Assembly: GCA_041725915.1 (NCBI GenBank)
Contig: JBGRPZ010000009.1
Span: forward strand, 499 to 64,498
DNA from: Hyphomicrobiales bacterium
GTDB lineage: Bacteria > Bacteroidota > Bacteroidia > Bacteroidales > JBGRPZ01
DNA: 64,000 nt
Direction: 5' to 3'
The position numbers were made by a program, and so were the translations under genes. The notes under the pieces are model-generated. The model searched no databases, was not told where the DNA came from, and worked only from the letters and a program-made list of their open reading frames with translations. This document shows, one piece after another, positions 1 through 64,000 of this stretch. Position 1 is the stretch's first letter. Every line of letters starts with the position of its first letter.

Positions 1-1
1 G

Positions 2-349
2 GTCATGAGTTTTCCAGAAGACTTCCAGAAGATCCTTGAAAGAGACCAACTCAGGATCATAGACAATCTGTGCTACTTCCACATAACCAGTTTGACCAGA
101 ACAAACTTCAGCATAAGAAGGGTTCTTGAGAGTTCCACCAGTATAGCCAACAGTTACAGATTTAACGCCTTTCAGTTCTTGAAATAAAGCTTCAATACAC
201 CAGAAGCATCCAGCTCCGAAAGTGGCAGTATCATAATTTTGGGTCATTTTATGTTCCTCCATATTAATGTTAGATGCTTTTATCGTCTTGCCATTTAGTC
301 CAGTTATACTTAGAATAATAATGGTCAATATAAAGATAGTCTTATTCAT
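2..349 (-). CDS. msrA: peptide-methionine (S)-S-oxide reductase MsrA, 5' part only (gene runs off the left window edge)
   Basis: Not in the ORF track because there is no stop in the window. My minus-strand translation from the ATG at 349 reads MNKTIFILTIIILSITGLNG...MTQNYDTATFGAGCFWCIEALFQELKGVKSVTVGYTGGTLKNPSYAEVCSGQTGYVEVAQIVYDPELVSFKDLLEVFWKTHD. The GCFWC active-site motif and the following blocks are diagnostic of MsrA. The hydrophobic N-terminus suggests export. An alternative start is the MTQNYD Met. Confidence 0.85.
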   Translation of the reverse strand, partial: MNKTIFILTIIILSITGLNGKTIKASNINMEEHKMTQNYDTATFGAGCFWCIEALFQELKGVKSVTVGYTGGTLKNPSYAEVCSGQTGYVEVAQIVYDPELVSFKDLLEVFWKTHD

Positions 350-354
350 AGCTG

Positions 355-1146
355 TCATTGTTTTAGGTTGTGATAGATTGCCCCGGAAATATGCCCGTTA
401 GTATTGTCCTGTATAAAAAGAACAATTGACATATTATTTCGTTCAAGGTCTTCAGGTAAATCTACAGAACCTTTGATAGACTTCATTTTAGAGATAGGAA
501 TCTTTATTAGAGTTCTAGCAATATTAGTGTTTTTGAGTGTTCGTCCTTTATTTTCACCTTCTTTCACATTTGTAGAAGCATTATTTTGAAGGAGAGTAAT
601 ATAAATGTCTTTATCTTTTGTTGTTCCATCAATATCAGCAGAAAAGAAGAGCTTATTGTCTTTATAGTTAGTTTTGAGGTTTGATATTGCGTTTCTAGGT
701 TTTTTCTCTAATACGTTATTAATTGTTTGTTCAACTCTTATCTTATCAGAACCTATCATTTCCATAGATCCATTGATTATGAGTTGGGGAGTATAGACAC
801 TTCTCAGCCCAAACAACTCAGCATAATTATATTGTCTCATAGAGAACAAAGCTTTACTGAAAGGATCCTTCCAGCCTAAGTAATTCCAATAATCAACATG
901 ATAGTTTATAGAAATGATATTCATGTTTGTTTTCCATGCCTTATCTTGAATAGACGAAATTAACTCATCTGCTGGAGGGCATGAGTTGCATCCCTGAGAG
1001 CTGTAGAGTTCCAAAAGGGCAAAGCCTCTATTATTATCTTTAGGGTAATAGCCTTGAGCAGAAACAGGACAAGCATTAAATAAAGATGGCAACATTATCA
1101 TCATTATTAATGCCAATATTGAGTCTTTGAGATATATCTTTTTCAT
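355..1146 (-). CDS. DUF1223-family secreted thioredoxin-like protein
   Basis: ORF 355..1185. The longest form starts at a GTG; I prefer the ATG at 1146 (MKKIYLKDSILALIMMIMLPSLFNA, signal-like). The block LELYSSQGCNSCPPADELIS matches the conserved CxxC region of DUF1223 proteins. It ends 6 nt upstream of the msrA start on the same strand. Confidence 0.7.
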   Translation of the reverse strand: MKKIYLKDSILALIMMIMLPSLFNACPVSAQGYYPKDNNRGFALLELYSSQGCNSCPPADELISSIQDKAWKTNMNIISINYHVDYWNYLGWKDPFSKALFSMRQYNYAELFGLRSVYTPQLIINGSMEMIGSDKIRVEQTINNVLEKKPRNAISNLKTNYKDNKLFFSADIDGTTKDKDIYITLLQNNASTNVKEGENKGRTLKNTNIARTLIKIPISKMKSIKGSVDLPEDLERNNMSIVLFIQDNTNGHISGAIYHNLKQ

Positions 1147-1273
1147 AATTAAGCCTTTTGTGATGAATAAAGATTCTTCGTACACTGAGGATTAGTTTAG
1201 TTCTATGAATAATCTTATATAGCTATCAGCAAAAAGTATTAACTTGCAGCCAACAGAAATAGAAGAGTAAATT

Positions 1274-1633
1274 ATGATAAAGAGATTTGTTGTTTTGACA
1301 TTTTGTATGGGCTTGCTCTGTTTCTCATGTGAGAAAGAATTGCAGAAGGTATGCCCTGAAGGTAGTTTACCACGTACTAGTAACGTGATCTATAATGCGC
1401 ACTTTAAGACAGAGGTTAATATAAGTGCAAAAGATCTGAAGGCTCAGGATACTATCTATCTTTATATAGTAGATATAAAGAGCCCATATAATAAAGAGCA
1501 AACTATAGTAGGAAAAGTTTATGATAGTAAAATAAACCTTTCCCACATTTTTCAGATAGGAGAGAAGTACTTGCTACAGACAGCTGTAGAAGATGAAAAA
1601 TATACTTATACATACGAAAACCTCTGCCCATAG
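1274..1633 (+). CDS. hypothetical small lipoprotein
   Basis: 119-aa ORF with a hydrophobic N-terminus and a lipobox-like LLCFSC. No family recognised. A hairpin terminator overlaps its 3' end. Confidence 0.45.
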   Translation: MIKRFVVLTFCMGLLCFSCEKELQKVCPEGSLPRTSNVIYNAHFKTEVNISAKDLKAQDTIYLYIVDIKSPYNKEQTIVGKVYDSKINLSHIFQIGEKYLLQTAVEDEKYTYTYENLCP

Positions 1634-1644
1634 CAGAGGTTTTC
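1616..1644. terminator. bidirectional hairpin terminator between the lipoprotein gene and cysK
   Basis: GAAAACCTCTGC-ccata-GCAGAGGTTTTC is a perfect 12-bp stem, T-rich on the plus side, located between convergent genes. Confidence 0.6.
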
Positions 1645-1645
1645 T

Positions 1646-2557
1646 TTAGAATAGTCCATCAATAGAAAGGTATCTTTCTCCTGTATCGTAGTTGAAAGTC
1701 AGTATTCTTGAATTTTTAGGGATACTGCTTAGTTTCTTTCTTATAGCAGCTATAGAAGCACCAGTACTTATTCCAGCAAGTAGACCTTCATTCAGAGCTA
1801 AGTTTTTAGCTTCCATAAAAGCATCTTCCTTTGTAACAGATATTGTTCCATCAATACTATCCATATGTAGATTTTCAGGGATGAAACCAGCACCTATACC
1901 TTGTATTGGATGGGGGCCGGGTTTACCTCCAGAGATTACAGGAGAATCAATAGGTTCCACAGCAAAGGCCTGCATATGAGAGAACTTTTCTTTGAGGACT
2001 TCAGCTACACCAGTAATATGTCCACCAGTACCTACACCAGTGATCAGATAGTCAACACCATCAGGAAGATCCTGAATGATTTCTTTTGCAGTAGTGTTTC
2101 TATGTATGTTTATATTCGAAATGTTATCAAACTGGGAAGGCATCCATGCTTTTGGATTAGCAGCAACCATTTCCTTTGCTTTCTCAATAGCTCCGGGCAT
2201 TCCCTTTTCTTTAGGGGTGAGTACAAATTCAGCACCAAATGTAGCCATCAGTTTACGTCTTTCTATAGACATTGATTCAGGCATTACCAGAATCAACTTC
2301 AATTTTTTGACAGCGGCAACCATTGCAAGGCCTACACCAGTATTTCCGGATGTAGGTTCAATAAGTATAGAGCTTTTATCAATGATACCTGCATTTTCAG
2401 CATCATGAATCATTGAATAAGCAATCCTGTCTTTTATACTACCAGCAGGATTAGATTTTTCTAGTTTTATATATACTTCATAATCCTCACTAAACGTATT
2501 GTTAAGTTTTAGTATAGGAGTATTACCAATCAGGTCTAGGATGTTATTAGCTTTCAT
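1646..2557 (-). CDS. cysK: cysteine synthase A (O-acetylserine sulfhydrylase)
   Basis: 303 aa. Blocks [21 protein letters not shown] (PLP-lysine motif), [12 protein letters not shown] and [10 protein letters not shown] are typical of CysK. It starts 7 nt downstream of cysE. Confidence 0.9.
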
Positions 2558-2563
2558 AATAAT

Positions 2564-3397
2564 TTATATTTGGAAGTCAAGAGGGGCAGCTTCCTGATTT
2601 TGCGACTTTATTTTGATTTCATTCTTGTGATAGACAATGGAATTTGGAGGGATATCTTTAGTGATAAATACGTTACCACCTATGATGCTACCATGACCAA
2701 TAACTGTATCACCTCCTAATATAGTAGCGTTTGAATATATGATAACATTGTCTTCAACGGTAGGATGTCTTTTTTGTGAAGCTAGTTCTTTCTTTACTTG
2801 CAGAGCTCCTAAAGTTACACCTTGATATATTTTGACATTATTATGTATTGCAGTGGTTTCTCCAATGACTATACCAGTACCATGATCAATGAAGAATGCG
2901 TTGCCGATTTGAGCTCCCGGATGTATTTCTATTCCGGTTTTGCTGTGGGCACATTCCATCATCATTCTTGGTATTAATGACACTTTTTCATTGTAAAGAA
3001 TATGACTTAACCTGTATACCATTATAGCATAGAATCCGGGGTAACAAGCAATAACTTCATCAATGGAAGAAGCAGCGGGATCAAAATCATGTATTGCCTG
3101 TGCATCTTCTTTGAGAGCTCTTGCTATTCTAGGAAATGATCCAAAGAATTGTTCACAAATACGATTGTTCTTTCCACAAACATTACTTCCTATAGGGATC
3201 AACAGCGTGCTGAGGAAGTACTCAAGCTGAATGAATTTACTTTGTTCAGATTGATTACAAGCTTTAGTGTTAACAGGAAATAGAATATCACAACACTGAT
3301 CTACAAAAAGTCTTACAATTTCTCTGGAAGGAATCTGGATGTTTTGCGAAGATCTTATCTCTGTAAGTTCTTTTGATATTGAGTCAAATCTGTTCAT
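2564..3397 (-). CDS. cysE: serine O-acetyltransferase
   Basis: 277 aa. C-terminal hexapeptide-repeat beta-helix ([37 protein letters not shown]) follows an N-terminal SATase helical region. Forms an operon with cysK. Confidence 0.85.
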
Positions 3398-3490
3398 TTC
3401 TAGTTGTTTAGTACATTAAAGTTAAGCATAATTCACTAAACTTTAGAGCTAAACCCTTAAATGAACAGATTTGTTTAGGTGAAAATTCTA

Positions 3491-4093
3491 TTATTTATCA
3501 AAGCTATAGTGGCCAATGATTTTATAATCGAATAAACAGTCTTCAATAACTTGACCAAAGCCGATATTATGTACGATTAGATTTCTTGTGCCAAAGAAGC
3601 TTTTGTCATCAATAACAAGACCTATATGAGTTCTGCCATTATCAAGTCTCCAACAAACAATGTCACCAGGATGATAGTCCTTAGGGTCTTTTGTTATCGC
3701 TTTTATCTTGCCAAATCTCTTGAAATATACCATTAGGTTTGGAACACGCCTATGATCAATATTCTTATCAGTAGTTTTTAGTCCCCAGATCTTTGGATAT
3801 AGGTTAAAGTTTGATTTCATATCAAGATGAACTAACTCTTGTAAATCGATACCAAGTTTTCTATAAGCTCTTATTACAACATCAGTACAAACACCTCTAT
3901 TGGCAGGAATGTCTCCCATTGGATAATCAATAGAGTAATAAGAAGGATCATATAAGACAAACTGTTTTGTTAGCTCAATTGCTGCATTTGATAGCTTTTT
4001 CTGGAAGGAGTCCTGAGAAACCCCATAAAGAATAGAAGTAAATAAAAAGAGTAATGTTATTATAATGCGTCTTCTCATAATATAAGTTTTCAT
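3491..4093 (-). CDS. DUF1287 domain protein (secreted)
   Basis: ORF 3491..4114. The first 7 codons overlap the hydG terminator hairpin, so I start at MKTYIM (4093); MRRR at 4078 is equally possible. The block GVCTDVVIRAYRKLGIDLQELVHLDMKSNF...NIDHRRVPNLMVYF matches the DUF1287 family. Confidence 0.65.
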   Translation of the reverse strand: MKTYIMRRRIIITLLFLFTSILYGVSQDSFQKKLSNAAIELTKQFVLYDPSYYSIDYPMGDIPANRGVCTDVVIRAYRKLGIDLQELVHLDMKSNFNLYPKIWGLKTTDKNIDHRRVPNLMVYFKRFGKIKAITKDPKDYHPGDIVCWRLDNGRTHIGLVIDDKSFFGTRNLIVHNIGFGQVIEDCLFDYKIIGHYSFDK

Positions 4094-4103
4094 AAATATA
4101 AAA

Positions 4104-4129
4104 AAAGCTGCCATATAAGTGGCAGCTTT
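4104..4129 (-). terminator. rho-independent terminator of hydG
   Basis: AAAGCTGCC-atataagt-GGCAGCTTT hairpin lies 20 nt after the hydG stop and is followed on the minus strand by a T-run. Confidence 0.65.
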
Positions 4130-4149
4130 AATATATGAATAGTATATCT

Positions 4150-5583
4150 TTAGAAGTACAGGTCTCTTTGTCCTTCTTTTATTTGTTCAAGACGTTTTCT
4201 TATCTCAGGGACATTCTTCTGACCTGAGCTTTCAAGCTTTTGAAGCTCTTTTTCTATCATCTTCCATCCTTTTTTTACAACACTAGGCTTTGCATAGTCT
4301 GATAGATATTCAGCTAGTGTAAGCATAGCATTAGGAGTGCAGAATCTTTTGATGAATCCAGGAACAGAGAATTCCATAAAGTGTTCTCCCGTTCGTCCTA
4401 GTCTATAACAGGCAGTACAGAAAGAAGGTAAGTATTCACCCTCAAGTAACTCTTCAATGACTTCCCCTAAAGTTCTATTGTCATTGATCATGAATTGCTC
4501 TCTGTTGAGGTCTTGTTCATCACCTTCAGTTTCAGCATAAGAACCAATCTCAAGCTTAGTTCCACCATCGATTTGAGAAACACCATACTTTAATACTTCA
4601 TCACGTACCTTATAACTTTCTCTGGCTGTAAGAATTAATCCGGTGTAAGGAACAGCAAGTCTTAATATAGCTACCAGTCTAGTAAAATCTTCATCAGATA
4701 CTATATATTCTCCATTACAGTCAAGGGAAGAAGCTTCTTGAATTCTAGGGAAAGAGATTGTGTGAGGGCCAACATTATAGCAAGCTTCTAAGTGATTGGT
4801 ATGTCTAACAAGAGATAGAACCTCATATCTCCAATCATAAAGGCCAAATAAAGCACCAATACCTACATCATCAAGACCAGCTTCCTGAGCTCTATCCAGA
4901 GAAGTAAGCCTGTAGCTAAAATCTCTTTTCTTTCCACCAAGATGATATTGTGCGTAAGTTTCCGGGTGATAAGTTTCCTGAAATATTTGATATGTGCCAA
5001 TGCCAGCTTCTTTTACTGTTTTAAAGCCTTCAATATCCAATGGAGCAGCATTGATGTTTACTCTTCTGATTTCTCCATTGCCTTCTTTTACACTATAGAC
5101 AAGTTTGGCAGTATGTGCAATATATTCAGGGCTATACTCTCTATGTTCACCATAGACAAGAATCAGGCGTTTTTGCCCTGAGTTCTCAAGTGCTTTAACT
5201 TCTTTTTCCAGCTCTCCATCTGATAAGGTTTTTCTGATGGCTTCAGTATTAGAAGAGCGAAAGCCGCAATATTTGCAGTTGTTCATACACTTGTTTCCTA
5301 CATATAGAGGAGCAAAGAGTACTATCCTATTTCCATAGACATTTTCCTTTAATCGTTGAGCACCTTCTTTAATTAATTTTATTGACTCTGGATCATTAGC
5401 ATTAATGAGAACAGCTGTTTCTTCAAGTGTTAGCCTTTCTTTAGAAAGTGACTTGTTAATAATTTCAATAACTCTCTCTTTGGTGGCTTTGCTGTTATTC
5501 AAAAAGTCCCAAATTTCATTCGAATCAATGAAAGGCTCCATAGGCCTATCAGGAATACTGCAAATTTCTGGTTTAAACTTCAT
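4150..5583 (-). CDS. hydG: [FeFe]-hydrogenase H-cluster radical SAM maturase HydG
   Basis: 477 aa. Radical SAM CX3CX2C motif (CMNNCKYC). The C-terminal CX2CX22C motif is exactly present (CTAC + 22 residues + CTPNA). Length and C-terminal domain distinguish it from ThiH. Confidence 0.8.
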   Translation of the reverse strand: MKFKPEICSIPDRPMEPFIDSNEIWDFLNNSKATKERVIEIINKSLSKERLTLEETAVLINANDPESIKLIKEGAQRLKENVYGNRIVLFAPLYVGNKCMNNCKYCGFRSSNTEAIRKTLSDGELEKEVKALENSGQKRLILVYGEHREYSPEYIAHTAKLVYSVKEGNGEIRRVNINAAPLDIEGFKTVKEAGIGTYQIFQETYHPETYAQYHLGGKKRDFSYRLTSLDRAQEAGLDDVGIGALFGLYDWRYEVLSLVRHTNHLEACYNVGPHTISFPRIQEASSLDCNGEYIVSDEDFTRLVAILRLAVPYTGLILTARESYKVRDEVLKYGVSQIDGGTKLEIGSYAETEGDEQDLNREQFMINDNRTLGEVIEELLEGEYLPSFCTACYRLGRTGEHFMEFSVPGFIKRFCTPNAMLTLAEYLSDYAKPSVVKKGWKMIEKELQKLESSGQKNVPEIRKRLEQIKEGQRDLYF

Positions 5584-5619
5584 TCTCTTGGACTTTCTAT
5601 ATTATATATAATTAGGGTA

Positions 5620-5650
5620 CAAAAATACTTCAATTAAGTAATCTTGCAAA
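5620..5650 (-). promoter_or_regulatory. Bacteroidetes-type promoter (-33 TTTG / -7 TAnnTTTG) for hydG
   Basis: On the minus strand, TTTG (5647-5650) is followed by 19 nt and then TATTTTTG (5620-5627), 37 nt upstream of the hydG ATG. This matches the Bacteroides sigma-ABfr consensus TTTG-N19-21-TAnnTTTG. Confidence 0.5.
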
Positions 5651-5948
5651 GTCTAACCTGTTTATTCATGTAATTTTTACTATATCCAAACAATAGCAAA
5701 AGGGTTAGATTGCTTACAAAACATGTATTATTACATAATATTGTTATGATGGCTTCTAAATAAGATACTGCTTAATTGTAGTCATTATTGCTAAATATAA
5801 TTAAGTTTTTCATTTTATTGACGGTTAATGGCTATCAAACTGTAATTTTTGATTTATAAGAGAGTCTGTATGTCTATAATTGGATATTAATAGCTTTAAA
5901 TTGATATCTCTATTAATTACATTTGCTGTTTAAAAACAAACATTTATC

Positions 5949-7220
5949 ATGAGATCATTTTTATTAACATTTCTATTACTACTGACTTTGCCGTTTTATG
6001 GGCAAAACCTTAGAAAAGCCAAACGCTTGGTGAAAGAACTTTCTTCTGAGAAATACTATGGAAGAGGATATGTAAATAAAGGAGATAGTCTTGCCGCTGA
6101 TTACCTAGGTCAATATATGGACAAGATGGGACTGAATAAATATGACGGAATAAGATTTCAGGATTATTCAGTGTCTGTAAATACATGGCCAACTACAATT
6201 TCACTTAGGATTGATGATAAACAACTAGAGTTAGGAGAAGATTATCTTATAGAGACTAGCAGTTTTCCTGTTCAGGGATCTTTTCCAATAGTCAAGCTTA
6301 ATAAGTCAACAATGAAATCTGGCAGGAAGTTGTCGAAGGTTTTAAACAGTGATTTATCCAATTCTTTTATGTTGGTTGACACTACAGGGATAAACAATCC
6401 TGAGTTACATCTTTTTGCACAGAATCTACTGACAAGTGGTGTATTGAAGAATAAAGGTACAGTTATCAGCTCAAAAAGGAAGGTTAGAAGTGGTGGAGCT
6501 AGTTTTGTAAGTGATAATTTCAATATACATGTAAATAGAGGAATAGTTAATCCTAAAGCCGATTCTATACATATAGATGCTCAAAGTGTTTTTGTTGAAG
6601 ATTACAAAACAAGGAATGTTATTGGCTTTATCCAAGGACAAGTAGACACATGTATTGTATTTTGTGCACATTATGATCACTTGGGGATGATGGGGGATAT
6701 TATGTTTCCGGGAGCTAATGATAATGCAAGTGGAGTTGCAATGGTTTTAGATATGGCAAGTCATTATTTAAAGCAAAAGGATAATTACTATTCAAAGCTT
6801 TTTATTCTTTTCAGTGGAGAAGAAATTGGATTGAAAGGGTCAAAGCATTATGTAGACAATCCTGTTTATCCAATGGACAAAACTTTGATGGCTATCAATT
6901 TTGATATGGTGGGTAATGGTGATGGAGGTACATATATCTTCAATGCTAAAGCGTATAAAGGTGTATGGGATAGATTTGATCAGATTAATAAAGAGAAGGA
7001 TTATTTGAAGATATTATATGGAGGAGGTATGACATGCTCTAGTGATCATTGTCCATTTCACTTAAAAGGTAAAGAAGGCTTATTCTTTTATACAGAAATA
7101 GGAGACGATCAAAAGTTATATTATCATCAGCCAAAGGATAAAGAGAATACAATTAACTATTCAGCTTATAAAGGAATATTCAGGCTTGTTCGTGATTATG
7201 TCCAAGGTTTGAGAGATTAG
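5949..7220 (+). CDS. M28 family zinc aminopeptidase (secreted)
   Basis: 423 aa with a signal peptide. Zn-ligand blocks HYDHLG, ANDNASGVA, FSGEEIGLKGS, NFDMVG and SDHCPF are typical of peptidase family M28. Confidence 0.8.
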   Translation: MRSFLLTFLLLLTLPFYGQNLRKAKRLVKELSSEKYYGRGYVNKGDSLAADYLGQYMDKMGLNKYDGIRFQDYSVSVNTWPTTISLRIDDKQLELGEDYLIETSSFPVQGSFPIVKLNKSTMKSGRKLSKVLNSDLSNSFMLVDTTGINNPELHLFAQNLLTSGVLKNKGTVISSKRKVRSGGASFVSDNFNIHVNRGIVNPKADSIHIDAQSVFVEDYKTRNVIGFIQGQVDTCIVFCAHYDHLGMMGDIMFPGANDNASGVAMVLDMASHYLKQKDNYYSKLFILFSGEEIGLKGSKHYVDNPVYPMDKTLMAINFDMVGNGDGGTYIFNAKAYKGVWDRFDQINKEKDYLKILYGGGMTCSSDHCPFHLKGKEGLFFYTEIGDDQKLYYHQPKDKENTINYSAYKGIFRLVRDYVQGLRD

Positions 7221-7236
7221 ATATCATATAAGATAG

Positions 7237-7260
7237 AATCAAGGGGTCTCTCCCTTGATT
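7237..7260. terminator. bidirectional hairpin between convergent M28 and TPR genes
   Basis: AATCAAGGG-gtctct-CCCTTGATT has a 9-bp stem and a T-rich flank. Confidence 0.55.
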
Positions 7261-8622
7261 TTATCTTTCAAACTGTTCATTCATAATTATAGCACGAGTC
7301 ATTATTTCAGAATACTTTTCTTCATCAGTATCATATTCTTCAGGATTAAACTCTCTCATTATAATAAGAGCTTCCTCTAATAACTTCTTTGCAGATTTCT
7401 TATCAATACCTAAATCAGAATAGAATACGGCAAGATTTAACAGAGTTCCTGCATAATCAATAGCATGTTCTTCAGGATCTTCTTTCAATAGTTCTTGTCT
7501 GATATTTAATGATTTGAAAAGAAGTTTTTCTACTTTCTCAACTTCCTTCTTTTCCATATATATTGCTGAAAGATTATTGAGTATTGCAGATTCTTCTGCT
7601 TTTATAAATGAATTAGGATGGGGGACTTTCTGTATATAATTTAATGCCTTTCGATAGAATTCTTTAGAGTTATTAATGACCCTTGAAATCATATAATAGT
7701 CTCCAAGTTCTTGAGAGATCTTTGCGAAGATTTCAAGGAAAGGATATTGTTGATGTTTAGATAGGTCTTCAAAGAATAATTCAGTATCAATAAAATTATG
7801 AGTTGCATTTTCAAAATCACCATCCTGAATAAGTAGTTGTATCCAGAGCATATTTACACTTAGTCGGATTTCAACCATAGATGAATGTTTGATTCTAAGG
7901 TCTTCTAGTAGGGAAATAGCAATTTGGCAATAATGAACGGCTTCTTTAGTATTTAGTTGATCCTTACACAAGCGAGAGATTTTGTAATTAAGAGTAATGT
8001 ATAATCTCAATAATTTGTCTTTACTTTCATCATCAAGAGTATTATAAAACTCTAATGCCTTTAAGTAATGAAGCTTTGCTAAGCCAAACTTATCAGTGAA
8101 ATAGTAATAATCTCCAATTCCGTCTATGTAAATGAATAGATCATAAATGTAATGTTCAGGATCTATAAGTAAGAGTTCGTTTGCTAGATTTTTACAAGTG
8201 ATAAATTCTTTTCTTGCTTTTCTGAAGAAACCATCTCTAAGGTATAAGTTACCAAGGCTAAACTTAATTCTGAGAATACTATTTATTTGATCATTAAACT
8301 CATCATTAACCTTAATATCGCCAAGGAGAGAAAGTGCTTTTTTAAAATAGTAAACAGATTGACTTCTGTCATCTTCTTCTTGATATAAATATGCAAGATG
8401 GATTAAGCCAAGGATATATTTATACTTATATTTTTCTGGCTCTTTTTTTCTTTGATTATTTACCTCTTCAAGAAGGTCAATGGTAACTTCTATTTCTTTA
8501 TGTAATTCTGAACGATTTAATCTTAAAGTAAAAGGATTATTAAGATCTAAATTACATTCCAGAAGTTGAAGAGTTTCTTGTTTTTCTTGTTCAATAATGG
8601 GGAAGGAGCTTTTTTGTCTCAT
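7261..8622 (-). CDS. tetratricopeptide (TPR) repeat protein, cytoplasmic
   Basis: 453 aa with no signal peptide. Repeated 34-aa-like helical pairs show the A/Y/L pattern (e.g. YYFKKALSLLGD, HYLKALEFYN, EFYRKALNYIQK, KLLEEALIIMRE). Confidence 0.55.
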   Translation of the reverse strand: MRQKSSFPIIEQEKQETLQLLECNLDLNNPFTLRLNRSELHKEIEVTIDLLEEVNNQRKKEPEKYKYKYILGLIHLAYLYQEEDDRSQSVYYFKKALSLLGDIKVNDEFNDQINSILRIKFSLGNLYLRDGFFRKARKEFITCKNLANELLLIDPEHYIYDLFIYIDGIGDYYYFTDKFGLAKLHYLKALEFYNTLDDESKDKLLRLYITLNYKISRLCKDQLNTKEAVHYCQIAISLLEDLRIKHSSMVEIRLSVNMLWIQLLIQDGDFENATHNFIDTELFFEDLSKHQQYPFLEIFAKISQELGDYYMISRVINNSKEFYRKALNYIQKVPHPNSFIKAEESAILNNLSAIYMEKKEVEKVEKLLFKSLNIRQELLKEDPEEHAIDYAGTLLNLAVFYSDLGIDKKSAKKLLEEALIIMREFNPEEYDTDEEKYSEIMTRAIIMNEQFER

Positions 8623-8815
8623 AAGAGAATTGATTTAGATCGGAATTAGTGAATTGTAGAGAAGAAAAAGATAGTTGATTTTGTATATTAAAGATACGAT
8701 CTTTTTAGGATTATATAAACTTGCAGGCTTTTTTTTATAACAATATTTGATAATGAAAGCTATTCCTATTATGTAGAACTACATAGTACAATTATATGTT
8801 TTAGGAGATATAAAT

Positions 8816-8847
8816 AAAAAGCAGATTTAATATTAAATCTGCTTTTT
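8816..8847 (-). terminator. terminator of the S9 peptidase gene
   Basis: GCAGATTTAATATTAAATCTGC palindromic hairpin is flanked by A5/T5 runs, 20 nt after the stop. Confidence 0.6.
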
Positions 8848-8866
8848 ATTTAAGGTTTATGATGGT

Positions 8867-10972
8867 TTATTTTTTACACCATTTGTCTAACCAGCTAGAG
8901 AAAGTTCTTTGCCATAAGATACCATTTTGAGGCTTTAATACCCAATGGTTCTCATCAGGGAAATATAAGAACTCAGCAGGAACACCTTTAAGTTTTGCAG
9001 CATTGAAAGCTCCCATTCCTTGAGTAAATGGTATTCTATAGTCATTCTGACCATGAACAACAAGTAGAGGAGTATCCCAATTTTGTACAAATTTATGAGG
9101 AGAGTTTGCAAAGCTTCTTTGTGCTACTTTGTTTTTCTTATCCCAATAAGGTCCACCAAGATCCCAGTTTACAAACCACATTTCTTCTGTTTCTGTATAC
9201 ATAGATTCTAGGTTGAACATACCGCAATGAGAGATAAATGCATTAAATCTCTTATTGTGATTTCCTGCTAGCCAGTATACAGAGAAACCTCCATAAGAAG
9301 CTCCAACAGCAGATAAATTCTTTTCATCAACAAAAGGTTCTTTTGCTACTTCATCAATTGCAGCAAAGTAATCTTCCATATTTTGTCCCGGATAATCCTG
9401 ACTGATTTGTTCTTTCCATGCCTGACCAAATCCAGGAACTCCACGACGGTTAGGAGCAACAACAATATAATCGTTTGCAGCCATCATCTGGAAATTCCAT
9501 CTGAATGAGAAGAATTGGCTAACGCCACTCTGAGGGCCTCCCTGACAATAAAGGATTGCAGGATACTTCTTGTTTGGATCAAAGTGTGGAGGATAAATAA
9601 CCCATGTTAACATTTCTTTGCCATCAGTAGTTTTGATCCATCTTTCTTCAACTTTACCCATTTTAAGTTGACCAAGAAGATTATCATTTACATCTGAAAT
9701 TTGTGTGTCTTCGCCTGTAGTAGGATTCACAGAAAAGATTTCTGTTGGCATAGACATACTCATCTTTTGTGCAATCAGAACATCACCAACAGGAGTCGCA
9801 GACTTGAAGTTGTGAACTCCTTTTGTAATTTGAGTAATTTCTTTTGAAGCAATATCTAACTTGAAGATCTGATCTTTTGCTTGATTGTTGCTTACAAAAT
9901 ATAAAGTCTTGCTGTCAGGAGTCCAACTAAGACCATGAGCATCATTATCAAAATCTTTGGAGTACTCTGTGTTTATACCATTTCCCATATCTCTGATAAA
10001 GATTCTTACTCTGTCAGCTTCATAGCCATCGCGCTCCATGCTTTCCCATGCTAGCATTTTACCGTCAGGAGAGAATACAGGATTTTGATCATATCCCATC
10101 ATGCCTATAGTAAGGTTTGTAGTCTTTCCTGTAGCCAAATCATAAGAATAGATATCTGTATTGGTAGATAAAGCGTATTCTTTACCAGTAAGCTTTCTGC
10201 TTGTATAAACGATAGTTTTACCGTCAGGACTCCATGCAAGCTGTTCCATTCCTCCCCAAGGTTTTACTGGAGATTCGAAAGGCTCACCTTCCATAATATC
10301 TTTAATGTTGCTTAATTGTTTTCCATCAAAATCAGCAACAAATGGATGAGGATAAGAATCTACCCAAACATCCCAATGTCTATACATAAGGTCATCCATT
10401 ACGCGACCTGTAGTTTGAGGAAGATCTTTGTAAAGGTTTGCAAACTTCTTCTCAGGATATATTTCTTTTGTGAATAGTACTTTTTTTCCATCAGGAGAAA
10501 AGCTAAATCCTGTGATCCCATCTTCTACATCTGATACTTGAGCGGCTTTGCTTCCGTCAGTGTTCATAATCCACATTTGCATGCTTCCTGATTCATAAGA
10601 CATATATGCAATCTTATTTCCATCAGGTGTCCAAGTAGCGTTATATAATCCGCTGGTAGTTTTTGTGATTTGCTTTTTGTTTGAACCATCGATGTTCATA
10701 ACATATAAATCACGATTACTTTTATTCAATGGAATATCATAATATGAAATTCCATAAAGTATTTGTTTTTTATCTGGAGAGATTTGTACACCTCCTAAGC
10801 GACCAAAAGACCATAAAACTTCAGGAGTCATTACATCACTATTGAGTTTGATGTCTTTCTTACCAATATAAGGTGTCTCTTCTTTCTTTGTATTTTCCTT
10901 TTTTTCTGGGTTACCGCAAGCGACTAAACCTGCAAAGGAGCATAAAGCTACCCACTTAAAGATTCCTTTCAT
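8867..10972 (-). CDS. S9 family serine peptidase (TolB-like beta-propeller + prolyl oligopeptidase/acylaminoacyl-peptidase catalytic domain), lipoprotein
   Basis: 701 aa. Lipobox LVAC. Repeated SPDGK propeller motifs. Catalytic GASYGGF (Ser), DYRIP (Asp) and DENHW (His). Confidence 0.85.
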   Translation of the reverse strand: MKGIFKWVALCSFAGLVACGNPEKKENTKKEETPYIGKKDIKLNSDVMTPEVLWSFGRLGGVQISPDKKQILYGISYYDIPLNKSNRDLYVMNIDGSNKKQITKTTSGLYNATWTPDGNKIAYMSYESGSMQMWIMNTDGSKAAQVSDVEDGITGFSFSPDGKKVLFTKEIYPEKKFANLYKDLPQTTGRVMDDLMYRHWDVWVDSYPHPFVADFDGKQLSNIKDIMEGEPFESPVKPWGGMEQLAWSPDGKTIVYTSRKLTGKEYALSTNTDIYSYDLATGKTTNLTIGMMGYDQNPVFSPDGKMLAWESMERDGYEADRVRIFIRDMGNGINTEYSKDFDNDAHGLSWTPDSKTLYFVSNNQAKDQIFKLDIASKEITQITKGVHNFKSATPVGDVLIAQKMSMSMPTEIFSVNPTTGEDTQISDVNDNLLGQLKMGKVEERWIKTTDGKEMLTWVIYPPHFDPNKKYPAILYCQGGPQSGVSQFFSFRWNFQMMAANDYIVVAPNRRGVPGFGQAWKEQISQDYPGQNMEDYFAAIDEVAKEPFVDEKNLSAVGASYGGFSVYWLAGNHNKRFNAFISHCGMFNLESMYTETEEMWFVNWDLGGPYWDKKNKVAQRSFANSPHKFVQNWDTPLLVVHGQNDYRIPFTQGMGAFNAAKLKGVPAEFLYFPDENHWVLKPQNGILWQRTFSSWLDKWCKK

Positions 10973-11086
10973 TCTGTAACTTATGTGATTAACGGTTTAA
11001 AATCAAAGGTGGCAAGTTAGAAAAAATATAATCCTAATAAAAGAACTTATTCAGATATGCTATTTATTTTAGAATGGATATTTAAT

Positions 11087-12664
11087 TTAAAGTTGATTGA
11101 TATACCATTGTATAATCAAAGAACTAAAATGTGTAGAATATTTTAATTTGACTCCTTTTGTGTTAGCATCTTTTCTCATCTGATCTGTTATCTCCTTATA
11201 GGCGATATAATCATACCTTTTCATGAGTAAAGTTTTCATTGAAGAGGGAAGGAGAGTTTCTTTTAATTGAGTTCTGAGAATTCCCAATGTACTTTTTGTT
11301 TTCTCTCTTTTCAGCCTTTTGCTAAGCATTATATTCATAGGAGCAAAGAAACTTTCTTCTAATACTTCAGTATATAGATCTGTATTCAGCTTAAATTCAT
11401 AAGAAAGCTTATTGAAGAAATTCACCAGATCTTTGTCCCATAATGGAAGCATATAATTATACCCATAGAAATTATATGCCCGACAAGAGTTTACTATAAA
11501 TCTAGATTGTCGATTTTCAAAATTCCAGTTCTCATATCTATTATAGAATTTGCCGAATTCTGGAATATCATTAATGTTTTCTTTGAGGAAGGTTTCCTTT
11601 ATTGAATCATCAATCTTTGTATAGACAAAATGTGTCTTTAGAATATAATTGAGTATATCATTATTTGAATTTAAATCTGTGTGTTCGTTCTTAAGATGGC
11701 TTCCTGAAATAGAATCTCCAGAATGACCAGGAATAAAGATGCAATCTTTTTGTAGAAAGTTATTCTCTTTTAGATATGAAACACTGAAATATTCTTCCAT
11801 ATAAAACATAGAAGAATGATTTGATAAATATTGATAGTAATCTTTGAACTTTGGATCGGATAGATACCCATCAATTATTTGATCTGCATATTCAATAAAT
11901 ATCCATTTGTAATTTAGGCGTTTGGCAATTTCTTTAGCAATTACAGCTTCTTTTGAAGCTTCTTTTCCATAGGTATAACATAGGACATTTTCATAATTAT
12001 GCTTTCGTATCATTGCAAGTATAATTCTGCTGTCATATCCTCCACTTAATGGTATTACCAATTGTTGTCCATTTAAATTGGATAAGAATCTATCAAAAGC
12101 AGATTCAATGATACTTGATAACTGATGTTTTGTCTCACCCCTAGTTGCCGTTGTATAAGATTCAGGTATAAATCTATAATAATGTTCTTGTTGAATATTA
12201 CCATCCACAGAATTATAAAGTATAGAAGAACTCTTGATTTGATGTATGTTATCTATAAGCGTATTCTCTCTCAAAGTAAATCCAAGGGCAGTAAATTCTT
12301 TTAGATAACCTTGATTTATGGAATAATCTGTTTCCTTTAATAAGTCTTTGGTGGTAGTTGCGATATGTATCTTATTATTCTCTTGAGAATAAAAGATAGG
12401 GATGCTTCTACATATATCAGTTCCTGCAATTACTTTATTATCGTTTATAATAATAAAAGCAAATAAACCATTTAAGGCATTAAGAGTGTTTTTGATATCA
12501 TCTAAAGATAGATGTCTTTTTTCGTTGAGGTAAGATATAAAGTCAATTCCTGTTAGGTAAGTATTATCAATATATACATATCCTCTTACCCAGATGCCAT
12601 TGTTTGATGTCCAATATATTTCATCTGTTTTTGAAATAGTTACTTTTATTTTTTCTTGCATCAT
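11087..12664 (-). CDS. asparagine synthetase B-like ATP-pyrophosphatase lacking the N-terminal catalytic Cys
   Basis: 525 aa. PP-loop LVIPLSGGYDSRIIL and the downstream AsnB-type synthetase region are present. The N-terminus is MMQEKIK, not the MCG of a glutamine-hydrolysing AsnB. Confidence 0.65.
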   Translation of the reverse strand: MMQEKIKVTISKTDEIYWTSNNGIWVRGYVYIDNTYLTGIDFISYLNEKRHLSLDDIKNTLNALNGLFAFIIINDNKVIAGTDICRSIPIFYSQENNKIHIATTTKDLLKETDYSINQGYLKEFTALGFTLRENTLIDNIHQIKSSSILYNSVDGNIQQEHYYRFIPESYTTATRGETKHQLSSIIESAFDRFLSNLNGQQLVIPLSGGYDSRIILAMIRKHNYENVLCYTYGKEASKEAVIAKEIAKRLNYKWIFIEYADQIIDGYLSDPKFKDYYQYLSNHSSMFYMEEYFSVSYLKENNFLQKDCIFIPGHSGDSISGSHLKNEHTDLNSNNDILNYILKTHFVYTKIDDSIKETFLKENINDIPEFGKFYNRYENWNFENRQSRFIVNSCRAYNFYGYNYMLPLWDKDLVNFFNKLSYEFKLNTDLYTEVLEESFFAPMNIMLSKRLKREKTKSTLGILRTQLKETLLPSSMKTLLMKRYDYIAYKEITDQMRKDANTKGVKLKYSTHFSSLIIQWYINQL

Positions 12665-12930
12665 TTTATTAAAAGTAATAGTAAAGTTTTTTCGATAATA
12701 GGTGTTTAATGTTTTTTATGTTCCAGACTTTTTTAAGCCAATGTTTATTATAATAATGAGTGCTTTTCCTTATAAATGGTTGCACCATTATGTAAATAAT
12801 TTATCTTTTATTTTTCATGTAATTAGATTACACCCTTAAAAAGACATAAAGTTACTATAATAATGGTTTGATTAATGCTTGGTTATCTATAGGATTGAGT
12901 TTTTTAGGAGTAATTTTTTCATAAAAAAAA

Positions 12931-12959
12931 AGAGAGCTTAAATATTATTTAAGCTCTCT
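12931..12959 (-). terminator. terminator of the tRNA pair
   Basis: AGAGAGCTTAAAT-att-ATTTAAGCTCTCT hairpin lies immediately 3' of tRNA copy 1 and is followed by T9 on the minus strand. Confidence 0.65.
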
Positions 12960-12966
12960 TTTTCTG

Positions 12967-13040
12967 TGGCGAGAACGAGAATTGAACTCGTGACCTCCGG
13001 GTTATGAATCCGACGCTCTAACCGACTGAGCTACCTCGCC
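12967..13040 (-). tRNA. tRNA with CAU anticodon (Met elongator-like; Ile2/lysidine not excluded), copy 1
   Basis: The reverse complement folds as a cloverleaf: GGCGAGG-TA-GCTC-AGTCGGTTA-GAGC-G-TCGGA-TTCATAA-CCCGG-AGGTC-ACGAG-TTCAATT-CTCGT-TCTCGCC-A. It is 74 nt and no CCA is encoded. Confidence 0.9.
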
Positions 13041-13077
13041 AAAAATGTTTTTTTAATAAATAAGAACGTTACTTTCG

Positions 13078-13151
13078 TGGCGAGAACGAGAATTGAACTC
13101 GTGACCTCCGGGTTATGAATCCGACGCTCTAACCAACTGAGCTACCTCGCC
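13078..13151 (-). tRNA. tRNA with CAU anticodon, copy 2
   Basis: Identical to copy 1 except for one D-loop base (AGTTGGTTA vs AGTCGGTTA). It lies 37 nt upstream of copy 1. Confidence 0.9.
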
Positions 13152-13159
13152 GTTTTGCG

Positions 13160-13196
13160 GTTGCAAAGGTAGAATAATAATTTAATCACACAAGGG
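13160..13196 (-). promoter_or_regulatory. Bacteroidetes-type promoter for the tRNA pair
   Basis: On the minus strand, cTTG (13191-13194) is followed by 19 nt and then TACCTTTG (13164-13171), 13 nt upstream of tRNA copy 2. This is the TAnnTTTG -7 element. Confidence 0.55.
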
Positions 13197-13354
13197 TTTC
13201 TGCGTAAAAAAAATGCTGAAATATTTGTGTTTTTATGCTCATAGCAGGCAATTATCAGAAATTCAAGGACATTGCAGTGCTGGAAAAATAATGTTTTTTT
13301 TCTTCATTTTTCACATGTTCTTTCTTCACTAAAAGATTTTATTAAAAGTTCATC

Positions 13355-14251
13355 TTATTTTTTAGACTTTCTAAATTGTTGTGTTGTTAACTGAGATAAA
13401 TATAATCCTAATAATACGATACAAATTCCTATTATTTTATGTAAACTGAATTTCTCATCAAGGAAAAAGAATGATGAGAAAGCCGTGAACATAGGCATCA
13501 AATTGAAAAAAAGATTAGCTCTACTGGGGCCCAGTTTTTTTATGGAATATGTGAATAAGATAAATGCTCCACTTGATGCAAAGATGGCTAATAGTATGAC
13601 TGCCTTTATTGCTGTAAAACTAGGGACTGTATGAATAATTTTACCCCATTCCCACCAAAATAAAAAGGGAATAAATAAGATACATCCAATTATATTCTGA
13701 TATAAAACAATAGTCATTGCATTATATTTCTGTGTAAGTTTTCTCTGTACCAAGGAATAGAAAACTCCTGCAACTACAGTAAGAGACTCCAAAATAATAC
13801 CAAAGATATCAGAATTGAATCTAAAGTTGTCGGTTGTCAGTGTGATGAAAACCCCAACACACGATATAACCAATCCTATAAGGAACTTTGGAGAAAATCT
13901 TTCCCTCAGAAAGAAGTAGGCAGCAATGGGAGTGAATAAGGGTAGTGTTGCTATTATTACTGATCCAACGGTAGCAGTCACTAATGTCAAACCTTCATAC
14001 TCTGTGATAAAGAAAATAAACGGGCTTAATATCCCTCCTAATAAGAATAAAGGATAATCTTTTTTTTCTACTTTCTGATGAGACTTAAGGATTGATAATA
14101 ATATATATATAACTATTATTGAAATAACTAATCGTAAGAAGATTGTTGTAATAGGCCCAAAATCAACAAAAGCCTGTTTTGTCCAAACAAATGCAATCCC
14201 AAAGAAAAAGCTTGATAATACAGCTGCTAAATAGGTTTTAAACTTATCCAT
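13355..14251 (-). CDS. EamA/DMT family transporter
   Basis: 298 aa, about 10 predicted TM helices, duplicated EamA-like halves. Paralogous to 15203..16114 (shared blocks such as GPITTIF.RL, TLPLF.P, FILFTY..K.LG). Confidence 0.8.
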   Translation of the reverse strand: MDKFKTYLAAVLSSFFFGIAFVWTKQAFVDFGPITTIFLRLVISIIVIYILLSILKSHQKVEKKDYPLFLLGGILSPFIFFITEYEGLTLVTATVGSVIIATLPLFTPIAAYFFLRERFSPKFLIGLVISCVGVFITLTTDNFRFNSDIFGIILESLTVVAGVFYSLVQRKLTQKYNAMTIVLYQNIIGCILFIPFLFWWEWGKIIHTVPSFTAIKAVILLAIFASSGAFILFTYSIKKLGPSRANLFFNLMPMFTAFSSFFFLDEKFSLHKIIGICIVLLGLYLSQLTTQQFRKSKK

Positions 14252-14784
14252 ATCCTATTTTATATACATTGAAATGGTTTAAAAACTACATATAATATGA
14301 AAGCTGATAAAAACCTTAAAGGAATTCTGTAAAGGTTGAAATACTTGCAGAATGAATGATTTATGCTTTATAGTCTATAAATCATTATAATGAGATGGTT
14401 TTAAATTAGTTCTAAGATAGAACTATTATTCTATTATAACAGATAAAATAATAATTGTATTCTTTTAGATCAGAATAATGAATCTTGACTTTTAAAATTA
14501 ATTCTGAAAAGAAAATCAAAAATAAAGAAAGCTTACAACGTTTATCCGAATACTTCTTGATCTTCTTTTTTAGCTGTTTATAAGCCTTTAAGGTGATGTT
14601 AAATGGTCTGAGAGTCCAATAAATAGACTTTTTCTTCAGGATTTTCATTTTTTTGCATATATGAACATAATGTTATGTAAAGAAAAGCTTTTTTTAAGAT
14701 AAAAAATGAATAGAAGTAACTAGAGAGAATATACTTCCCTAAGTGATTGATTATAAGCGGTTGTTTAACTTTGGATTTAGGGTG

Positions 14785-14940
14785 GAGTAGCAAGAATAAA
14801 ACTTTTAGGTAGCTAAAATTTTATTTTTTAGGTAGCAAGAATAAAAATTTTTAGGTAAGTCCAGATATATTATAGGTAGCAAGAAATTATTTTTTAGGTA
14901 GCTAAAATTTTATTTTAAGGTAGCAAGAATATATATTTTT
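14785..14940. repeat. array A: seven ~22-bp phased direct repeats AGGTAGC(A/T)A(G/A)AA..T-tract
   Basis: Unit starts are at about 14785, 14807, 14830, 14853, 14874, 14896 and 14918 (spacing 21-23 bp). The 38-bp block AGGTAGCTAAAATTTTATTTT.AGGTAGCAAGAATA occurs twice (14807 and 14896). Confidence 0.85.
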
Positions 14941-15202
14941 GAAGAAGCTACTAAATAATTTTAATGCACTGAATTGTATTTGGTTTATTATCAATGCGAT
15001 ACGCAAAACAACTAAAATTTGTAAAAAAGCGAGATAAGCGCACTTTTTTGATCAGGATTTTTGTGTTAATGTTTATCTAAAATCAAATGAGAAAGCTGTG
15101 TTTTTTGTATAGATAGGATAAAGGTTTATGCCACAAAAAAACCAATAAGTACTATTGTACTTATTGGTTGAATTAATTATATATTTATGTAATAGTTGAT
15201 TT

Positions 15203-16114
15203 CTAAGATACTTTCTTCACTTTCTTATTCATAAAAGAGAAGTTTAGACTTCCTTGCGATAGCATAAGTCCAACCAATACTATAAACATTCCAAGCACCT
15301 TATCCATAGAGAACTGCTCTCCAATCATAAAGAAACTAAAGATTGCAGTAAACACAGGTATTAGGTTAGAGTATAAGTTAGATTTACCTACGCCAAGATT
15401 CTTTAGAGCATAAGTAAATAGAATGAATGCTATAGCAGATGCGAATAATGCTAATTCAAGCATTGTAACTATTAACTCAGTTGTAGGAACAACTGAAATA
15501 AATTGTTGATACTCCTTAACAAAGAAGAAAGGCATAAAATAAAAGAAGCTAATAATATTTTGCATCTTTACGATGGTAATGGTATTATATCTTTCACTAA
15601 GTTTCTTCGTAGCTACACTATACCATATTGCAGCAGCAACAGCACCAAACAATAATAATACTCCTTTTGGATCTGCCTGAAAATTCAGGTTTTTGTCAAT
15701 CATCATGACTCCAATACCTGCAGTGGATAATAATAGGCCACTAATATTGAGCAGACTCAGTTTTTCTTTCATGAATATATAGCCTGCCAGAGGAGAAAAC
15801 AGAGGTATTGTTGCTACAATGATTGCCGCAATTGTCGGACTGACCAGCTCAAGACCATAATTCTCAAAGTAAAAGTAAAAGAAAGGACTTGCAAGTGCAG
15901 ATATAGCAAAAGGCAAAATATCTTTACGATTGATTTTCTGATTCTTCTTTAAAAAGAAAGAAAGAACATTTAAAATGATAAATGATAATAATAGACGAAC
16001 AAATATTGTTGTAATGGGCCCATAATATTTAAAAACAATCTTTGTCCATACAAATGTTAACCCAAATAAAAGCATGGCACCAACAGCAGCACCATGAATA
16101 TAAAATCTCTTCAT
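15203..16114 (-). CDS. EamA/DMT family transporter (paralog)
   Basis: 303 aa multi-TM protein, clearly alignable to 13355..14251. Confidence 0.8.
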   Translation of the reverse strand: MKRFYIHGAAVGAMLLFGLTFVWTKIVFKYYGPITTIFVRLLLSFIILNVLSFFLKKNQKINRKDILPFAISALASPFFYFYFENYGLELVSPTIAAIIVATIPLFSPLAGYIFMKEKLSLLNISGLLLSTAGIGVMMIDKNLNFQADPKGVLLLFGAVAAAIWYSVATKKLSERYNTITIVKMQNIISFFYFMPFFFVKEYQQFISVVPTTELIVTMLELALFASAIAFILFTYALKNLGVGKSNLYSNLIPVFTAIFSFFMIGEQFSMDKVLGMFIVLVGLMLSQGSLNFSFMNKKVKKVS

Positions 16115-16539
16115 GCCCTAAAGCCTTTCTTCACGTTTCAAAAAAATAAATAAAATGTTGGATTGAAACGATAATGATATGTACTTATTATATTCCCTTA
16201 GATTCTTATTTATTTAGGCGTGATATTTTTACTTAGGACTAATTTAATATTGTTATAATAATGATTGGTAAGTTTGAATTGTGATTTGACTTCTGAAGCT
16301 CTGTTTAGGTGGGTGTTTGAATAGTTTTTTTTATAAGAATACATATGAGCTTAAGTTTGATTATATGTATAAGTTTATTTTTTTGATTATCTTTATAGTA
16401 TACTCTTCGTACAAATTTTATTATCTCAAATAATACTAAAGCTATGTCTCACCCTATAAAAGTTAAATTATTATAATAATGTGATTTTGAGATAATTTGA
16501 ATTTTTTCTTTTCGTTTTAGAAATCAAAATTTCGTGTCT

Positions 16540-17277
16540 ATGAAGCATGTCCTCGAAAATTTACCAAAAGTCATGCTGATGATGCTGTTCTCTATATTTT
16601 CTCCAAGTGTCAATATTACACGCTCTGGGAAAAAGACTGTAGGGAATGGTACATTGTCAAAAGAAAAAAGAGCTATTAAGTTTTTTAACAATATACATTT
16701 ATCTGGATGTTTTGAGGCTGAGATTTGTGAAGGGGATATCCCTTCTGTAGAAATTGAAGCTGATGAGAATATACAAGGCATTGTTAAAGTAGATGTGGAT
16801 AATAATACTTTAGAAGTTTCTACTAATCAACCTGCCTTTAATCCTACAAAAATAAAGATTGTTGTTACTGTTGATAAACTTGACTCTCTCCATGTTGAAG
16901 GAAATGTGGATGTGTTGGTCAGAAAAAGTTGTTTTTCCGGAGTATTAGAGTTGAATGCAAAAGGAGTGTGTCGCTTGAATATGGATATGAATATAAGCTA
17001 TCTAAATTGTAATACTTCTGGCGCATGTAAGCTTAACTTGAGAGGCAATGTAAATAAAGGTATATTCAATATATCAGGAATCTCTCAACTAAGGGCAGTA
17101 GATTTGGATGTTGATCGTTTGATATTAAAAGCCGATGGTGCTTGTGAATGTTTTGTGAATGCGAATCAACTATTACATTCTACAGTATCAGGTCTTTCGA
17201 AAGTAAGCCATAAATGTCTTGAAAATACTCTTGTAGAAACAGAAAGGTCTTTCAACTCAGTTGTTGAACCTATATAG
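16540..17277 (+). CDS. DUF2807 / head-GIN domain protein (putative adhesin-head-like beta-helix)
   Basis: ORF 16534..17277 begins at a GTG; the ATG is at 16540. The pattern F..I.L.G......I..G...SVEIEADENIQGIVKVDVDNNTLEVS and repeated G.C.L...G beta-strand rungs are typical of DUF2807. Confidence 0.6.
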   Translation: MKHVLENLPKVMLMMLFSIFSPSVNITRSGKKTVGNGTLSKEKRAIKFFNNIHLSGCFEAEICEGDIPSVEIEADENIQGIVKVDVDNNTLEVSTNQPAFNPTKIKIVVTVDKLDSLHVEGNVDVLVRKSCFSGVLELNAKGVCRLNMDMNISYLNCNTSGACKLNLRGNVNKGIFNISGISQLRAVDLDVDRLILKADGACECFVNANQLLHSTVSGLSKVSHKCLENTLVETERSFNSVVEPI

Positions 17278-17415
17278 TTCTTGAATTAAGATATTAGTAA
17301 CTCTGTTACTAATTTTATCGATGCTAATCTGTGCAAACTATCCTAGATAGTAATTAATAGGTGTCGATGGTTACTGGTTTCAATTTGTGTAATTATTTAT
17401 ATTATTGATTTTGAA

Positions 17416-17446
17416 AGAGGCAGATCGTATGATCTGCCTCTTTTTT
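17416..17446 (+). terminator. rho-independent terminator
   Basis: AGAGGCAGATC-gtat-GATCTGCCTCT is followed by T6. It lies between DUF2807 (+) and ligA (-). Confidence 0.65.
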
Positions 17447-17468
17447 ATTATGAAAGAAGGTTTTATTG

Positions 17469-19523
<2,055 letters not shown>

Positions 19524-19645
19524 TTAAACGGAAAGTTGGTATCTTAAAAATGAAAAACAATCTTCATTTCATGTATGTTTATTATTCTGCGAAAATAAAA
19601 AAAAGCCGGCAGATAACCGACTTTGTAATGAGACTCAAAATTAAG

Positions 19646-20509
19646 CTAGAATAAACCATTGTAGATGTAATCAATCGAACCAGTAATAACAGGATTGACC
19701 ATTAATACGGGTGTTTTTGTACTATTGAACATCATCTTTTCATCCCATGCAGTATGATTGAAACTAGGGGAATAGATATCTGAATTAGTTACAATGACCA
19801 ATAAGTCAGGATCAATTTCATCTGTAAATTTTAATATCTCTGAATCAAAGTTCTTATTACTGTAAGATTGGAATGTATGAATAGGGATCTTAAATCTATG
19901 GAACTCATTTTCTATCTGATCTGTGATTATTTTTATCTTATGTTCTGTATCAATATATTTCTGTTCTTGTTTGAAGATGTAGATTGTAGATTTAAATATA
20001 TTCGATAGAGCTATGGTAATATTTACCTTTTGTCGGGGTTCAGTAAAATTGCTGACAGGAAATAGTATACGTTTGAATTCTTTGGGCATAGAGTCATCTT
20101 GTACGATAAGGGTAGGAGCTATAGAGTTTAGCACTATTTTTAGGGCATGACTTCCCCACAGATATTGCAATCCTTTCTTTCCATGTGTTCCCAATACCAT
20201 AAGAACAGCATTATATTTATACACATATTGTGGAATATCGCTTGTTTTTCCTTCTGCTATCTCATATTCTACTCTGATTGAATGTTTTTCTTTTATGTTG
20301 TTACACTTTTCTACTAGCTTGTTCTCTATATATTCTATATCGAGATGTTCTTTTTTTAGCTTGGATTTGCTGGTTTTATCTAATAGATGTAAAAGAAGTA
20401 ATTTGGATTGAGAAGAAGTAGCTATTTTTATTGCGTGGTTGATTGCATTTTCACATACTTCAGAAAAGTCAGTTGGGATTAATATATATTGATCTGTTAG
20501 GTTGACCAT
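19646..20509 (-). CDS. tandem universal stress protein (UspA family)
   Basis: 287 aa. Two Usp-like halves (ILIPTDFSE... LGTHGKKG; ILFPVS...). Paralogous to 21660..22499. Confidence 0.7.
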   Translation of the reverse strand: MVNLTDQYILIPTDFSEVCENAINHAIKIATSSQSKLLLLHLLDKTSKSKLKKEHLDIEYIENKLVEKCNNIKEKHSIRVEYEIAEGKTSDIPQYVYKYNAVLMVLGTHGKKGLQYLWGSHALKIVLNSIAPTLIVQDDSMPKEFKRILFPVSNFTEPRQKVNITIALSNIFKSTIYIFKQEQKYIDTEHKIKIITDQIENEFHRFKIPIHTFQSYSNKNFDSEILKFTDEIDPDLLVIVTNSDIYSPSFNHTAWDEKMMFNSTKTPVLMVNPVITGSIDYIYNGLF

Positions 20510-20595
20510 AGCTCTGCACTTTAAGGGGGTTGATGTAAAAAGGAATAATGCTATAGGTTTAATTTTATGTATCTAAATTACAAAAAAACATTATT

Positions 20596-21606
20596 ATGGA
20601 CTTTATAAAATGGTGGACTTTATTATTTATACTGATAGTTAATGGTTCTTATTCTCAGGAAAGTAGCAGTTTTAGGTGTGTAGCTCTTGGTGTAAAAGGA
20701 GGAGGTTTTGAGAATAATTTAACATCTTTTCTAATTCAAGGGGATAGATCAAAAAAGATGATTTGTCTTGATGCTGGTTCTTTACTTTCATCTATTGATC
20801 ATGCTTATAATAAAGGCAGTTTTGGTTTCTTGAATATTAATATTAAGTCTGATACTCTGCCTGTAGGTCAGATTTTGTATAATCACATATCTTCTTATCT
20901 GATTTCTCATGGGCATTTTGATCATATTTCAGGTTTGATAATAGCCTCACCTTTGGATAATAATAAAAAGATCTTTGCTTCTTCTCCTACATTTCGAAGC
21001 CTTCATGAGGATGTTTTCAATTGGAGTTCATGGGCTAATTTTACAGACAGGGGCACTTCTCCTTATATTAATAGATATAAAACTGTTGTAATGGACTTTC
21101 ATAAGTTCTATAAAGATGAAGATAGTGGTCTTGAAATTAAAGCATACCCATTAACTCATGTGAAGGGATATAGTAGTACTGCTTTTCTTATAAAGAATGG
21201 AGGAGATTATATTTTGTACTTTGGTGACACTGGATCAGATAAAATACAAGAAGTTGATAATCTATCGAAGGTATGGGAAGAAGTTGCTCCATTGGTACAA
21301 AGTAAAAAGCTGAAAGCTGTTTTTCTTGAATGTTCTTTCCCTAATGAACGTGCAGACCATCTTCTTTTTGGGCATTTAACACCTAAACTCTTTTTGTCTG
21401 AACTATCCAAATTGGCAGATTATAGTACTGATAAAGATGCTTTACCATTAGAGGGACTTAAGGTTGTAATAACTCATATAAAACCATCTCTAATAACAAA
21501 AGACGGAATCACAAATAAGAGCAAGATAATAAGACAACTGAAAGATGGTAATAATTTAGGATGTAAGTTAATTTTCCCTGAAAGAGGTGAGTGTTTAGTC
21601 TTATAA
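20596..21606 (+). CDS. class II 3',5'-cyclic-nucleotide phosphodiesterase (MBL fold), with signal peptide
   Basis: 336 aa. SHGHFDHISGLIIASP matches the class II PDE signature HxH[L]DH[LIVM]x[GS][LIVMA][LIVM]2xS[AP] with one L-to-F change. The N-terminus MDFIKWWTLLFILIVNGSYSQ is signal-like. Confidence 0.7.
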   Translation: MDFIKWWTLLFILIVNGSYSQESSSFRCVALGVKGGGFENNLTSFLIQGDRSKKMICLDAGSLLSSIDHAYNKGSFGFLNINIKSDTLPVGQILYNHISSYLISHGHFDHISGLIIASPLDNNKKIFASSPTFRSLHEDVFNWSSWANFTDRGTSPYINRYKTVVMDFHKFYKDEDSGLEIKAYPLTHVKGYSSTAFLIKNGGDYILYFGDTGSDKIQEVDNLSKVWEEVAPLVQSKKLKAVFLECSFPNERADHLLFGHLTPKLFLSELSKLADYSTDKDALPLEGLKVVITHIKPSLITKDGITNKSKIIRQLKDGNNLGCKLIFPERGECLVL

Positions 21607-21611
21607 AAAAA

Positions 21612-21639
21612 ATACCCCAAAAGTAATCCTTTGGGGTAT
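21612..21639. terminator. bidirectional terminator between the PDE and USP genes
   Basis: ATACCCCAAA-agtaatcc-TTTGGGGTAT hairpin with A-run and T-run flanks. Confidence 0.6.
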
Positions 21640-21659
21640 GAAATATTTTTTGTGTTTTA

Positions 21660-22499
21660 TTATCTGGTTACAATTTTCTTCCAGTTAAAATCTCTAGGAT
21701 TGATACACATAACAGGTATCTGAGAGCTGTTAAGGATGATATCTTCATCATAACTACCCATGATAAAAGTCTTTAGGCCTTTATCAGGATTTGTCATAAT
21801 AAGAATCATTTCTGAGTTGATAGAAGTACTATAATCAATCACTTGTTTAGTGAAGTTACCGCTCTTATCAGCCTTTATTGTTTCAAATTCAACTTCATTA
21901 GCTTTGAAGTGATTTGTTATAAGAGTTAAAGCATCTTCGATTTGTTCTCCTTCAGTATGGAAAACATGTATCTTTGCATTGAATTTCTTTGCTACAAAGG
22001 CTGCCCATTTGGTTTTTTCCCATGGACCAGCATCAGAAGTAATAGGAAGTACCATATTGTTAACTCCCTTATCTATTTTTCTCTTTTGCACTGTAATCAC
22101 AGGAACGTTTGAGCTTTCTATAACTTTCAATATAAAGCTACCAGTAAGTTTCTGCATTCCTACTTTACCATGTGTACCTATATATATAAGACCAGCTTTA
22201 ATTTCATCAGCAACTTCTGAAATTGTATTAAAGATATTTCCTTCAATAGCTAAAGTTTCAACTTCAATATTGAATTTCTCTTTTAAAGAAACAGCTTCTG
22301 TTCCTAATTTTTCTTTTATATCTTCTTCAGAAAGATTTTCCTTTTTTAAATCAGCTTTTGTGTTTTTATCAATTACATGTAATAAGACAAGCTTATAGTT
22401 AAGTTCTTGAGCTGTTTCTGCCCCCATTATTACAGCATTGTTTCCTACTTCTGAAAAATCTGTAGGAACAAGGATCACGTTGTTGTTAATATTTTCCAT
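21660..22499 (-). CDS. tandem universal stress protein (UspA family)
   Basis: 279 aa. VILVPTDFSE, IGTHGKVGMQ and VLPITSD blocks form two Usp domains. Confidence 0.75.
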   Translation of the reverse strand: MENINNNVILVPTDFSEVGNNAVIMGAETAQELNYKLVLLHVIDKNTKADLKKENLSEEDIKEKLGTEAVSLKEKFNIEVETLAIEGNIFNTISEVADEIKAGLIYIGTHGKVGMQKLTGSFILKVIESSNVPVITVQKRKIDKGVNNMVLPITSDAGPWEKTKWAAFVAKKFNAKIHVFHTEGEQIEDALTLITNHFKANEVEFETIKADKSGNFTKQVIDYSTSINSEMILIMTNPDKGLKTFIMGSYDEDIILNSSQIPVMCINPRDFNWKKIVTR

Positions 22500-22536
22500 G
22501 GATGATGATTTATTGTAATTATATAATAGTATATGC

Positions 22537-23127
22537 TTAATGACAAAAGTTCAGAAGCTCTTTGATAAGAATAAGATTCTTTTTCTTCCCTTCGGATCTG
22601 CTTTCAAAAGCAGATTTTGTAAAATATTCATGATGTTCAAGAAAGAGAATCTGAGATTGATACCATTCAATTAGGTTGGTTTGTTTAAGACCAAGAACTT
22701 CCCATTCATATCTGAGTTGATGCGATATCATAAAGAAATCTTTTCTACCCAAATAATCCAAGTCTGCATCACAGATGATTTTTTCACAGATGGTAGTAGC
22801 ACTTTGAGGAAGTTTAGTTGTCAATATCATACGATTTATTTTCTGTATCTGTTCCTCAGTATAACCATAACCAGGGAGAATTTCATTTGCTATCTCTATA
22901 GAAGCATCTTCATGTCCTTGGTAAGTTTTAAGCATCCCAGTATCATGAAATAATGCTGCTGTTTTGACAAGAATAGTATCTTCTTTGCTCAATCCTTCTA
23001 TTTCACAGAGTTTTGTCGCAGATTCTATTACATCCATAGTGTGTGAAGTACTATGATAATATAAATTTGGATCTAGCTCTTTTAGAAGTTTTGGTACAAT
23101 GACTTTATAAGCCCCCTTGTAGTTCAT
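22537..23127 (-). CDS. HD-domain metal-dependent phosphohydrolase
   Basis: 196 aa. Contains H..ST.HTMDV and ALFHDTG (the HD motif) plus a downstream DADLDYLG block. Confidence 0.7.
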   Translation of the reverse strand: MNYKGAYKVIVPKLLKELDPNLYYHSTSHTMDVIESATKLCEIEGLSKEDTILVKTAALFHDTGMLKTYQGHEDASIEIANEILPGYGYTEEQIQKINRMILTTKLPQSATTICEKIICDADLDYLGRKDFFMISHQLRYEWEVLGLKQTNLIEWYQSQILFLEHHEYFTKSAFESRSEGKKKNLILIKELLNFCH

Positions 23128-23177
23128 ATCATCTGTTTATGTGCTAAAATAAATTATTTTCTAATAATAAGAAACTC

Positions 23178-25280
23178 TTATTTTGAATCCAGTATTTCTA
23201 TCCCATTCCAATTTTCAGGTTTCCCTTCTGCAATGTATTTATTACATCTTTTATAATAAATGTTTGCGACATCATCATTTTCATTTAGATTGATAATATC
23301 TTTAAACAAAGCTTTTGCTTCAGTGAATTCTCCTTTTTGATAGAGAGCAATACCATTGTTGAAAGGCTCAATTGTTTTTGTCTTTAAATGTACTTGTTCT
23401 TTAGAATCTCCATCAAAGATTTCATAGATATTTACAGCTTCATTTTTCCCTTTAACTTTGACAATATCAATAAACCTATAATTGTAGTGCATAGGATGTT
23501 TTATCTTCCGGAATGTGTCTTCTGAGACAAGAATAGCAACACCATATCTCTTGGTTAAGCCTTCAAGTCGAGCAGAAAGGTTTACTGCATCAGAGATTAC
23601 CGTTCCATCCATTCTTCCTTCACCACCAACAATACCTAACATCAAGTTACCTGTATGTATTCCTATTCCGGATTTTATAGCTTGTTTTCCACATTGATTC
23701 TGAAATATGTTGAACTCTATAAGTTTCTGTCTCATTTCTATTGCGGAATCTATAGCTTCTTCAACAGTGTTTGGATATAATGCCATGATAGCATCTCCAA
23801 TAAACTTATCAATAAAGCCATGATGTCTGTGAATGACTGGTTCCATAATGCCCAAATAGTTATTGAGGAAATCAAAATTATCCTTTGGGTTCATCTTTTC
23901 GGATATAGAGGTGAATTCTCTGATATCACTGAACATAACAGTCATTTCTTTTTGTACCTGATCACCAAGATTAATTTGGTCGATACTGTCTTTTCCTAAA
24001 TATTCAAGAAACTGTCTTGGAACGAATCTTGAATTAGCTTCATTAATTACTTTTATATTTTCGAAATAGGTTTCTAACTTATCAGTCATCTCATTGAAAC
24101 CTTGAGTCAACTCTCCAATTTCATCATTTGTAGTTACAGGAGTATATGAAGAAAGATTACCGCGTCCAGCACTTTGTACATGCTTTAACAACTTGCTTAC
24201 TGGTATGATAATATCTTGTGTAGTCCAACTTAGAAAGAAGTATATATATATAAGAGATACAATAACACCCATAATAACACCAGCAATCATTAATACAGAA
24301 TCTATACTACTTATATAAGGATAATATCCCAGATTGCTGATAAAAAGGTCATTTATGTCCAAATTACTATGAACATTTCCTAAGAGTAATTGCTTCTGCT
24401 CAAGACTTAAAACGCTTGTGTCGTTTATTGTTGATATACTAATATAAACATAGAAGAGTACAGTACTTAATGGTAGTACTGTTGTCATGATACTGGATAT
24501 CCAAAGTCGTGTTTTTATCTTACCAATCCTATAGCTGAAGATGCTTTTATTAAGCTCTTTAGGAGAGAATATTTGTTCCAGATATTTAATGTGAACACGA
24601 TGTTTTTCCCATGAATAGACAAATAGTATTGTTAATAATGCAGCAATAATAGAGATAATCAAACTTTCTTCTGAGTATTTCTGATAATAGATGTTATTTA
24701 CAAAGTGGTTAAAATAGAACATTGTATTTGTTATAATAAACCCTATAGCAAAAATACAAGCATTGATTACCGGACTTATAATGATAAACCTCTTGCAAAA
24801 TTTAAGATGTGATCGGCTTATTCTCTTTCCTTTTCGTTTTCTTCTAAAGTAACTTTTGAAGGGAAAGTTAAAGAGATAACCGAATATTATCATAATAACA
24901 TATATCTTGAAGTTGCTAGAAGAACTTCCTAGGGAGAAAGATCCTTTATCAGATTCTAGCTCTATATTTATTATTTTGGGCTCTTCTGGGAAGTGAGATA
25001 TAGGTAAACCTTCTTTTATGGGTGAATCATTTTTATCTAGATAAGGGTATTCTTCATTTTCTTGTTTTGAGTCTTTTTTATCTTCTCCGGCATTTAATGT
25101 TAATTTATATCTGAAATTATCGATGTCTTTACCTCTAAGTATAGATTCAATAGGTGCTGTGAGAAGAAAGTAAAGGAAAAGTGAGAATATGTAAATTCTA
25201 AAAACAAAAAATTTAGGGGGTCTTTTAGTATTTCTGTCTTGGCCAAATATCTTCTGCCTCTTATTAGTAGTTCTTCTCAT
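23178..25280 (-). CDS. membrane class III adenylate/guanylate cyclase with HAMP linker and C-terminal TPR-like tail
   Basis: 700 aa with multiple TM segments. HAMP-like NDEIGELTQGFNEMTDKL. Cyclase core VMFSDIREFTSISE...IGDAIMALY...GIHTG.LMLGIVGG...TVISDAVNLSARLE. Confidence 0.8.
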   Translation of the reverse strand: MRRTTNKRQKIFGQDRNTKRPPKFFVFRIYIFSLFLYFLLTAPIESILRGKDIDNFRYKLTLNAGEDKKDSKQENEEYPYLDKNDSPIKEGLPISHFPEEPKIINIELESDKGSFSLGSSSSNFKIYVIMIIFGYLFNFPFKSYFRRKRKGKRISRSHLKFCKRFIIISPVINACIFAIGFIITNTMFYFNHFVNNIYYQKYSEESLIISIIAALLTILFVYSWEKHRVHIKYLEQIFSPKELNKSIFSYRIGKIKTRLWISSIMTTVLPLSTVLFYVYISISTINDTSVLSLEQKQLLLGNVHSNLDINDLFISNLGYYPYISSIDSVLMIAGVIMGVIVSLIYIYFFLSWTTQDIIIPVSKLLKHVQSAGRGNLSSYTPVTTNDEIGELTQGFNEMTDKLETYFENIKVINEANSRFVPRQFLEYLGKDSIDQINLGDQVQKEMTVMFSDIREFTSISEKMNPKDNFDFLNNYLGIMEPVIHRHHGFIDKFIGDAIMALYPNTVEEAIDSAIEMRQKLIEFNIFQNQCGKQAIKSGIGIHTGNLMLGIVGGEGRMDGTVISDAVNLSARLEGLTKRYGVAILVSEDTFRKIKHPMHYNYRFIDIVKVKGKNEAVNIYEIFDGDSKEQVHLKTKTIEPFNNGIALYQKGEFTEAKALFKDIINLNENDDVANIYYKRCNKYIAEGKPENWNGIEILDSK

Positions 25281-25336
25281 TATATCTTCTTCATATTAAC
25301 ATTGCCCAAAAATAAACAATAAAAGACTAAAATAAA

Positions 25337-25366
25337 ATAAGCAAGAGTTTATTCTCTTGCTTATTT
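25337..25366 (-). terminator. terminator of arcA
   Basis: AATAAGCAAGAG-tttatt-CTCTTGCTTATT hairpin lies 22 nt after the arcA stop, with a T-rich tail on the minus strand. Confidence 0.6.
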
Positions 25367-25387
25367 TAATATATAATGCTTTGCTTC

Positions 25388-26650
25388 TTACCAATTAACA
25401 GATTTTCTTCTTAGAGGCATAGTCATGCATCTAGCTCCTCCGCCTCCTCTTGATAGCTCTGAACCACCAAAAGTCACAATATATTTATTGTAATCATTAA
25501 GTGATACTTTATCACTTATAACGTCTTTTGCGTCAAGAACATTAAATCCATGTTTATCTAATTGTTCTATAGTATGAGTATTTCTACCATATCCAATTAT
25601 CTTACCAGGTCCCATAGCAAAGAAGTTTGCTCCACTTTGCCATTGTTCTCTTTCTTTGAAGTATGAATCACTTGTTCCTCCACAAGAAATAGGCTCAAGA
25701 TCGATTCCTAAAGGTTTCAAGCCCTCAAGAATGTTAGGGATCTCTTTGATTTCTTCAACACGACCTCCTTTTACAGTGATCTTTATAGTTTGGAATTTAT
25801 AGTTGTTTAGAATCAATGGTTCATAAATCATACATTTATCTCTATCGAGGAAGGTAAATACCATATCTAAATGTATGAAAGATTCTGGCTTAGATGGTAG
25901 TTGTTGTGCTATAATTGTCATATCCATCTTATGTGCCTTTAGATATGCAAGAATAGAGTCTATACCTTGGGAGCTGGTTCTTGGTCCTGTTCCTATAAGA
26001 AGTACATCTTCACGAGCTACTAAGAAGTCTCCTCCTTCGATTGTTGCAAGAGAAGGTTCTTCTGATCTTCTGGCAGGATTGATTGTTGAGGTTTCAAAAA
26101 CAGGATGATAATCAAAAATAGCTTCCATTATCATTGTTTCTCTGGCTCTTACTTTACTAGCCATATTACAAATCAAAACTTTATCTAACCAAGATGCTGA
26201 GGCATCTCTCATAAAGAAAAAGTTTGGTAGAGGTTCAAGGGAATATCTGTTATTATCAAGGAAACGTGTAAGGTTATCCTTTTTCATTTCTACCCCTTCC
26301 AGAATCTGACGGCATATTTCTTCATTTGATAAAGCCATCATTTCTGCTTGAATATCATGGGTAGCATCTTGCTTGCAAATACGTGCAACAAGATTTTCCT
26401 TTACTTTATCATTCTTGATTATGTCAAGAAGAAGATCTTTAAGTTCAAAAGTTCTTGTCGCTTTCTTTAGTACACCTTGAAACTCGTTGTACTCCTGTGA
26501 TGCTACTGATAAGTTTAATATGTCATCATATAATGCTCTGCTGGCATTTTCTGGTGTCATATTTTCTACTTCTCTACCTGGTTCATGTAAGATGACTCCT
26601 TCGAGTTCTCCTATTTCGGATCTGACATCTATGGTAAGCTTATTATCCAT
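25388..26650 (-). CDS. arcA: arginine deiminase
   Basis: 420 aa. N-terminal SEIGELEGVILHEPG, internal FMRD and EGGD blocks, and the C-terminal catalytic Cys motif GGGGARCMTMPL. Confidence 0.85.
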   Translation of the reverse strand: MDNKLTIDVRSEIGELEGVILHEPGREVENMTPENASRALYDDILNLSVASQEYNEFQGVLKKATRTFELKDLLLDIIKNDKVKENLVARICKQDATHDIQAEMMALSNEEICRQILEGVEMKKDNLTRFLDNNRYSLEPLPNFFFMRDASASWLDKVLICNMASKVRARETMIMEAIFDYHPVFETSTINPARRSEEPSLATIEGGDFLVAREDVLLIGTGPRTSSQGIDSILAYLKAHKMDMTIIAQQLPSKPESFIHLDMVFTFLDRDKCMIYEPLILNNYKFQTIKITVKGGRVEEIKEIPNILEGLKPLGIDLEPISCGGTSDSYFKEREQWQSGANFFAMGPGKIIGYGRNTHTIEQLDKHGFNVLDAKDVISDKVSLNDYNKYIVTFGGSELSRGGGGARCMTMPLRRKSVNW

Positions 26651-26878
26651 TTGTTAATGCTCTTTATCAGAATGTTAAAATTTTGCCCTATCTATTAAAA
26701 AAACGTGCTAAACTAATAAAATTTTTTAGACTGCTATTTTTTTTTTGCGGCTGAGCTTAGGTACTGCTTCTTATTTATATTTTTCTAAATAAGCAAATCT
26801 CTTTTAGTTCTATGTACTTAGGTTGAGTAAATACTAAGCTATGATGCCCGAATAGAGGGATATAAATTTGAACTCCTT

Positions 26879-27820
26879 TTATGCTTGTAATAAGTTTTTG
26901 ATCTGTTTTATTTGATCTTTTGGAAGATAATTTTCTTTTGTTTGGCAGACTATTGATGATAATAAAATTCCATTATGAATTACCTTCTTCCAATCTTCCT
27001 GACTGAATTGCTCAATACTTTTATGCTGTATTAATGTGCTTACAGTAGAGCAAATCCCTGCATCAAAGTTATCGCCTGCTCCAATTGTTGTTGCAGTTTC
27101 TATTTCGGGAACTTTTTCTTTCAATATATATTCATTTGTATAGAAATAAACATCATCTTTATTTTGGGTATATATAAAATACTGTACTCCTAGACTTTGT
27201 ACATATGCCCATGCTTCATCTGAACTATTGGCATTGCAAAGCACTTTGAAATCTTGGTCACTACCTCTGACTATAGTTGCGTTTTTTATGTTTACCTCCA
27301 GATGTTTCCGGGTTTCCGGATCTTGTAGATTTATGCTTCTTCTGATATTAGGGTCGAATATGGTGATTGCTCCATTATCTTTTGCTCTTTCTACTATAGC
27401 CTTTATTATATGGTGTTGTCTTTTGTCGACAGAGAAATACCCACTATAGAATAGGATATCATTTTTGTTTATGCTTAATTTAGGGGAGATAGCACAGGGA
27501 AGAGATTTGTCATCATAAATAGTATATGAGGCTTCGCCTTTATTGTCCAGCATTGCAATAATGATAGTAGACCTTTTTCCTTTACAGATATTGACAAATT
27601 TCGTATCTGCTTTCTCTTCAGATAAAGATTTAAGAATAAGACTTCCAATATCATCATCCCCAATTTCTGTTACTAATGAACAGTTTACCCCTAATCTCGA
27701 TAAGCTGATACATGCATTACTTGCACTGCCACCAATAATAGCATTTGTAGGCTTTTGGTCTTTAAATGAAATATCTATAGCGATATTCCCAAGAAGATAT
27801 ATATTGTTATTCTTAGTCAT
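26879..27820 (-). CDS. PfkB family sugar kinase (fructokinase/ribokinase-like)
   Basis: 313 aa. N-terminal GG motif (IGGSASNA) and C-terminal TIGAGDNFDAG (the PfkB DTxGAGD-type signature). Confidence 0.75.
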   Translation of the reverse strand: MTKNNNIYLLGNIAIDISFKDQKPTNAIIGGSASNACISLSRLGVNCSLVTEIGDDDIGSLILKSLSEEKADTKFVNICKGKRSTIIIAMLDNKGEASYTIYDDKSLPCAISPKLSINKNDILFYSGYFSVDKRQHHIIKAIVERAKDNGAITIFDPNIRRSINLQDPETRKHLEVNIKNATIVRGSDQDFKVLCNANSSDEAWAYVQSLGVQYFIYTQNKDDVYFYTNEYILKEKVPEIETATTIGAGDNFDAGICSTVSTLIQHKSIEQFSQEDWKKVIHNGILLSSIVCQTKENYLPKDQIKQIKNLLQA

Positions 27821-28314
27821 TATAGTTTTATTTTCAACAAAATTAGTTCTTTATCTTAAAGTTTATTGCGTGAATCCTGATGGCTTTTGTTTAAATAAAC
27901 AACATCCAAAGGTGTGTTTTTCTTTTAGAGTGTTATAGAATATTCAAATTAGACACATCTACATTTATGGTTTATAAAACTACCAAAACAATCAAGACTT
28001 TTATATCGCTTTCCTATAAAAGCAGGCATCTCTGTTGTAATTTACTTCACCACTTCTATGAAAATATAAGAAAATAAATCGCATAAGTGCGAAGACGTGA
28101 TTTAGGTACTTACTAATGCATAATCGTTCTAAGTAATTATGAGTATTTTCGACCTTAAAATGGGATGAAATCGGTATGTTTTAACCTATGTTTAGGTATT
28201 AAAAGAACCATTTCATGGTCTTAGAGTCGATTTTAAGGACATTTTCTCTCAATAAAAAGCAGTAAAGTACAAAACGTTAGGATTGATTTTGATGAAAGTG
28301 CTCTTACATTATTC

Positions 28315-28437
28315 AAAGTCTCGAGTGTTTGCACTAAAGTCTCGAGTGTTTGCATCAAAGTCTCGAGTGTTTGGGGTGAAAGTCTCGAGTGTTTGGGCTA
28401 AAGTCTCGAGTGTTTGGGCCAAAGTCTCGAGTGTTTG
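28315..28437. repeat. array B: six perfect copies of the 17-mer AAAGTCTCGAGTGTTTG with 4-5 nt variable spacers (21/22-bp period)
   Basis: Copies lie at 28315, 28336, 28357, 28379, 28400 and 28421. Spacers are CACT, CATC, GGGTG, GGCT and GGCC. The 17-mer is an imperfect palindrome around CTCGAG. Confidence 0.95.
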
Positions 28438-28826
28438 AAATTAATATCGACTTACTTTTGTGTGAAAAACGACGTGTGTATATCGCTGTAATATAGGTGT
28501 TTGCATTGTGTAAAGTTTGTGTTGTATTATCAGAATTCACAAAAAACAATATTTTGTAAGTATACAGAAAGCAGAAAAAGCGATAAATTAGGCCGTATGC
28601 AAGTGTGAAATTATAATGATAAAGAGAGAGTGTAAAGTTTTGAAGATAAAAAAAAGAGTGTTTTTTTTATTTTCTGACTACAGAAAAAATATCTTTTTTA
28701 TTTGAAAAAATAGTTTTCTGTTTTGGTTATCTTTAGTCTCTTTTAAAAAAACGAACTGTAAATCCTTGTTTAGGATCTCAATTATAATTTTTATGTTTGA
28801 GATGTATTTAAAACTTTAACTATAAT

Positions 28827-30539
28827 ATGAAGCTTTTTTACTCCGTAATTTTATTTTTTATATGTTTTGTTGCCCTTAGTCAAGAGCAAGAGAAGTCTTT
28901 TGAGACCTATTTTTATGATGATTTTAGTACCTCAGATAATAGATGGTCAATTGTAAATAAATCCTATAGATATTCATATATCAAAGAAGGGAAGTTGTAT
29001 GATTGGAATGGGTATGATGAAATTAATAGTTTTAATGTAATAGATCTTAATAATATTAAGTATCAGGGAGCTTATAAACTATCATTTTCTCTTTCAAATT
29101 TGAATAATAAGAAGGATATAAAAACTTCGGTTTACTACAGAGATTATGATAATAGCCCTTTTAAAAGCAGATCAGTTGATCAGATTGAATGGGGGGTAGT
29201 TTGGGATTATAAAGATGATCAGAATTATTCTACTATAATCTTCAGGAATAAAACACATAAGATAGATCCACGATTCTCTATAAAAGAGAATTCTTTGACC
29301 GAGTTTAAATGTGTTACTTTTATAAATGGACATGAGAATATAAATTTGGATTGGATTACTCACCATTCACTAAATAATTATCAGATAAGGAATAATATTG
29401 AAGTCCTATGCTGTTCTAATTTTATTGACCTTACTATCAATGGCAAGAATTTTGGGAATATTCCTTTATTCAACAAAAGGAATACAAAGTTTGGAATTTA
29501 TATAGGTAGTGGATCTGCTGTTGAGCTATACGATATGAGGGTTAGTTATCCATCAAAATGCTACTTTGCAGAAGAAATATTGAAGAAAGGGAATGATGCT
29601 TTTGATTATGGTTATCATGATAAAGCTATTATTTATTATGACTCATGTATAAATATGAGATGTGATTTAGCTGAAGCATACTATAGAAGAGCTTATGCGA
29701 AAATGTATCAAGGAGCTTTTAAAGAAGCTATTTTTGATTGTGATCAAGCTATAGATATGTGTGAGGATGGTTGTGAAGACTATTATTTTTTAAGAGCAAA
29801 TTGTAAAATAGAAACTCAGGATACTACATTAATGAGTGATTTATCTCATGCTGGATATAAAGGTTATATCTTATCAAAGCAACTTATGGGCCAGGATGTT
29901 CAGATTAATAAACAAATGGAGCCTGAGACTGCAAGTGGCTTAGTGTTATCTGAAAAAGGATATATATTGACAAATGAGCATGTCATCAGAGATAAAACAT
30001 CAATATGGATAGATGTGTTAGAAGAGAATATAAAACATTCATATAGGGCGCAAGTAATACGTGTTGATGATTATGCCGATCTTGCTGTTTTGAAGATTGA
30101 TGATCCCAGATTTAAAGGATTTGCCCAAATACCCTATTTGTTTTCTATTATAGGTACGCAAGTTGGTGATGTTGTTTATTCTTTGGGTTATCCAATGATA
30201 GATATGCAAGGAGAAGAAATTAAAGTAACAGATGGGATTATAAGCTCGAAGACAGGTTTTCAGAATGATTTAAGAACATATCAAATAACGGCATCTATTC
30301 AACCAGGTAATAGTGGGGGACCTATAATAAATAAATCGGGAATGGTGATAGGGATAGCAAATTCAGGTATTCCTGATGCTGATAATGTAGGGTATGCTGT
30401 AAAATCTTCTTATATCGTGAATTTGATAGAGACAATAAGTGGTGTTGATGTCCCCAACTATCCTGCTTATGGTCTAATGTCGTTTTCGAGAAAGATAAAA
30501 AAGCTATCAGAATTCGTTGTGCTGATAAGAACAAGATAA
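28827..30539 (+). CDS. secreted multidomain protease: N-terminal jelly-roll-like domain + TPR + trypsin-like S1C peptidase
   Basis: 570 aa with a signal peptide. TPR-like AEAYYRRAYAKMYQGAFKEAIFDCDQAI. S1 triad context TNEHV (His), DLAVLK (Asp), GNSGGPIIN (Ser). Confidence 0.7.
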   Translation: MKLFYSVILFFICFVALSQEQEKSFETYFYDDFSTSDNRWSIVNKSYRYSYIKEGKLYDWNGYDEINSFNVIDLNNIKYQGAYKLSFSLSNLNNKKDIKTSVYYRDYDNSPFKSRSVDQIEWGVVWDYKDDQNYSTIIFRNKTHKIDPRFSIKENSLTEFKCVTFINGHENINLDWITHHSLNNYQIRNNIEVLCCSNFIDLTINGKNFGNIPLFNKRNTKFGIYIGSGSAVELYDMRVSYPSKCYFAEEILKKGNDAFDYGYHDKAIIYYDSCINMRCDLAEAYYRRAYAKMYQGAFKEAIFDCDQAIDMCEDGCEDYYFLRANCKIETQDTTLMSDLSHAGYKGYILSKQLMGQDVQINKQMEPETASGLVLSEKGYILTNEHVIRDKTSIWIDVLEENIKHSYRAQVIRVDDYADLAVLKIDDPRFKGFAQIPYLFSIIGTQVGDVVYSLGYPMIDMQGEEIKVTDGIISSKTGFQNDLRTYQITASIQPGNSGGPIINKSGMVIGIANSGIPDADNVGYAVKSSYIVNLIETISGVDVPNYPAYGLMSFSRKIKKLSEFVVLIRTR

Positions 30540-30541
30540 TT

Positions 30542-31165
30542 ATGAAAAGATATATTGATTTATCAAGGACATTAACAGATAAAATGCCGGTCTATCCGGG
30601 TGATCCTAAGCCTGAGCTAAAGACAATAGCAACAGTAGAAAAAGATGGCTATAGTGATCAGAAAGTGATTACAGGCATGCACATATCTACTCATATTGAT
30701 GCTCCTAGTCATGGTTTTAAGGGAATGAAGAATATAGATGAGTTTCCTGTTGATAAGTTTATTGGAAGGGCTTGGGTGTTGGACGCAAGAAATAAAACAC
30801 AGGTAGATGAATCATTATTCCTAAGTATTCAGGATCAATTTCAGGATGACGATTGCCTATTAATAAGAACAGGTTTTGAAGAGATCTTCGGTACAGAGAA
30901 ATATTATAATGAATTTCCGGCAATGACAGAGAGTTTTGCCAAGATACTTGTTGAGAGATCTGCCAAGATTGTGGCCTTTGATACCTCAAGTCCTGATTAT
31001 CCTCCATACAATGTACATAGGATTTTACTTAGTAATGAAGTCTTGATTATAGAGAATTTATGTAACCTTGAAGCTTTGCCATTAGGAAAGCCATTTGAAA
31101 TTTATGCATTACCATGGAAAATTGATGCAGCAGGAGCACCCGTTAGAGTTGTAGCTTCTGTATAA
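30542..31165 (+). CDS. cyclase-family protein (kynurenine formamidase/arylformamidase-like)
   Basis: 207 aa. Metal motif GMHISTHIDAPSH (HxxTHxDxPxH) is characteristic of the putative cyclase / KynB family. It starts 2 nt after the preceding stop. Confidence 0.7.
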   Translation: MKRYIDLSRTLTDKMPVYPGDPKPELKTIATVEKDGYSDQKVITGMHISTHIDAPSHGFKGMKNIDEFPVDKFIGRAWVLDARNKTQVDESLFLSIQDQFQDDDCLLIRTGFEEIFGTEKYYNEFPAMTESFAKILVERSAKIVAFDTSSPDYPPYNVHRILLSNEVLIIENLCNLEALPLGKPFEIYALPWKIDAAGAPVRVVASV

Positions 31166-31301
31166 TTAGTTTAAATATTAGAAACACATATACTTAAATC
31201 ATTGTAAATGTGTTTTCTAATGTGGGAAAGACTATAAATAATTTTAGGGTCAATATCTTGCTTGAAAGCAATGATAAATTTTTTACTTTTGGGCTGTTTT
31301 A

Positions 31302-33260
31302 ATGGAGTTGGAAATAAAATTTAGAGAAGCTATGGAGTATAAAGTTTTACTCATCGAGCCAGATGAAAATCTGATGTGTGTAGAGATTGATGAGCTATCC
31401 AAAAGGGGGTTAAATGTTGAGGGTGTTAGTAATTTTACAGATGCTTGTGAATTGCTAAAAAAAGATGGTACTATACATGTTGTATTGTCTGAGCTTTCTA
31501 TTCCTAGAGATAAGTCATCAAAGCAGCTAGTTAAGGGAAGTGAGATCTTTAAGAAGTTTTTATCACTTCGTTATGAGGTAAATTATTTCCTATATACAAA
31601 TGAGAGTTTTGGAAATAAGCTGTTTAGTGAAGGTAAATTAAATGGATATTTCTATAAATATGAGAAAGATTATGATGATATTTCTCATAAAGTTAAAGCT
31701 GAGGTAAAGAATAGTAAGTTAAGAGCTCCTTTTTATGATTCTTTGGTTGAATATGCACAGAAGTCAAAAGATTCATGGCATACACCAGGGCATTCATCAG
31801 GATATTCTGTAAAGAACTCTCCTTGGGTAAAAGACTTTTTCGACTTTTTTGGACCAAATATCTTTTCTTCTGATATCTCTGTTTCTGTTCCTCAATTAGA
31901 TTCATTGATGCATCCAGAAGGAGTTATCAAAGAAGCTCAGGAATTAGCAGCAAGAACATATCGTTCAAGATATACTTTCTTTTCTACTAATGGAACATCA
32001 ACAAGTAATAAGGTTTTGTTACAAACATTACTTAAGCCTGGTGATGCTATTCTTTTAGATAGAAATTGTCATAAGAGTGTACATTATGGTGTAATTATAG
32101 CAGGTGCAGAGCCATTATACTTAATGCCTTCAGTAAATCAGAAATATGGAATCTTTGGCCCTATCCCAAAGAAACGTATTATTGAAGAAATGGATAAGGC
32201 TATTGCTACAGGCAAAAAACTAAAAGTGCTTATCATTACAAACTGTACTTATGATGGGCTGGTTTCAGACACTCCATATATTGTAGAAGAAGCACATAAG
32301 AGAGGTGTAAAAGTTATTGTTGATGAAGCATGGTTTGGGCATGCCAACTTTCATTCTGAATTCTATCCATGTGCAATGGAAGCAGGAGCAGATTATGCAA
32401 CTCAGTCTACTCATAAGACAATGAGTGCATTCTCTCAGGCTTCAATGATTCATGTTCAGGATCCTGAATTTGAGGATATAGAGGATTTCTTTATGGAAAA
32501 TTTCTGTATGCATACGTCTACTTCTCCACAATATCCAATGATTGCATCACTTGATATTGCAAGAAAGCAGATGGCAATGGAAGGGTATTCACTGTTACAG
32601 AGAAATCTTGATTTATCAGATAACTTTAGAAAGTCTATCAACAACCTGAAGAAATTTAGAGTTCTTGAGCTTGACGATCTTATTTCTTCAGAGTTGAAGA
32701 ATGATAATGTTCGTTTAGATAAAACAAAGATTACTATTGATGTATCTAAATCAGGATTTACTAGTAAGGAAATTGAACACTTCTTATTGACTAAGCATAA
32801 TATTCAGATAGAGAAATCAACCTTCAATACAATTAGTATTCTTGTAACTATTGGTTCTACTTATTCTAAGCTTAACAGACTTTATTTGGCACTGGAAAGC
32901 ATAGAAAGAATGAGTGGTAACAGAAAAATTAAAGGAGATGGTAACCTTAATGAGAGTATTAAGTTATCAGTTTCTCCAATTAAGTATCGTCCTAGATTTG
33001 CTTTCTATTGTGATGGTGAAATGTTGCCATTAAAGAAATGTGAAGGTAAGATCGCTACAAGGATGGTTACTCCTTATCCTCCGGGTATCCCATTGTTAGT
33101 ACCAGGTCAGATTATTTCAAAGGAAGTCATTGAAACTCTACTTAGCTATAGAGATTATGGTGTTGAGATTCATGGTATGCATGAAGGGGGTATGGTAAAA
33201 GTGATGACTAAGCAAGAGGAGTCAAAGCTAAAAACAAAAGGGGTAGACATCAATAGTTAA
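31302..33260 (+). CDS. Orn/Lys/Arg decarboxylase family PLP enzyme with CheY-like N-terminal wing domain
   Basis: 652 aa. The N-terminal ~120 aa is receiver-like (VLLIEPDE...VVLSELSIP). The major domain has WHTPGH and STHKTMSAF (PLP-Lys). The C-terminal domain has PYPPGIPLLVPGQ. Confidence 0.8.
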   Translation: MELEIKFREAMEYKVLLIEPDENLMCVEIDELSKRGLNVEGVSNFTDACELLKKDGTIHVVLSELSIPRDKSSKQLVKGSEIFKKFLSLRYEVNYFLYTNESFGNKLFSEGKLNGYFYKYEKDYDDISHKVKAEVKNSKLRAPFYDSLVEYAQKSKDSWHTPGHSSGYSVKNSPWVKDFFDFFGPNIFSSDISVSVPQLDSLMHPEGVIKEAQELAARTYRSRYTFFSTNGTSTSNKVLLQTLLKPGDAILLDRNCHKSVHYGVIIAGAEPLYLMPSVNQKYGIFGPIPKKRIIEEMDKAIATGKKLKVLIITNCTYDGLVSDTPYIVEEAHKRGVKVIVDEAWFGHANFHSEFYPCAMEAGADYATQSTHKTMSAFSQASMIHVQDPEFEDIEDFFMENFCMHTSTSPQYPMIASLDIARKQMAMEGYSLLQRNLDLSDNFRKSINNLKKFRVLELDDLISSELKNDNVRLDKTKITIDVSKSGFTSKEIEHFLLTKHNIQIEKSTFNTISILVTIGSTYSKLNRLYLALESIERMSGNRKIKGDGNLNESIKLSVSPIKYRPRFAFYCDGEMLPLKKCEGKIATRMVTPYPPGIPLLVPGQIISKEVIETLLSYRDYGVEIHGMHEGGMVKVMTKQEESKLKTKGVDINS

Positions 33261-33265
33261 TCATA

Positions 33266-34792
33266 ATGGATACAGTTATAGTGGGCTGGACTTCTTTAGT
33301 TCCAGCCATTGTTACGATATTGATAGCTGTTTTTACGCGTAAGGTTGCGGCAGCTTTATTTTGTGGTATACTTGCCGGAGTGGCAGTAATAACGGGGTTT
33401 TCTCCTTTAGAGTTTCTGACACAAGCATGGGATTTTATAGTGATATCCTTCACTGATATGGAAAGAGTGAAGATTGTTGCTTTTATTATGCTTATAGGAG
33501 GGATGTTAAAGATTATAGAATCTAGTGGTGCATACGATAAGTTTGCTGAGGTTTTATCCAAGAAGATCAACAGTTCTCGTAAGTCCAGACTTACAACATG
33601 GTTTGTGAGCTTTTGTCTGTTCTTTGATGATTATGCCAATGTGTTGATATCAGGCTCGTCAATGAAGAGCATCAACCTGAAGAATAAAGTAAGTCCTGCG
33701 TTTTTGGCTTATATGGTTGATGTTTTGGCAACAATGGCGAGTGTTATGTTGATCTCTACATGGGCATCATACGAAGGTGATGTGATGATGAAAGCAGGTC
33801 AGGGTGTAGGAGTAGAAAAGAGCTTATCTACATTCTTTCTTGAATCATTACCATATCATATGTATACTTACCTAGGTATCTTCCTGACTCTTATTGCAGC
33901 ATATACAGGTAAATGGTTTGGCGGTTCTGTAGATAGACAGAACTTTGTGAAGAAAGTCAATGCAAATGAAGGAGCAGAACAGCTTCATACAAAATTGAAA
34001 GCTTCTCATGTATTGGTTCCTGTATTGTCTTTATTAGGGCTTGCGATTATAGGAATGTTTGCAATTGGTATTACAACTCTTATAAAAGAAGGGGAACCAA
34101 TTACATTGATTAATATACTTGGAAATGCACCAACAATAGATATACTTATTGGCTCAACTATCATTGCGTTGATACTTGCGTATACATTATTGAGGAAAGA
34201 TGGTATAATAGGTACAACATCTTCGGTAAAGAACTTTGCAGTAGGAGTAAAGGATATGATTGAAGTAGGTTTGGTAATCTTCTTCGCGACAGGTTTATCC
34301 GCAATCTCTGATGCCTTAGGGACAGGAGAATTTATAGCAAATGGTATCACTCCTTACTTAAGTCCTGAGATTTTACCTGCATTGATCTTCCTTATATCGA
34401 TGTTGATTACTGTAGCAACAGGCTTTAGCTGGAGTTCTATGGCAATTGTAATGCCTATAGCATTTCAGTTATCAAGTGGTTTTGAGAGTATGCACTTGAT
34501 ACCTATTTTGTCAGCAGCTGTGATTTCAGGTGCTGTATCTGGAGAGCATGTAATACCATTTTCAGAGAAAGCAGTTATGTCATCAGCAGCATGTGGTATA
34601 CCATCAGTATATCATATAAAAACGATGATGTTTCAGACGATGACAGTTCTTACATCAGCATTTATAGGATTCTTATTAATAGGATATGGTTTTCCTTTAG
34701 TGGTCTCGTATCTAATACCTATAGGATTGATAGTGGGGAGTCATTTATTATTTGCAAAAAAGATTGATCCGGTTACTTACCAGATGAGTTAA
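33266..34792 (+). CDS. NhaC-family (Na+/H+ antiporter-like) transporter
   Basis: 508 aa, about 12 TM. The FDDYAN block and overall topology are typical of NhaC-type antiporters. It starts 5 nt after the decarboxylase stop. Confidence 0.7.
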   Translation: MDTVIVGWTSLVPAIVTILIAVFTRKVAAALFCGILAGVAVITGFSPLEFLTQAWDFIVISFTDMERVKIVAFIMLIGGMLKIIESSGAYDKFAEVLSKKINSSRKSRLTTWFVSFCLFFDDYANVLISGSSMKSINLKNKVSPAFLAYMVDVLATMASVMLISTWASYEGDVMMKAGQGVGVEKSLSTFFLESLPYHMYTYLGIFLTLIAAYTGKWFGGSVDRQNFVKKVNANEGAEQLHTKLKASHVLVPVLSLLGLAIIGMFAIGITTLIKEGEPITLINILGNAPTIDILIGSTIIALILAYTLLRKDGIIGTTSSVKNFAVGVKDMIEVGLVIFFATGLSAISDALGTGEFIANGITPYLSPEILPALIFLISMLITVATGFSWSSMAIVMPIAFQLSSGFESMHLIPILSAAVISGAVSGEHVIPFSEKAVMSSAACGIPSVYHIKTMMFQTMTVLTSAFIGFLLIGYGFPLVVSYLIPIGLIVGSHLLFAKKIDPVTYQMS

Positions 34793-34807
34793 GAGATATA
34801 AATAAAT

Positions 34808-34829
34808 AATGCCGTCAACTGACGGCATT
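34808..34829. terminator. bidirectional terminator
   Basis: AATGCCGTCA-ac-TGACGGCATT hairpin between the convergent NhaC-like and GNAT genes, with T-rich flanks. Confidence 0.65.
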
Positions 34830-34832
34830 ATT

Positions 34833-35279
34833 TTATTGTTTTTTCCTTCTCATGATGACCGTTTCTAGTCCTGCGGGATTAATCTCAGCATCTTTATAAG
34901 CCTCAAATCCTTTCTTTTTATATAAGTTTATAGCAGATTTACCTTCATCAATATTTGGTGCAAATGTTTGAACATAGATATGTTTTTTATCACCAAGTTC
35001 TTCAATAGCTTTTGACAATAGTTTTTCCCCATAAGCTTTTCTCCTTTCTTTTTCTTTTACAGCAAACCACAAGATTTCCCTTTCTTTTCTGTTTATTGCT
35101 ATGATTCCCCCAATTTCTTTGCTTTCTGTTTCAACACAAAAAGCATTTTCGTTGTTAATACAATAGATCATACCTTCTCTAAACTCTTCGATCTCTGTCA
35201 TTGGCCCAAACAGAGGTTCGACTTCTTTAGCAAGCTCTATCCATGCTTTGTAATCTTCAAGATTAAGTTTTCTGATCAT
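34833..35279 (-). CDS. GNAT family N-acetyltransferase
   Basis: 148 aa. The acetyl-CoA binding-like segment FAVKEKERRKAYGEKLLSKAIE (Q/RxxGxG/A-type) sits in the expected position. Confidence 0.65.
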   Translation of the reverse strand: MIRKLNLEDYKAWIELAKEVEPLFGPMTEIEEFREGMIYCINNENAFCVETESKEIGGIIAINRKEREILWFAVKEKERRKAYGEKLLSKAIEELGDKKHIYVQTFAPNIDEGKSAINLYKKKGFEAYKDAEINPAGLETVIMRRKKQ

Positions 35280-35793
35280 TTTACTATTATTTACTTCTAT
35301 GAATCGATTAATATTAATTGATGAATTGTATGCAAAGCTAATTTAATAAGATGATAATATTTACTTTGAATATGAAATAATACATGCTTTTATTTAGGTA
35401 AAGAGTGTGATAAACGAGTATTTTAGGAATAAAAAAATAATAAGTTAGATGTTGACATATGATTTAAGCTGTATGGAAATATCTTATAATTACATTAATA
35501 CAACTTATTTATATGAATATTCTAATCTTGGCATCTTAATTTGTTTCTCTTTAAATACTACATATTCCATATAAATTGTTTTATATAAAATTCATTTAAA
35601 ATTATTTTCATTCATAAAAACAAATATCATTTCTTTAAAGTAGAATAAACAAATTGGGATTATTAAGTTAAATCATTATCCAAACTACAAGGGATATCCT
35701 GATAATTATTATAAGGCAAGCTATTATTTATAGTAGTTTTCAAGTCTCAAATAAAATTCACTTGGTTTTCCAAAGCAAATAAATCTAACGATT

Positions 35794-36321
35794 ATGATTG
35801 AAATACTAAAAAAAAGAAGGAGTGTAAGAACATTCTTAGACATACCTGTAGATAAAGAAAAAATTGAGATATTAATTCAAGCAGCATTATTATCACCAAC
35901 ATCAAAAGATTCACGTCCTTGGGAATTTATATTTGTTGATGAAAGAGAACTTATTGATAAGATGTCTGAGTGTAAGCCTGCAGGCTCTCAGTTTATGAAA
36001 CATGCACCTTTGGCTCTTGTAGTGATGGCGGAAGAGAATAAGAGTCAAGCATGGATAGAAGATACTGTAATAGCTGCGAATAATATACAGAATACAGCGG
36101 AGTCTATAGATGTGGGATCATGTTGGGTACAAATAAGAGGAAGGATGTATGATGATAATACAACTTCAGAGGAATATATCAGGACTTTATTTAATATTCC
36201 TGATCATTTCAAGATAGAATGTATAATTGCTCTTGGCTATAAAGAGATGCAAAGACCTCCTCATATTGAAGAACATTTGAAGTTTGATAGGATACATTTC
36301 AATAGTTTCACAAAAGAGTAG
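35794..36321 (+). CDS. nitroreductase family protein
   Basis: 175 aa. N-terminal KRRSVRTF and the SPTSKDSRPWEF block are typical of the NADH/FMN nitroreductase fold. Confidence 0.75.
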   Translation: MIEILKKRRSVRTFLDIPVDKEKIEILIQAALLSPTSKDSRPWEFIFVDERELIDKMSECKPAGSQFMKHAPLALVVMAEENKSQAWIEDTVIAANNIQNTAESIDVGSCWVQIRGRMYDDNTTSEEYIRTLFNIPDHFKIECIIALGYKEMQRPPHIEEHLKFDRIHFNSFTKE

Positions 36322-37450
36322 AAGATATTTTCAATAATTGACCAATTAAAGCACCTGTTTCTTCTAGAAGAAATGGGGCTTTTTTTATGCTCTCTTCTAT
36401 AGACATTGGACGATCACATATAGACATTATACAATCTATTCCATATTCTTTTAGGTCTGTAGTTTTGATATCTTTTATTCCACAAATAGCAATTGTGGGG
36501 ATATTATGTTTTTTGCAAATCATACCTATGGAATAGGGGAGTTTTCCAAACTTAGTTTGTTGGTCAATTTTGCCTTCACCAGTAATAATAAGATCTGAAG
36601 ATTTAATGTGTGTTTCAATATTTGTAATATCTTTCATCAAGCCAAACCCATTGATCAGTTTTGCATTTGTAAAAGCAATTAGCCCTCCTCCAAGCCCTCC
36701 TGCAGCTCCAGAACCAGGGATCGTGTTCATGTTTATTCCAAAAGTATTTTGAATTAAACTAGAAAGGTGAAGTAATGATTGATCCAAAAACTTTATCTCA
36801 GAACTATTAGCCCCTTTCTGTTTACCAAAAACATATGAAGTCCCTTCCTTGCCTGTAAAAGGATTCTTTACATCACAAGCAGCTGTGAAGGAACAGGATT
36901 TAAGCATAGGGTGTATATTCTCTGTAGCAATTCTATGTATGCTATTTATGTTTTTGGGTAATGGCTCAACAAGTTTATTCTTTTTATCATAAAACTGATA
37001 TCCCAAAGCAGCAGCCATACCTATACCACCATCATTAGTAGCACTTCCGCCAAGAGTAATAACAATATTTGTAATCCCTCTGTCTAAAGCATCTATAATT
37101 AGCTGTCCTGTACCAAAAGTGTTGGCGACTAAGGGTTTTTTATCTTGATGTTGAAGTAACTCCAAGCCTGAGGTTTTAGCCATCTCAATAAAAGCAATAT
37201 CCTTATTTAGGGAAAGAGCGTAGTCGCTACGTATTATATTTCCAAGAGGGTCTTTAGTAGATACAGTTTGTCTTTCTAATTGTAGATGATCAGATAAAAC
37301 ATCAAGGCTTCCTTCGCCACCATCAGCAATAGGGATGATGTCGATGATATGATTGTTATCAACTTTTAATAGTCCTGCTTTCAGGGAAGTAGCAACTTGT
37401 TTTGAGCTTAAGCAGTTTTTGAAGGAATCGGTAGTAATAAGTATCTTCAT
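36308..37450 (-). CDS. glxK: glycerate kinase
   Basis: 380 aa. MKILITTDSFKNCLSS, IPIADGGEGS, GGSATNDGGIGM and ITGEGKIDQQT blocks are characteristic of the glycerate kinase family. The convergent 14-nt overlap with the nitroreductase gene is trivial. Confidence 0.85.
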   Translation of the reverse strand: MKILITTDSFKNCLSSKQVATSLKAGLLKVDNNHIIDIIPIADGGEGSLDVLSDHLQLERQTVSTKDPLGNIIRSDYALSLNKDIAFIEMAKTSGLELLQHQDKKPLVANTFGTGQLIIDALDRGITNIVITLGGSATNDGGIGMAAALGYQFYDKKNKLVEPLPKNINSIHRIATENIHPMLKSCSFTAACDVKNPFTGKEGTSYVFGKQKGANSSEIKFLDQSLLHLSSLIQNTFGINMNTIPGSGAAGGLGGGLIAFTNAKLINGFGLMKDITNIETHIKSSDLIITGEGKIDQQTKFGKLPYSIGMICKKHNIPTIAICGIKDIKTTDLKEYGIDCIMSICDRPMSIEESIKKAPFLLEETGALIGQLLKISSTLL

Positions 37451-37524
37451 AATGCAAAGATAAGCTTATGCATAATAATAAGTAATAAAAGACAAGGTCA
37501 CCTAAGCGACCTTATCTTTTATTT

Positions 37525-40500
37525 TTACCATTTGATCATTTTGTGAGTAGAAGAGATTCCATTTATAGTGATCCTACAAAGGAATAAGCCCGGTTCCATA
37601 TGGATATTTGCAGGGCTTAGACTAATTAGGTGCTGTCCTTTTGCTTTGTGGGTATTTTCAATAGATGATATCTTTTTCCCATTTATATCATAAATGTCAA
37701 TAGTAACATGAGCATCCTCATCGAGGAAATATGCTATTGAAGTTTCATCTTTGAATGGATTTGGATATACTTTTAAAGGCGTTTTTAGGTCGATCTTTTC
37801 TGTGGATGTTTTAAGGTTGAAAAACTTAAGGTAGATATCCAATATTGAATCGTCTACGTCATCTATAAGTCCTCTAAGCTCAATAGAAGATCCAATAGTT
37901 TTATATCCACTATTTTCATCAATATAAGAGACGACGCAATTATAAAATGTACTTCCAATAGAGTTGATTAAAATCGCTTGACTACCATTCTGAGGAGTAA
38001 GTTTGTTTATGTAAGCAGTGGCATTTTTGTATTTTCTTACAAATCCTTCAGCTATGGTTCCTGATAAACCTTTGATATTATCGGTATCAAATTTGGTGCT
38101 GTTTCTTATTCCTTTTATCTGGAACAAGTTTGTATGTTTACTTGGTATATTCCAGCTTTCAGCACCTTCAAGATAAACAAAGCCTCCTTTCAATAGATAA
38201 TTGAATATTTTCTGTTTAGCTTCGCTGGCAAGCTGAATAGTATATGGATAACAGCCTTGCATTACCCATACAGATTTGTATTTAGATAGGTTTACTTCTT
38301 CAGGAAAGTCATTTCCTTTGATGCTTTTATAAGTGATTTCTCTTTTTCGTAATGCTTTTTCCAATAATTGGGCAGAGCCTGAATAGTCTTTATATTTTTC
38401 GTTAATACATTCTAATATAAGAATAGAAGTCTTGCCAATAACAACCGGAGTTTCTACTTGAAGATCTTTTGAATTATCAACTTTAGCTTTAAATGTTATA
38501 GAAGTTAAAGTCCCTTGAGGGGTATTGGCTGAAGTAGAAAATTGTACATTTCTTTCTATTGTTTCTCCAGCTTTTATTTTAGCTACACTAAAGCTTTCGT
38601 TACCAATAGTAATATATTCTGAATCAGAGATGAAGTCACCACTAAAATTAAGTGCATCAATGGTGCTATTATTGGTTATTTTCACTGATACACTTCCTCC
38701 TTCTCCGGGATTAATATCATTATTTGGTTCAGTAATAGATGACTCTATGTCAAACTGTGGAGCTTTTGAATTAATAATAAAATCCAAGACATGTTCTTCA
38801 GTACCTGATATAATCAAAGAAAACAAAGCATTATGATTGTTAGGAGTATCTTTTAAAAGCCTAACTTCAAAAGCATCAGTTAATGTTTTTGATGATGAAC
38901 TTGGTATTTGATCCAATAGTTCGGTATTATCAATTATAGAATAATAATTATCGGTAGTTGATAACTTTAAGCTTAAGTCAGTACCTTCTCCAGCACCTAT
39001 GTTCTCTAATTCAATAGAGAGTTTTATGGTTTCTGTATTTTCCAGCACTTGATTATTATTCTCTTCAGAGTCATTTATAGTAATTGCTTTAAGTCTGAAA
39101 TTAGGAGTTTCATTAGGGAGAATTTCTTTTTCTGTATAAACAGTGTTGAGGTTTTGACCAGTGACAACAAATTTGACATTCCCTTCAGAAAAAGAATGGT
39201 CAATAGTTACCATTCCATTATCATCTGTTTTCCCTGTAACATAAATGTCTCCTTGCGATATTGTAATATATGCATTGGGGAAAGGGACATTCTCAGCAAA
39301 TACAGTTGTAGAGAAAGGGATGTTGTCATATATTTTCTCATTACTCAACTTTATGTCTTTTGCTGTAGATGTTCTGACTTGCAAAGTTGGATCACCAAAA
39401 GTAGTCCATGTTTTTACTGTTTTTACATCATGAATGGTGTTTGATTCTTTTAGCATTAAGATGAGAGCATTTGATACAATAGAGCCAAAAGTAGTACGTC
39501 CTTCATCAGTACTTATTCCGCATCCGGGACTGGTAATATAGCTATATCCACCTGTAAGGATATCATTCATATAGTCTTGCCCTCTCATTGGTGGTATCCA
39601 TGGCTGATTAATGGTAGAAGCTACTACGGCAATAGCACCGCCATTTTTCTTTTTCAGGAAAGTTTCAGCAAAGCAATCTGATTCATCTTCAAAAGATCCG
39701 TTTATACAAGCTACAGTAAAGATGATAGGAAGCTTATCTCCATTAGTCAAACCATTAATTTCTGTATTACTAAAGCCTGAGGTCTTCCATCCTTTTTTTG
39801 AGCCATGACCAGCATAGTTTACTACTCCTACACCATTATTCAGAGCATCAATTACAGTTTGCAGATCATCATTAGGTTCATAGCAATAATAATACTTATC
39901 GTATCCATTTGGCTTTAATCGACCATTGTAGATATTCTCAACATGAACATAATCGACTTCGTTATCATCAGCACCCCAAAGCCCTTCACGAGAACCTATT
40001 CCCAAGGTGCTTTTATAGAAATCACCTTTAGGGTTCTTTTCATAGTTGATTACTTTATCTACAATAGTCTGTACTTCTTCAGGACTGTTTGCCGAGAATC
40101 TACCTATACAAAGATCAAGATAATAATCATCACCAGAAACACAACCTAGCATTTGATCAATAGGAGAGCTAAACTCTTTATCACTTTTTATATCTTCATA
40201 ATCACCAACAAGAAGTACGTACAGTAGTTTGTTATTCTTATCATATTCATCTTTGATGAGATCTTTTACATTAGTTCCTTTTTCTACAACAATCTTGTTT
40301 ACATTAAAGCCTTTTTCTTTCTTCCAGCTGATATATGGCTTTATAGCTTCTTCATCTCTATCAGTAGTGATAATAAGTAAGTCCCCAAACTCATCAAGAA
40401 CTAATGATTCTCTTGTCTTTTGTATAGGATTAATAAAAAAGGAATTATAGAAAGCAAGAGATCCTTTTAATATCTGTTTTTTATTCCTACTTGGATTGAT

Positions 40501-41073
40501 AGGAATTATACCAGAATCATCAGGGACTAATTGTATGCTAATAGATTTTATGACTTTTAGAGTGTTTTTCTTGGCATTGTATTGAAAAGGATACATATAA
40601 ACATTTATACCCCTTATAGCCCTTACCAGATAGGGTTTAGATGTAGAGGTGCTTTGTTGAGGATACCATTGATCCACAATTGACTCAGGAGCTATTTTAA
40701 CTTTCACAGATTTAGGATCTTGATCTCTGTTGATTGATCCCTTTGAAGGAATGAGAGGGTAGTCAAGTTGAATTTCTTCACTTTCTTCAGCTTTAACGAC
40801 TACTTTGTAGTTGGAATAATCGCTTATAGCAATAGAAGTGTTTACATATGGTAATTCAGCCCATCCCTTTTTCTTTGTATGTATATTATGGTCAAAAAGG
40901 AGTTTCGTGTATTTCTTTCCATCAATAATTATGGATTCAAATTTAGTTTCTTCAAATTGGAAATGAAGTTCATGTATATTGACCTTGTTTGAATAGTTTA
41001 CCTCCCATGATTCATTTTTAGAAAAAGATGTAAAGCAAGTTATTAGAAATAATAGTGTAAAGAATTGTTTCAT
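37525..41073 (-). CDS. C25 (gingipain-like) cysteine peptidase with Ig-like/CARDB-like repeats and T9SS C-terminal sorting domain
   Basis: 1182 aa with a signal peptide. The catalytic His is in VVNYAGHGS and the Cys in FTVACINGSF. The C-terminal ~80 aa (KVYPNPFKDETSIAYF...GLFLCRITINGISSTHKMIKW) is a Por secretion tail. Confidence 0.8.
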   Translation of the reverse strand: MKQFFTLLFLITCFTSFSKNESWEVNYSNKVNIHELHFQFEETKFESIIIDGKKYTKLLFDHNIHTKKKGWAELPYVNTSIAISDYSNYKVVVKAEESEEIQLDYPLIPSKGSINRDQDPKSVKVKIAPESIVDQWYPQQSTSTSKPYLVRAIRGINVYMYPFQYNAKKNTLKVIKSISIQLVPDDSGIIPINPSRNKKQILKGSLAFYNSFFINPIQKTRESLVLDEFGDLLIITTDRDEEAIKPYISWKKEKGFNVNKIVVEKGTNVKDLIKDEYDKNNKLLYVLLVGDYEDIKSDKEFSSPIDQMLGCVSGDDYYLDLCIGRFSANSPEEVQTIVDKVINYEKNPKGDFYKSTLGIGSREGLWGADDNEVDYVHVENIYNGRLKPNGYDKYYYCYEPNDDLQTVIDALNNGVGVVNYAGHGSKKGWKTSGFSNTEINGLTNGDKLPIIFTVACINGSFEDESDCFAETFLKKKNGGAIAVVASTINQPWIPPMRGQDYMNDILTGGYSYITSPGCGISTDEGRTTFGSIVSNALILMLKESNTIHDVKTVKTWTTFGDPTLQVRTSTAKDIKLSNEKIYDNIPFSTTVFAENVPFPNAYITISQGDIYVTGKTDDNGMVTIDHSFSEGNVKFVVTGQNLNTVYTEKEILPNETPNFRLKAITINDSEENNNQVLENTETIKLSIELENIGAGEGTDLSLKLSTTDNYYSIIDNTELLDQIPSSSSKTLTDAFEVRLLKDTPNNHNALFSLIISGTEEHVLDFIINSKAPQFDIESSITEPNNDINPGEGGSVSVKITNNSTIDALNFSGDFISDSEYITIGNESFSVAKIKAGETIERNVQFSTSANTPQGTLTSITFKAKVDNSKDLQVETPVVIGKTSILILECINEKYKDYSGSAQLLEKALRKREITYKSIKGNDFPEEVNLSKYKSVWVMQGCYPYTIQLASEAKQKIFNYLLKGGFVYLEGAESWNIPSKHTNLFQIKGIRNSTKFDTDNIKGLSGTIAEGFVRKYKNATAYINKLTPQNGSQAILINSIGSTFYNCVVSYIDENSGYKTIGSSIELRGLIDDVDDSILDIYLKFFNLKTSTEKIDLKTPLKVYPNPFKDETSIAYFLDEDAHVTIDIYDINGKKISSIENTHKAKGQHLISLSPANIHMEPGLFLCRITINGISSTHKMIKW

Positions 41074-41217
41074 AGTATAGTGTTTATTGTTTTATTATTC
41101 TTCCCATATATCACTACTCCTAAGGATATATAATACTAATGCAAATTAAGTAAATATTATATAACTACAAATTAAAGTTAAATAGCAGGAGGTTTATTAA
41201 TAAAATAAGCACAGAAA

Positions 41218-41245
41218 AATAAAGCTTCTGTTTAGAAGCTTTATT
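41218..41245 (-). terminator. terminator of the decarboxylase gene
   Basis: AATAAAGCTTCT-gttt-AGAAGCTTTATT hairpin lies 22 nt after the stop. Confidence 0.6.
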
Positions 41246-41266
41246 TTCTTAATTATAAAGGTAGAA

Positions 41267-42916
41267 TTAATATTTATTTAAGGATGCAGCTTTGCATGCA
41301 ATATCTTTAAGAACAGAAGGGACATCATCTTTATCAAGAGTAAGTTCTATAAAACGTAACTTATCCTTGTTGGTATCACATTCTGATAATGCTGTTTCCA
41401 GATCTCTTAAAGTACATACTTTTGTGCTCCATACGTGGTCTCCAAATATTTTAGGGAGTTCTTTATAGTCCCATGGTTGAATGTCATTATATTCCATATT
41501 TGCACCATGAATAGCCCTTTCAACAGTATATCCTTGATTGTTTACAAGAAAGATAATTGGGGTTAACTTGTGTCTTACCATTGTAGAAATTTCCTGAGCT
41601 GTTAGTTGGAAAGATCCATCACCAACAAAGCAGATATTCTCTTTTGTCTTATCAGCTAAACAAGTTCCTAGTAGTGCACCTACGCTAAAACCTATAGAAC
41701 CCCAAAGAGATTGATGTACAAAGTTGGTGTTGTTTGGGATTCTTTGATTGATAAGACCAAAACTACTGGTTCCTATATCTGCAATAATATTTGAGTTTTC
41801 CTTGAAAAAGAACTGACTTCTAAACCATAGAGCTTCTTGGGTAAGGGGGGAATCAGTAACAGAGTTTTCTGTTAATGATTTATTCTGAATGTTTTCTTGA
41901 TGTTGATATCCATCGAGACTTTCTGTAAGAGCAGGGATAAAGTCCTCAAAATGGACTTCTGTATAAAGTGAATGCTTGATCTTTACATGTTCATACTGAA
42001 TATCTATAGTGCTATCAACATTGATTTGACTACTGAAACCACCTGTGTTGAAGTCAGAAAGAACAGTACCAAAAGAAATCACCAGATCAGAGCTTTCGAC
42101 TCTTTCCTGTACATATTTATCACTTAGTTCGCCATTGTAGATACCCAAAAATAATGAACTGGATTCGTCTATGACTCCTTTTCCCATAGGTAAAGAAGCT
42201 GTAGGGATACCTGTTCTGTTACTTAGGTTAATTAAGGTCTTTCTCATTTCCGGATGCCTTAAAGCTCCAATATCAGCTAGAATGATAGGTTTTGTTGACT
42301 TTTGTATCATCCTTGACACTCTTGAAGTGGCTTCTTGGATAGCATCAGGATTTGATGGAGTTCTTTCAAAGTTTAATGTTTCTGTGTTATCTTCAATCTC
42401 TTGATAAGAGATATCTGTAGGTAGTCCAATATAGACAGGTCGCTTTTGTGTTAGACAGCATGTTATTAAACGGTCGATTTCTCTGCTTGCATTGAATGGG
42501 TTGATTATAGTTTGTGCTACTGTCAAGTGTGAATACATATCAGAGAAGACAGTAAAGTCACTATTGCCCAAAGTGTGGTGAACTATGCTTTTATTGTTTT
42601 GTACAGAAGTGGAAGGCATTCCTACTATTTTTATCAAAGGCACTTGTTCAGCATAAGCACCAGCAATTCCATTGATTGCACTTAATTCACCGACACCAAA
42701 GGTTGTCACCATAGCAGAAACACCTTTAACTCTGGCATATCCATCGGCAGCATAAGCACCATTTAATTCGTTACAATTCCCTATCCATTTAAGGTCTTTA
42801 TAATTAACAATCTGATCTAAAAAACCTAGATTATAATCACCGGGTACGCCAAATATATGATCAACACCTACTTCTTTTAGTCTTTTAAGTAGATAATCTC
42901 CAACAGTTATTTTCAT
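41267..42916 (-). CDS. ipdC: thiamine-diphosphate-dependent alpha-keto-acid (indolepyruvate/phenylpyruvate-type) decarboxylase
   Basis: 549 aa. The N-terminus MKITVGDYLLKRLKEVGVDHIFGVPGDYNLGFLDQI closely resembles IpdC/KdcA/PDC N-termini. TPP-binding motif GDGSFQLTAQE...NN.GYT. Substrate specificity cannot be read from the sequence. Confidence 0.75.
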   Translation of the reverse strand: MKITVGDYLLKRLKEVGVDHIFGVPGDYNLGFLDQIVNYKDLKWIGNCNELNGAYAADGYARVKGVSAMVTTFGVGELSAINGIAGAYAEQVPLIKIVGMPSTSVQNNKSIVHHTLGNSDFTVFSDMYSHLTVAQTIINPFNASREIDRLITCCLTQKRPVYIGLPTDISYQEIEDNTETLNFERTPSNPDAIQEATSRVSRMIQKSTKPIILADIGALRHPEMRKTLINLSNRTGIPTASLPMGKGVIDESSSLFLGIYNGELSDKYVQERVESSDLVISFGTVLSDFNTGGFSSQINVDSTIDIQYEHVKIKHSLYTEVHFEDFIPALTESLDGYQHQENIQNKSLTENSVTDSPLTQEALWFRSQFFFKENSNIIADIGTSSFGLINQRIPNNTNFVHQSLWGSIGFSVGALLGTCLADKTKENICFVGDGSFQLTAQEISTMVRHKLTPIIFLVNNQGYTVERAIHGANMEYNDIQPWDYKELPKIFGDHVWSTKVCTLRDLETALSECDTNKDKLRFIELTLDKDDVPSVLKDIACKAASLNKY

Positions 42917-43191
42917 TTGAGAATCCTCCTATTAATATGGAAAGTGTTTTAGAATAGTTGAATAAAGGTTTGAATAATTATTTGAAAACTACTTTTATAA
43001 TGATTGATAAGTTTTTCTGAAAGAATGGAAATGAGGTTGTTTTATTTAAAACAGAATCTGGTTTTTCTTTGTTGTGTTTGTTTTTAAAATTAACGTCTGA
43101 TATTGGTATTATAAACTAATGGTAATGTTATTGATATTCAATTTATTCTTATATTAATAGTTCAATCTATTATTTGATCTTAAGCTATTTA

Positions 43192-45453
43192 ATGATGAAA
43201 GTTTTTTATACTTTAATAATAGTTTCTATATTATACATCCCCGCTACTTTGTTTGCCCAATCTCAAAAATCTATTCAACTAATTGACAAAACTACTAACG
43301 AACCAATTGTCAATGCTTCATTTACATATGGGAAAGATTTTGGATTAAGTGATATAAATGGAATTATTTACCTTCAATATAAGGAGAATGAGGTTTTGAA
43401 GTTTTCTCATATCTCTTATGGTCAATGGTCTTTGGATAGTCAACAGCTAAAGGAAGCAATTACTGTAGGTAAGATATATAAGAAACCCGCATTAGTCGCT
43501 TTAGCACCTGTAACAATTGTTACTTTACGGAATCCTCATAATCCATCGAATAAAGTTGATGTACAATATCAAGACAGGCTTTCTCATGATGTGAGCATGC
43601 TATTGGAAGAAGTCCCTTCTTTAAATCTGATAAGAAAAAGCGGTAGCTCTTCTCTTGATCCTGTATTGCGTGGGTTTAAGAATGATCAATTAAATATCGT
43701 TATTGATGGTATTCAGAGTGCAACTGTTGCATGCCCAAATAGAATGGATCCTCCAACAAGTCAGGTTTCTCCGAATATGACTAAAGAAGTAGAGGTATAT
43801 AAAGGGCCTTACTCGTTTAGATATGGAAATGCTATAGGAGGAACAATAAACTTTATTTCTATTTCTCCTAAGTTTAGTGAGAAGTTTACACCATATGGAC
43901 GTTGGTCTGGAGGGTATGAAACCAATGGAAATATTTATCGTACTGAGGGGTTAGCTGGCTTTAGTAATAAATATAATGACTTAGCTGTGTTTGGATCTTA
44001 TAGCAAAGGAAGTGATTATGAAGATGGAAACAATAATAAGATTCCTGCTCGCTTTTCCAGATATAGTTATGGTGCTGATTATAGTTTGAAATTATCTGAC
44101 CAACATGTTATGGTTGCTTCATTTACTCATAATTATGCTAAAGATGTAGATTTTCCCACTTTGCCAATGGATTTGAGGAAAGATGATGCTTGGCTGTTTA
44201 AGCTTCAACATCAATATAAGTCTAACTCAGGTACTGATGAGTTGAGGTCATGGAAGACTGTTGTCTTTGGAACTTTTATTGATCACCTAATGGATAATAG
44301 GTTAAAGGTAATGCCTAAAAGAATGGTATATGCTGAAACTTCTGCAAATACAGAGAATTATGGTATTCGTACTGAAGCAAAGTTGATGAAGCAGAAATCT
44401 ATAACCTATATGGGTGCTGATTATCGTGTTGAATCTGCAAGAGGAACCAGAATAAGAGACTTTATCTCAGGTCCAATGAAGGATAAGGTGTTTTATGATA
44501 ATGTATGGCAAGATGCAATAATAAGTAAAACTGGTGCTTTTGCTGAGTATCACCTAAATACGGGTTCATTTAAATGGATGTTTTCAGGACGACTTGATTT
44601 GAATTATTCTAATGCCAGAAAGATAGCTCCTGAATTTAGTAAAGTTTATGCTAAAGAGAAGATGTTTCAGGCGAATCCTAATGTAAGTGCAGGTTCTGTA
44701 TGGAGCTTTGCAAAACACCAGACTTTAGCTTTATGGCTAGGCAGGGCACAAAGAAGTGGAAATATCACAGAGAAGTATATCAATTATTTCCCTGTGGGCT
44801 TAGATCCTTATGAACTTATTGGTAATCCGGATATATCACCAGAGAAGAATAATCAAGTGGATTTGATTTATACATATAAGACAGAGACCAACATGATAAA
44901 GCTGGATTTATTTGTATCTCTTGTTAATGACTATATCTCTTCTGAGATTGTCGATGGTCTTAAACCACGATTGCCAACAAGCCCGGGAGTAAGAAAGTTT
45001 GTAAATATCGATAATGCTTTACTTACAGGTTTTGAATTTGTATGGTTGCAGAAGATTATATCTACAATTAATCATCAGATTAGTATTGCATACACTTATG
45101 GAGAAGATGAAAGCAGAAAAGATCCATTACCGGAGATTGCTCCTTTAGATATTAGATACACTATTTCTGGTGAGTTTTTCACAAAGAAGTTTATTCCTCA
45201 GTTGAGGTTTAGATATGTAGCTGATCAAAAAAGAATATCTGCAATATATGGAGAAAGAACATCTCCTTCATTTTTTACTGTTGATCTGGAGTTATCTTAT
45301 CAATTACTTAAGAGGATGTATTTATCCGGAGGAATAAGGAATATTACGGATAAAGCATATTATGAGCATCTAAATAGATCAGTCAGAGGGACAGATAGAC
45401 CAATCTATGCTCCTGGTAGAAGTGCATTCTTTTCAATATCTATTGATTTATAA
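43192..45453 (+). CDS. TonB-dependent receptor with CarboxypepD_reg-like N-terminal domain
   Basis: The ORF-track start at 43174 is a TTG; ATG ATG at 43192 gives MMKVFYTLIIVSILYIPATLFAQ. It has a plug domain (DPVLRGFKNDQLNIVIDG) and a long beta-barrel with alternating-hydrophobic strands. Confidence 0.8.
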   Translation: MMKVFYTLIIVSILYIPATLFAQSQKSIQLIDKTTNEPIVNASFTYGKDFGLSDINGIIYLQYKENEVLKFSHISYGQWSLDSQQLKEAITVGKIYKKPALVALAPVTIVTLRNPHNPSNKVDVQYQDRLSHDVSMLLEEVPSLNLIRKSGSSSLDPVLRGFKNDQLNIVIDGIQSATVACPNRMDPPTSQVSPNMTKEVEVYKGPYSFRYGNAIGGTINFISISPKFSEKFTPYGRWSGGYETNGNIYRTEGLAGFSNKYNDLAVFGSYSKGSDYEDGNNNKIPARFSRYSYGADYSLKLSDQHVMVASFTHNYAKDVDFPTLPMDLRKDDAWLFKLQHQYKSNSGTDELRSWKTVVFGTFIDHLMDNRLKVMPKRMVYAETSANTENYGIRTEAKLMKQKSITYMGADYRVESARGTRIRDFISGPMKDKVFYDNVWQDAIISKTGAFAEYHLNTGSFKWMFSGRLDLNYSNARKIAPEFSKVYAKEKMFQANPNVSAGSVWSFAKHQTLALWLGRAQRSGNITEKYINYFPVGLDPYELIGNPDISPEKNNQVDLIYTYKTETNMIKLDLFVSLVNDYISSEIVDGLKPRLPTSPGVRKFVNIDNALLTGFEFVWLQKIISTINHQISIAYTYGEDESRKDPLPEIAPLDIRYTISGEFFTKKFIPQLRFRYVADQKRISAIYGERTSPSFFTVDLELSYQLLKRMYLSGGIRNITDKAYYEHLNRSVRGTDRPIYAPGRSAFFSISIDL

Positions 45454-45486
45454 GGATATGATTTGATTTATAATAAGATTTTAAGA

Positions 45487-45518
45487 GAGGCTATCCTAAA
45501 ATATTGGATGGCCTTTTT
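45487..45518 (+). terminator. rho-independent terminator of the TonB-dependent receptor gene
   Basis: AGGCTATCC-taaaatatt-GGATGGCCT is followed by T6. Confidence 0.65.
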
Positions 45519-45873
45519 TATTAGAATGGGTTTAAGATTCTTATTTCTATAATATAATGCAAAAGCTAAAAGCAACTTATGCCAAAAGAAAAGTTCTGTT
45601 TTATGCCTAGACTATTCCAAAATAAAAACACTTGTTTTTCCTTCAATTTATATAATCATTAACTTTAAAATCCAGAGCCAAAAAACAAGTCTCACCCGTT
45701 TTTTTTACATTTTTACCAATCTGTAGAAATAGTTTATAATCAATGACATGCAAATACTAGGCTTTTAGGTTTTTTCTCAGACTCAAGAAAAATTTGAAAA
45801 ATCATCAATTATTGAGCTTTTTATGGACATAATTCCTTTTCAAACCTTCAAAACAAGAAAAAAGCCTGAAGGT

Positions 45874-45936
45874 ATTACTTTTAAGCTCGAGAGAATCACT
45901 TTTGAGCTCGAGAGAATTACTTTTGAGCTGCACAAA
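45874..45936. repeat. array C: three 21-bp direct repeats AT(T/C)ACTTTT(A/G)AGCTCGAGAGA
   Basis: Units lie at 45874, 45895 and 45916 (the third diverges in its 3' half). The array shares the CTCGAGA core and ACTTT with the reverse complement of array B. Confidence 0.85.
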
Positions 45937-46314
45937 GCTAGTTTTGATTATTAATTTTATTACCTGCTGCTTTTCAGTGTTTTACATCGATAAATCTTGT
46001 GTTTTTCTCTTTTAGAAAGTATAATAAATCAGAGGGTTTTGTTATTTAACATAACATTGGGCTTATATGTGCGATAAATAATAATTCAAAAATTGAAAGC
46101 CGAATTATCGCAAAATACAGCAGTTAAAAATAAGTAGTAAAGTTTATAAAACAGAAAACAGAGAGATTCTGTACAAAATCATTCTTGTGCTAAACCTTCA
46201 ATAATAATTGAATCTTAAAAGTGAGTTAACACTAAGAGTAAGTAAGCGCAGCCTTTATTTAAGAGGGATATGATTTAGCTATACTCTAGATTTATTTTAA
46301 TATGATTGTATACT

Positions 46315-46330
46315 TGGCATCCTTTTTGCT
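46315..46330 (+). promoter_or_regulatory. sigma-54 (RpoN) -24/-12 promoter candidate for the BspA/cadherin adhesin gene
   Basis: TGGCAT-CCTTT-TTGCT has GG and GC separated by exactly 10 nt, as in the consensus TGGCAC-N5-TTGCW. It ends 53 nt upstream of the ATG at 46383. Confidence 0.55.
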
Positions 46331-46382
46331 TAATAGAGTTTCTAACTAATTAAATAAATGTTATATTATTAAATATTGAGTT

Positions 46383-49300
46383 ATGAAGAGTAATTTATTT
46401 ACTATTTACATTCTATTATTTTTAATAAATTTTATTCCGATCCAATTATTTGCAGACGAAGATGAGTTAGATGGAACTTCGTTTATCACGGTATGGAAAA
46501 CCGATAACCTTAGTGGAGGGTCTAATTCAACTTCAATTACTATACCTACAAGGTCATATCATATTTATAATTATGATATTGATTTCAATAATGATGGTAA
46601 GTTTGAAGTAACAGGAGTAAGAGGAGACTATACTCATGATTTTGGAGAAGCAGGCACTTATACAATAAGAATCAGAGGAGAATTTCCTAGTATATACTTT
46701 CATACCGATATTAATGACGAAGAAAGAAAGGATAATTTAAAGTTGTTGGAAGTGAAGCAGTGGGGCAATCTTTCTTTTAGAACATTTTATTGTGCTTTTG
46801 AAGGTTGTGGAAATCTTAAAATCACAGCAAAAGATGTTCCTGATTTAAGTAATGTCTGTTCTATGAGTAAAATGTTTTATAAAGCAAGAAACCTTACTGG
46901 TGATTTAAGTTCGTGGGATGTCTCCAATGTGACGAGTATGAATTATATGTTTTATGAAGCAATGGCTTTTACTAGTAATCTGAATTCATGGGATGTCTCT
47001 AATGTGATGAATATGAGTGGAATGTTTTATGAAGCAAGAAGCTTTAATAGTGACCTAAGTTCGTGGGACGTGTCTAAAGTTAGAGATATGAGTCATATGT
47101 TTTGTAGTGCAATTTCTTTTACTCGTGATCTGGATTCCTGGGATGTGTCTAATGTTAGAGATATGAGTCATATGTTTTATGTAGCAAAAACATTCAATGG
47201 CGACATAAGTTCGTGGGATGTATCTGGTGTTACAGACATGAATGATATGTTTTATTGTGCAGAAAAATTTACTGGCGACCTAAGTTCATGGGATGTCTCT
47301 AATGTGACGAATATGAGCGGTATATTTTCATCTGCAAGTAATTTCAATAGCGACCTAAGTTCGTGGGATGTGTCTAATGTGACGAATATGAGTAGTATGT
47401 TTTCAGGTACAAGCTTCACTGGTGACCTAAGTTCGTGGGATGTGTCTAGTGTTACAGGCATGTGTCATATGTTTCGTGGAATAAGTAATTTCACTGGCGA
47501 CCTAAGTTCGTGGGATGTGTCTAATGTGACGGATATGAGTGGTATGTTTTCAGGTACAAACTTCACTGGCGACCTAAGTTCGTGGGATGTCTCTAATGTG
47601 ACGGATATGAGTGGTGTGTTTTCAGATACAAACTTCACTGGTGACCTAAGTTCGTGGGATGTGTCTAATGTGACGAATATGAGTGGTATGTTTTCAGGTA
47701 CAAGCTTCACTGGTGACCTAAGTTCGTGGGATGTGTCTAATGTGACGGATATGAGCGATATGTTTTCATTCGCAAGCAGTTTCAATGGGGACTTAAGTTC
47801 GTGGGATGTATCTAGTGTTACAAACATGCATGGTATGTTTCATGGAGCAAGCAGTTTCAATGGGGACTTAAGTTCGTGGGATGTATCTAATGTTGTACAT
47901 ATGATTTATATGTTTGATGGAGCAAGCAGTTTCATTGGTGACCTAAGTTCGTGGGATGTGTCTAGTGTTACAGATATGCGCGGGATGTTTGATGGAGCAA
48001 GCAGTTTTAATGGCAACCTAAGTTCGTGGGATGTATCTAATGTATGGAATATGAGTGGAATGTTTCGAAGAGCAAGCAGTTTCAATGGTGACCTAAGTTT
48101 CTGGGATATGTCTAGTGTTACAAACATGCATGGTATGTTTGATGGAGCAAGCAGTTTCAATGGTGACTTAAGTTCGTGGGATGTGTCTAATGTGACGAGT
48201 CTGTGTTATATGTTTGATGGAGCAAGCAGTTTCAATGGGGATCTAAGCTCGTGGGATGTTTCAGAAGTAATAGACTTTATGTTTTTCTTGGATTCAACAT
48301 CTTATAGTGTAGATAATTATAATAAGTTGCTAATTACCTGGAGTGAAAAAGAAGAGCTTGTGAGAGGTGTTGAATTTAATGCCAGATCAATAAAGTATAA
48401 AGGTGCATTAGCTGCATCAGCTCGCCAAAAGTTAATAGATGATTATGGTTGGAATATAGTAGACGGTGGAGAATGTATTATTTTGCCTGCACAAAAATTT
48501 TCTATAGCTGAGAACGCAAATAATAATGATGTTATAGGAAGTGTTAAAAGTGATAAAGATAATAATGGTCAGTTACAGGACTGGACTGTAATCTCAGGAA
48601 ATAGTGATGGAGTATTTGGTATCAACTCGAATAATGGAGAGCTATTTGTTGCTGATAATAGTAAACTTAATTATGATGCTGCTAAGCAGTATACTTTGAG
48701 TATAACAGTAAGTGATGGAGAGAATACAAGTGCGGAAGAAGAAGTAATTATAAATATTACAGACTTTAACTATAAACCAGTTATTACCTCAGGACAAAGC
48801 TTCTCTATACTAGAGAATGCCAATAACACTGATGTTGTAGGTAGTGTTGCTGCTACAGATAAAGATTCAAATACAACTTTATCATCTTATGTGATTGCTT
48901 CAGGTAATGAAGATGGTGTATTTGGTATCAACCCGGATAATGGGGAGCTATTTGTTGCTGATAATAGTAAACTTAACTATGATGATACCAAACAGTATAC
49001 TTTGGTTATAACAGTAAGTGATGGAGTAAATACTAGTGAAGAAGAGACAGTAACAATAAATATTACAGACTTTAACTATAAACCAGTTATTACCTCAGGA
49101 CAAAGCTTCTCTATACTAGAGAATGCCAATAACAATGATGTTGTAGGTATTGTTGCTGCTACAGATAAAGACTCAAATACAACTTTATCTACTTATACGA
49201 TTGTCTCAGGTAACGAAGATGGTGTATTTGGTATAAATGCTGATAATGGTGAGTTATTTGTTGCTGATAATAGTAAGCTTAACTATGATGATGCTAAGCA

Positions 49301-50552
49301 GTATACTTTGAGTATAACAGTAAGTGATGGAGTAAATACTAGTGAAGAGGGGATAGTAATAGTAAATGTAACTGATTTCAATTATCCAGCTGTTATTACT
49401 GCAGGACAGAGTTTTGATATAGCAGAGAATGCAAATATAGATGATATTGTCGGTGAGATTCAAGTTACAGATAGAGATAAGAATGCTGTTTATTCTTTTA
49501 CAATTGTATCAGGTAATGAAGATGGCGTATTTGGTATTAACCCGAATAATGGAGAGCTATTTGTTGCTGATAATAGTAATCTTAATTATGATGCTGCTAA
49601 GCAGTATACTTTGGGTATCACAGTAAGTGATGGAGTAAATACTAGTGAAGAGGGGACTGTAATAGTAAATGTTACAGATTTCAATTATAAGCCAGTTATT
49701 ACATTAGGACAGAGCTTTGAGATAGCAGAGAATGCCAATAATAATGATGTTGTAGGCAACATTCTAGCTACAGATCAGAATCCAAATACAACTTTATCTT
49801 CTTATACAATTGCTTCAGGCGATGAAGATGGTGTATTTGGTATCAACTCAGATAACGGTGAGTTATTTATTTCTGATAACACTAAGCTTAATTATGATGA
49901 TGCTAATCAATATACTTTAGGTATCACAGTAAGTGATGGAGTAAATACTAGTGAAGAAGGAACAGTAACAATAAATGTTACAGATTTTAACTATGCTCCT
50001 GTAATTGAAGCTTCCCAGACTTTTACTGTAGAAGAGGAAGTAGATAATGGTTTAATAGTAGGCATGATCAAAGCAAGTGATAAAGATGAGAATGATCAAT
50101 TGCAAAATTGGACTATAGTTTCAGGAAATGAATCAGGAGTGTTTGCAGTAAATGAGGATGGAGCTTTATGTATAAAAGACAAGAGTAATGTAGGTAACAG
50201 AAAAGATCTCAAGTATACTCTTTCTGTAACTGTAAGTGATGGACAAGCTACAAGTGAAGCAGTTGAACTTGTTGTAAATATCATCAATTATACTGGACTA
50301 TCTGAAGTTAGTCAAATTGTAGACTATAAGTTAGTTCCAAACCCAGCAAAAGACCATTTCAGTATTGTAAGTAATGCTTTTGCATATCCAATCGAAGTTG
50401 AAATAGTTGATATTACAGGGCATGTTGTAGTAACACCTATTCAGTATAATAAAGGTGATCAGATGTCAATTCAACTGAAGGCTGGAATCTATTTTGTGAA
50501 GATTATAGAAGAAGGAAACCTTCCTCAAGTGAAGCGATTGATTATAAAGTAA
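46383..50552 (+). CDS. giant surface protein: BspA-type (DUF285) leucine-rich repeats + six cadherin-like modules + T9SS C-terminal sorting domain
   Basis: 1389 aa with a signal peptide. It has 19 repeats of ~23-25 aa with the core GDLSSWDVSNVT.MS.MF, and six ~102-aa modules (F.I.ENANN.DVVG......D.......Y.I.SGNEDGVFGIN..NGELFVADNSKLNYD..KQYTL.ITVSDG.NTSEE). The tail LVPNPAKDHFSI...GIYFVKIIEEGNLPQVKRLIIK is a Por secretion tail. Confidence 0.85.
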   Translation: MKSNLFTIYILLFLINFIPIQLFADEDELDGTSFITVWKTDNLSGGSNSTSITIPTRSYHIYNYDIDFNNDGKFEVTGVRGDYTHDFGEAGTYTIRIRGEFPSIYFHTDINDEERKDNLKLLEVKQWGNLSFRTFYCAFEGCGNLKITAKDVPDLSNVCSMSKMFYKARNLTGDLSSWDVSNVTSMNYMFYEAMAFTSNLNSWDVSNVMNMSGMFYEARSFNSDLSSWDVSKVRDMSHMFCSAISFTRDLDSWDVSNVRDMSHMFYVAKTFNGDISSWDVSGVTDMNDMFYCAEKFTGDLSSWDVSNVTNMSGIFSSASNFNSDLSSWDVSNVTNMSSMFSGTSFTGDLSSWDVSSVTGMCHMFRGISNFTGDLSSWDVSNVTDMSGMFSGTNFTGDLSSWDVSNVTDMSGVFSDTNFTGDLSSWDVSNVTNMSGMFSGTSFTGDLSSWDVSNVTDMSDMFSFASSFNGDLSSWDVSSVTNMHGMFHGASSFNGDLSSWDVSNVVHMIYMFDGASSFIGDLSSWDVSSVTDMRGMFDGASSFNGNLSSWDVSNVWNMSGMFRRASSFNGDLSFWDMSSVTNMHGMFDGASSFNGDLSSWDVSNVTSLCYMFDGASSFNGDLSSWDVSEVIDFMFFLDSTSYSVDNYNKLLITWSEKEELVRGVEFNARSIKYKGALAASARQKLIDDYGWNIVDGGECIILPAQKFSIAENANNNDVIGSVKSDKDNNGQLQDWTVISGNSDGVFGINSNNGELFVADNSKLNYDAAKQYTLSITVSDGENTSAEEEVIINITDFNYKPVITSGQSFSILENANNTDVVGSVAATDKDSNTTLSSYVIASGNEDGVFGINPDNGELFVADNSKLNYDDTKQYTLVITVSDGVNTSEEETVTINITDFNYKPVITSGQSFSILENANNNDVVGIVAATDKDSNTTLSTYTIVSGNEDGVFGINADNGELFVADNSKLNYDDAKQYTLSITVSDGVNTSEEGIVIVNVTDFNYPAVITAGQSFDIAENANIDDIVGEIQVTDRDKNAVYSFTIVSGNEDGVFGINPNNGELFVADNSNLNYDAAKQYTLGITVSDGVNTSEEGTVIVNVTDFNYKPVITLGQSFEIAENANNNDVVGNILATDQNPNTTLSSYTIASGDEDGVFGINSDNGELFISDNTKLNYDDANQYTLGITVSDGVNTSEEGTVTINVTDFNYAPVIEASQTFTVEEEVDNGLIVGMIKASDKDENDQLQNWTIVSGNESGVFAVNEDGALCIKDKSNVGNRKDLKYTLSVTVSDGQATSEAVELVVNIINYTGLSEVSQIVDYKLVPNPAKDHFSIVSNAFAYPIEVEIVDITGHVVVTPIQYNKGDQMSIQLKAGIYFVKIIEEGNLPQVKRLIIK
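46850..48290 (+). repeat. intragenic tandem repeats (69-75 nt) encoding 19 BspA/DUF285 LRR units
   Basis: The phrase gacctaagttcgtgggatgtgtctaatgtgacg recurs with few substitutions throughout. Antisense ORFs in the track (47252..48160) are mirror artefacts of this periodicity. Confidence 0.9.
48480..50290 (+). repeat. intragenic 306-nt tandem repeats encoding cadherin-like modules
   Basis: For example, attacagactttaactataaaccagttattacctcaggacaaagcttctctatactagagaatgccaataaca occurs at 48756 and again at 49062, exactly 306 nt apart. Confidence 0.9.
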
Positions 50553-50580
50553 GGCTTTCAACAAAATTATACATATAAAT

Positions 50581-50642
50581 AAAGGTTGCCTCAAATGTAA
50601 GAGGCAACCTTTATTAGAAAGGGGGAATGTTCCCCCTTTTTC
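50581..50642. terminator. two adjacent hairpins between the convergent adhesin and tricorn-like genes
   Basis: AAAGGTTGCCTC-aaatgtaa-GAGGCAACCTTT lies at 50581-50612 and AAAGGGGGAA-tg-TTCCCCCTTT+T-run at 50618-50642. Confidence 0.65.
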
Positions 50643-50650
50643 TTTATATC

Positions 50651-53600
50651 TTATTTACACATCTCAAGAAGTGTTTTTACTGCTCCTTTAAGTTGTTGAT
50701 CTATGCCATTGTCAATTTGTCCTGGCATATTTTTTATTTGTACATCAGGTACAGTTTCATTGTTTTCCATCCAGTTGCCTGCTTTATCTTTTGCACTTAC
50801 TGGTACTGAACCCCAAAGAACTTCACCATTTTGCAGCATTTCCCATCCTGCAAAACTACAAGTACCAGGTGTAGGCATACCTACAATCTTACCTATGCCT
50901 AAATCTTTATAAGCACAAGCAAAACAAGAACCATCACTATAGTTTCCTTCGTTGATCATAGCTACAGAAGGCTTTGTCCATCTAAACCCTGGCTCATAGC
51001 CTATATTTCTGCTTTCAATAGCATACTCCATAAACCTTTCACCAGTCAGGAACATAGTTAAATCTCCAACTAGATCACCACCACCATTGAAACGAGTATC
51101 AACGATAAGTCCATCCTTGTCAAAGTGTTTTCCTAGTGCTTTTTCGTATACATTACGATATTTTCCGTCGTTCATTCCCGGAATATGTACATAACCTAGT
51201 TTGCCATTGCTTAGCTTTGCAACCTCTTCTTCATTCTGACGTACCCATCTTTCATATAGAAGGCCATTCTCAGCACCTAATGAAATAGGCTTGATTGTGA
51301 TATCAAACTCTTTTTTCTTCTTAGGGTCAAATATGTGAAGAGCAGTAAACTTGCCAGACTTTCTGTTAAGTAGCATTGCATAGTCAATATCCTTTGTGAT
51401 CTCTTTACCATCAATCTTTTGGATAATCATACCTGCTTTTACATTTAAATGCTTCTTGTCTAGTGGGCCATTCTTGATGATCTCTGTAATCTTAAGTCCA
51501 TTACCTTTATGTGAATAGTCGATGAACACACCAAGAGAAGCAGTTTTGTCAGCCATACTAGTTCTATAGTAGTATCTGGATCCACAGTGAGATACATTTA
51601 GTTCTCCAAGCATTTCTGAAAGCATTTCAGAGAAGTCAAAGTTGTTGTTTATAAACTCTAACTTAGGTTCGTAATTAACTCTCATAGCATCCCAATCTAT
51701 TCCATGGTAATCTGAGATATAGAACATGCTCTTAGTACGTCTCCAAACGTGATCAAACATTTGTTGGCGTTCAGCTTTAACATCAAGATTTAATTCACCA
51801 CTAATGCTGATACCTTTGTTTGATTTCGCTTTTACATCAATCTTTGAGATTCTACCTCCTGATAATAGGAAAAGTTGTTTGTGATCATTGTCCCACTGTA
51901 ATGAACCACCACGTGCATTTAGTTTCACCAACATCTTGGTTTCTTTTGTACGTAGGTTGGTACTCCAAAGATTAGATTTCTTTTCAAAGCGTGTAAGGTA
52001 ATAAAGAGTCTCACCATCTTTTGAAAGTACAGCATCACTTATTTTTGATGAATGTATAGTCAATCGTTCTTTACGATCTTTCATACCATCCATATCAAAC
52101 TCAAGAGGTTTTACTTCTTTCTTCTTTTTATCTTTATCTTTCTTGTCTTTTTTATCCTTCTTATCCTTATCATCATCTTTCTTGTTCTTCTTTTCTATTT
52201 CTTTCAATAAAGCATAATCATCTTTGCTTAGCTTAAACTTATCAAAAGCATCTTTTGTGAAGAACATAGTGTAAACATCCATTTGGCTACCACCGCTATT
52301 TGCGTGTGCTCTCATACCATTACGATTAGAGAACCAAATCATTTGTTTACCATCATTTACCCATTTTGCTCCTACATCATTATATCCACTTTCTGTAAGG
52401 TTTATCATTTCTGACTTACCATCAGCAGCGATAAGAACTACTTCGCTATTGGCTAGCACTGGTGAATATTCAACAAGTAACCATTTGCTGTCAGGACTCC
52501 ATTGGAAATACTGATCGCCATCACCCATATAGAATAGTTTATCACTACCCATTAGTATACGGGTTTTCTTGCTCTTTATATTATATATAGCTAATTCGCG
52601 CTTGTCTCTGATATATGCAATCTCTTTACCATCAGGAGATACCTGAGGCATATAGTTTTCATGCTCATCAACAATCAAAGGTTCTTCTTTGATGATAGTA
52701 GCTGCGTAGAAATAAGGTTCTTCTTTATCAGCCTTCTTACTCTGATAGATACCCCATTTAGCATCACGTTCGCTTGCATAGATTACACTCTTGCCATCTG
52801 CTGAAAATGTTACAAACTCTTCTGCTGCAGGTGTGTTTGTAATTCTCTTTGTCATCTTTCCTTCAACAGAAGAAACAAATACCTCCCCACGAACGATATA
52901 AGCTACTTCTTTACCATCAGGTGAAATAGCCATTTCACTTACATTGCCACTTATAGAAATAACCTTTTCATTGTTGTATTTATCACCGACTTTGATGGTT
53001 ACATTTACCTTTTGTGGTTCGCTACCTTCTACCTGAGTGTATAACTCACCATTATGAGTATAACAAAGTTTACCTTCATCAGAAATGCTAAGGAAACGTA
53101 CAGGATGTTGCTTGAACTTTGATATTGCAGTATTCTTACTAGGTGTAGCCAAACTCATTTTGTGAACATTGAATGTTCCGCTTTCTTCTGTAAGATAATA
53201 GATGCTTTTCTGGTCAGGTGTATAAACAGGATTACGATTTTCACCTTTAAAGGTAGAAATCATTTTATGCTCATTATTCGCCTTGTTATATACCCATATG
53301 TCACGAGTGATAGCAGAAGTATGATGTTTACGGAATTTGTCTTCACCTGCTTTTTTATCATGATAGATCATTTGTTGACCATCCTTACTTACTTGTACAT
53401 ATTCGGCAGGAATAGTCCAGATTTGTTCAACCTGCCCACCTTCAATAGGTACTTGATATAGTTCTGTTAGTCTTGATGTTGGATATTGTCTGTGATTCAC
53501 ATCATCTATTCTATGACCACCGAATATAATATGCTTATCATCGTTGCTGAAAGTATAAGGAAGTTCTCTTGAAGAGAAATAAGTCAGACGTTTTGTTGCT

Positions 53601-53890
53601 CTTGTATCCAAGTCAATTACAAATACATCAAAGTTGCCGTATCTGTTAGAAGCAAATGCTATTTTGCTTCCGTCATGACTCCATATAGGCATATAGTCAT
53701 GTGCTGTGTGATAGGTAAGAGCTTGAGCTTCTCCTCCTTTTGAGTTAACTAGATATAAGTCCCCTTTTGCTGAAAATACAATTTGTTTGCCATCAGGTGA
53801 TATGGATGAATATCTTATCCAATCTGTATTGTTAGCAAACATAGCACTACTAAAAAGTAGGCTTAGCGCAAACCATAATACTCTTTTCAT
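50651..53890 (-). CDS. tricorn-protease-like S41 peptidase (beta-propellers + PDZ + S41 catalytic domain)
   Basis: 1079 aa with a signal peptide. The N-terminus has TolB-like repeats (SPDGK/SHDGS). A PDZ-like region (GLKITEIIKNGPLDK...AGMIIQKIDG) is followed by a C-terminal S41-like core. Size and architecture match tricorn homologs common in Bacteroidota. Confidence 0.8.
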   Translation of the reverse strand: MKRVLWFALSLLFSSAMFANNTDWIRYSSISPDGKQIVFSAKGDLYLVNSKGGEAQALTYHTAHDYMPIWSHDGSKIAFASNRYGNFDVFVIDLDTRATKRLTYFSSRELPYTFSNDDKHIIFGGHRIDDVNHRQYPTSRLTELYQVPIEGGQVEQIWTIPAEYVQVSKDGQQMIYHDKKAGEDKFRKHHTSAITRDIWVYNKANNEHKMISTFKGENRNPVYTPDQKSIYYLTEESGTFNVHKMSLATPSKNTAISKFKQHPVRFLSISDEGKLCYTHNGELYTQVEGSEPQKVNVTIKVGDKYNNEKVISISGNVSEMAISPDGKEVAYIVRGEVFVSSVEGKMTKRITNTPAAEEFVTFSADGKSVIYASERDAKWGIYQSKKADKEEPYFYAATIIKEEPLIVDEHENYMPQVSPDGKEIAYIRDKRELAIYNIKSKKTRILMGSDKLFYMGDGDQYFQWSPDSKWLLVEYSPVLANSEVVLIAADGKSEMINLTESGYNDVGAKWVNDGKQMIWFSNRNGMRAHANSGGSQMDVYTMFFTKDAFDKFKLSKDDYALLKEIEKKNKKDDDKDKKDKKDKKDKDKKKKEVKPLEFDMDGMKDRKERLTIHSSKISDAVLSKDGETLYYLTRFEKKSNLWSTNLRTKETKMLVKLNARGGSLQWDNDHKQLFLLSGGRISKIDVKAKSNKGISISGELNLDVKAERQQMFDHVWRRTKSMFYISDYHGIDWDAMRVNYEPKLEFINNNFDFSEMLSEMLGELNVSHCGSRYYYRTSMADKTASLGVFIDYSHKGNGLKITEIIKNGPLDKKHLNVKAGMIIQKIDGKEITKDIDYAMLLNRKSGKFTALHIFDPKKKKEFDITIKPISLGAENGLLYERWVRQNEEEVAKLSNGKLGYVHIPGMNDGKYRNVYEKALGKHFDKDGLIVDTRFNGGGDLVGDLTMFLTGERFMEYAIESRNIGYEPGFRWTKPSVAMINEGNYSDGSCFACAYKDLGIGKIVGMPTPGTCSFAGWEMLQNGEVLWGSVPVSAKDKAGNWMENNETVPDVQIKNMPGQIDNGIDQQLKGAVKTLLEMCK
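52115..52195 (-). repeat. low-complexity Lys/Asp-rich insertion inside the tricorn-like gene
   Basis: Encodes EKKNKKDDDKDKKDKKDKKDKDKKKKE, from a (cttTtt/atc)n purine/pyrimidine-skewed DNA tract. Confidence 0.8.
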
Positions 53891-53997
53891 TGCGTAACTA
53901 ATATTTGTTTATAATTGTTTTAAGCTGAGCTCCTCCACTAAGAGGGTTCAAATTTAGAGAAATATATATTAGTTACATGGGATTTAATGAAAAAAGA

Positions 53998-54018
53998 AAA
54001 GCTAGCATATGCTAGCTT
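53998..54018 (-). terminator. terminator of peptide gene P1
   Basis: Perfect palindrome AAGCTAGCATATGCTAGCTT, followed on the minus strand by TTCTTTTTT, about 60 nt after the P1 stop. Confidence 0.55.
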
Positions 54019-54077
54019 CAATATACTTTTGGTTTTCCACTTATTGTAATTAAGTGTAATAACTTAAGAGATTAATG

Positions 54078-54242
54078 TTATTTATTATAGCATAGACCTG
54101 CTGAGAAAAATGTTATAGCTGTGATTAGACAACCAATAAATGAAGCAGTTTTCTGCTCATTAGATTTAGTTGAAACTCCTAAGTTAGATATAGCTTCTTT
54201 CTTTAGCGATAATTTTCTGTTTATTTCTGTTGCCTTTTTCAT
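54078..54242 (-). CDS. small leader-bearing peptide P1 (54 aa), putative RiPP/bacteriocin-like precursor
   Basis: Below the ORF-track cutoff. My base-by-base translation is MKKATEINRKLSLKKEAISNLGVSTKSNEQKTASFIGCLITAITFFSAGLCYNK*. It shares its leader with P2-P6 and its core GC.ITA..FFS with P2. Confidence 0.6.
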   Translation of the reverse strand: MKKATEINRKLSLKKEAISNLGVSTKSNEQKTASFIGCLITAITFFSAGLCYNK

Positions 54243-54428
54243 GACGTAGTTTAATTAAGGTTAAATTATTTTGAAGATGATGGGGAGGGGATATGTCTTT
54301 GTTACACTGGTATTTAAACTTATTCTTAATTACGTATATTTTATATTTATTATATTATTTTCAATATAATTATTAGTTAATCATCTGTATCCCTTTGTTT
54401 GTAGGCATTATACAGCTAACAAAAAAAA

Positions 54429-54472
54429 CTGCCTAAGCAGTAAAAAAGTTCATTTTTTACATATTTAGGCAG
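54429..54472 (-). terminator. terminator of peptide gene P2
   Basis: CTGCCTAA...TTAGGCAG has an 8-bp stem and a long loop, followed by T8 on the minus strand. Confidence 0.45.
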
Positions 54473-54498
54473 CATTTCTTCTCTATGATATGATATTA

Positions 54499-54660
54499 TC
54501 AAATACAATGTTTAGCTAAAGAAAAAAAGATAGTGGCTGTGATTGCACAACCAACAATTGTTCCTGTTCTTTGCTTATTAGACTTGTTCAAAGTTTCTAT
54601 ATTGCAAATAGCCTCTTTACTTAAAGATAGCTTTCTATTGACTTCAAAAGACTTTTTCAT
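54499..54660 (-). CDS. small leader-bearing peptide P2 (53 aa)
   Basis: My translation is MKKSFEVNRKLSLSKEAICNIETLNKSNKQRTGTIVGCAITATIFFSLAKHCI*. It is a paralog of P1. Confidence 0.6.
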   Translation of the reverse strand: MKKSFEVNRKLSLSKEAICNIETLNKSNKQRTGTIVGCAITATIFFSLAKHCI

Positions 54661-54968
54661 ACGATAAATACATGAAATTTAAGTGAAATAATAATTATAG
54701 TTGACCCTACTGGCAATTATTTGCTCAATGAGCTTTATGGAGAAATCATTAACGTATTAATATTCATAAGTAAAAACACAATTGTGTACAATGAGATTAT
54801 CTATTCTTTATAGTAAAAAACAATAAGTTGTAATAAAACACTCTATATCTTTTAAATATGCTTGCTAGGCCTTGTTTTCCTGTAATTCATAACTTATGTT
54901 AAAGTATTGTTGTCCTTATTTTATGTATGATTAATAATGCAGAATAGATAGAAAATTATACAATAAAA

Positions 54969-54999
54969 AGAGCCTGTATATAATATATGTACAGGCTCT
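54969..54999 (-). terminator. terminator of peptide gene P3
   Basis: AGAGCCTGTA-tataatatatg-TACAGGCTCT is followed by T5 on the minus strand, 30 nt after the P3 stop. Confidence 0.6.
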
Positions 55000-55028
55000 T
55001 TCTTCAAAATTATTAGTTTCGAATTAAT

Positions 55029-55175
55029 CTAACATCCGTTTCCATTTGTTGTTAGTGACCAAGATACAGTAGATGTAGTTCTGGCCATGGATTCGATGCC
55101 TATATTGAAACGAGCAATACTCTTCTTATTTAAATCAAGTTCTTTATTGCTTTGTGTTCTTGTTTCCTTTTTCAT
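55029..55175 (-). CDS. small leader-bearing peptide P3 (48 aa)
   Basis: My base-by-base translation is MKKETRTQSNKELDLNKKSIARFNIGIESMARTTSTVSWSLTTNGNGC*. The core resembles P5 (ST[IV][ST]W...G.C). Confidence 0.6.
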   Translation of the reverse strand: MKKETRTQSNKELDLNKKSIARFNIGIESMARTTSTVSWSLTTNGNGC

Positions 55176-55508
55176 TATATATTATACTTTAGGGTTCTAT
55201 TAAAATATTATTAAGTGAGAGAGTTTTGTTTTTAGGTTTTATATGCAATCAAATAACTCAATATTATTCTCTTGTATTATTTGTTTTATATAAATTTTTC
55301 CATTCTTTACATATCCGATTTCTATATGTATCCCTTATATAATGGATAATACTGGTGTTTCTGATTACTTAGAATATTATTTTTTTTGTAATTTTTTTCT
55401 ATTCATTTTAATATTCTGATTAAAAATTGATTAGATATAATATTTACAGCTTGTTTTGTGCTAATAATGCTGTTATTTGAACTTTAAATAGCTCTTGTTT
55501 TATCCAAT

Positions 55509-55524
55509 TGGCATATTTATTGCA
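55509..55524 (+). promoter_or_regulatory. sigma-54 (RpoN) -24/-12 promoter candidate upstream of the HU-like gene
   Basis: TGGCAT-ATTTA-TTGCA has the correct GG-N10-GC spacing. It lies 156 nt upstream of the ATG at 55680. Confidence 0.5.
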
Positions 55525-55679
55525 AATTCTAGCTATTTGTAAACAGACTGAATAGTCAAGGGTTTGCCCAACATTGGCTATCGGCGTATTTATTTTTTTG
55601 TAGAAAGTTATGCTAATTAAATTTTAAATAACCGGATAATTAAGGTTAAAAAGAATTATCCATCCAAACCCCCAATATT

Positions 55680-56375
55680 ATGAGCATTAAATATGCACTT
55701 TATCCTAACCATTTAACAGAAGATCCTGATGATTATGTAGGAGTCATCACAGAACGTAAATCTATTGATCTTGAAGCATTAGTTAAATACATGACCCGTC
55801 GTGGTACTTCCTTGACCGATACTGAAGTTGAAGTTGTACTTAAAGAACAACAATATGCCATTAAAGAATTGTTGATGCAAGGTTATACAATTAACCTACC
55901 TACTTTTAAAGTTGGAGCCTCAATGAAAGGTATATATAGAGGAGCAGAGGATTGTTATGATCCGAAACGCCACAGTGTAGAGTATAATGTTACTCTGGGG
56001 AAAGCCTTGTCAATTGATACCTCTCAGTTAAAAATAGAAAAGACAAAACCTAATGAGAAAGCTCCTGAAGTTATGGGAATTTTTGATCGCTTTTCTGGTA
56101 CTAAGGATGATAAGATAACACCTAAAGGCTCTTTAGATATCAAAGGTTATTCATTGAAGATCCATACTGAAGTAGAAGATGAAGGTGTGTTTTTTATCTG
56201 TGGAGAAACAAAGACAAGAGCTGAAGTTTTTTTCAATAATACAGATTCTATCCTTGAGCTTAAAGTTCCTGATAGCTTAGTTGCTGGCAAATATTATATT
56301 GAAGTACGTAAGAGGTTTATTAGATGTAAAAAACTTACTAAATGCAGATATGATCAAGAGTTTATAGTAGAATAG
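55680..56375 (+). CDS. HU-like DNA-binding domain protein with C-terminal DUF4469 Ig-like domain
   Basis: 231 aa. The N-terminus MSIKYALYPNHLTEDPDDYVGVITERKSIDLEALVKYMTRRGTSLTDTEVEVVLKEQQYAIKELLMQGYTINLPTF matches the Bacteroidota-specific histone-like (HU_HIG) family. The C-terminal IKGYSLKIHTEVEDEGVFF is DUF4469-like. Confidence 0.7.
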   Translation: MSIKYALYPNHLTEDPDDYVGVITERKSIDLEALVKYMTRRGTSLTDTEVEVVLKEQQYAIKELLMQGYTINLPTFKVGASMKGIYRGAEDCYDPKRHSVEYNVTLGKALSIDTSQLKIEKTKPNEKAPEVMGIFDRFSGTKDDKITPKGSLDIKGYSLKIHTEVEDEGVFFICGETKTRAEVFFNNTDSILELKVPDSLVAGKYYIEVRKRFIRCKKLTKCRYDQEFIVE

Positions 56376-56400
56376 TAGATTAATAAATTCGTAGTCCATA

Positions 56401-56432
56401 AAGCTGATTCATTTAATGAACCAGCTTTTTTT
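56401..56432 (+). terminator. rho-independent terminator of the HU-like gene
   Basis: AAGCTGATTCAT-tta-ATGAACCAGCTT has a 12-bp stem with 1 mismatch and is followed by T7. Confidence 0.65.
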
Positions 56433-56466
56433 ATGAATTACCCCAATTTTATATCTACTGTGATAG

Positions 56467-56560
56467 AGCGTTTGTACTTATAAGGACAAACGCTCTGTAC
56501 AGACTGTACATAATGATTGTACTTATAGGTACAAACGCTATGTACTTATAAGGACAAAAA
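56467..56560. repeat. array D: three copies of TGTACTTATA(A)GG(A/T)ACAAA(CGCT) plus extra TGTAC motifs; the first copy lies in a 9-bp-stem hairpin
   Basis: Copies lie at 56473-56494, 56518-56539 and 56541-56560. AGCGTTTGT (56467-56475) pairs with ACAAACGCT (56486-56494). TGTAC also occurs at 56496 and 56505. Confidence 0.8.
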
Positions 56561-56633
56561 GACCCCTCCTGTAAGTACCATCAATTGGGGATTACAAGAG
56601 GGGTGATTTTGTACTGTGAGTATGTCTTTTTTG

Positions 56634-57776
56634 TTACTTCTTGTTGTAAGGGGAATATCTTATTATTTCATCAAGATGATTCTCTAGTGCAATTGTAATA
56701 TGTACATCAGGTTTCTCATTGAATAAGATGTCTTCGTTAAGTTTATATTGCCAAGCATCCCAAATGTAAACAGTGTTTTCAAAGCATTGATTGATAAAAG
56801 GTATAATATTAATAGTAAAAGAATCTCTTACAATAAGAGCTTTTATTTTATTGTCGCAATTACTTTTATATCTATGTTGGAACTCCCATGGATAAGCAAA
56901 ACCTTGAATAACCGGATAATCCAGATTAGGTAGTTTCTCTAGTTCAGGAATATCCTCAGAAGGATTGATTTCGGGTATAGTTTCCATTACTTCATTAGCT
57001 AAGCCTAAATTGCTGATAAGATTACCACCATAGATATCTTTCATAAAGAAGTTGTATTTCTCTTTTGAGTATGGAGATCTTATGTTGATACTATCAGCAA
57101 TGATCTTATTAGTTATAGCCTCAGTAGCATAATATCCAGCAAGTTTATTCCAATGACTATCATTAATCAAGAATATTTGTTCTGTTTTAGATTTCTCTTT
57201 CATGAGAGGTCTAAGATCAATAAAATTATTTTTTGGTTCCTGATTTAACATCCTTACAATTTGATCTGTTCTGGTTTCATCAGGTAATCTTTCTTTAAGA
57301 TTATCAGGCAGCTGGTTTGGATAAATGGAGGATTTATCAGGAACTATAATGAGATAATATTTTCCTCCTAAACTATCAAGAACATGTTCTCTTCTTTGAA
57401 TTTCCTTCTTGAATATTATAAGTTCTTCATCAGAAAGCTTGTTTTTACCTAGTGCTTGAAGATGAGCAGATTCCTTTTGAAATAACCATTTGTCTTTACC
57501 TATAACAACAGGAGATTCGGTAATGACATAATTATAATTGATCCAGTTGTAGAAGTATGAAAAATAGTTTCTAATATTGAAATGATCTTTATAATAATTG
57601 CTATACAGCTTAGGGAAATAATCAAGATGAGCTAAGTCTATTTCTGGTTTATCTGCCAGTTTTCTGTTTTCACTATTATCAAGATCTTTCATTATATGAA
57701 CAGAACCATTTATAAAGGGAAAAGTAATCATAAAACAGAAAACTATGCTTATTGCAATTTGTTTATATCTTTTCAT
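56634..57776 (-). CDS. AlgX/AlgJ-like (DHHW-type SGNH-like) O-acetyltransferase partner protein
   Basis: 380 aa with an N-terminal TM anchor. LINDSHWNKLAGYYA contains the D-x-H-W catalytic motif of the AlgJ/AlgX family. It lies 16 nt downstream of the MBOAT gene. Confidence 0.65.
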   Translation of the reverse strand: MKRYKQIAISIVFCFMITFPFINGSVHIMKDLDNSENRKLADKPEIDLAHLDYFPKLYSNYYKDHFNIRNYFSYFYNWINYNYVITESPVVIGKDKWLFQKESAHLQALGKNKLSDEELIIFKKEIQRREHVLDSLGGKYYLIIVPDKSSIYPNQLPDNLKERLPDETRTDQIVRMLNQEPKNNFIDLRPLMKEKSKTEQIFLINDSHWNKLAGYYATEAITNKIIADSINIRSPYSKEKYNFFMKDIYGGNLISNLGLANEVMETIPEINPSEDIPELEKLPNLDYPVIQGFAYPWEFQHRYKSNCDNKIKALIVRDSFTINIIPFINQCFENTVYIWDAWQYKLNEDILFNEKPDVHITIALENHLDEIIRYSPYNKK

Positions 57777-57792
57777 TGTAAAATCTCCTTAT

Positions 57793-59250
57793 TTAAAATC
57801 TAAAGTAAATGAATGGGTTATAAGAATCAGCAATAAGCATAATAGTACTAGTGATTATTGTAATCATAACAAAAGCAAGTTCTCCGATATATAAACCTGA
57901 TCGAAGACCTATATTAAGGGCTTTGTATTGCCTTGTATTGCTAATTCCTTTTTGTATAAACTTAAGAGTTATTAAAGGAAGTCTTGTTGAGCTTAACACA
58001 GCGACAATAAAGAGAATAATGATTAAAGGCGAGTTGATTTTAAAGGCTAAGTCTGGAGATGCTATGCCAAAGTCAAATTGATTTAATTTCTTTAAGTAGT
58101 TGAGTCCATGACTAAAGTCTGTAGTGACAAAGAATACTCTTGTATATATTATAATCAATAAAGCATATAAGTGTTGTATAGGCGTCCATAGTTTTTCTAA
58201 TACTTTACCAAATCCAATTCGTTCAATGACCATAAACACTCCATGAGTCATGCCCCATATGACGAAGTTCCAACTTGCCCCATGCCATATAGAAGTAGCA
58301 AAGAAGATTATAAGAAGGTTGAGCATTGTTCTTGAATAGCCTTTTCTATTTCCTCCAAGAGGGAAGTATAAATAGTTTCGGAACCAATCAGAAAGAGTAA
58401 TATGCCATCTTTGCCAGAATTCTTTAATTGACTTTGCGATGTATGGAAAATTAAAGTTTTCAGGGAAATGGAAGCCTAACATTCTGCCAAGTCCAATAGC
58501 CATATCAGAGTAACCAGAGAAATCGAAATAGATTTGTATAGTATATGCTATGATTCCAATCCAAGCATCCGTTGAATTCATAATGTTCGCATCAAGTTCA
58601 AAAGCAATATCAGCAATAGCACCAAATTGGTTAGCAATGATAACCTTTTTGAATAAACCCAGAGTAAACCTCCTTATACCTGTTTCTATATTTGTCCAGT
58701 TGCTTTTGCGATACTTTAATTGTTTTTCAATGTTTTGGTATCTGATAATAGGGCCAGCTATCAATTGAGGAAAGAAGGATATATATAAAGCTAAATCAGA
58801 GAACTTCTTTTGTACTTTTACCTCTTTCCGATATACATCAACTATATATGATATGGCTTGAAAGGTATAAAAAGAAATTCCTATAGGAAGTATAATTCCA
58901 AGATCTTTTATAGGCTTCGCCTTGAATAGGGGAAGAAGATAGTTGATGTTTTCAACTATAAAATTAGCATATTTAAATAGCCCAAGGCATGCTAGATTAA
59001 TGATGATTCCTATTGTTAGTATAACTTTCGCTTTGTTAGAACCAGTATATTTATTGATCAGTCTACCTGTGAAATAATTAATTATAAGTGAAATAATTAA
59101 GATTAATGAATAACTGACGCCTCCCCAAGCAAAGAATATTAAGCTAGCTCCTAATAAAAAGTAATTCCTTAGTCTTCTCTTTAAAAGATAATTTCCAATA
59201 AGTACTATTGGAAGGAATACAAACAAGAATAATAATGAACTAAATACCAT
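57793..59250 (-). CDS. MBOAT family membrane-bound O-acyltransferase (AlgI/DltB/PatA-like)
   Basis: 485 aa polytopic protein. Conserved FWQRWHITLSDWFRNYLYFPLGGNR and IWHGASWNF (invariant His) blocks are present. Confidence 0.85.
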   Translation of the reverse strand: MVFSSLLFLFVFLPIVLIGNYLLKRRLRNYFLLGASLIFFAWGGVSYSLILIISLIINYFTGRLINKYTGSNKAKVILTIGIIINLACLGLFKYANFIVENINYLLPLFKAKPIKDLGIILPIGISFYTFQAISYIVDVYRKEVKVQKKFSDLALYISFFPQLIAGPIIRYQNIEKQLKYRKSNWTNIETGIRRFTLGLFKKVIIANQFGAIADIAFELDANIMNSTDAWIGIIAYTIQIYFDFSGYSDMAIGLGRMLGFHFPENFNFPYIAKSIKEFWQRWHITLSDWFRNYLYFPLGGNRKGYSRTMLNLLIIFFATSIWHGASWNFVIWGMTHGVFMVIERIGFGKVLEKLWTPIQHLYALLIIIYTRVFFVTTDFSHGLNYLKKLNQFDFGIASPDLAFKINSPLIIILFIVAVLSSTRLPLITLKFIQKGISNTRQYKALNIGLRSGLYIGELAFVMITIITSTIMLIADSYNPFIYFRF

Positions 59251-59358
59251 TCGAAATGTAAAATATTACTTATTTATAAATGCTTTTAAGGCATGCAATT
59301 TACTAAAATATTTAGATGGAAATTAGTTTTATATTATAGGGTACTCTTCGATATAAAA

Positions 59359-59386
59359 AGCCCAAACAAAAGAAATTGCTTGGGCT
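59359..59386 (-). terminator. terminator of peptide gene P4
   Basis: AGCCCAA-...-TTGGGCT hairpin is followed by T5 on the minus strand, 21 nt after the P4 stop. Confidence 0.55.
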
Positions 59387-59406
59387 GTAAATGGTATTAA
59401 TAATGC

Positions 59407-59559
59407 CTTATATGTTATAAACACCAGCAAAAGTAGGTGGAGGTCCTGTAAAATGAGGACTTGAGAAAGGTAGATTATCATCACCTAATCCAAAACTCAT
59501 CTTAGAGATAACAGTTTTGTTTAATGCGAGTGCATTATGTAATTCTGTTGTTTTCTTCA
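59407..59559 (-). CDS. small leader-bearing peptide P4 (50 aa), Pro-rich Cys-free core
   Basis: My translation is MKKTTELHNALALNKTVISKMSFGLGDDNLPFSSPHFTGPPPTFAGVYNI*. The leader is shared with P5/P6 (L.LNKT.ISKMS). Confidence 0.55.
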
Positions 59560-59819
59560 TTTTGTTATCTTTTTAAATGTTTTAAGCAAACATTGGAAGG
59601 ATTTAATAATAGAATGGTATTTTGATATTACTATTAAAAGAGGAGATGATTTTAATCATCTGCTTTCTTTTATTTGAATGAGTATTTATGTTGATTTATT
59701 ATAAATAAGGTACAAGATCTTGTAAGCATGAGAGTGTATAATGTTGTTAATGCTTTTGTATGCTTGGGTTTTATATAGATTAGTAATTATGCTTGTATTT
59801 GAATAGTTTTTATAAAAAA

Positions 59820-59850
59820 AGCCTGAATAAAAGATGATTTTATTCAGGCT
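59820..59850 (-). terminator. terminator of peptide gene P5
   Basis: AGCCTGAATAAAA-gatga-TTTTATTCAGGCT is followed by T7 on the minus strand, 23 nt after the stop. Confidence 0.65.
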
Positions 59851-59872
59851 TTCAAATTGGTAGATAATTTAT

Positions 59873-60019
59873 CTACATTCCAATATTACAACCATCTAAT
59901 GAGGTTCCTGTCCAAGTGATAGTTGAAGAAGATTTGTTTTCATTAGAAACAAGACTCATCTTAGAGATAAGAGTTTTATTTAATGAAAGCTTGTTATATG
60001 ATCTTGTTGCTTTATTCAT
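59873..60019 (-). CDS. small leader-bearing peptide P5 (48 aa)
   Basis: ORF track 59873..60073. By homology with P6 the real start is the internal Met: MNKATRSYNKLSLNKTLISKMSLVSNENKSSSTITWTGTSLDGCNIGM*. Confidence 0.6.
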   Translation of the reverse strand: MNKATRSYNKLSLNKTLISKMSLVSNENKSSSTITWTGTSLDGCNIGM

Positions 60020-60226
60020 TTCTCTATTAACTTTTTTACGATTATAACTAAGTGATAAGGTAATATAAACCATTACCTTATTTCTTTCAATAAAGATTTA
60101 TATTGGTTTATCATAAATAGTAAGTAAGACTAGATAGGTTAATCTCATTTTATATAAAAAGGCCTATAAGAGTAATTTGTATAAGCTTTTAACTTTTAAG
60201 TATTATTGACCTACCTATATTCAAAC

Positions 60227-60370
60227 TTAGCACTTACCATGTGAGAAGGTCGTTACAGTAAGAGTAGTGATAATTGTTGAAGTTTTGTTTTCGTGTGAAA
60301 CAACACCCACCTTAGATACGAGAGTTTTGTTTAGTAAGAGCTTATTATATGATCTTGTTGTTTTATTCAT
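60227..60370 (-). CDS. small leader-bearing peptide P6 (47 aa)
   Basis: My base-by-base translation is MNKTTRSYNKLLLNKTLVSKVGVVSHENKTSTIITTLTVTTFSHGKC*. 16 of its first 20 residues are identical to P5. Confidence 0.6.
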   Translation of the reverse strand: MNKTTRSYNKLLLNKTLVSKVGVVSHENKTSTIITTLTVTTFSHGKC

Positions 60371-60587
60371 TTCTATATTTATTTATGTGATAATACACAA
60401 ATTACTCTTATCTAAACATCATTATAACATGTATGATTATTTTATTTAGATTCAAACTGAATAGAAGAGTGTTTTTTTTATTGACACTTACCTTGTATGT
60501 TCTATTTGATCAAAGGTTTACTTAATTGTTAATTATTGTTAATTACTTACTTGTATTTCAAATATTAGTGTTTTTTGATATAAAAAA

Positions 60588-60613
60588 GGCACTACTTATA
60601 TTTAGGTAGTGCC
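60588..60613 (-). terminator. terminator of S8 peptidase gene 1
   Basis: GGCACTAC-ttatatttag-GTAGTGCC is followed by T6 on the minus strand, 25 nt after the stop. Confidence 0.6.
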
Positions 60614-60637
60614 TTTCCGGTATTAAGGGTTATAGGT

Positions 60638-62740
60638 TTATTTCTTTATGAACTTATATTGCTCAATAGCCTTACCATTAGAAGATTTGATTAGATATAA
60701 ACCAGAGTTCCAATTATTGGTATTGACTTTAATATTCTTCTGTTGTTGATTGGTTTGTTGCTTGTAGACCAAGCCACCCATAGTATTGTAGATTTCGATA
60801 TTACAATTATTATCACCATTCATTTTCAATTGCAGATAGTCGTTGCATGGGTTAGGGTATATGTTTCTCAGTACTTTATTATCATAACCAGAGATCTCTT
60901 CAGTATCAACAGTATTTACAAGAGTTTTATAGATGTTTATCTTTCCAAAACCCCACTTGTTATCAGGAGTGGTAAGCTCTCCTGTAAATTCATCCTTATC
61001 AGTATTAGCAAATAAGATATCACGAATTTCCTTATTGGTAAGTGTCGGATTCTTTTCTAAAAGAAGAGCAATAGCACCAGTAACAGCAGGGCAAGACATA
61101 GAAGTACCACTCTTACTAACATGTTTATTCTCTTTGTTATTTGCTGCAGCAGAAATGACAAACATTCCCGGGGCAGAGATTTCAGGCTTTATTCTACCAT
61201 CAATAGTAGGCCCTTGAGAAGAAAAAGGCATAAACTCACCTTTTTGATAACCTTCTTCTGGTCTATTCACATATCCACCAACAGTAATTGTGCTTTTACT
61301 ACTTCCGGGAGTACCTATAGCGTAAGAGTTGTCAGGATAAATATAATTATCATATGTTGCCAAATCAAATTCTTTAGGGTTATGTATAAACTTCCCAAAT
61401 AGACGCCATAGATGCATTTTACCAGAACCTTTCATGTAAAGTCTTATCCAGCTTACTCCTTTATTTGTTTGTTTGGTTTTTATTTCTTCATCCAGTTTAA
61501 TAGAAACCTCAGAATATTCTTCATTTCTTTTGGATATAGTTACATGTATAGTTGCAGCAATGCTATTATCCCTATAGGGGATTTCAAATACTTTCTCATC
61601 ATCTATATCTGCTATTTCTTTTAGGGTGATATAGTTAGTCTTTTTGATAAACATAGAAGGAAAAGTGTTCGCATTCTCAGTAGTAATACTGTCTAAACCA
61701 AATGCTATAGATATTTTATTCAAATCTTCATTTTTGACAGCTCCGTGTAGATCTATACGATGAGAAGAGACTGTATAAGGAATCACCCAAGTCCATTGCT
61801 CATCTGTTTTTGTTTCTGCTTTTATGTGTATCAAATGTTTACCTGAGTTTCCAGCAGCGTTTACAAAAGCTCTACCATGTTTTTCATTCACTAATTCGCT
61901 TAGCATTATCTCCATAGGATCAGAGCCATTGTGAAGAGACCTTTGAAAACCGTAACTAGCATTTATTACACAAGGACGATTTAATTTATCTGCAATACTA
62001 TATATATAGTTTGCAGCATCAACAGAAGGTGTGGATTCAAGAAAACTAATTTTTACTACAACAATATCTGCCTCAGGAGCAACACCAAGGTTTCCAGCAG
62101 CAATACCAGCAACATGAGTTCCGTGACCTAAGTCATCTTTAAAGGGGATTTTTGTATTGCTATTAATACTTGCTTCAATTTCCTCTTTTGTATATTCTCT
62201 TCCATATGGAACGCTTTGAGACTTCTTGAATTCTGATGCCTTTTGATCCCATATAGCAAGTATTCTTGATTTTGAAGGATCATCAGGAACTCTAAAATCT
62301 TCATGCTCTATATCAATACCAGAGTCAATAATACCAACAATGACACCTTTGCCTTTATAAGGTTTGTTCAGAGGTTTTTCTCCTTGATGCACTTTGATAG
62401 CTTCAATGTTTTTTATTACTTCATTCGTGCTTGGTTGCATAGACCTAGCCAGTTGAATGTGTTTTACTCCTTTAGAAAGAGAAAGAGTTTCTAACGTTTT
62501 ATAAGGTATTCTTGCTGTAAGAAGAGAAGAGGTGACAGTATTTATATCACCTCCATTCTCTGAAATTATACCTTTGATTATATCTATATTTCCTTCAACA
62601 AACACATTATAGTTTATTGAACTTCTTTTGGTGTTATTAGAGAGTTTTGATTTTAATTCAATATCCAGTTTGCTGTAATCTTGGCTGAATAGATTTAGTG
62701 ATAATATGACTATTGAAATAGTAAATATTAAAGGTCTCAT
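60638..62740 (-). CDS. S8 subtilisin-like serine peptidase with T9SS C-terminal sorting domain
   Basis: 700 aa with a signal peptide. Triad VGIIDSGID (Asp), HGTHVAGI (His), GTSMSCP (Ser). The tail NIYPNPCNDYLQLKM...GLYLIKSSNGKAIEQYKFIKK is a Por secretion tail. Confidence 0.85.
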   Translation of the reverse strand: MRPLIFTISIVILSLNLFSQDYSKLDIELKSKLSNNTKRSSINYNVFVEGNIDIIKGIISENGGDINTVTSSLLTARIPYKTLETLSLSKGVKHIQLARSMQPSTNEVIKNIEAIKVHQGEKPLNKPYKGKGVIVGIIDSGIDIEHEDFRVPDDPSKSRILAIWDQKASEFKKSQSVPYGREYTKEEIEASINSNTKIPFKDDLGHGTHVAGIAAGNLGVAPEADIVVVKISFLESTPSVDAANYIYSIADKLNRPCVINASYGFQRSLHNGSDPMEIMLSELVNEKHGRAFVNAAGNSGKHLIHIKAETKTDEQWTWVIPYTVSSHRIDLHGAVKNEDLNKISIAFGLDSITTENANTFPSMFIKKTNYITLKEIADIDDEKVFEIPYRDNSIAATIHVTISKRNEEYSEVSIKLDEEIKTKQTNKGVSWIRLYMKGSGKMHLWRLFGKFIHNPKEFDLATYDNYIYPDNSYAIGTPGSSKSTITVGGYVNRPEEGYQKGEFMPFSSQGPTIDGRIKPEISAPGMFVISAAANNKENKHVSKSGTSMSCPAVTGAIALLLEKNPTLTNKEIRDILFANTDKDEFTGELTTPDNKWGFGKINIYKTLVNTVDTEEISGYDNKVLRNIYPNPCNDYLQLKMNGDNNCNIEIYNTMGGLVYKQQTNQQQKNIKVNTNNWNSGLYLIKSSNGKAIEQYKFIKK
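60960..61079. repeat. 120-bp tract 119/120 identical to 63207..63326 (gene-conversion-like tract between the S8 paralogs)
   Basis: Direct comparison of the two stretches (ttatcaggagtggtaagctctcctgtaaattcatcctt[a/g]tcagtattagcaaataagatatcacgaatttccttattggtaagtgtcggattcttttctaaaagaagagcaatagcacca). Flanking sequence is much more diverged. Confidence 0.9.
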
Positions 62741-62836
62741 AACTTATGTATTAATTATTAATAATTGAATATTAAAGGTATTAATCAATTAGAGTTATCA
62801 TGTTCAAATATAAAAGGTTAGTTAATATACAAAAAA

Positions 62837-62855
62837 AGCCACTCATTGAGTGGCT
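62837..62855 (-). terminator. terminator of S8 peptidase gene 2
   Basis: AGCCACTCA-t-TGAGTGGCT is followed by T7 on the minus strand. Confidence 0.6.
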
Positions 62856-62878
62856 TTCAGATATATATGTAATATAGT

Positions 62879-64000
62879 TTAATTCTTTACAAATTTAATT
62901 TGTTCAAAGGTATTACCACTATAAGACTTGATCAAGTATAGACCGGGATTCCAACTATTGGTATTGACTTTAATGTCCTTTTGTTGTTGATTGGTTTTGT
63001 TCTTATAAACTAGACTACCCATAGAGTTATATATTTCGATATCACAGCTGGTAGTACTATTTACTTTCAGTTGTATATATTCGTTACATGGGTTAGGGTA
63101 GATATTGTGGATAAGTTGGTGTTTAGCTGAAGTAATAATTTTGGTACTAGCAATAGCAGTGTTAGTTATAGCTTTAAAGATATTCAGTTTACCATATCCC
63201 CATTTATTATCAGGAGTGGTAAGCTCTCCTGTAAATTCATCCTTGTCAGTATTAGCAAATAAGATATCACGAATTTCCTTATTGGTAAGTGTCGGATTCT
63301 TTTCTAAAAGAAGAGCAATAGCACCAACAACAACGGGGCATGCCATAGATGTGCCACTTTGGATTATATGTTTCTGATCTTCACTAATACCAAGTTCAGA
63401 GCCCATACCAGAGAGTGCAGACATGACGAACATTCCCGGCGCAGAGATTTCTGGTTTAATCCTACCATCCAATGTTGGTCCTTGGGAAGAGAAGAGAGCA
63501 AAGTCACCAGCTTTGTATTTATCGCTATAATCAATGATATTGCCTAAAGAGTTTGTCCAGCTAGTTCTATTAATATATGCACCAGCAGTAATTATACGTT
63601 TTGCGTTTCCGGGAGTGCTTATAATACTTGAATTATCAGGATTAATGTAATTATCATCAACTGTTAGGTTGGCAGCTTGAGGGTTATATGCAGTTCTTCC
63701 TCTTTGATTCCATATATGCATTTCACCAGAGCCTTTGGCATAGAGTCTTATCCAGCCTATTCCTTTGTTTGTTTGCTGATCTTTTATATCTTCATTGATA
63801 ACAATAGTAACTTCCGAATACTCTTCATTTTTCTTAGCTATTATTATATCAATATTTGCAGCATTACTATTGTCTCTGTATAGAATAGTAAGTCTTTTAG
63901 CATTATCGCTATCGGCAATTTCTTTTAAGGTGATATATTCTGTTTTTTTAATGAATTCAGAAGGTAAGATTCTGTTTTCTCCTTCAAATGTAGTACTGTC
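62879..64000 (-). CDS. S8 subtilisin-like peptidase paralog with T9SS tail, 3' part (runs off the right window edge)
   Basis: The ORF track starts at an internal Met (63721), but the frame stays open to 64000. My translation upstream (...FIKKTEYITLKEIADSDNAKRLTILYRDNSNAANIDIIIAKKNEEYSEVTIVINEDIKDQQTNKGIGWIRLYAKGSGEMHIW...) aligns with residues ~365-460 of the neighbouring S8. It contains GTSMACP (Ser) and a Por tail. Confidence 0.8.
   Translation of the reverse strand, partial: DSTTFEGENRILPSEFIKKTEYITLKEIADSDNAKRLTILYRDNSNAANIDIIIAKKNEEYSEVTIVINEDIKDQQTNKGIGWIRLYAKGSGEMHIWNQRGRTAYNPQAANLTVDDNYINPDNSSIISTPGNAKRIITAGAYINRTSWTNSLGNIIDYSDKYKAGDFALFSSQGPTLDGRIKPEISAPGMFVMSALSGMGSELGISEDQKHIIQSGTSMACPVVVGAIALLLEKNPTLTNKEIRDILFANTDKDEFTGELTTPDNKWGYGKLNIFKAITNTAIASTKIITSAKHQLIHNIYPNPCNEYIQLKVNSTTSCDIEIYNSMGSLVYKNKTNQQQKDIKVNTNSWNPGLYLIKSYSGNTFEQIKFVKN
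63207..63326. repeat. partner of the 120-bp near-identical tract at 60960..61079
   Basis: See 60960..61079. Confidence 0.9.

Follow-up and report, generated by a model that had tools for sequence, protein, structure and literature searches.

In the stretch of DNA analysed here (64,000 nucleotides, hereafter the window), six small open reading frames, P1 to P6, lie on the minus strand as two triplets, with a two-gene MBOAT-AlgX cassette (56634..59250, minus strand) between them. The initial annotation had described six minus-strand ORFs of 47 to 54 aa, and all six were located with the translations given there. The first triplet comprises P1 (54078..54242), a predicted 54-aa precursor with a leader of approximately residues 1 to 31, including the box RKLSLKKEAISNL, and the putative core TASFIGCLITAITFFSAGLCYNK with two Cys; P2 (54499..54660), a 53-aa paralog of P1 (53% identity) with the putative core TGTIVGCAITATIFFSLAKHCI, also with two Cys; and P3 (55029..55175), 48 aa, whose putative core TTSTVSWSLTTNGNGC is 50% Ser/Thr with a C-terminal Cys. 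The second triplet contains P4 (59408..59560), 50 aa, with the Pro-rich putative core PFSSPHFTGPPPTFAGVYNI and no Cys; P5 (59873..60019), 48 aa, with the putative core SSSTITWTGTSLDGCNIGM and one Cys; and P6 (60227..60370), a 47-aa paralog of P5 (61% identity) whose putative core TSTIITTLTVTTFSHGKC is 50% Ser/Thr with a C-terminal Cys. An in-frame ATG upstream of P5 (60073) is possible but unlikely as its start.

Coding character and transcription of the peptide genes

A profile HMM built from the leaders of P1 to P6 recovered exactly six copies when the window was read as 1,622 stop-to-stop frames, at 41 to 47 bits with the next frame at 8.9 bits, and none across 357 kb of related loci. Between the paralogs P1 and P2, pS was 0.72 and pN 0.22 (dN/dS 0.10), and in the leader part only these values were 0.91 and 0.18; the P5/P6 pair had a dN/dS of 0.31. 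The strongest purifying selection was observed in the leader, with a pN of 0.10 to 0.18 against a pS of 0.42 to 0.91 for the paralog pairs. Similarity between paralogs ended at the reading-frame borders, and the identity of their 100-nt flanks (0.57 to 0.69) was at or barely above the background of 0.59 ± 0.03 (maximum 0.67). Because the leader HMM was unique to these frames, selection was purifying and the flanks were near background, P1 to P6 are not chance ORFs; they are real coding genes evolving as proteins under selection. The opposing view, that there are no genes here and that chance ORFs arose within AT-rich intergenic repeats, draws on the AT-rich composition of the region (27% GC), on annotation often missing small ORFs of this size and on the lack of a definable promoter, but is already effectively refuted by the large excess of synonymous over non-synonymous change, the bounding of similarity by start and stop codons, the dedicated terminators at five of the six genes, the match of the leaders to a curated family model as well as to a separately built HMM (see below), and the 357 kb of control DNA, which held nothing comparable.

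Intrinsic terminators were observed on the minus strand after P1 (53990..54019; fold −17.1 kcal/mol, z −2.7), P2 (54418..54483; a long hairpin with U8, −23.2 kcal/mol, z −4.4), P3 (54960..55003; −21.3 kcal/mol, z −5.8), P4 (59354..59386; −17.1 kcal/mol, z −4.5) and P5 (59810..59853; −19.1 kcal/mol, z −6.5). Folding revealed no hairpin downstream of P6 (z +0.6), and the P5 terminator probably serves this gene as well. The earlier description of a hairpin and U-run after P1 to P5, with none after P6, was therefore matched by strong folds at the first five genes (z −2.7 to −6.5, versus +0.6). The peptide genes are mostly monocistronic, with their own terminators. Promoter scans did not mark them: sigma-70 predictions were at chance level, and the Bacteroidota −7 motif TAnnTTTG was found 92 times against 94 expected. 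Rfam and tRNA scans of both peptide-gene gaps returned nothing.

Leader and core sequences

The N-terminal ~21 residues follow the consensus M-K/N-K...K-L-x-L-x-K-x-x-I-S-x-hydrophobic and form part of a charged leader of ~30 aa. A likeness to the leaders of Bacteroidota lanthipeptides had been proposed in the initial annotation, and this likeness was recovered with a curated model, an independent model and a published motif. Against NF038153, the NCBIfam model of the class I lanthipeptide leader (lant_leader_L1a; curated cut-off 22 bits), P1 scored 26.6 bits and was the only peptide to pass. P2 (19.8 bits), P4 (16.0), P3 (15.1) and P5 (13.0) were only weak, sub-threshold matches, P6 had no match, and all alignments spanned only positions 1 to ~21 of the 32 in the model. 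The independent leader HMM was built from eight published, RODEO-identified Bacteroidetes LanA leaders, and scored P1 at 28.2 bits, P2 at 19.9, P4 at 14.9, P5 at 14.0, P3 at 12.8 and P6 at 5.7. Every other ATG-initiated small ORF of the window scored 4.8 bits or less, and the best other stop-to-stop frame reached 9.3 bits in the window and 7.5 bits in the 357 kb of control loci. All six leaders fit the motif in the form LxLxKx5[L/I/M/V/F]; LxLxKx5L is the motif of Bacteroidetes class I LanAs (Walker et al. 2020, PMC7268733). The sequence RKLSLKKKAISNL of a Pedobacter jeongneungensis LanA is nearly identical to the P1 box. Judged from these matches, the N-terminal ~21 residues share homology with the recognition box (LxLxKx5L) found in LanA leaders of Bacteroidota; for P6, family membership follows solely from its being a paralog of P5.

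The second leader half canonical for LanA (...LDQxQGG) was absent from all six peptides and, as had been noted initially, no GG precedes any of the six cores. The leader of five of the six peptides ends in a basic residue immediately before the uncharged core, in a segment of the form SNExK|T/S with Lys or Arg followed by a Ser/Thr run. The TIGR04149 profile did not match the peptides even at E ≤ 10, and the proposed kinship to these GG-type precursors was not retained.

The cores are 16 to 23 aa long and almost uncharged (0 to 1 charged residues each). Their Ser+Thr content is 20 to 50% (background 13.8%), and Cys accounts for 7 of 118 residues (background 0.96%). Five of the six combine one or two Cys with 22 to 50% Ser/Thr, while P4 contains no Cys, making lanthionine formation impossible for this peptide. 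The logic of a conserved leader with variable cores holds, and the grouping of the cores into three classes was roughly right, with P1/P2 hydrophobic and containing two Cys, P3/P5/P6 rich in Ser/Thr with one Cys, and P4 Pro-rich with none. In the portion of the survey table compared, no published LanA matched any of the six cores, and none shared the SNExK segment or the P1/P2 core. A profile of the six peptides searched with full HMMER against 1.84 billion representative proteins returned only self-matches and one repeat-derived artefact (P0006), as did a search of a word-indexed set of 5.8 billion proteins. An alignment of P4 to P6 found nothing in viral contigs or in metagenome contigs.

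Neighbouring genes and the search for maturation enzymes

The 64-kb window contained no LanB, LanC, LanM, YcaO, RRE, C39-ABC/PCAT exporter or linked rSAM. A total of 45 ORFs of at least 110 aa were considered, with 39 plausible genes scanned against Pfam and the remaining 6 each contained in a longer gene that runs in the opposite direction. Neither Lant_dehydr nor LANC_like matched any of the 39 scanned genes, and the scan was empty for RiPP enzymes, in agreement with the initial annotation that the window holds no maturase or exporter. The suggestion that the peptides mark the edge of a larger cluster on the right was not supported. The contig is 67.7 kb long, with ~3.7 kb outside the window; ~3.0 kb of this, beyond the right edge, is the remainder of one S8 subtilase gene (S8-2) and an N-terminally truncated third S8, as seen from protein records, and the 50 kb to the left of the peptide region are housekeeping genes. 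There is probably no maturase in the remaining 3.7 kb either. A gene for an HU-type DNA-binding protein with DUF4469 (55680..56375, plus strand; PF14848 and PF14734) lies between the AlgX gene and P3. The closest relatives are Bacteroidales MAGs, and the source MAG is probably mislabelled. A survey of 1,136 Bacteroidales genomes reportedly found no LanB in any of them (PMC10352776).

The cassette between the triplets encodes an MBOAT protein (57793-59250, minus strand; PF03062, DltB-like at 170 bits, below the cut-off) and an AlgX/DHHW-type SGNH protein (56634-57776, minus strand; PF16822). The same pair was observed in three independent contexts (L012; L013, which is the L014/L015 contig; and a JGI contig represented without DNA). 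Homologs of 55% to 35% identity always formed a two-gene cassette in unrelated housekeeping contexts, and no leader-type ORF was found near the MBOAT-AlgX homologs elsewhere. The pair recurs alone in other contexts without such peptides; co-occurrence with them was rejected, the pair is probably no part of the peptide system, and the initial proposal of a new peptide system, taken to involve MBOAT and AlgX, was not supported. The likeliest identity of the pair is an envelope O-acyltransferase cassette with no relation to the peptides.

S8-1 (60638..62740, minus strand) is a subtilase with Pfam S8 and Por_Secre_tail matches, a signal peptide, a T9SS C-terminal sorting domain and its own terminator. 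S8-2 (62879..64000, minus strand) is represented in the window by the C-terminal 373 aa of a 723-aa S8-1 paralog and continues 1,050 bp beyond the window edge. A third S8 copy (P0065), cut by the contig end, follows S8-2 and is most simply placed at the right end of the contig. Both S8-1 and S8-2 carry the S8 domain together with the Asp/His/Ser motifs. The best 60 matches to solved structures were Csp germination proteases, C5a peptidase and subtilisins and no LanP, and neither these 60 nor NCBIfam gave a signal specific to LanP. The S8 family has at least five paralogs in the MAG, and the region is generally peptidase-rich. Given the Csp/C5a-type kinship, the family expansion and the peptidase-rich region, the adjacency of the S8 genes to the peptides may be coincidence. 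Genome and metagenome scans and a protein search revealed no leader-type ORFs near S8 relatives outside the source MAG (32 to 39% identity; partial matches 47 to 51%). S8 is the known LanP type in 172 class I lanthipeptide clusters, and S8 leader peptidases are able to act unclustered (PMC8960859). We infer a candidate role for S8-1 as an extracellular leader peptidase.

Proposed maturation and comparison with known systems

On balance, we consider it probable, if only modestly so, that P1 to P6 are Bacteroidota class I LanA-type RiPP precursors forming an unclustered multi-copy family, and the best reading is that the cognate maturase is encoded elsewhere or is of an unrecognised kind. With a LanA-type docking leader and no modifying enzyme on the contig, the peptides would be unlinked members of a known peptide kind rather than a new system. 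The N-terminal box would dock a LanB-type dehydratase whose gene lies in another part of the genome, core Ser/Thr would be dehydrated by this enzyme, and a LanC-type cyclase would add Cys to form (methyl)lanthionine rings; P4, without Cys, would stay linear or be dehydrated only. The leader would be cut after the basic residue by a protease, comparable to LanP (S8) for nisin and epidermin, and not by a C39 exporter, whose action we discount because a segment with Lys/Arg at its end stands in place of the GG half. The neighbouring T9SS-secreted S8 paralogs would be the obvious candidates. Several observations weaken the LanA reading: the nearest kin are Bacteroidales, for which LanB is reported absent; the 64 kb hold neither a RiPP maturase nor an RRE protein or peptide exporter; P1 alone exceeds the cut-off, with the leader match confined to the first half of the model; and P4 has no Cys.

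A more tentative possibility, which we judge fairly unlikely, is that the host has no maturase and that the precursors are stranded or repurposed, either as decaying remnants of a lanthipeptide cluster since lost or as peptides acting unmodified, for example small, hydrophobic ones of bacteriocin-like or membrane-active type (P1/P2) or signals. The missing linked maturase and exporter, the surveyed Bacteroidales without LanB, the hydrophobic-helix-like cores of P1/P2 and the lack of family relatives elsewhere are consistent with such a history. However, purifying selection is strongest in the leader, which would be unexpected without a recognising partner, all six frames are intact with terminators at five of six genes, and the cores are still enriched in Ser, Thr and Cys, as modified peptides typically are.

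We regard as improbable a new leader-guided system served by local enzymes, in which the LanA-type box would have been co-opted, the tandem T9SS-secreted S8 proteases would remove the leader and/or MBOAT-AlgX would O-acylate the Ser/Thr-rich cores, with no lanthionine chemistry. The six genes flank MBOAT-AlgX and abut the S8 array on one strand, the contig has no classical maturase, Bacteroidales reportedly have no LanB, the leader has no GG/C39 half and terminates in K/R, and P4 is without Cys, all of which would suit such a system. Yet homologs of the cassette and relatives of the S8 proteases occur without such peptides, no MBOAT appears in the portion of the lanthipeptide-survey supplementary files compared (tables of the commonest cluster Pfams included), the S8 family is expanded across the genome, and the S8 genes have their own terminator with the peptide genes as separate transcription units. 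Very doubtful is the reading that the host has no lanthipeptide synthetase and that the leader family was captured, with the expanded S8 array exporting and processing the precursors by a cut after the conserved K/R and MBOAT-AlgX perhaps O-acylating the cores. If true, the route would define a novel RiPP-like class, and its MBOAT would be the first in bacteria to act on a peptide of ribosomal origin.

If the favoured LanA reading is true, six new cores would join the Bacteroidota lanthipeptide repertoire, and the locus would clearly illustrate how class I-type precursors can be encoded apart from their synthetase, here with a basic, non-GG leader end. Genome mining limited to a few genes around LanC would miss such precursors. 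Should the genome have no LanB/LanC, the same box would point to a maturation route of an unknown kind, a finding of far greater weight.

Among known systems, the TIGR04149-type GG precursors of Bacteroidales are likewise small, from Bacteroidia and equipped with Lys-rich N-terminal leaders, but occur with GG, PCAT exporters and rSAM/YcaO, whereas the P1 to P6 region has no PCAT, linked rSAM or YcaO. As in the nisin and epidermin LanP systems, an extracellular S8 protease, surface-targeted here through a T9SS sorting domain, is encoded beside the precursor genes, and a basic residue occupies the putative P1 position of the cleavage site; NisP is wall-anchored. The nisin and epidermin leaders carry an FNLD box in contrast to LxLxK, and the S8 proteases here have no specific similarity to LanP, being closest to Csp/C5a in a tandem, genome-wide expanded family, with a putative role in cleavage. 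T9SS-secreted S8 proteases would be possible Gram-negative counterparts of the wall-anchored LanP. The class II prochlorosins and 'cyanotins' also combine many paralogs, a conserved leader and hypervariable cores, with precursors encoded far from a single synthetase and some without Cys (PMC7268733), but differ in their Nif11 leaders, LanM enzyme, GG cleavage site and occurrence in Cyanobacteria. The Bacteroidota L1a LanAs (Pedobacter jeongneungensis/lusitanus, pinensin family) were published within seven genes of LanC and end their leaders in ...LDQxQGG, while P1 to P6 have no GG site and no LanB, LanC or C39-ABC within 64 kb; a double-glycine leader end with a C39 exporter is frequent among L1a LanAs, but not universal. 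The leader box is common to both, with MKK...RKLSLKKxAISNL nearly identical in P1, and these LanAs share with P1 to P6 the divergent precursor copies encoded side by side, the uncharged, Ser/Thr/Cys-rich cores and the phylum.

Peptides, cores and missing synthetase

An ORF listing over 52-64 kb returned six small putative precursor-peptide ORFs on the minus strand, at 54078-54242 (P1), 54499-54660 (P2), 55029-55175 (P3), 59408-59560 (P4), 59873-60019 (P5) and 60227-60370 (P6), with translations identical to those in the initial annotation, whose account of ORFs, translations and terminators was reproduced in full. We lean towards reading these as unclustered precursors of the class I lanthipeptide type (LanA), in which the N-terminal leader box would recruit a dehydratase and cyclase (LanB, LanC) encoded elsewhere in the genome and cleavage behind a basic residue, perhaps carried out by the adjacent secreted S8 subtilases, would remove the non-GG leader. 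In five of the six peptides the box is followed, right before a Ser/Thr run, by a polar segment ending in Lys or Arg (leader end/core start SNEQK/TA in P1, SNKQR/TG in P2, ESMAR/TT in P3, SNENK/SS in P5 and SHENK/TS in P6), while P4 departs from this pattern with GDDNL/PF. We infer cleavage at these borders from the sequence. Split there, the leaders carry a net charge of +4 or +5 in five of the six and +1 in P4, and the cores are 16-23 aa long with 0-1 charged residues each. Ser plus Thr make up 20-50% of the cores, compared to 13.8% in the long ORFs of the window, and Cys accounts for 7 of 118 core residues, compared to 0.96%, as expected for a modified RiPP core. Neither the Lys/Arg-ending segment nor the P1/P2 core had a match among published LanAs in the available portion of the table of Walker et al. 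(PMC7268733). The P4 core (FTGPPPTF) has TGPPP in common with the core of a Pedobacter jeongneungensis LanA (...IVTGPPPATDRDTC...), a stretch too short to tell from chance.

Overall, the leader comparison came out in full for P1 and in part for the others, the core was as expected in five of the six, and there was no neighbouring synthetase, so membership of the lanthipeptides cannot be claimed for P1-P6. Of all 45 ORFs that reach 110 aa, we scanned the 39 plausible genes against Pfam; the other six are contained within longer genes of the opposite strand. Among the 39 there was no LanB, LanC, LanM, YcaO or C39-ABC, as previously claimed, and no RRE protein or other ABC exporter. A single radical SAM gene was present (4150-5583, with a BATS domain), 50 kb from the peptides. 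A 525-aa protein at 11087-12664, 42 kb from the peptides, gave weak Asn_synthase, QueC and GATase_7 matches only and may be an atypical amidotransferase-like enzyme; lasso-peptide cyclases belong among Asn-synthetase homologs.

The locus had also been suggested to be the edge of a larger cluster, which found no support on this contig. The protein database gives a length of 67,673 bp for this contig, leaving about 3.7 kb outside the window. The full S8-2 subtilase is 723 aa (record P0064) and extends 1,050 bp beyond the window, and a third S8 paralog on the same contig (P0065) has a truncated N-terminus and a complete C-terminus, the pattern expected if another tandem copy on the minus strand ran off the right end of the contig; a place at the left end is less probable. 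These fill about 3.0 of the 3.7 kb, and LanB plus LanC would not fit with P0065 at either end.

NCBI lists the source MAG as 'Hyphomicrobiales bacterium' (MFA8299089.1 and others). We place the contig in Bacteroidota because of its 32% GC, the T9SS sorting domains on at least four of its proteins, and its best relatives, found in the Bacteroidales MAG GCA_041725955.1; the label is probably wrong or the contig mis-binned. The organism is only distantly related to anything sampled (38-55% protein identity). No LanB was found across 1,136 Bacteroidales genomes surveyed (PMC10352776), which lowers the prior for a cognate LanB here. This survey and the lack of a synthetase nearby speak for stranded or unmodified peptides, the core composition speaks for modification, and we regard the stranded or unmodified state as the less probable, at roughly one chance in four.

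Neighbouring subtilases and acyltransferase pair

On the minus strand the order is S8-2, S8-1, P6, P5, P4, MBOAT, AlgX-like, then P3, P2, P1 and a Tricorn-like S41 protease, with an HU/DUF4469 gene on the plus strand between AlgX-like and P3. The subtilases S8-1 (60638-62740, minus) and S8-2 (62879-64000, minus) have intact Asp/His/Ser motifs, and their signal peptides and T9SS C-terminal sorting domains indicate secreted or surface-attached proteins. A leader-peptidase (LanP) role has precedent, since the LanP of 172 class I clusters belongs to the S8 family (PMC7268733, in the part available) and paenilan is matured by an unclustered S8 (PMC8960859). By sequence the two are nearest to clostridial Csp germination proteases, C5a peptidase and mycosin-type enzymes, and no LanP was among the top 60 solved structures matched. 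The MAG has at least five S8 paralogs, at least three of them S8/T9SS paralogs in a tandem array (60638-64000 and beyond the right edge) and two more on other contigs. Tandem paralogs are 60-64% identical, with DNA blocks 71-84% identical. Close to the catalytic Ser, S8-1 and S8-2 are identical over 43 residues, which suggests recent duplication or gene conversion.

The window is unusually peptidase-rich, encoding an M28 peptidase (5949-7220), an S9 with beta-propeller (8867-10972), a trypsin-like protein with TPR (28827-30539), a C25 gingipain-like protein with T9SS tail (37525-41073) and the Tricorn-like S41 protease (50651-53890). Together with an arginine deiminase and an Orn/Lys/Arg decarboxylase, also encoded, these peptidases suggest an organism that lives by proteolysis and amino-acid fermentation. 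The Tricorn-like protease has a long Lys/Asp low-complexity linker at 51900-52100 (KKNKKDDDKDKKDKKDKKDKDKKKKE). Elsewhere in the window are two tRNA-Met (CAT) genes in tandem that score equally in Rfam (12966-13040 and 13077-13151), and a surface protein of 1,389 aa (46383-50552) that combines eight DUF285 repeats and six cadherin domains with a sorting domain of the T9SS type.

The MBOAT-AlgX pair (56634-59250, minus) lies between the two peptide triplets. Homologs of the AlgX-like protein range from 55% down to about 25% identity, and its gene was paired with MBOAT in every readable context, next to unrelated housekeeping genes (PFOR subunits, fumarase, or Mur ligase with glycosyltransferases). 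The MBOAT is DltB-like, under the equivalog cut-off. The proposed co-occurrence with the leader did not hold, with no leader-type ORF near homologous pairs in the readable contexts. As MBOAT is also unmentioned in the available parts of the Walker survey supplementary files (PMC7268733), we conclude that the pair is probably an autonomous O-acyltransferase cassette. The nearest relatives of the S8s in other organisms (32-39% identity; partial matches 47-51%) also stood without such peptides. A new system built on local enzymes (the S8s, the MBOAT-AlgX pair or both) would fit the gene order, but homologs of both occur elsewhere without such peptides, and we consider it improbable; the new peptide system raised as an option in the initial annotation is not favoured. 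The Csp/C5a likeness, the paralogs, the peptidase-rich window and the solitary relatives weigh against a dedicated S8 role; a link between the S8s and the peptides is plausible but unproven, with S8-1 and S8-2 as candidate leader peptidases.

The six ORFs as genes

P1-P6 sit in two AT-rich gaps (27% GC, compared to about 33% for the window). In the window's 1,622 stop-to-stop frames, a leader HMM built from them found exactly six copies, at 41-47 bits (next best 8.9), and it found no copy in 357 kb of related loci (best 7.1 bits). Codon-level comparison shows that they evolve as proteins, with pS 0.72 and pN 0.22 (dN/dS about 0.10) for P1/P2, pS 0.91 and pN 0.18 in their first 22 codons, and dN/dS about 0.31 for P5/P6. 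Identity of the 100-nt flanks (0.57-0.69) is at or barely above background (0.59 +/- 0.03, maximum 0.67). A strong hairpin with a U-run lies 3' of each of P1-P5 (folding energies -17 to -23 kcal/mol, z -2.7 to -6.5), and P6 has no terminator, as first described, its 3' flank folding no more stably than shuffled sequence (z +0.6). Neither sigma-70 matches nor the Bacteroidota -7 motif rose above chance, and no promoter could be defined. AT-rich gaps and indefinable promoters could accompany chance ORFs, an explanation that the codon comparison and terminators make scarcely credible.

Whole-peptide searches of a 5.8-billion protein set and, exhaustively with HMMER, of 1.84 billion representative proteins returned self-hits only, apart from a single extra match (P0006), rejected as a repeat-derived artefact. 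DNA-pattern scans with the P4-P6 alignment found nothing in viral and metagenome contigs. The whole peptides are so far unique to this contig, with the leader box their sole tie to known families.

The leader box among class I leaders

NCBIfam model NF038153 (lant_leader_L1a, 'class I lanthipeptide') has a curated cut-off of 22 bits, which P1 passed at 26.6 bits. P2-P5 stayed below it at 13-20 bits, and P6 had no match. The lanthipeptide comparison proposed earlier was thereby borne out for P1. The sister class I model NF038158 matched P1 alone, weakly, and no other NCBIfam model matched. The suggested kinship with TIGR04149 was not recovered, even at E<=10, and Pfam returned nothing for P1-P6.

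In class I LanAs from Bacteroidetes, LxLxKx5L replaces FxLD, and many such leaders have a GG end and an accompanying C39 protease (Walker et al. 2020, PMC7268733). P1-P6 all carry this motif in the form LxLxKx5[LIMVF]. An independent HMM was built only from eight Bacteroidetes LanA leaders in the available part of the PMC7268733 supplementary table, each of them located by RODEO within seven genes of a LanC. It scored the six at 28.2, 19.9, 14.9, 14.0, 12.8 and 5.7 bits, and other ATG-initiated small ORFs of the window at 4.8 bits or less. The best unrelated stop-to-stop frame reached 9.3 bits in the window and 7.5 bits in control loci, so P6 alone falls within noise. The P1 stretch RKLSLKKEAISNL differs at one position from RKLSLKKKAISNL of a Pedobacter jeongneungensis LanA in the same part of that table. 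The alignments all end at model position 16-19, and the canonical second half (...LDQxQGG) is therefore missing. P1-P6 share the N-terminal leader box with Bacteroidetes LanAs but not their ...LDQxQGG half.
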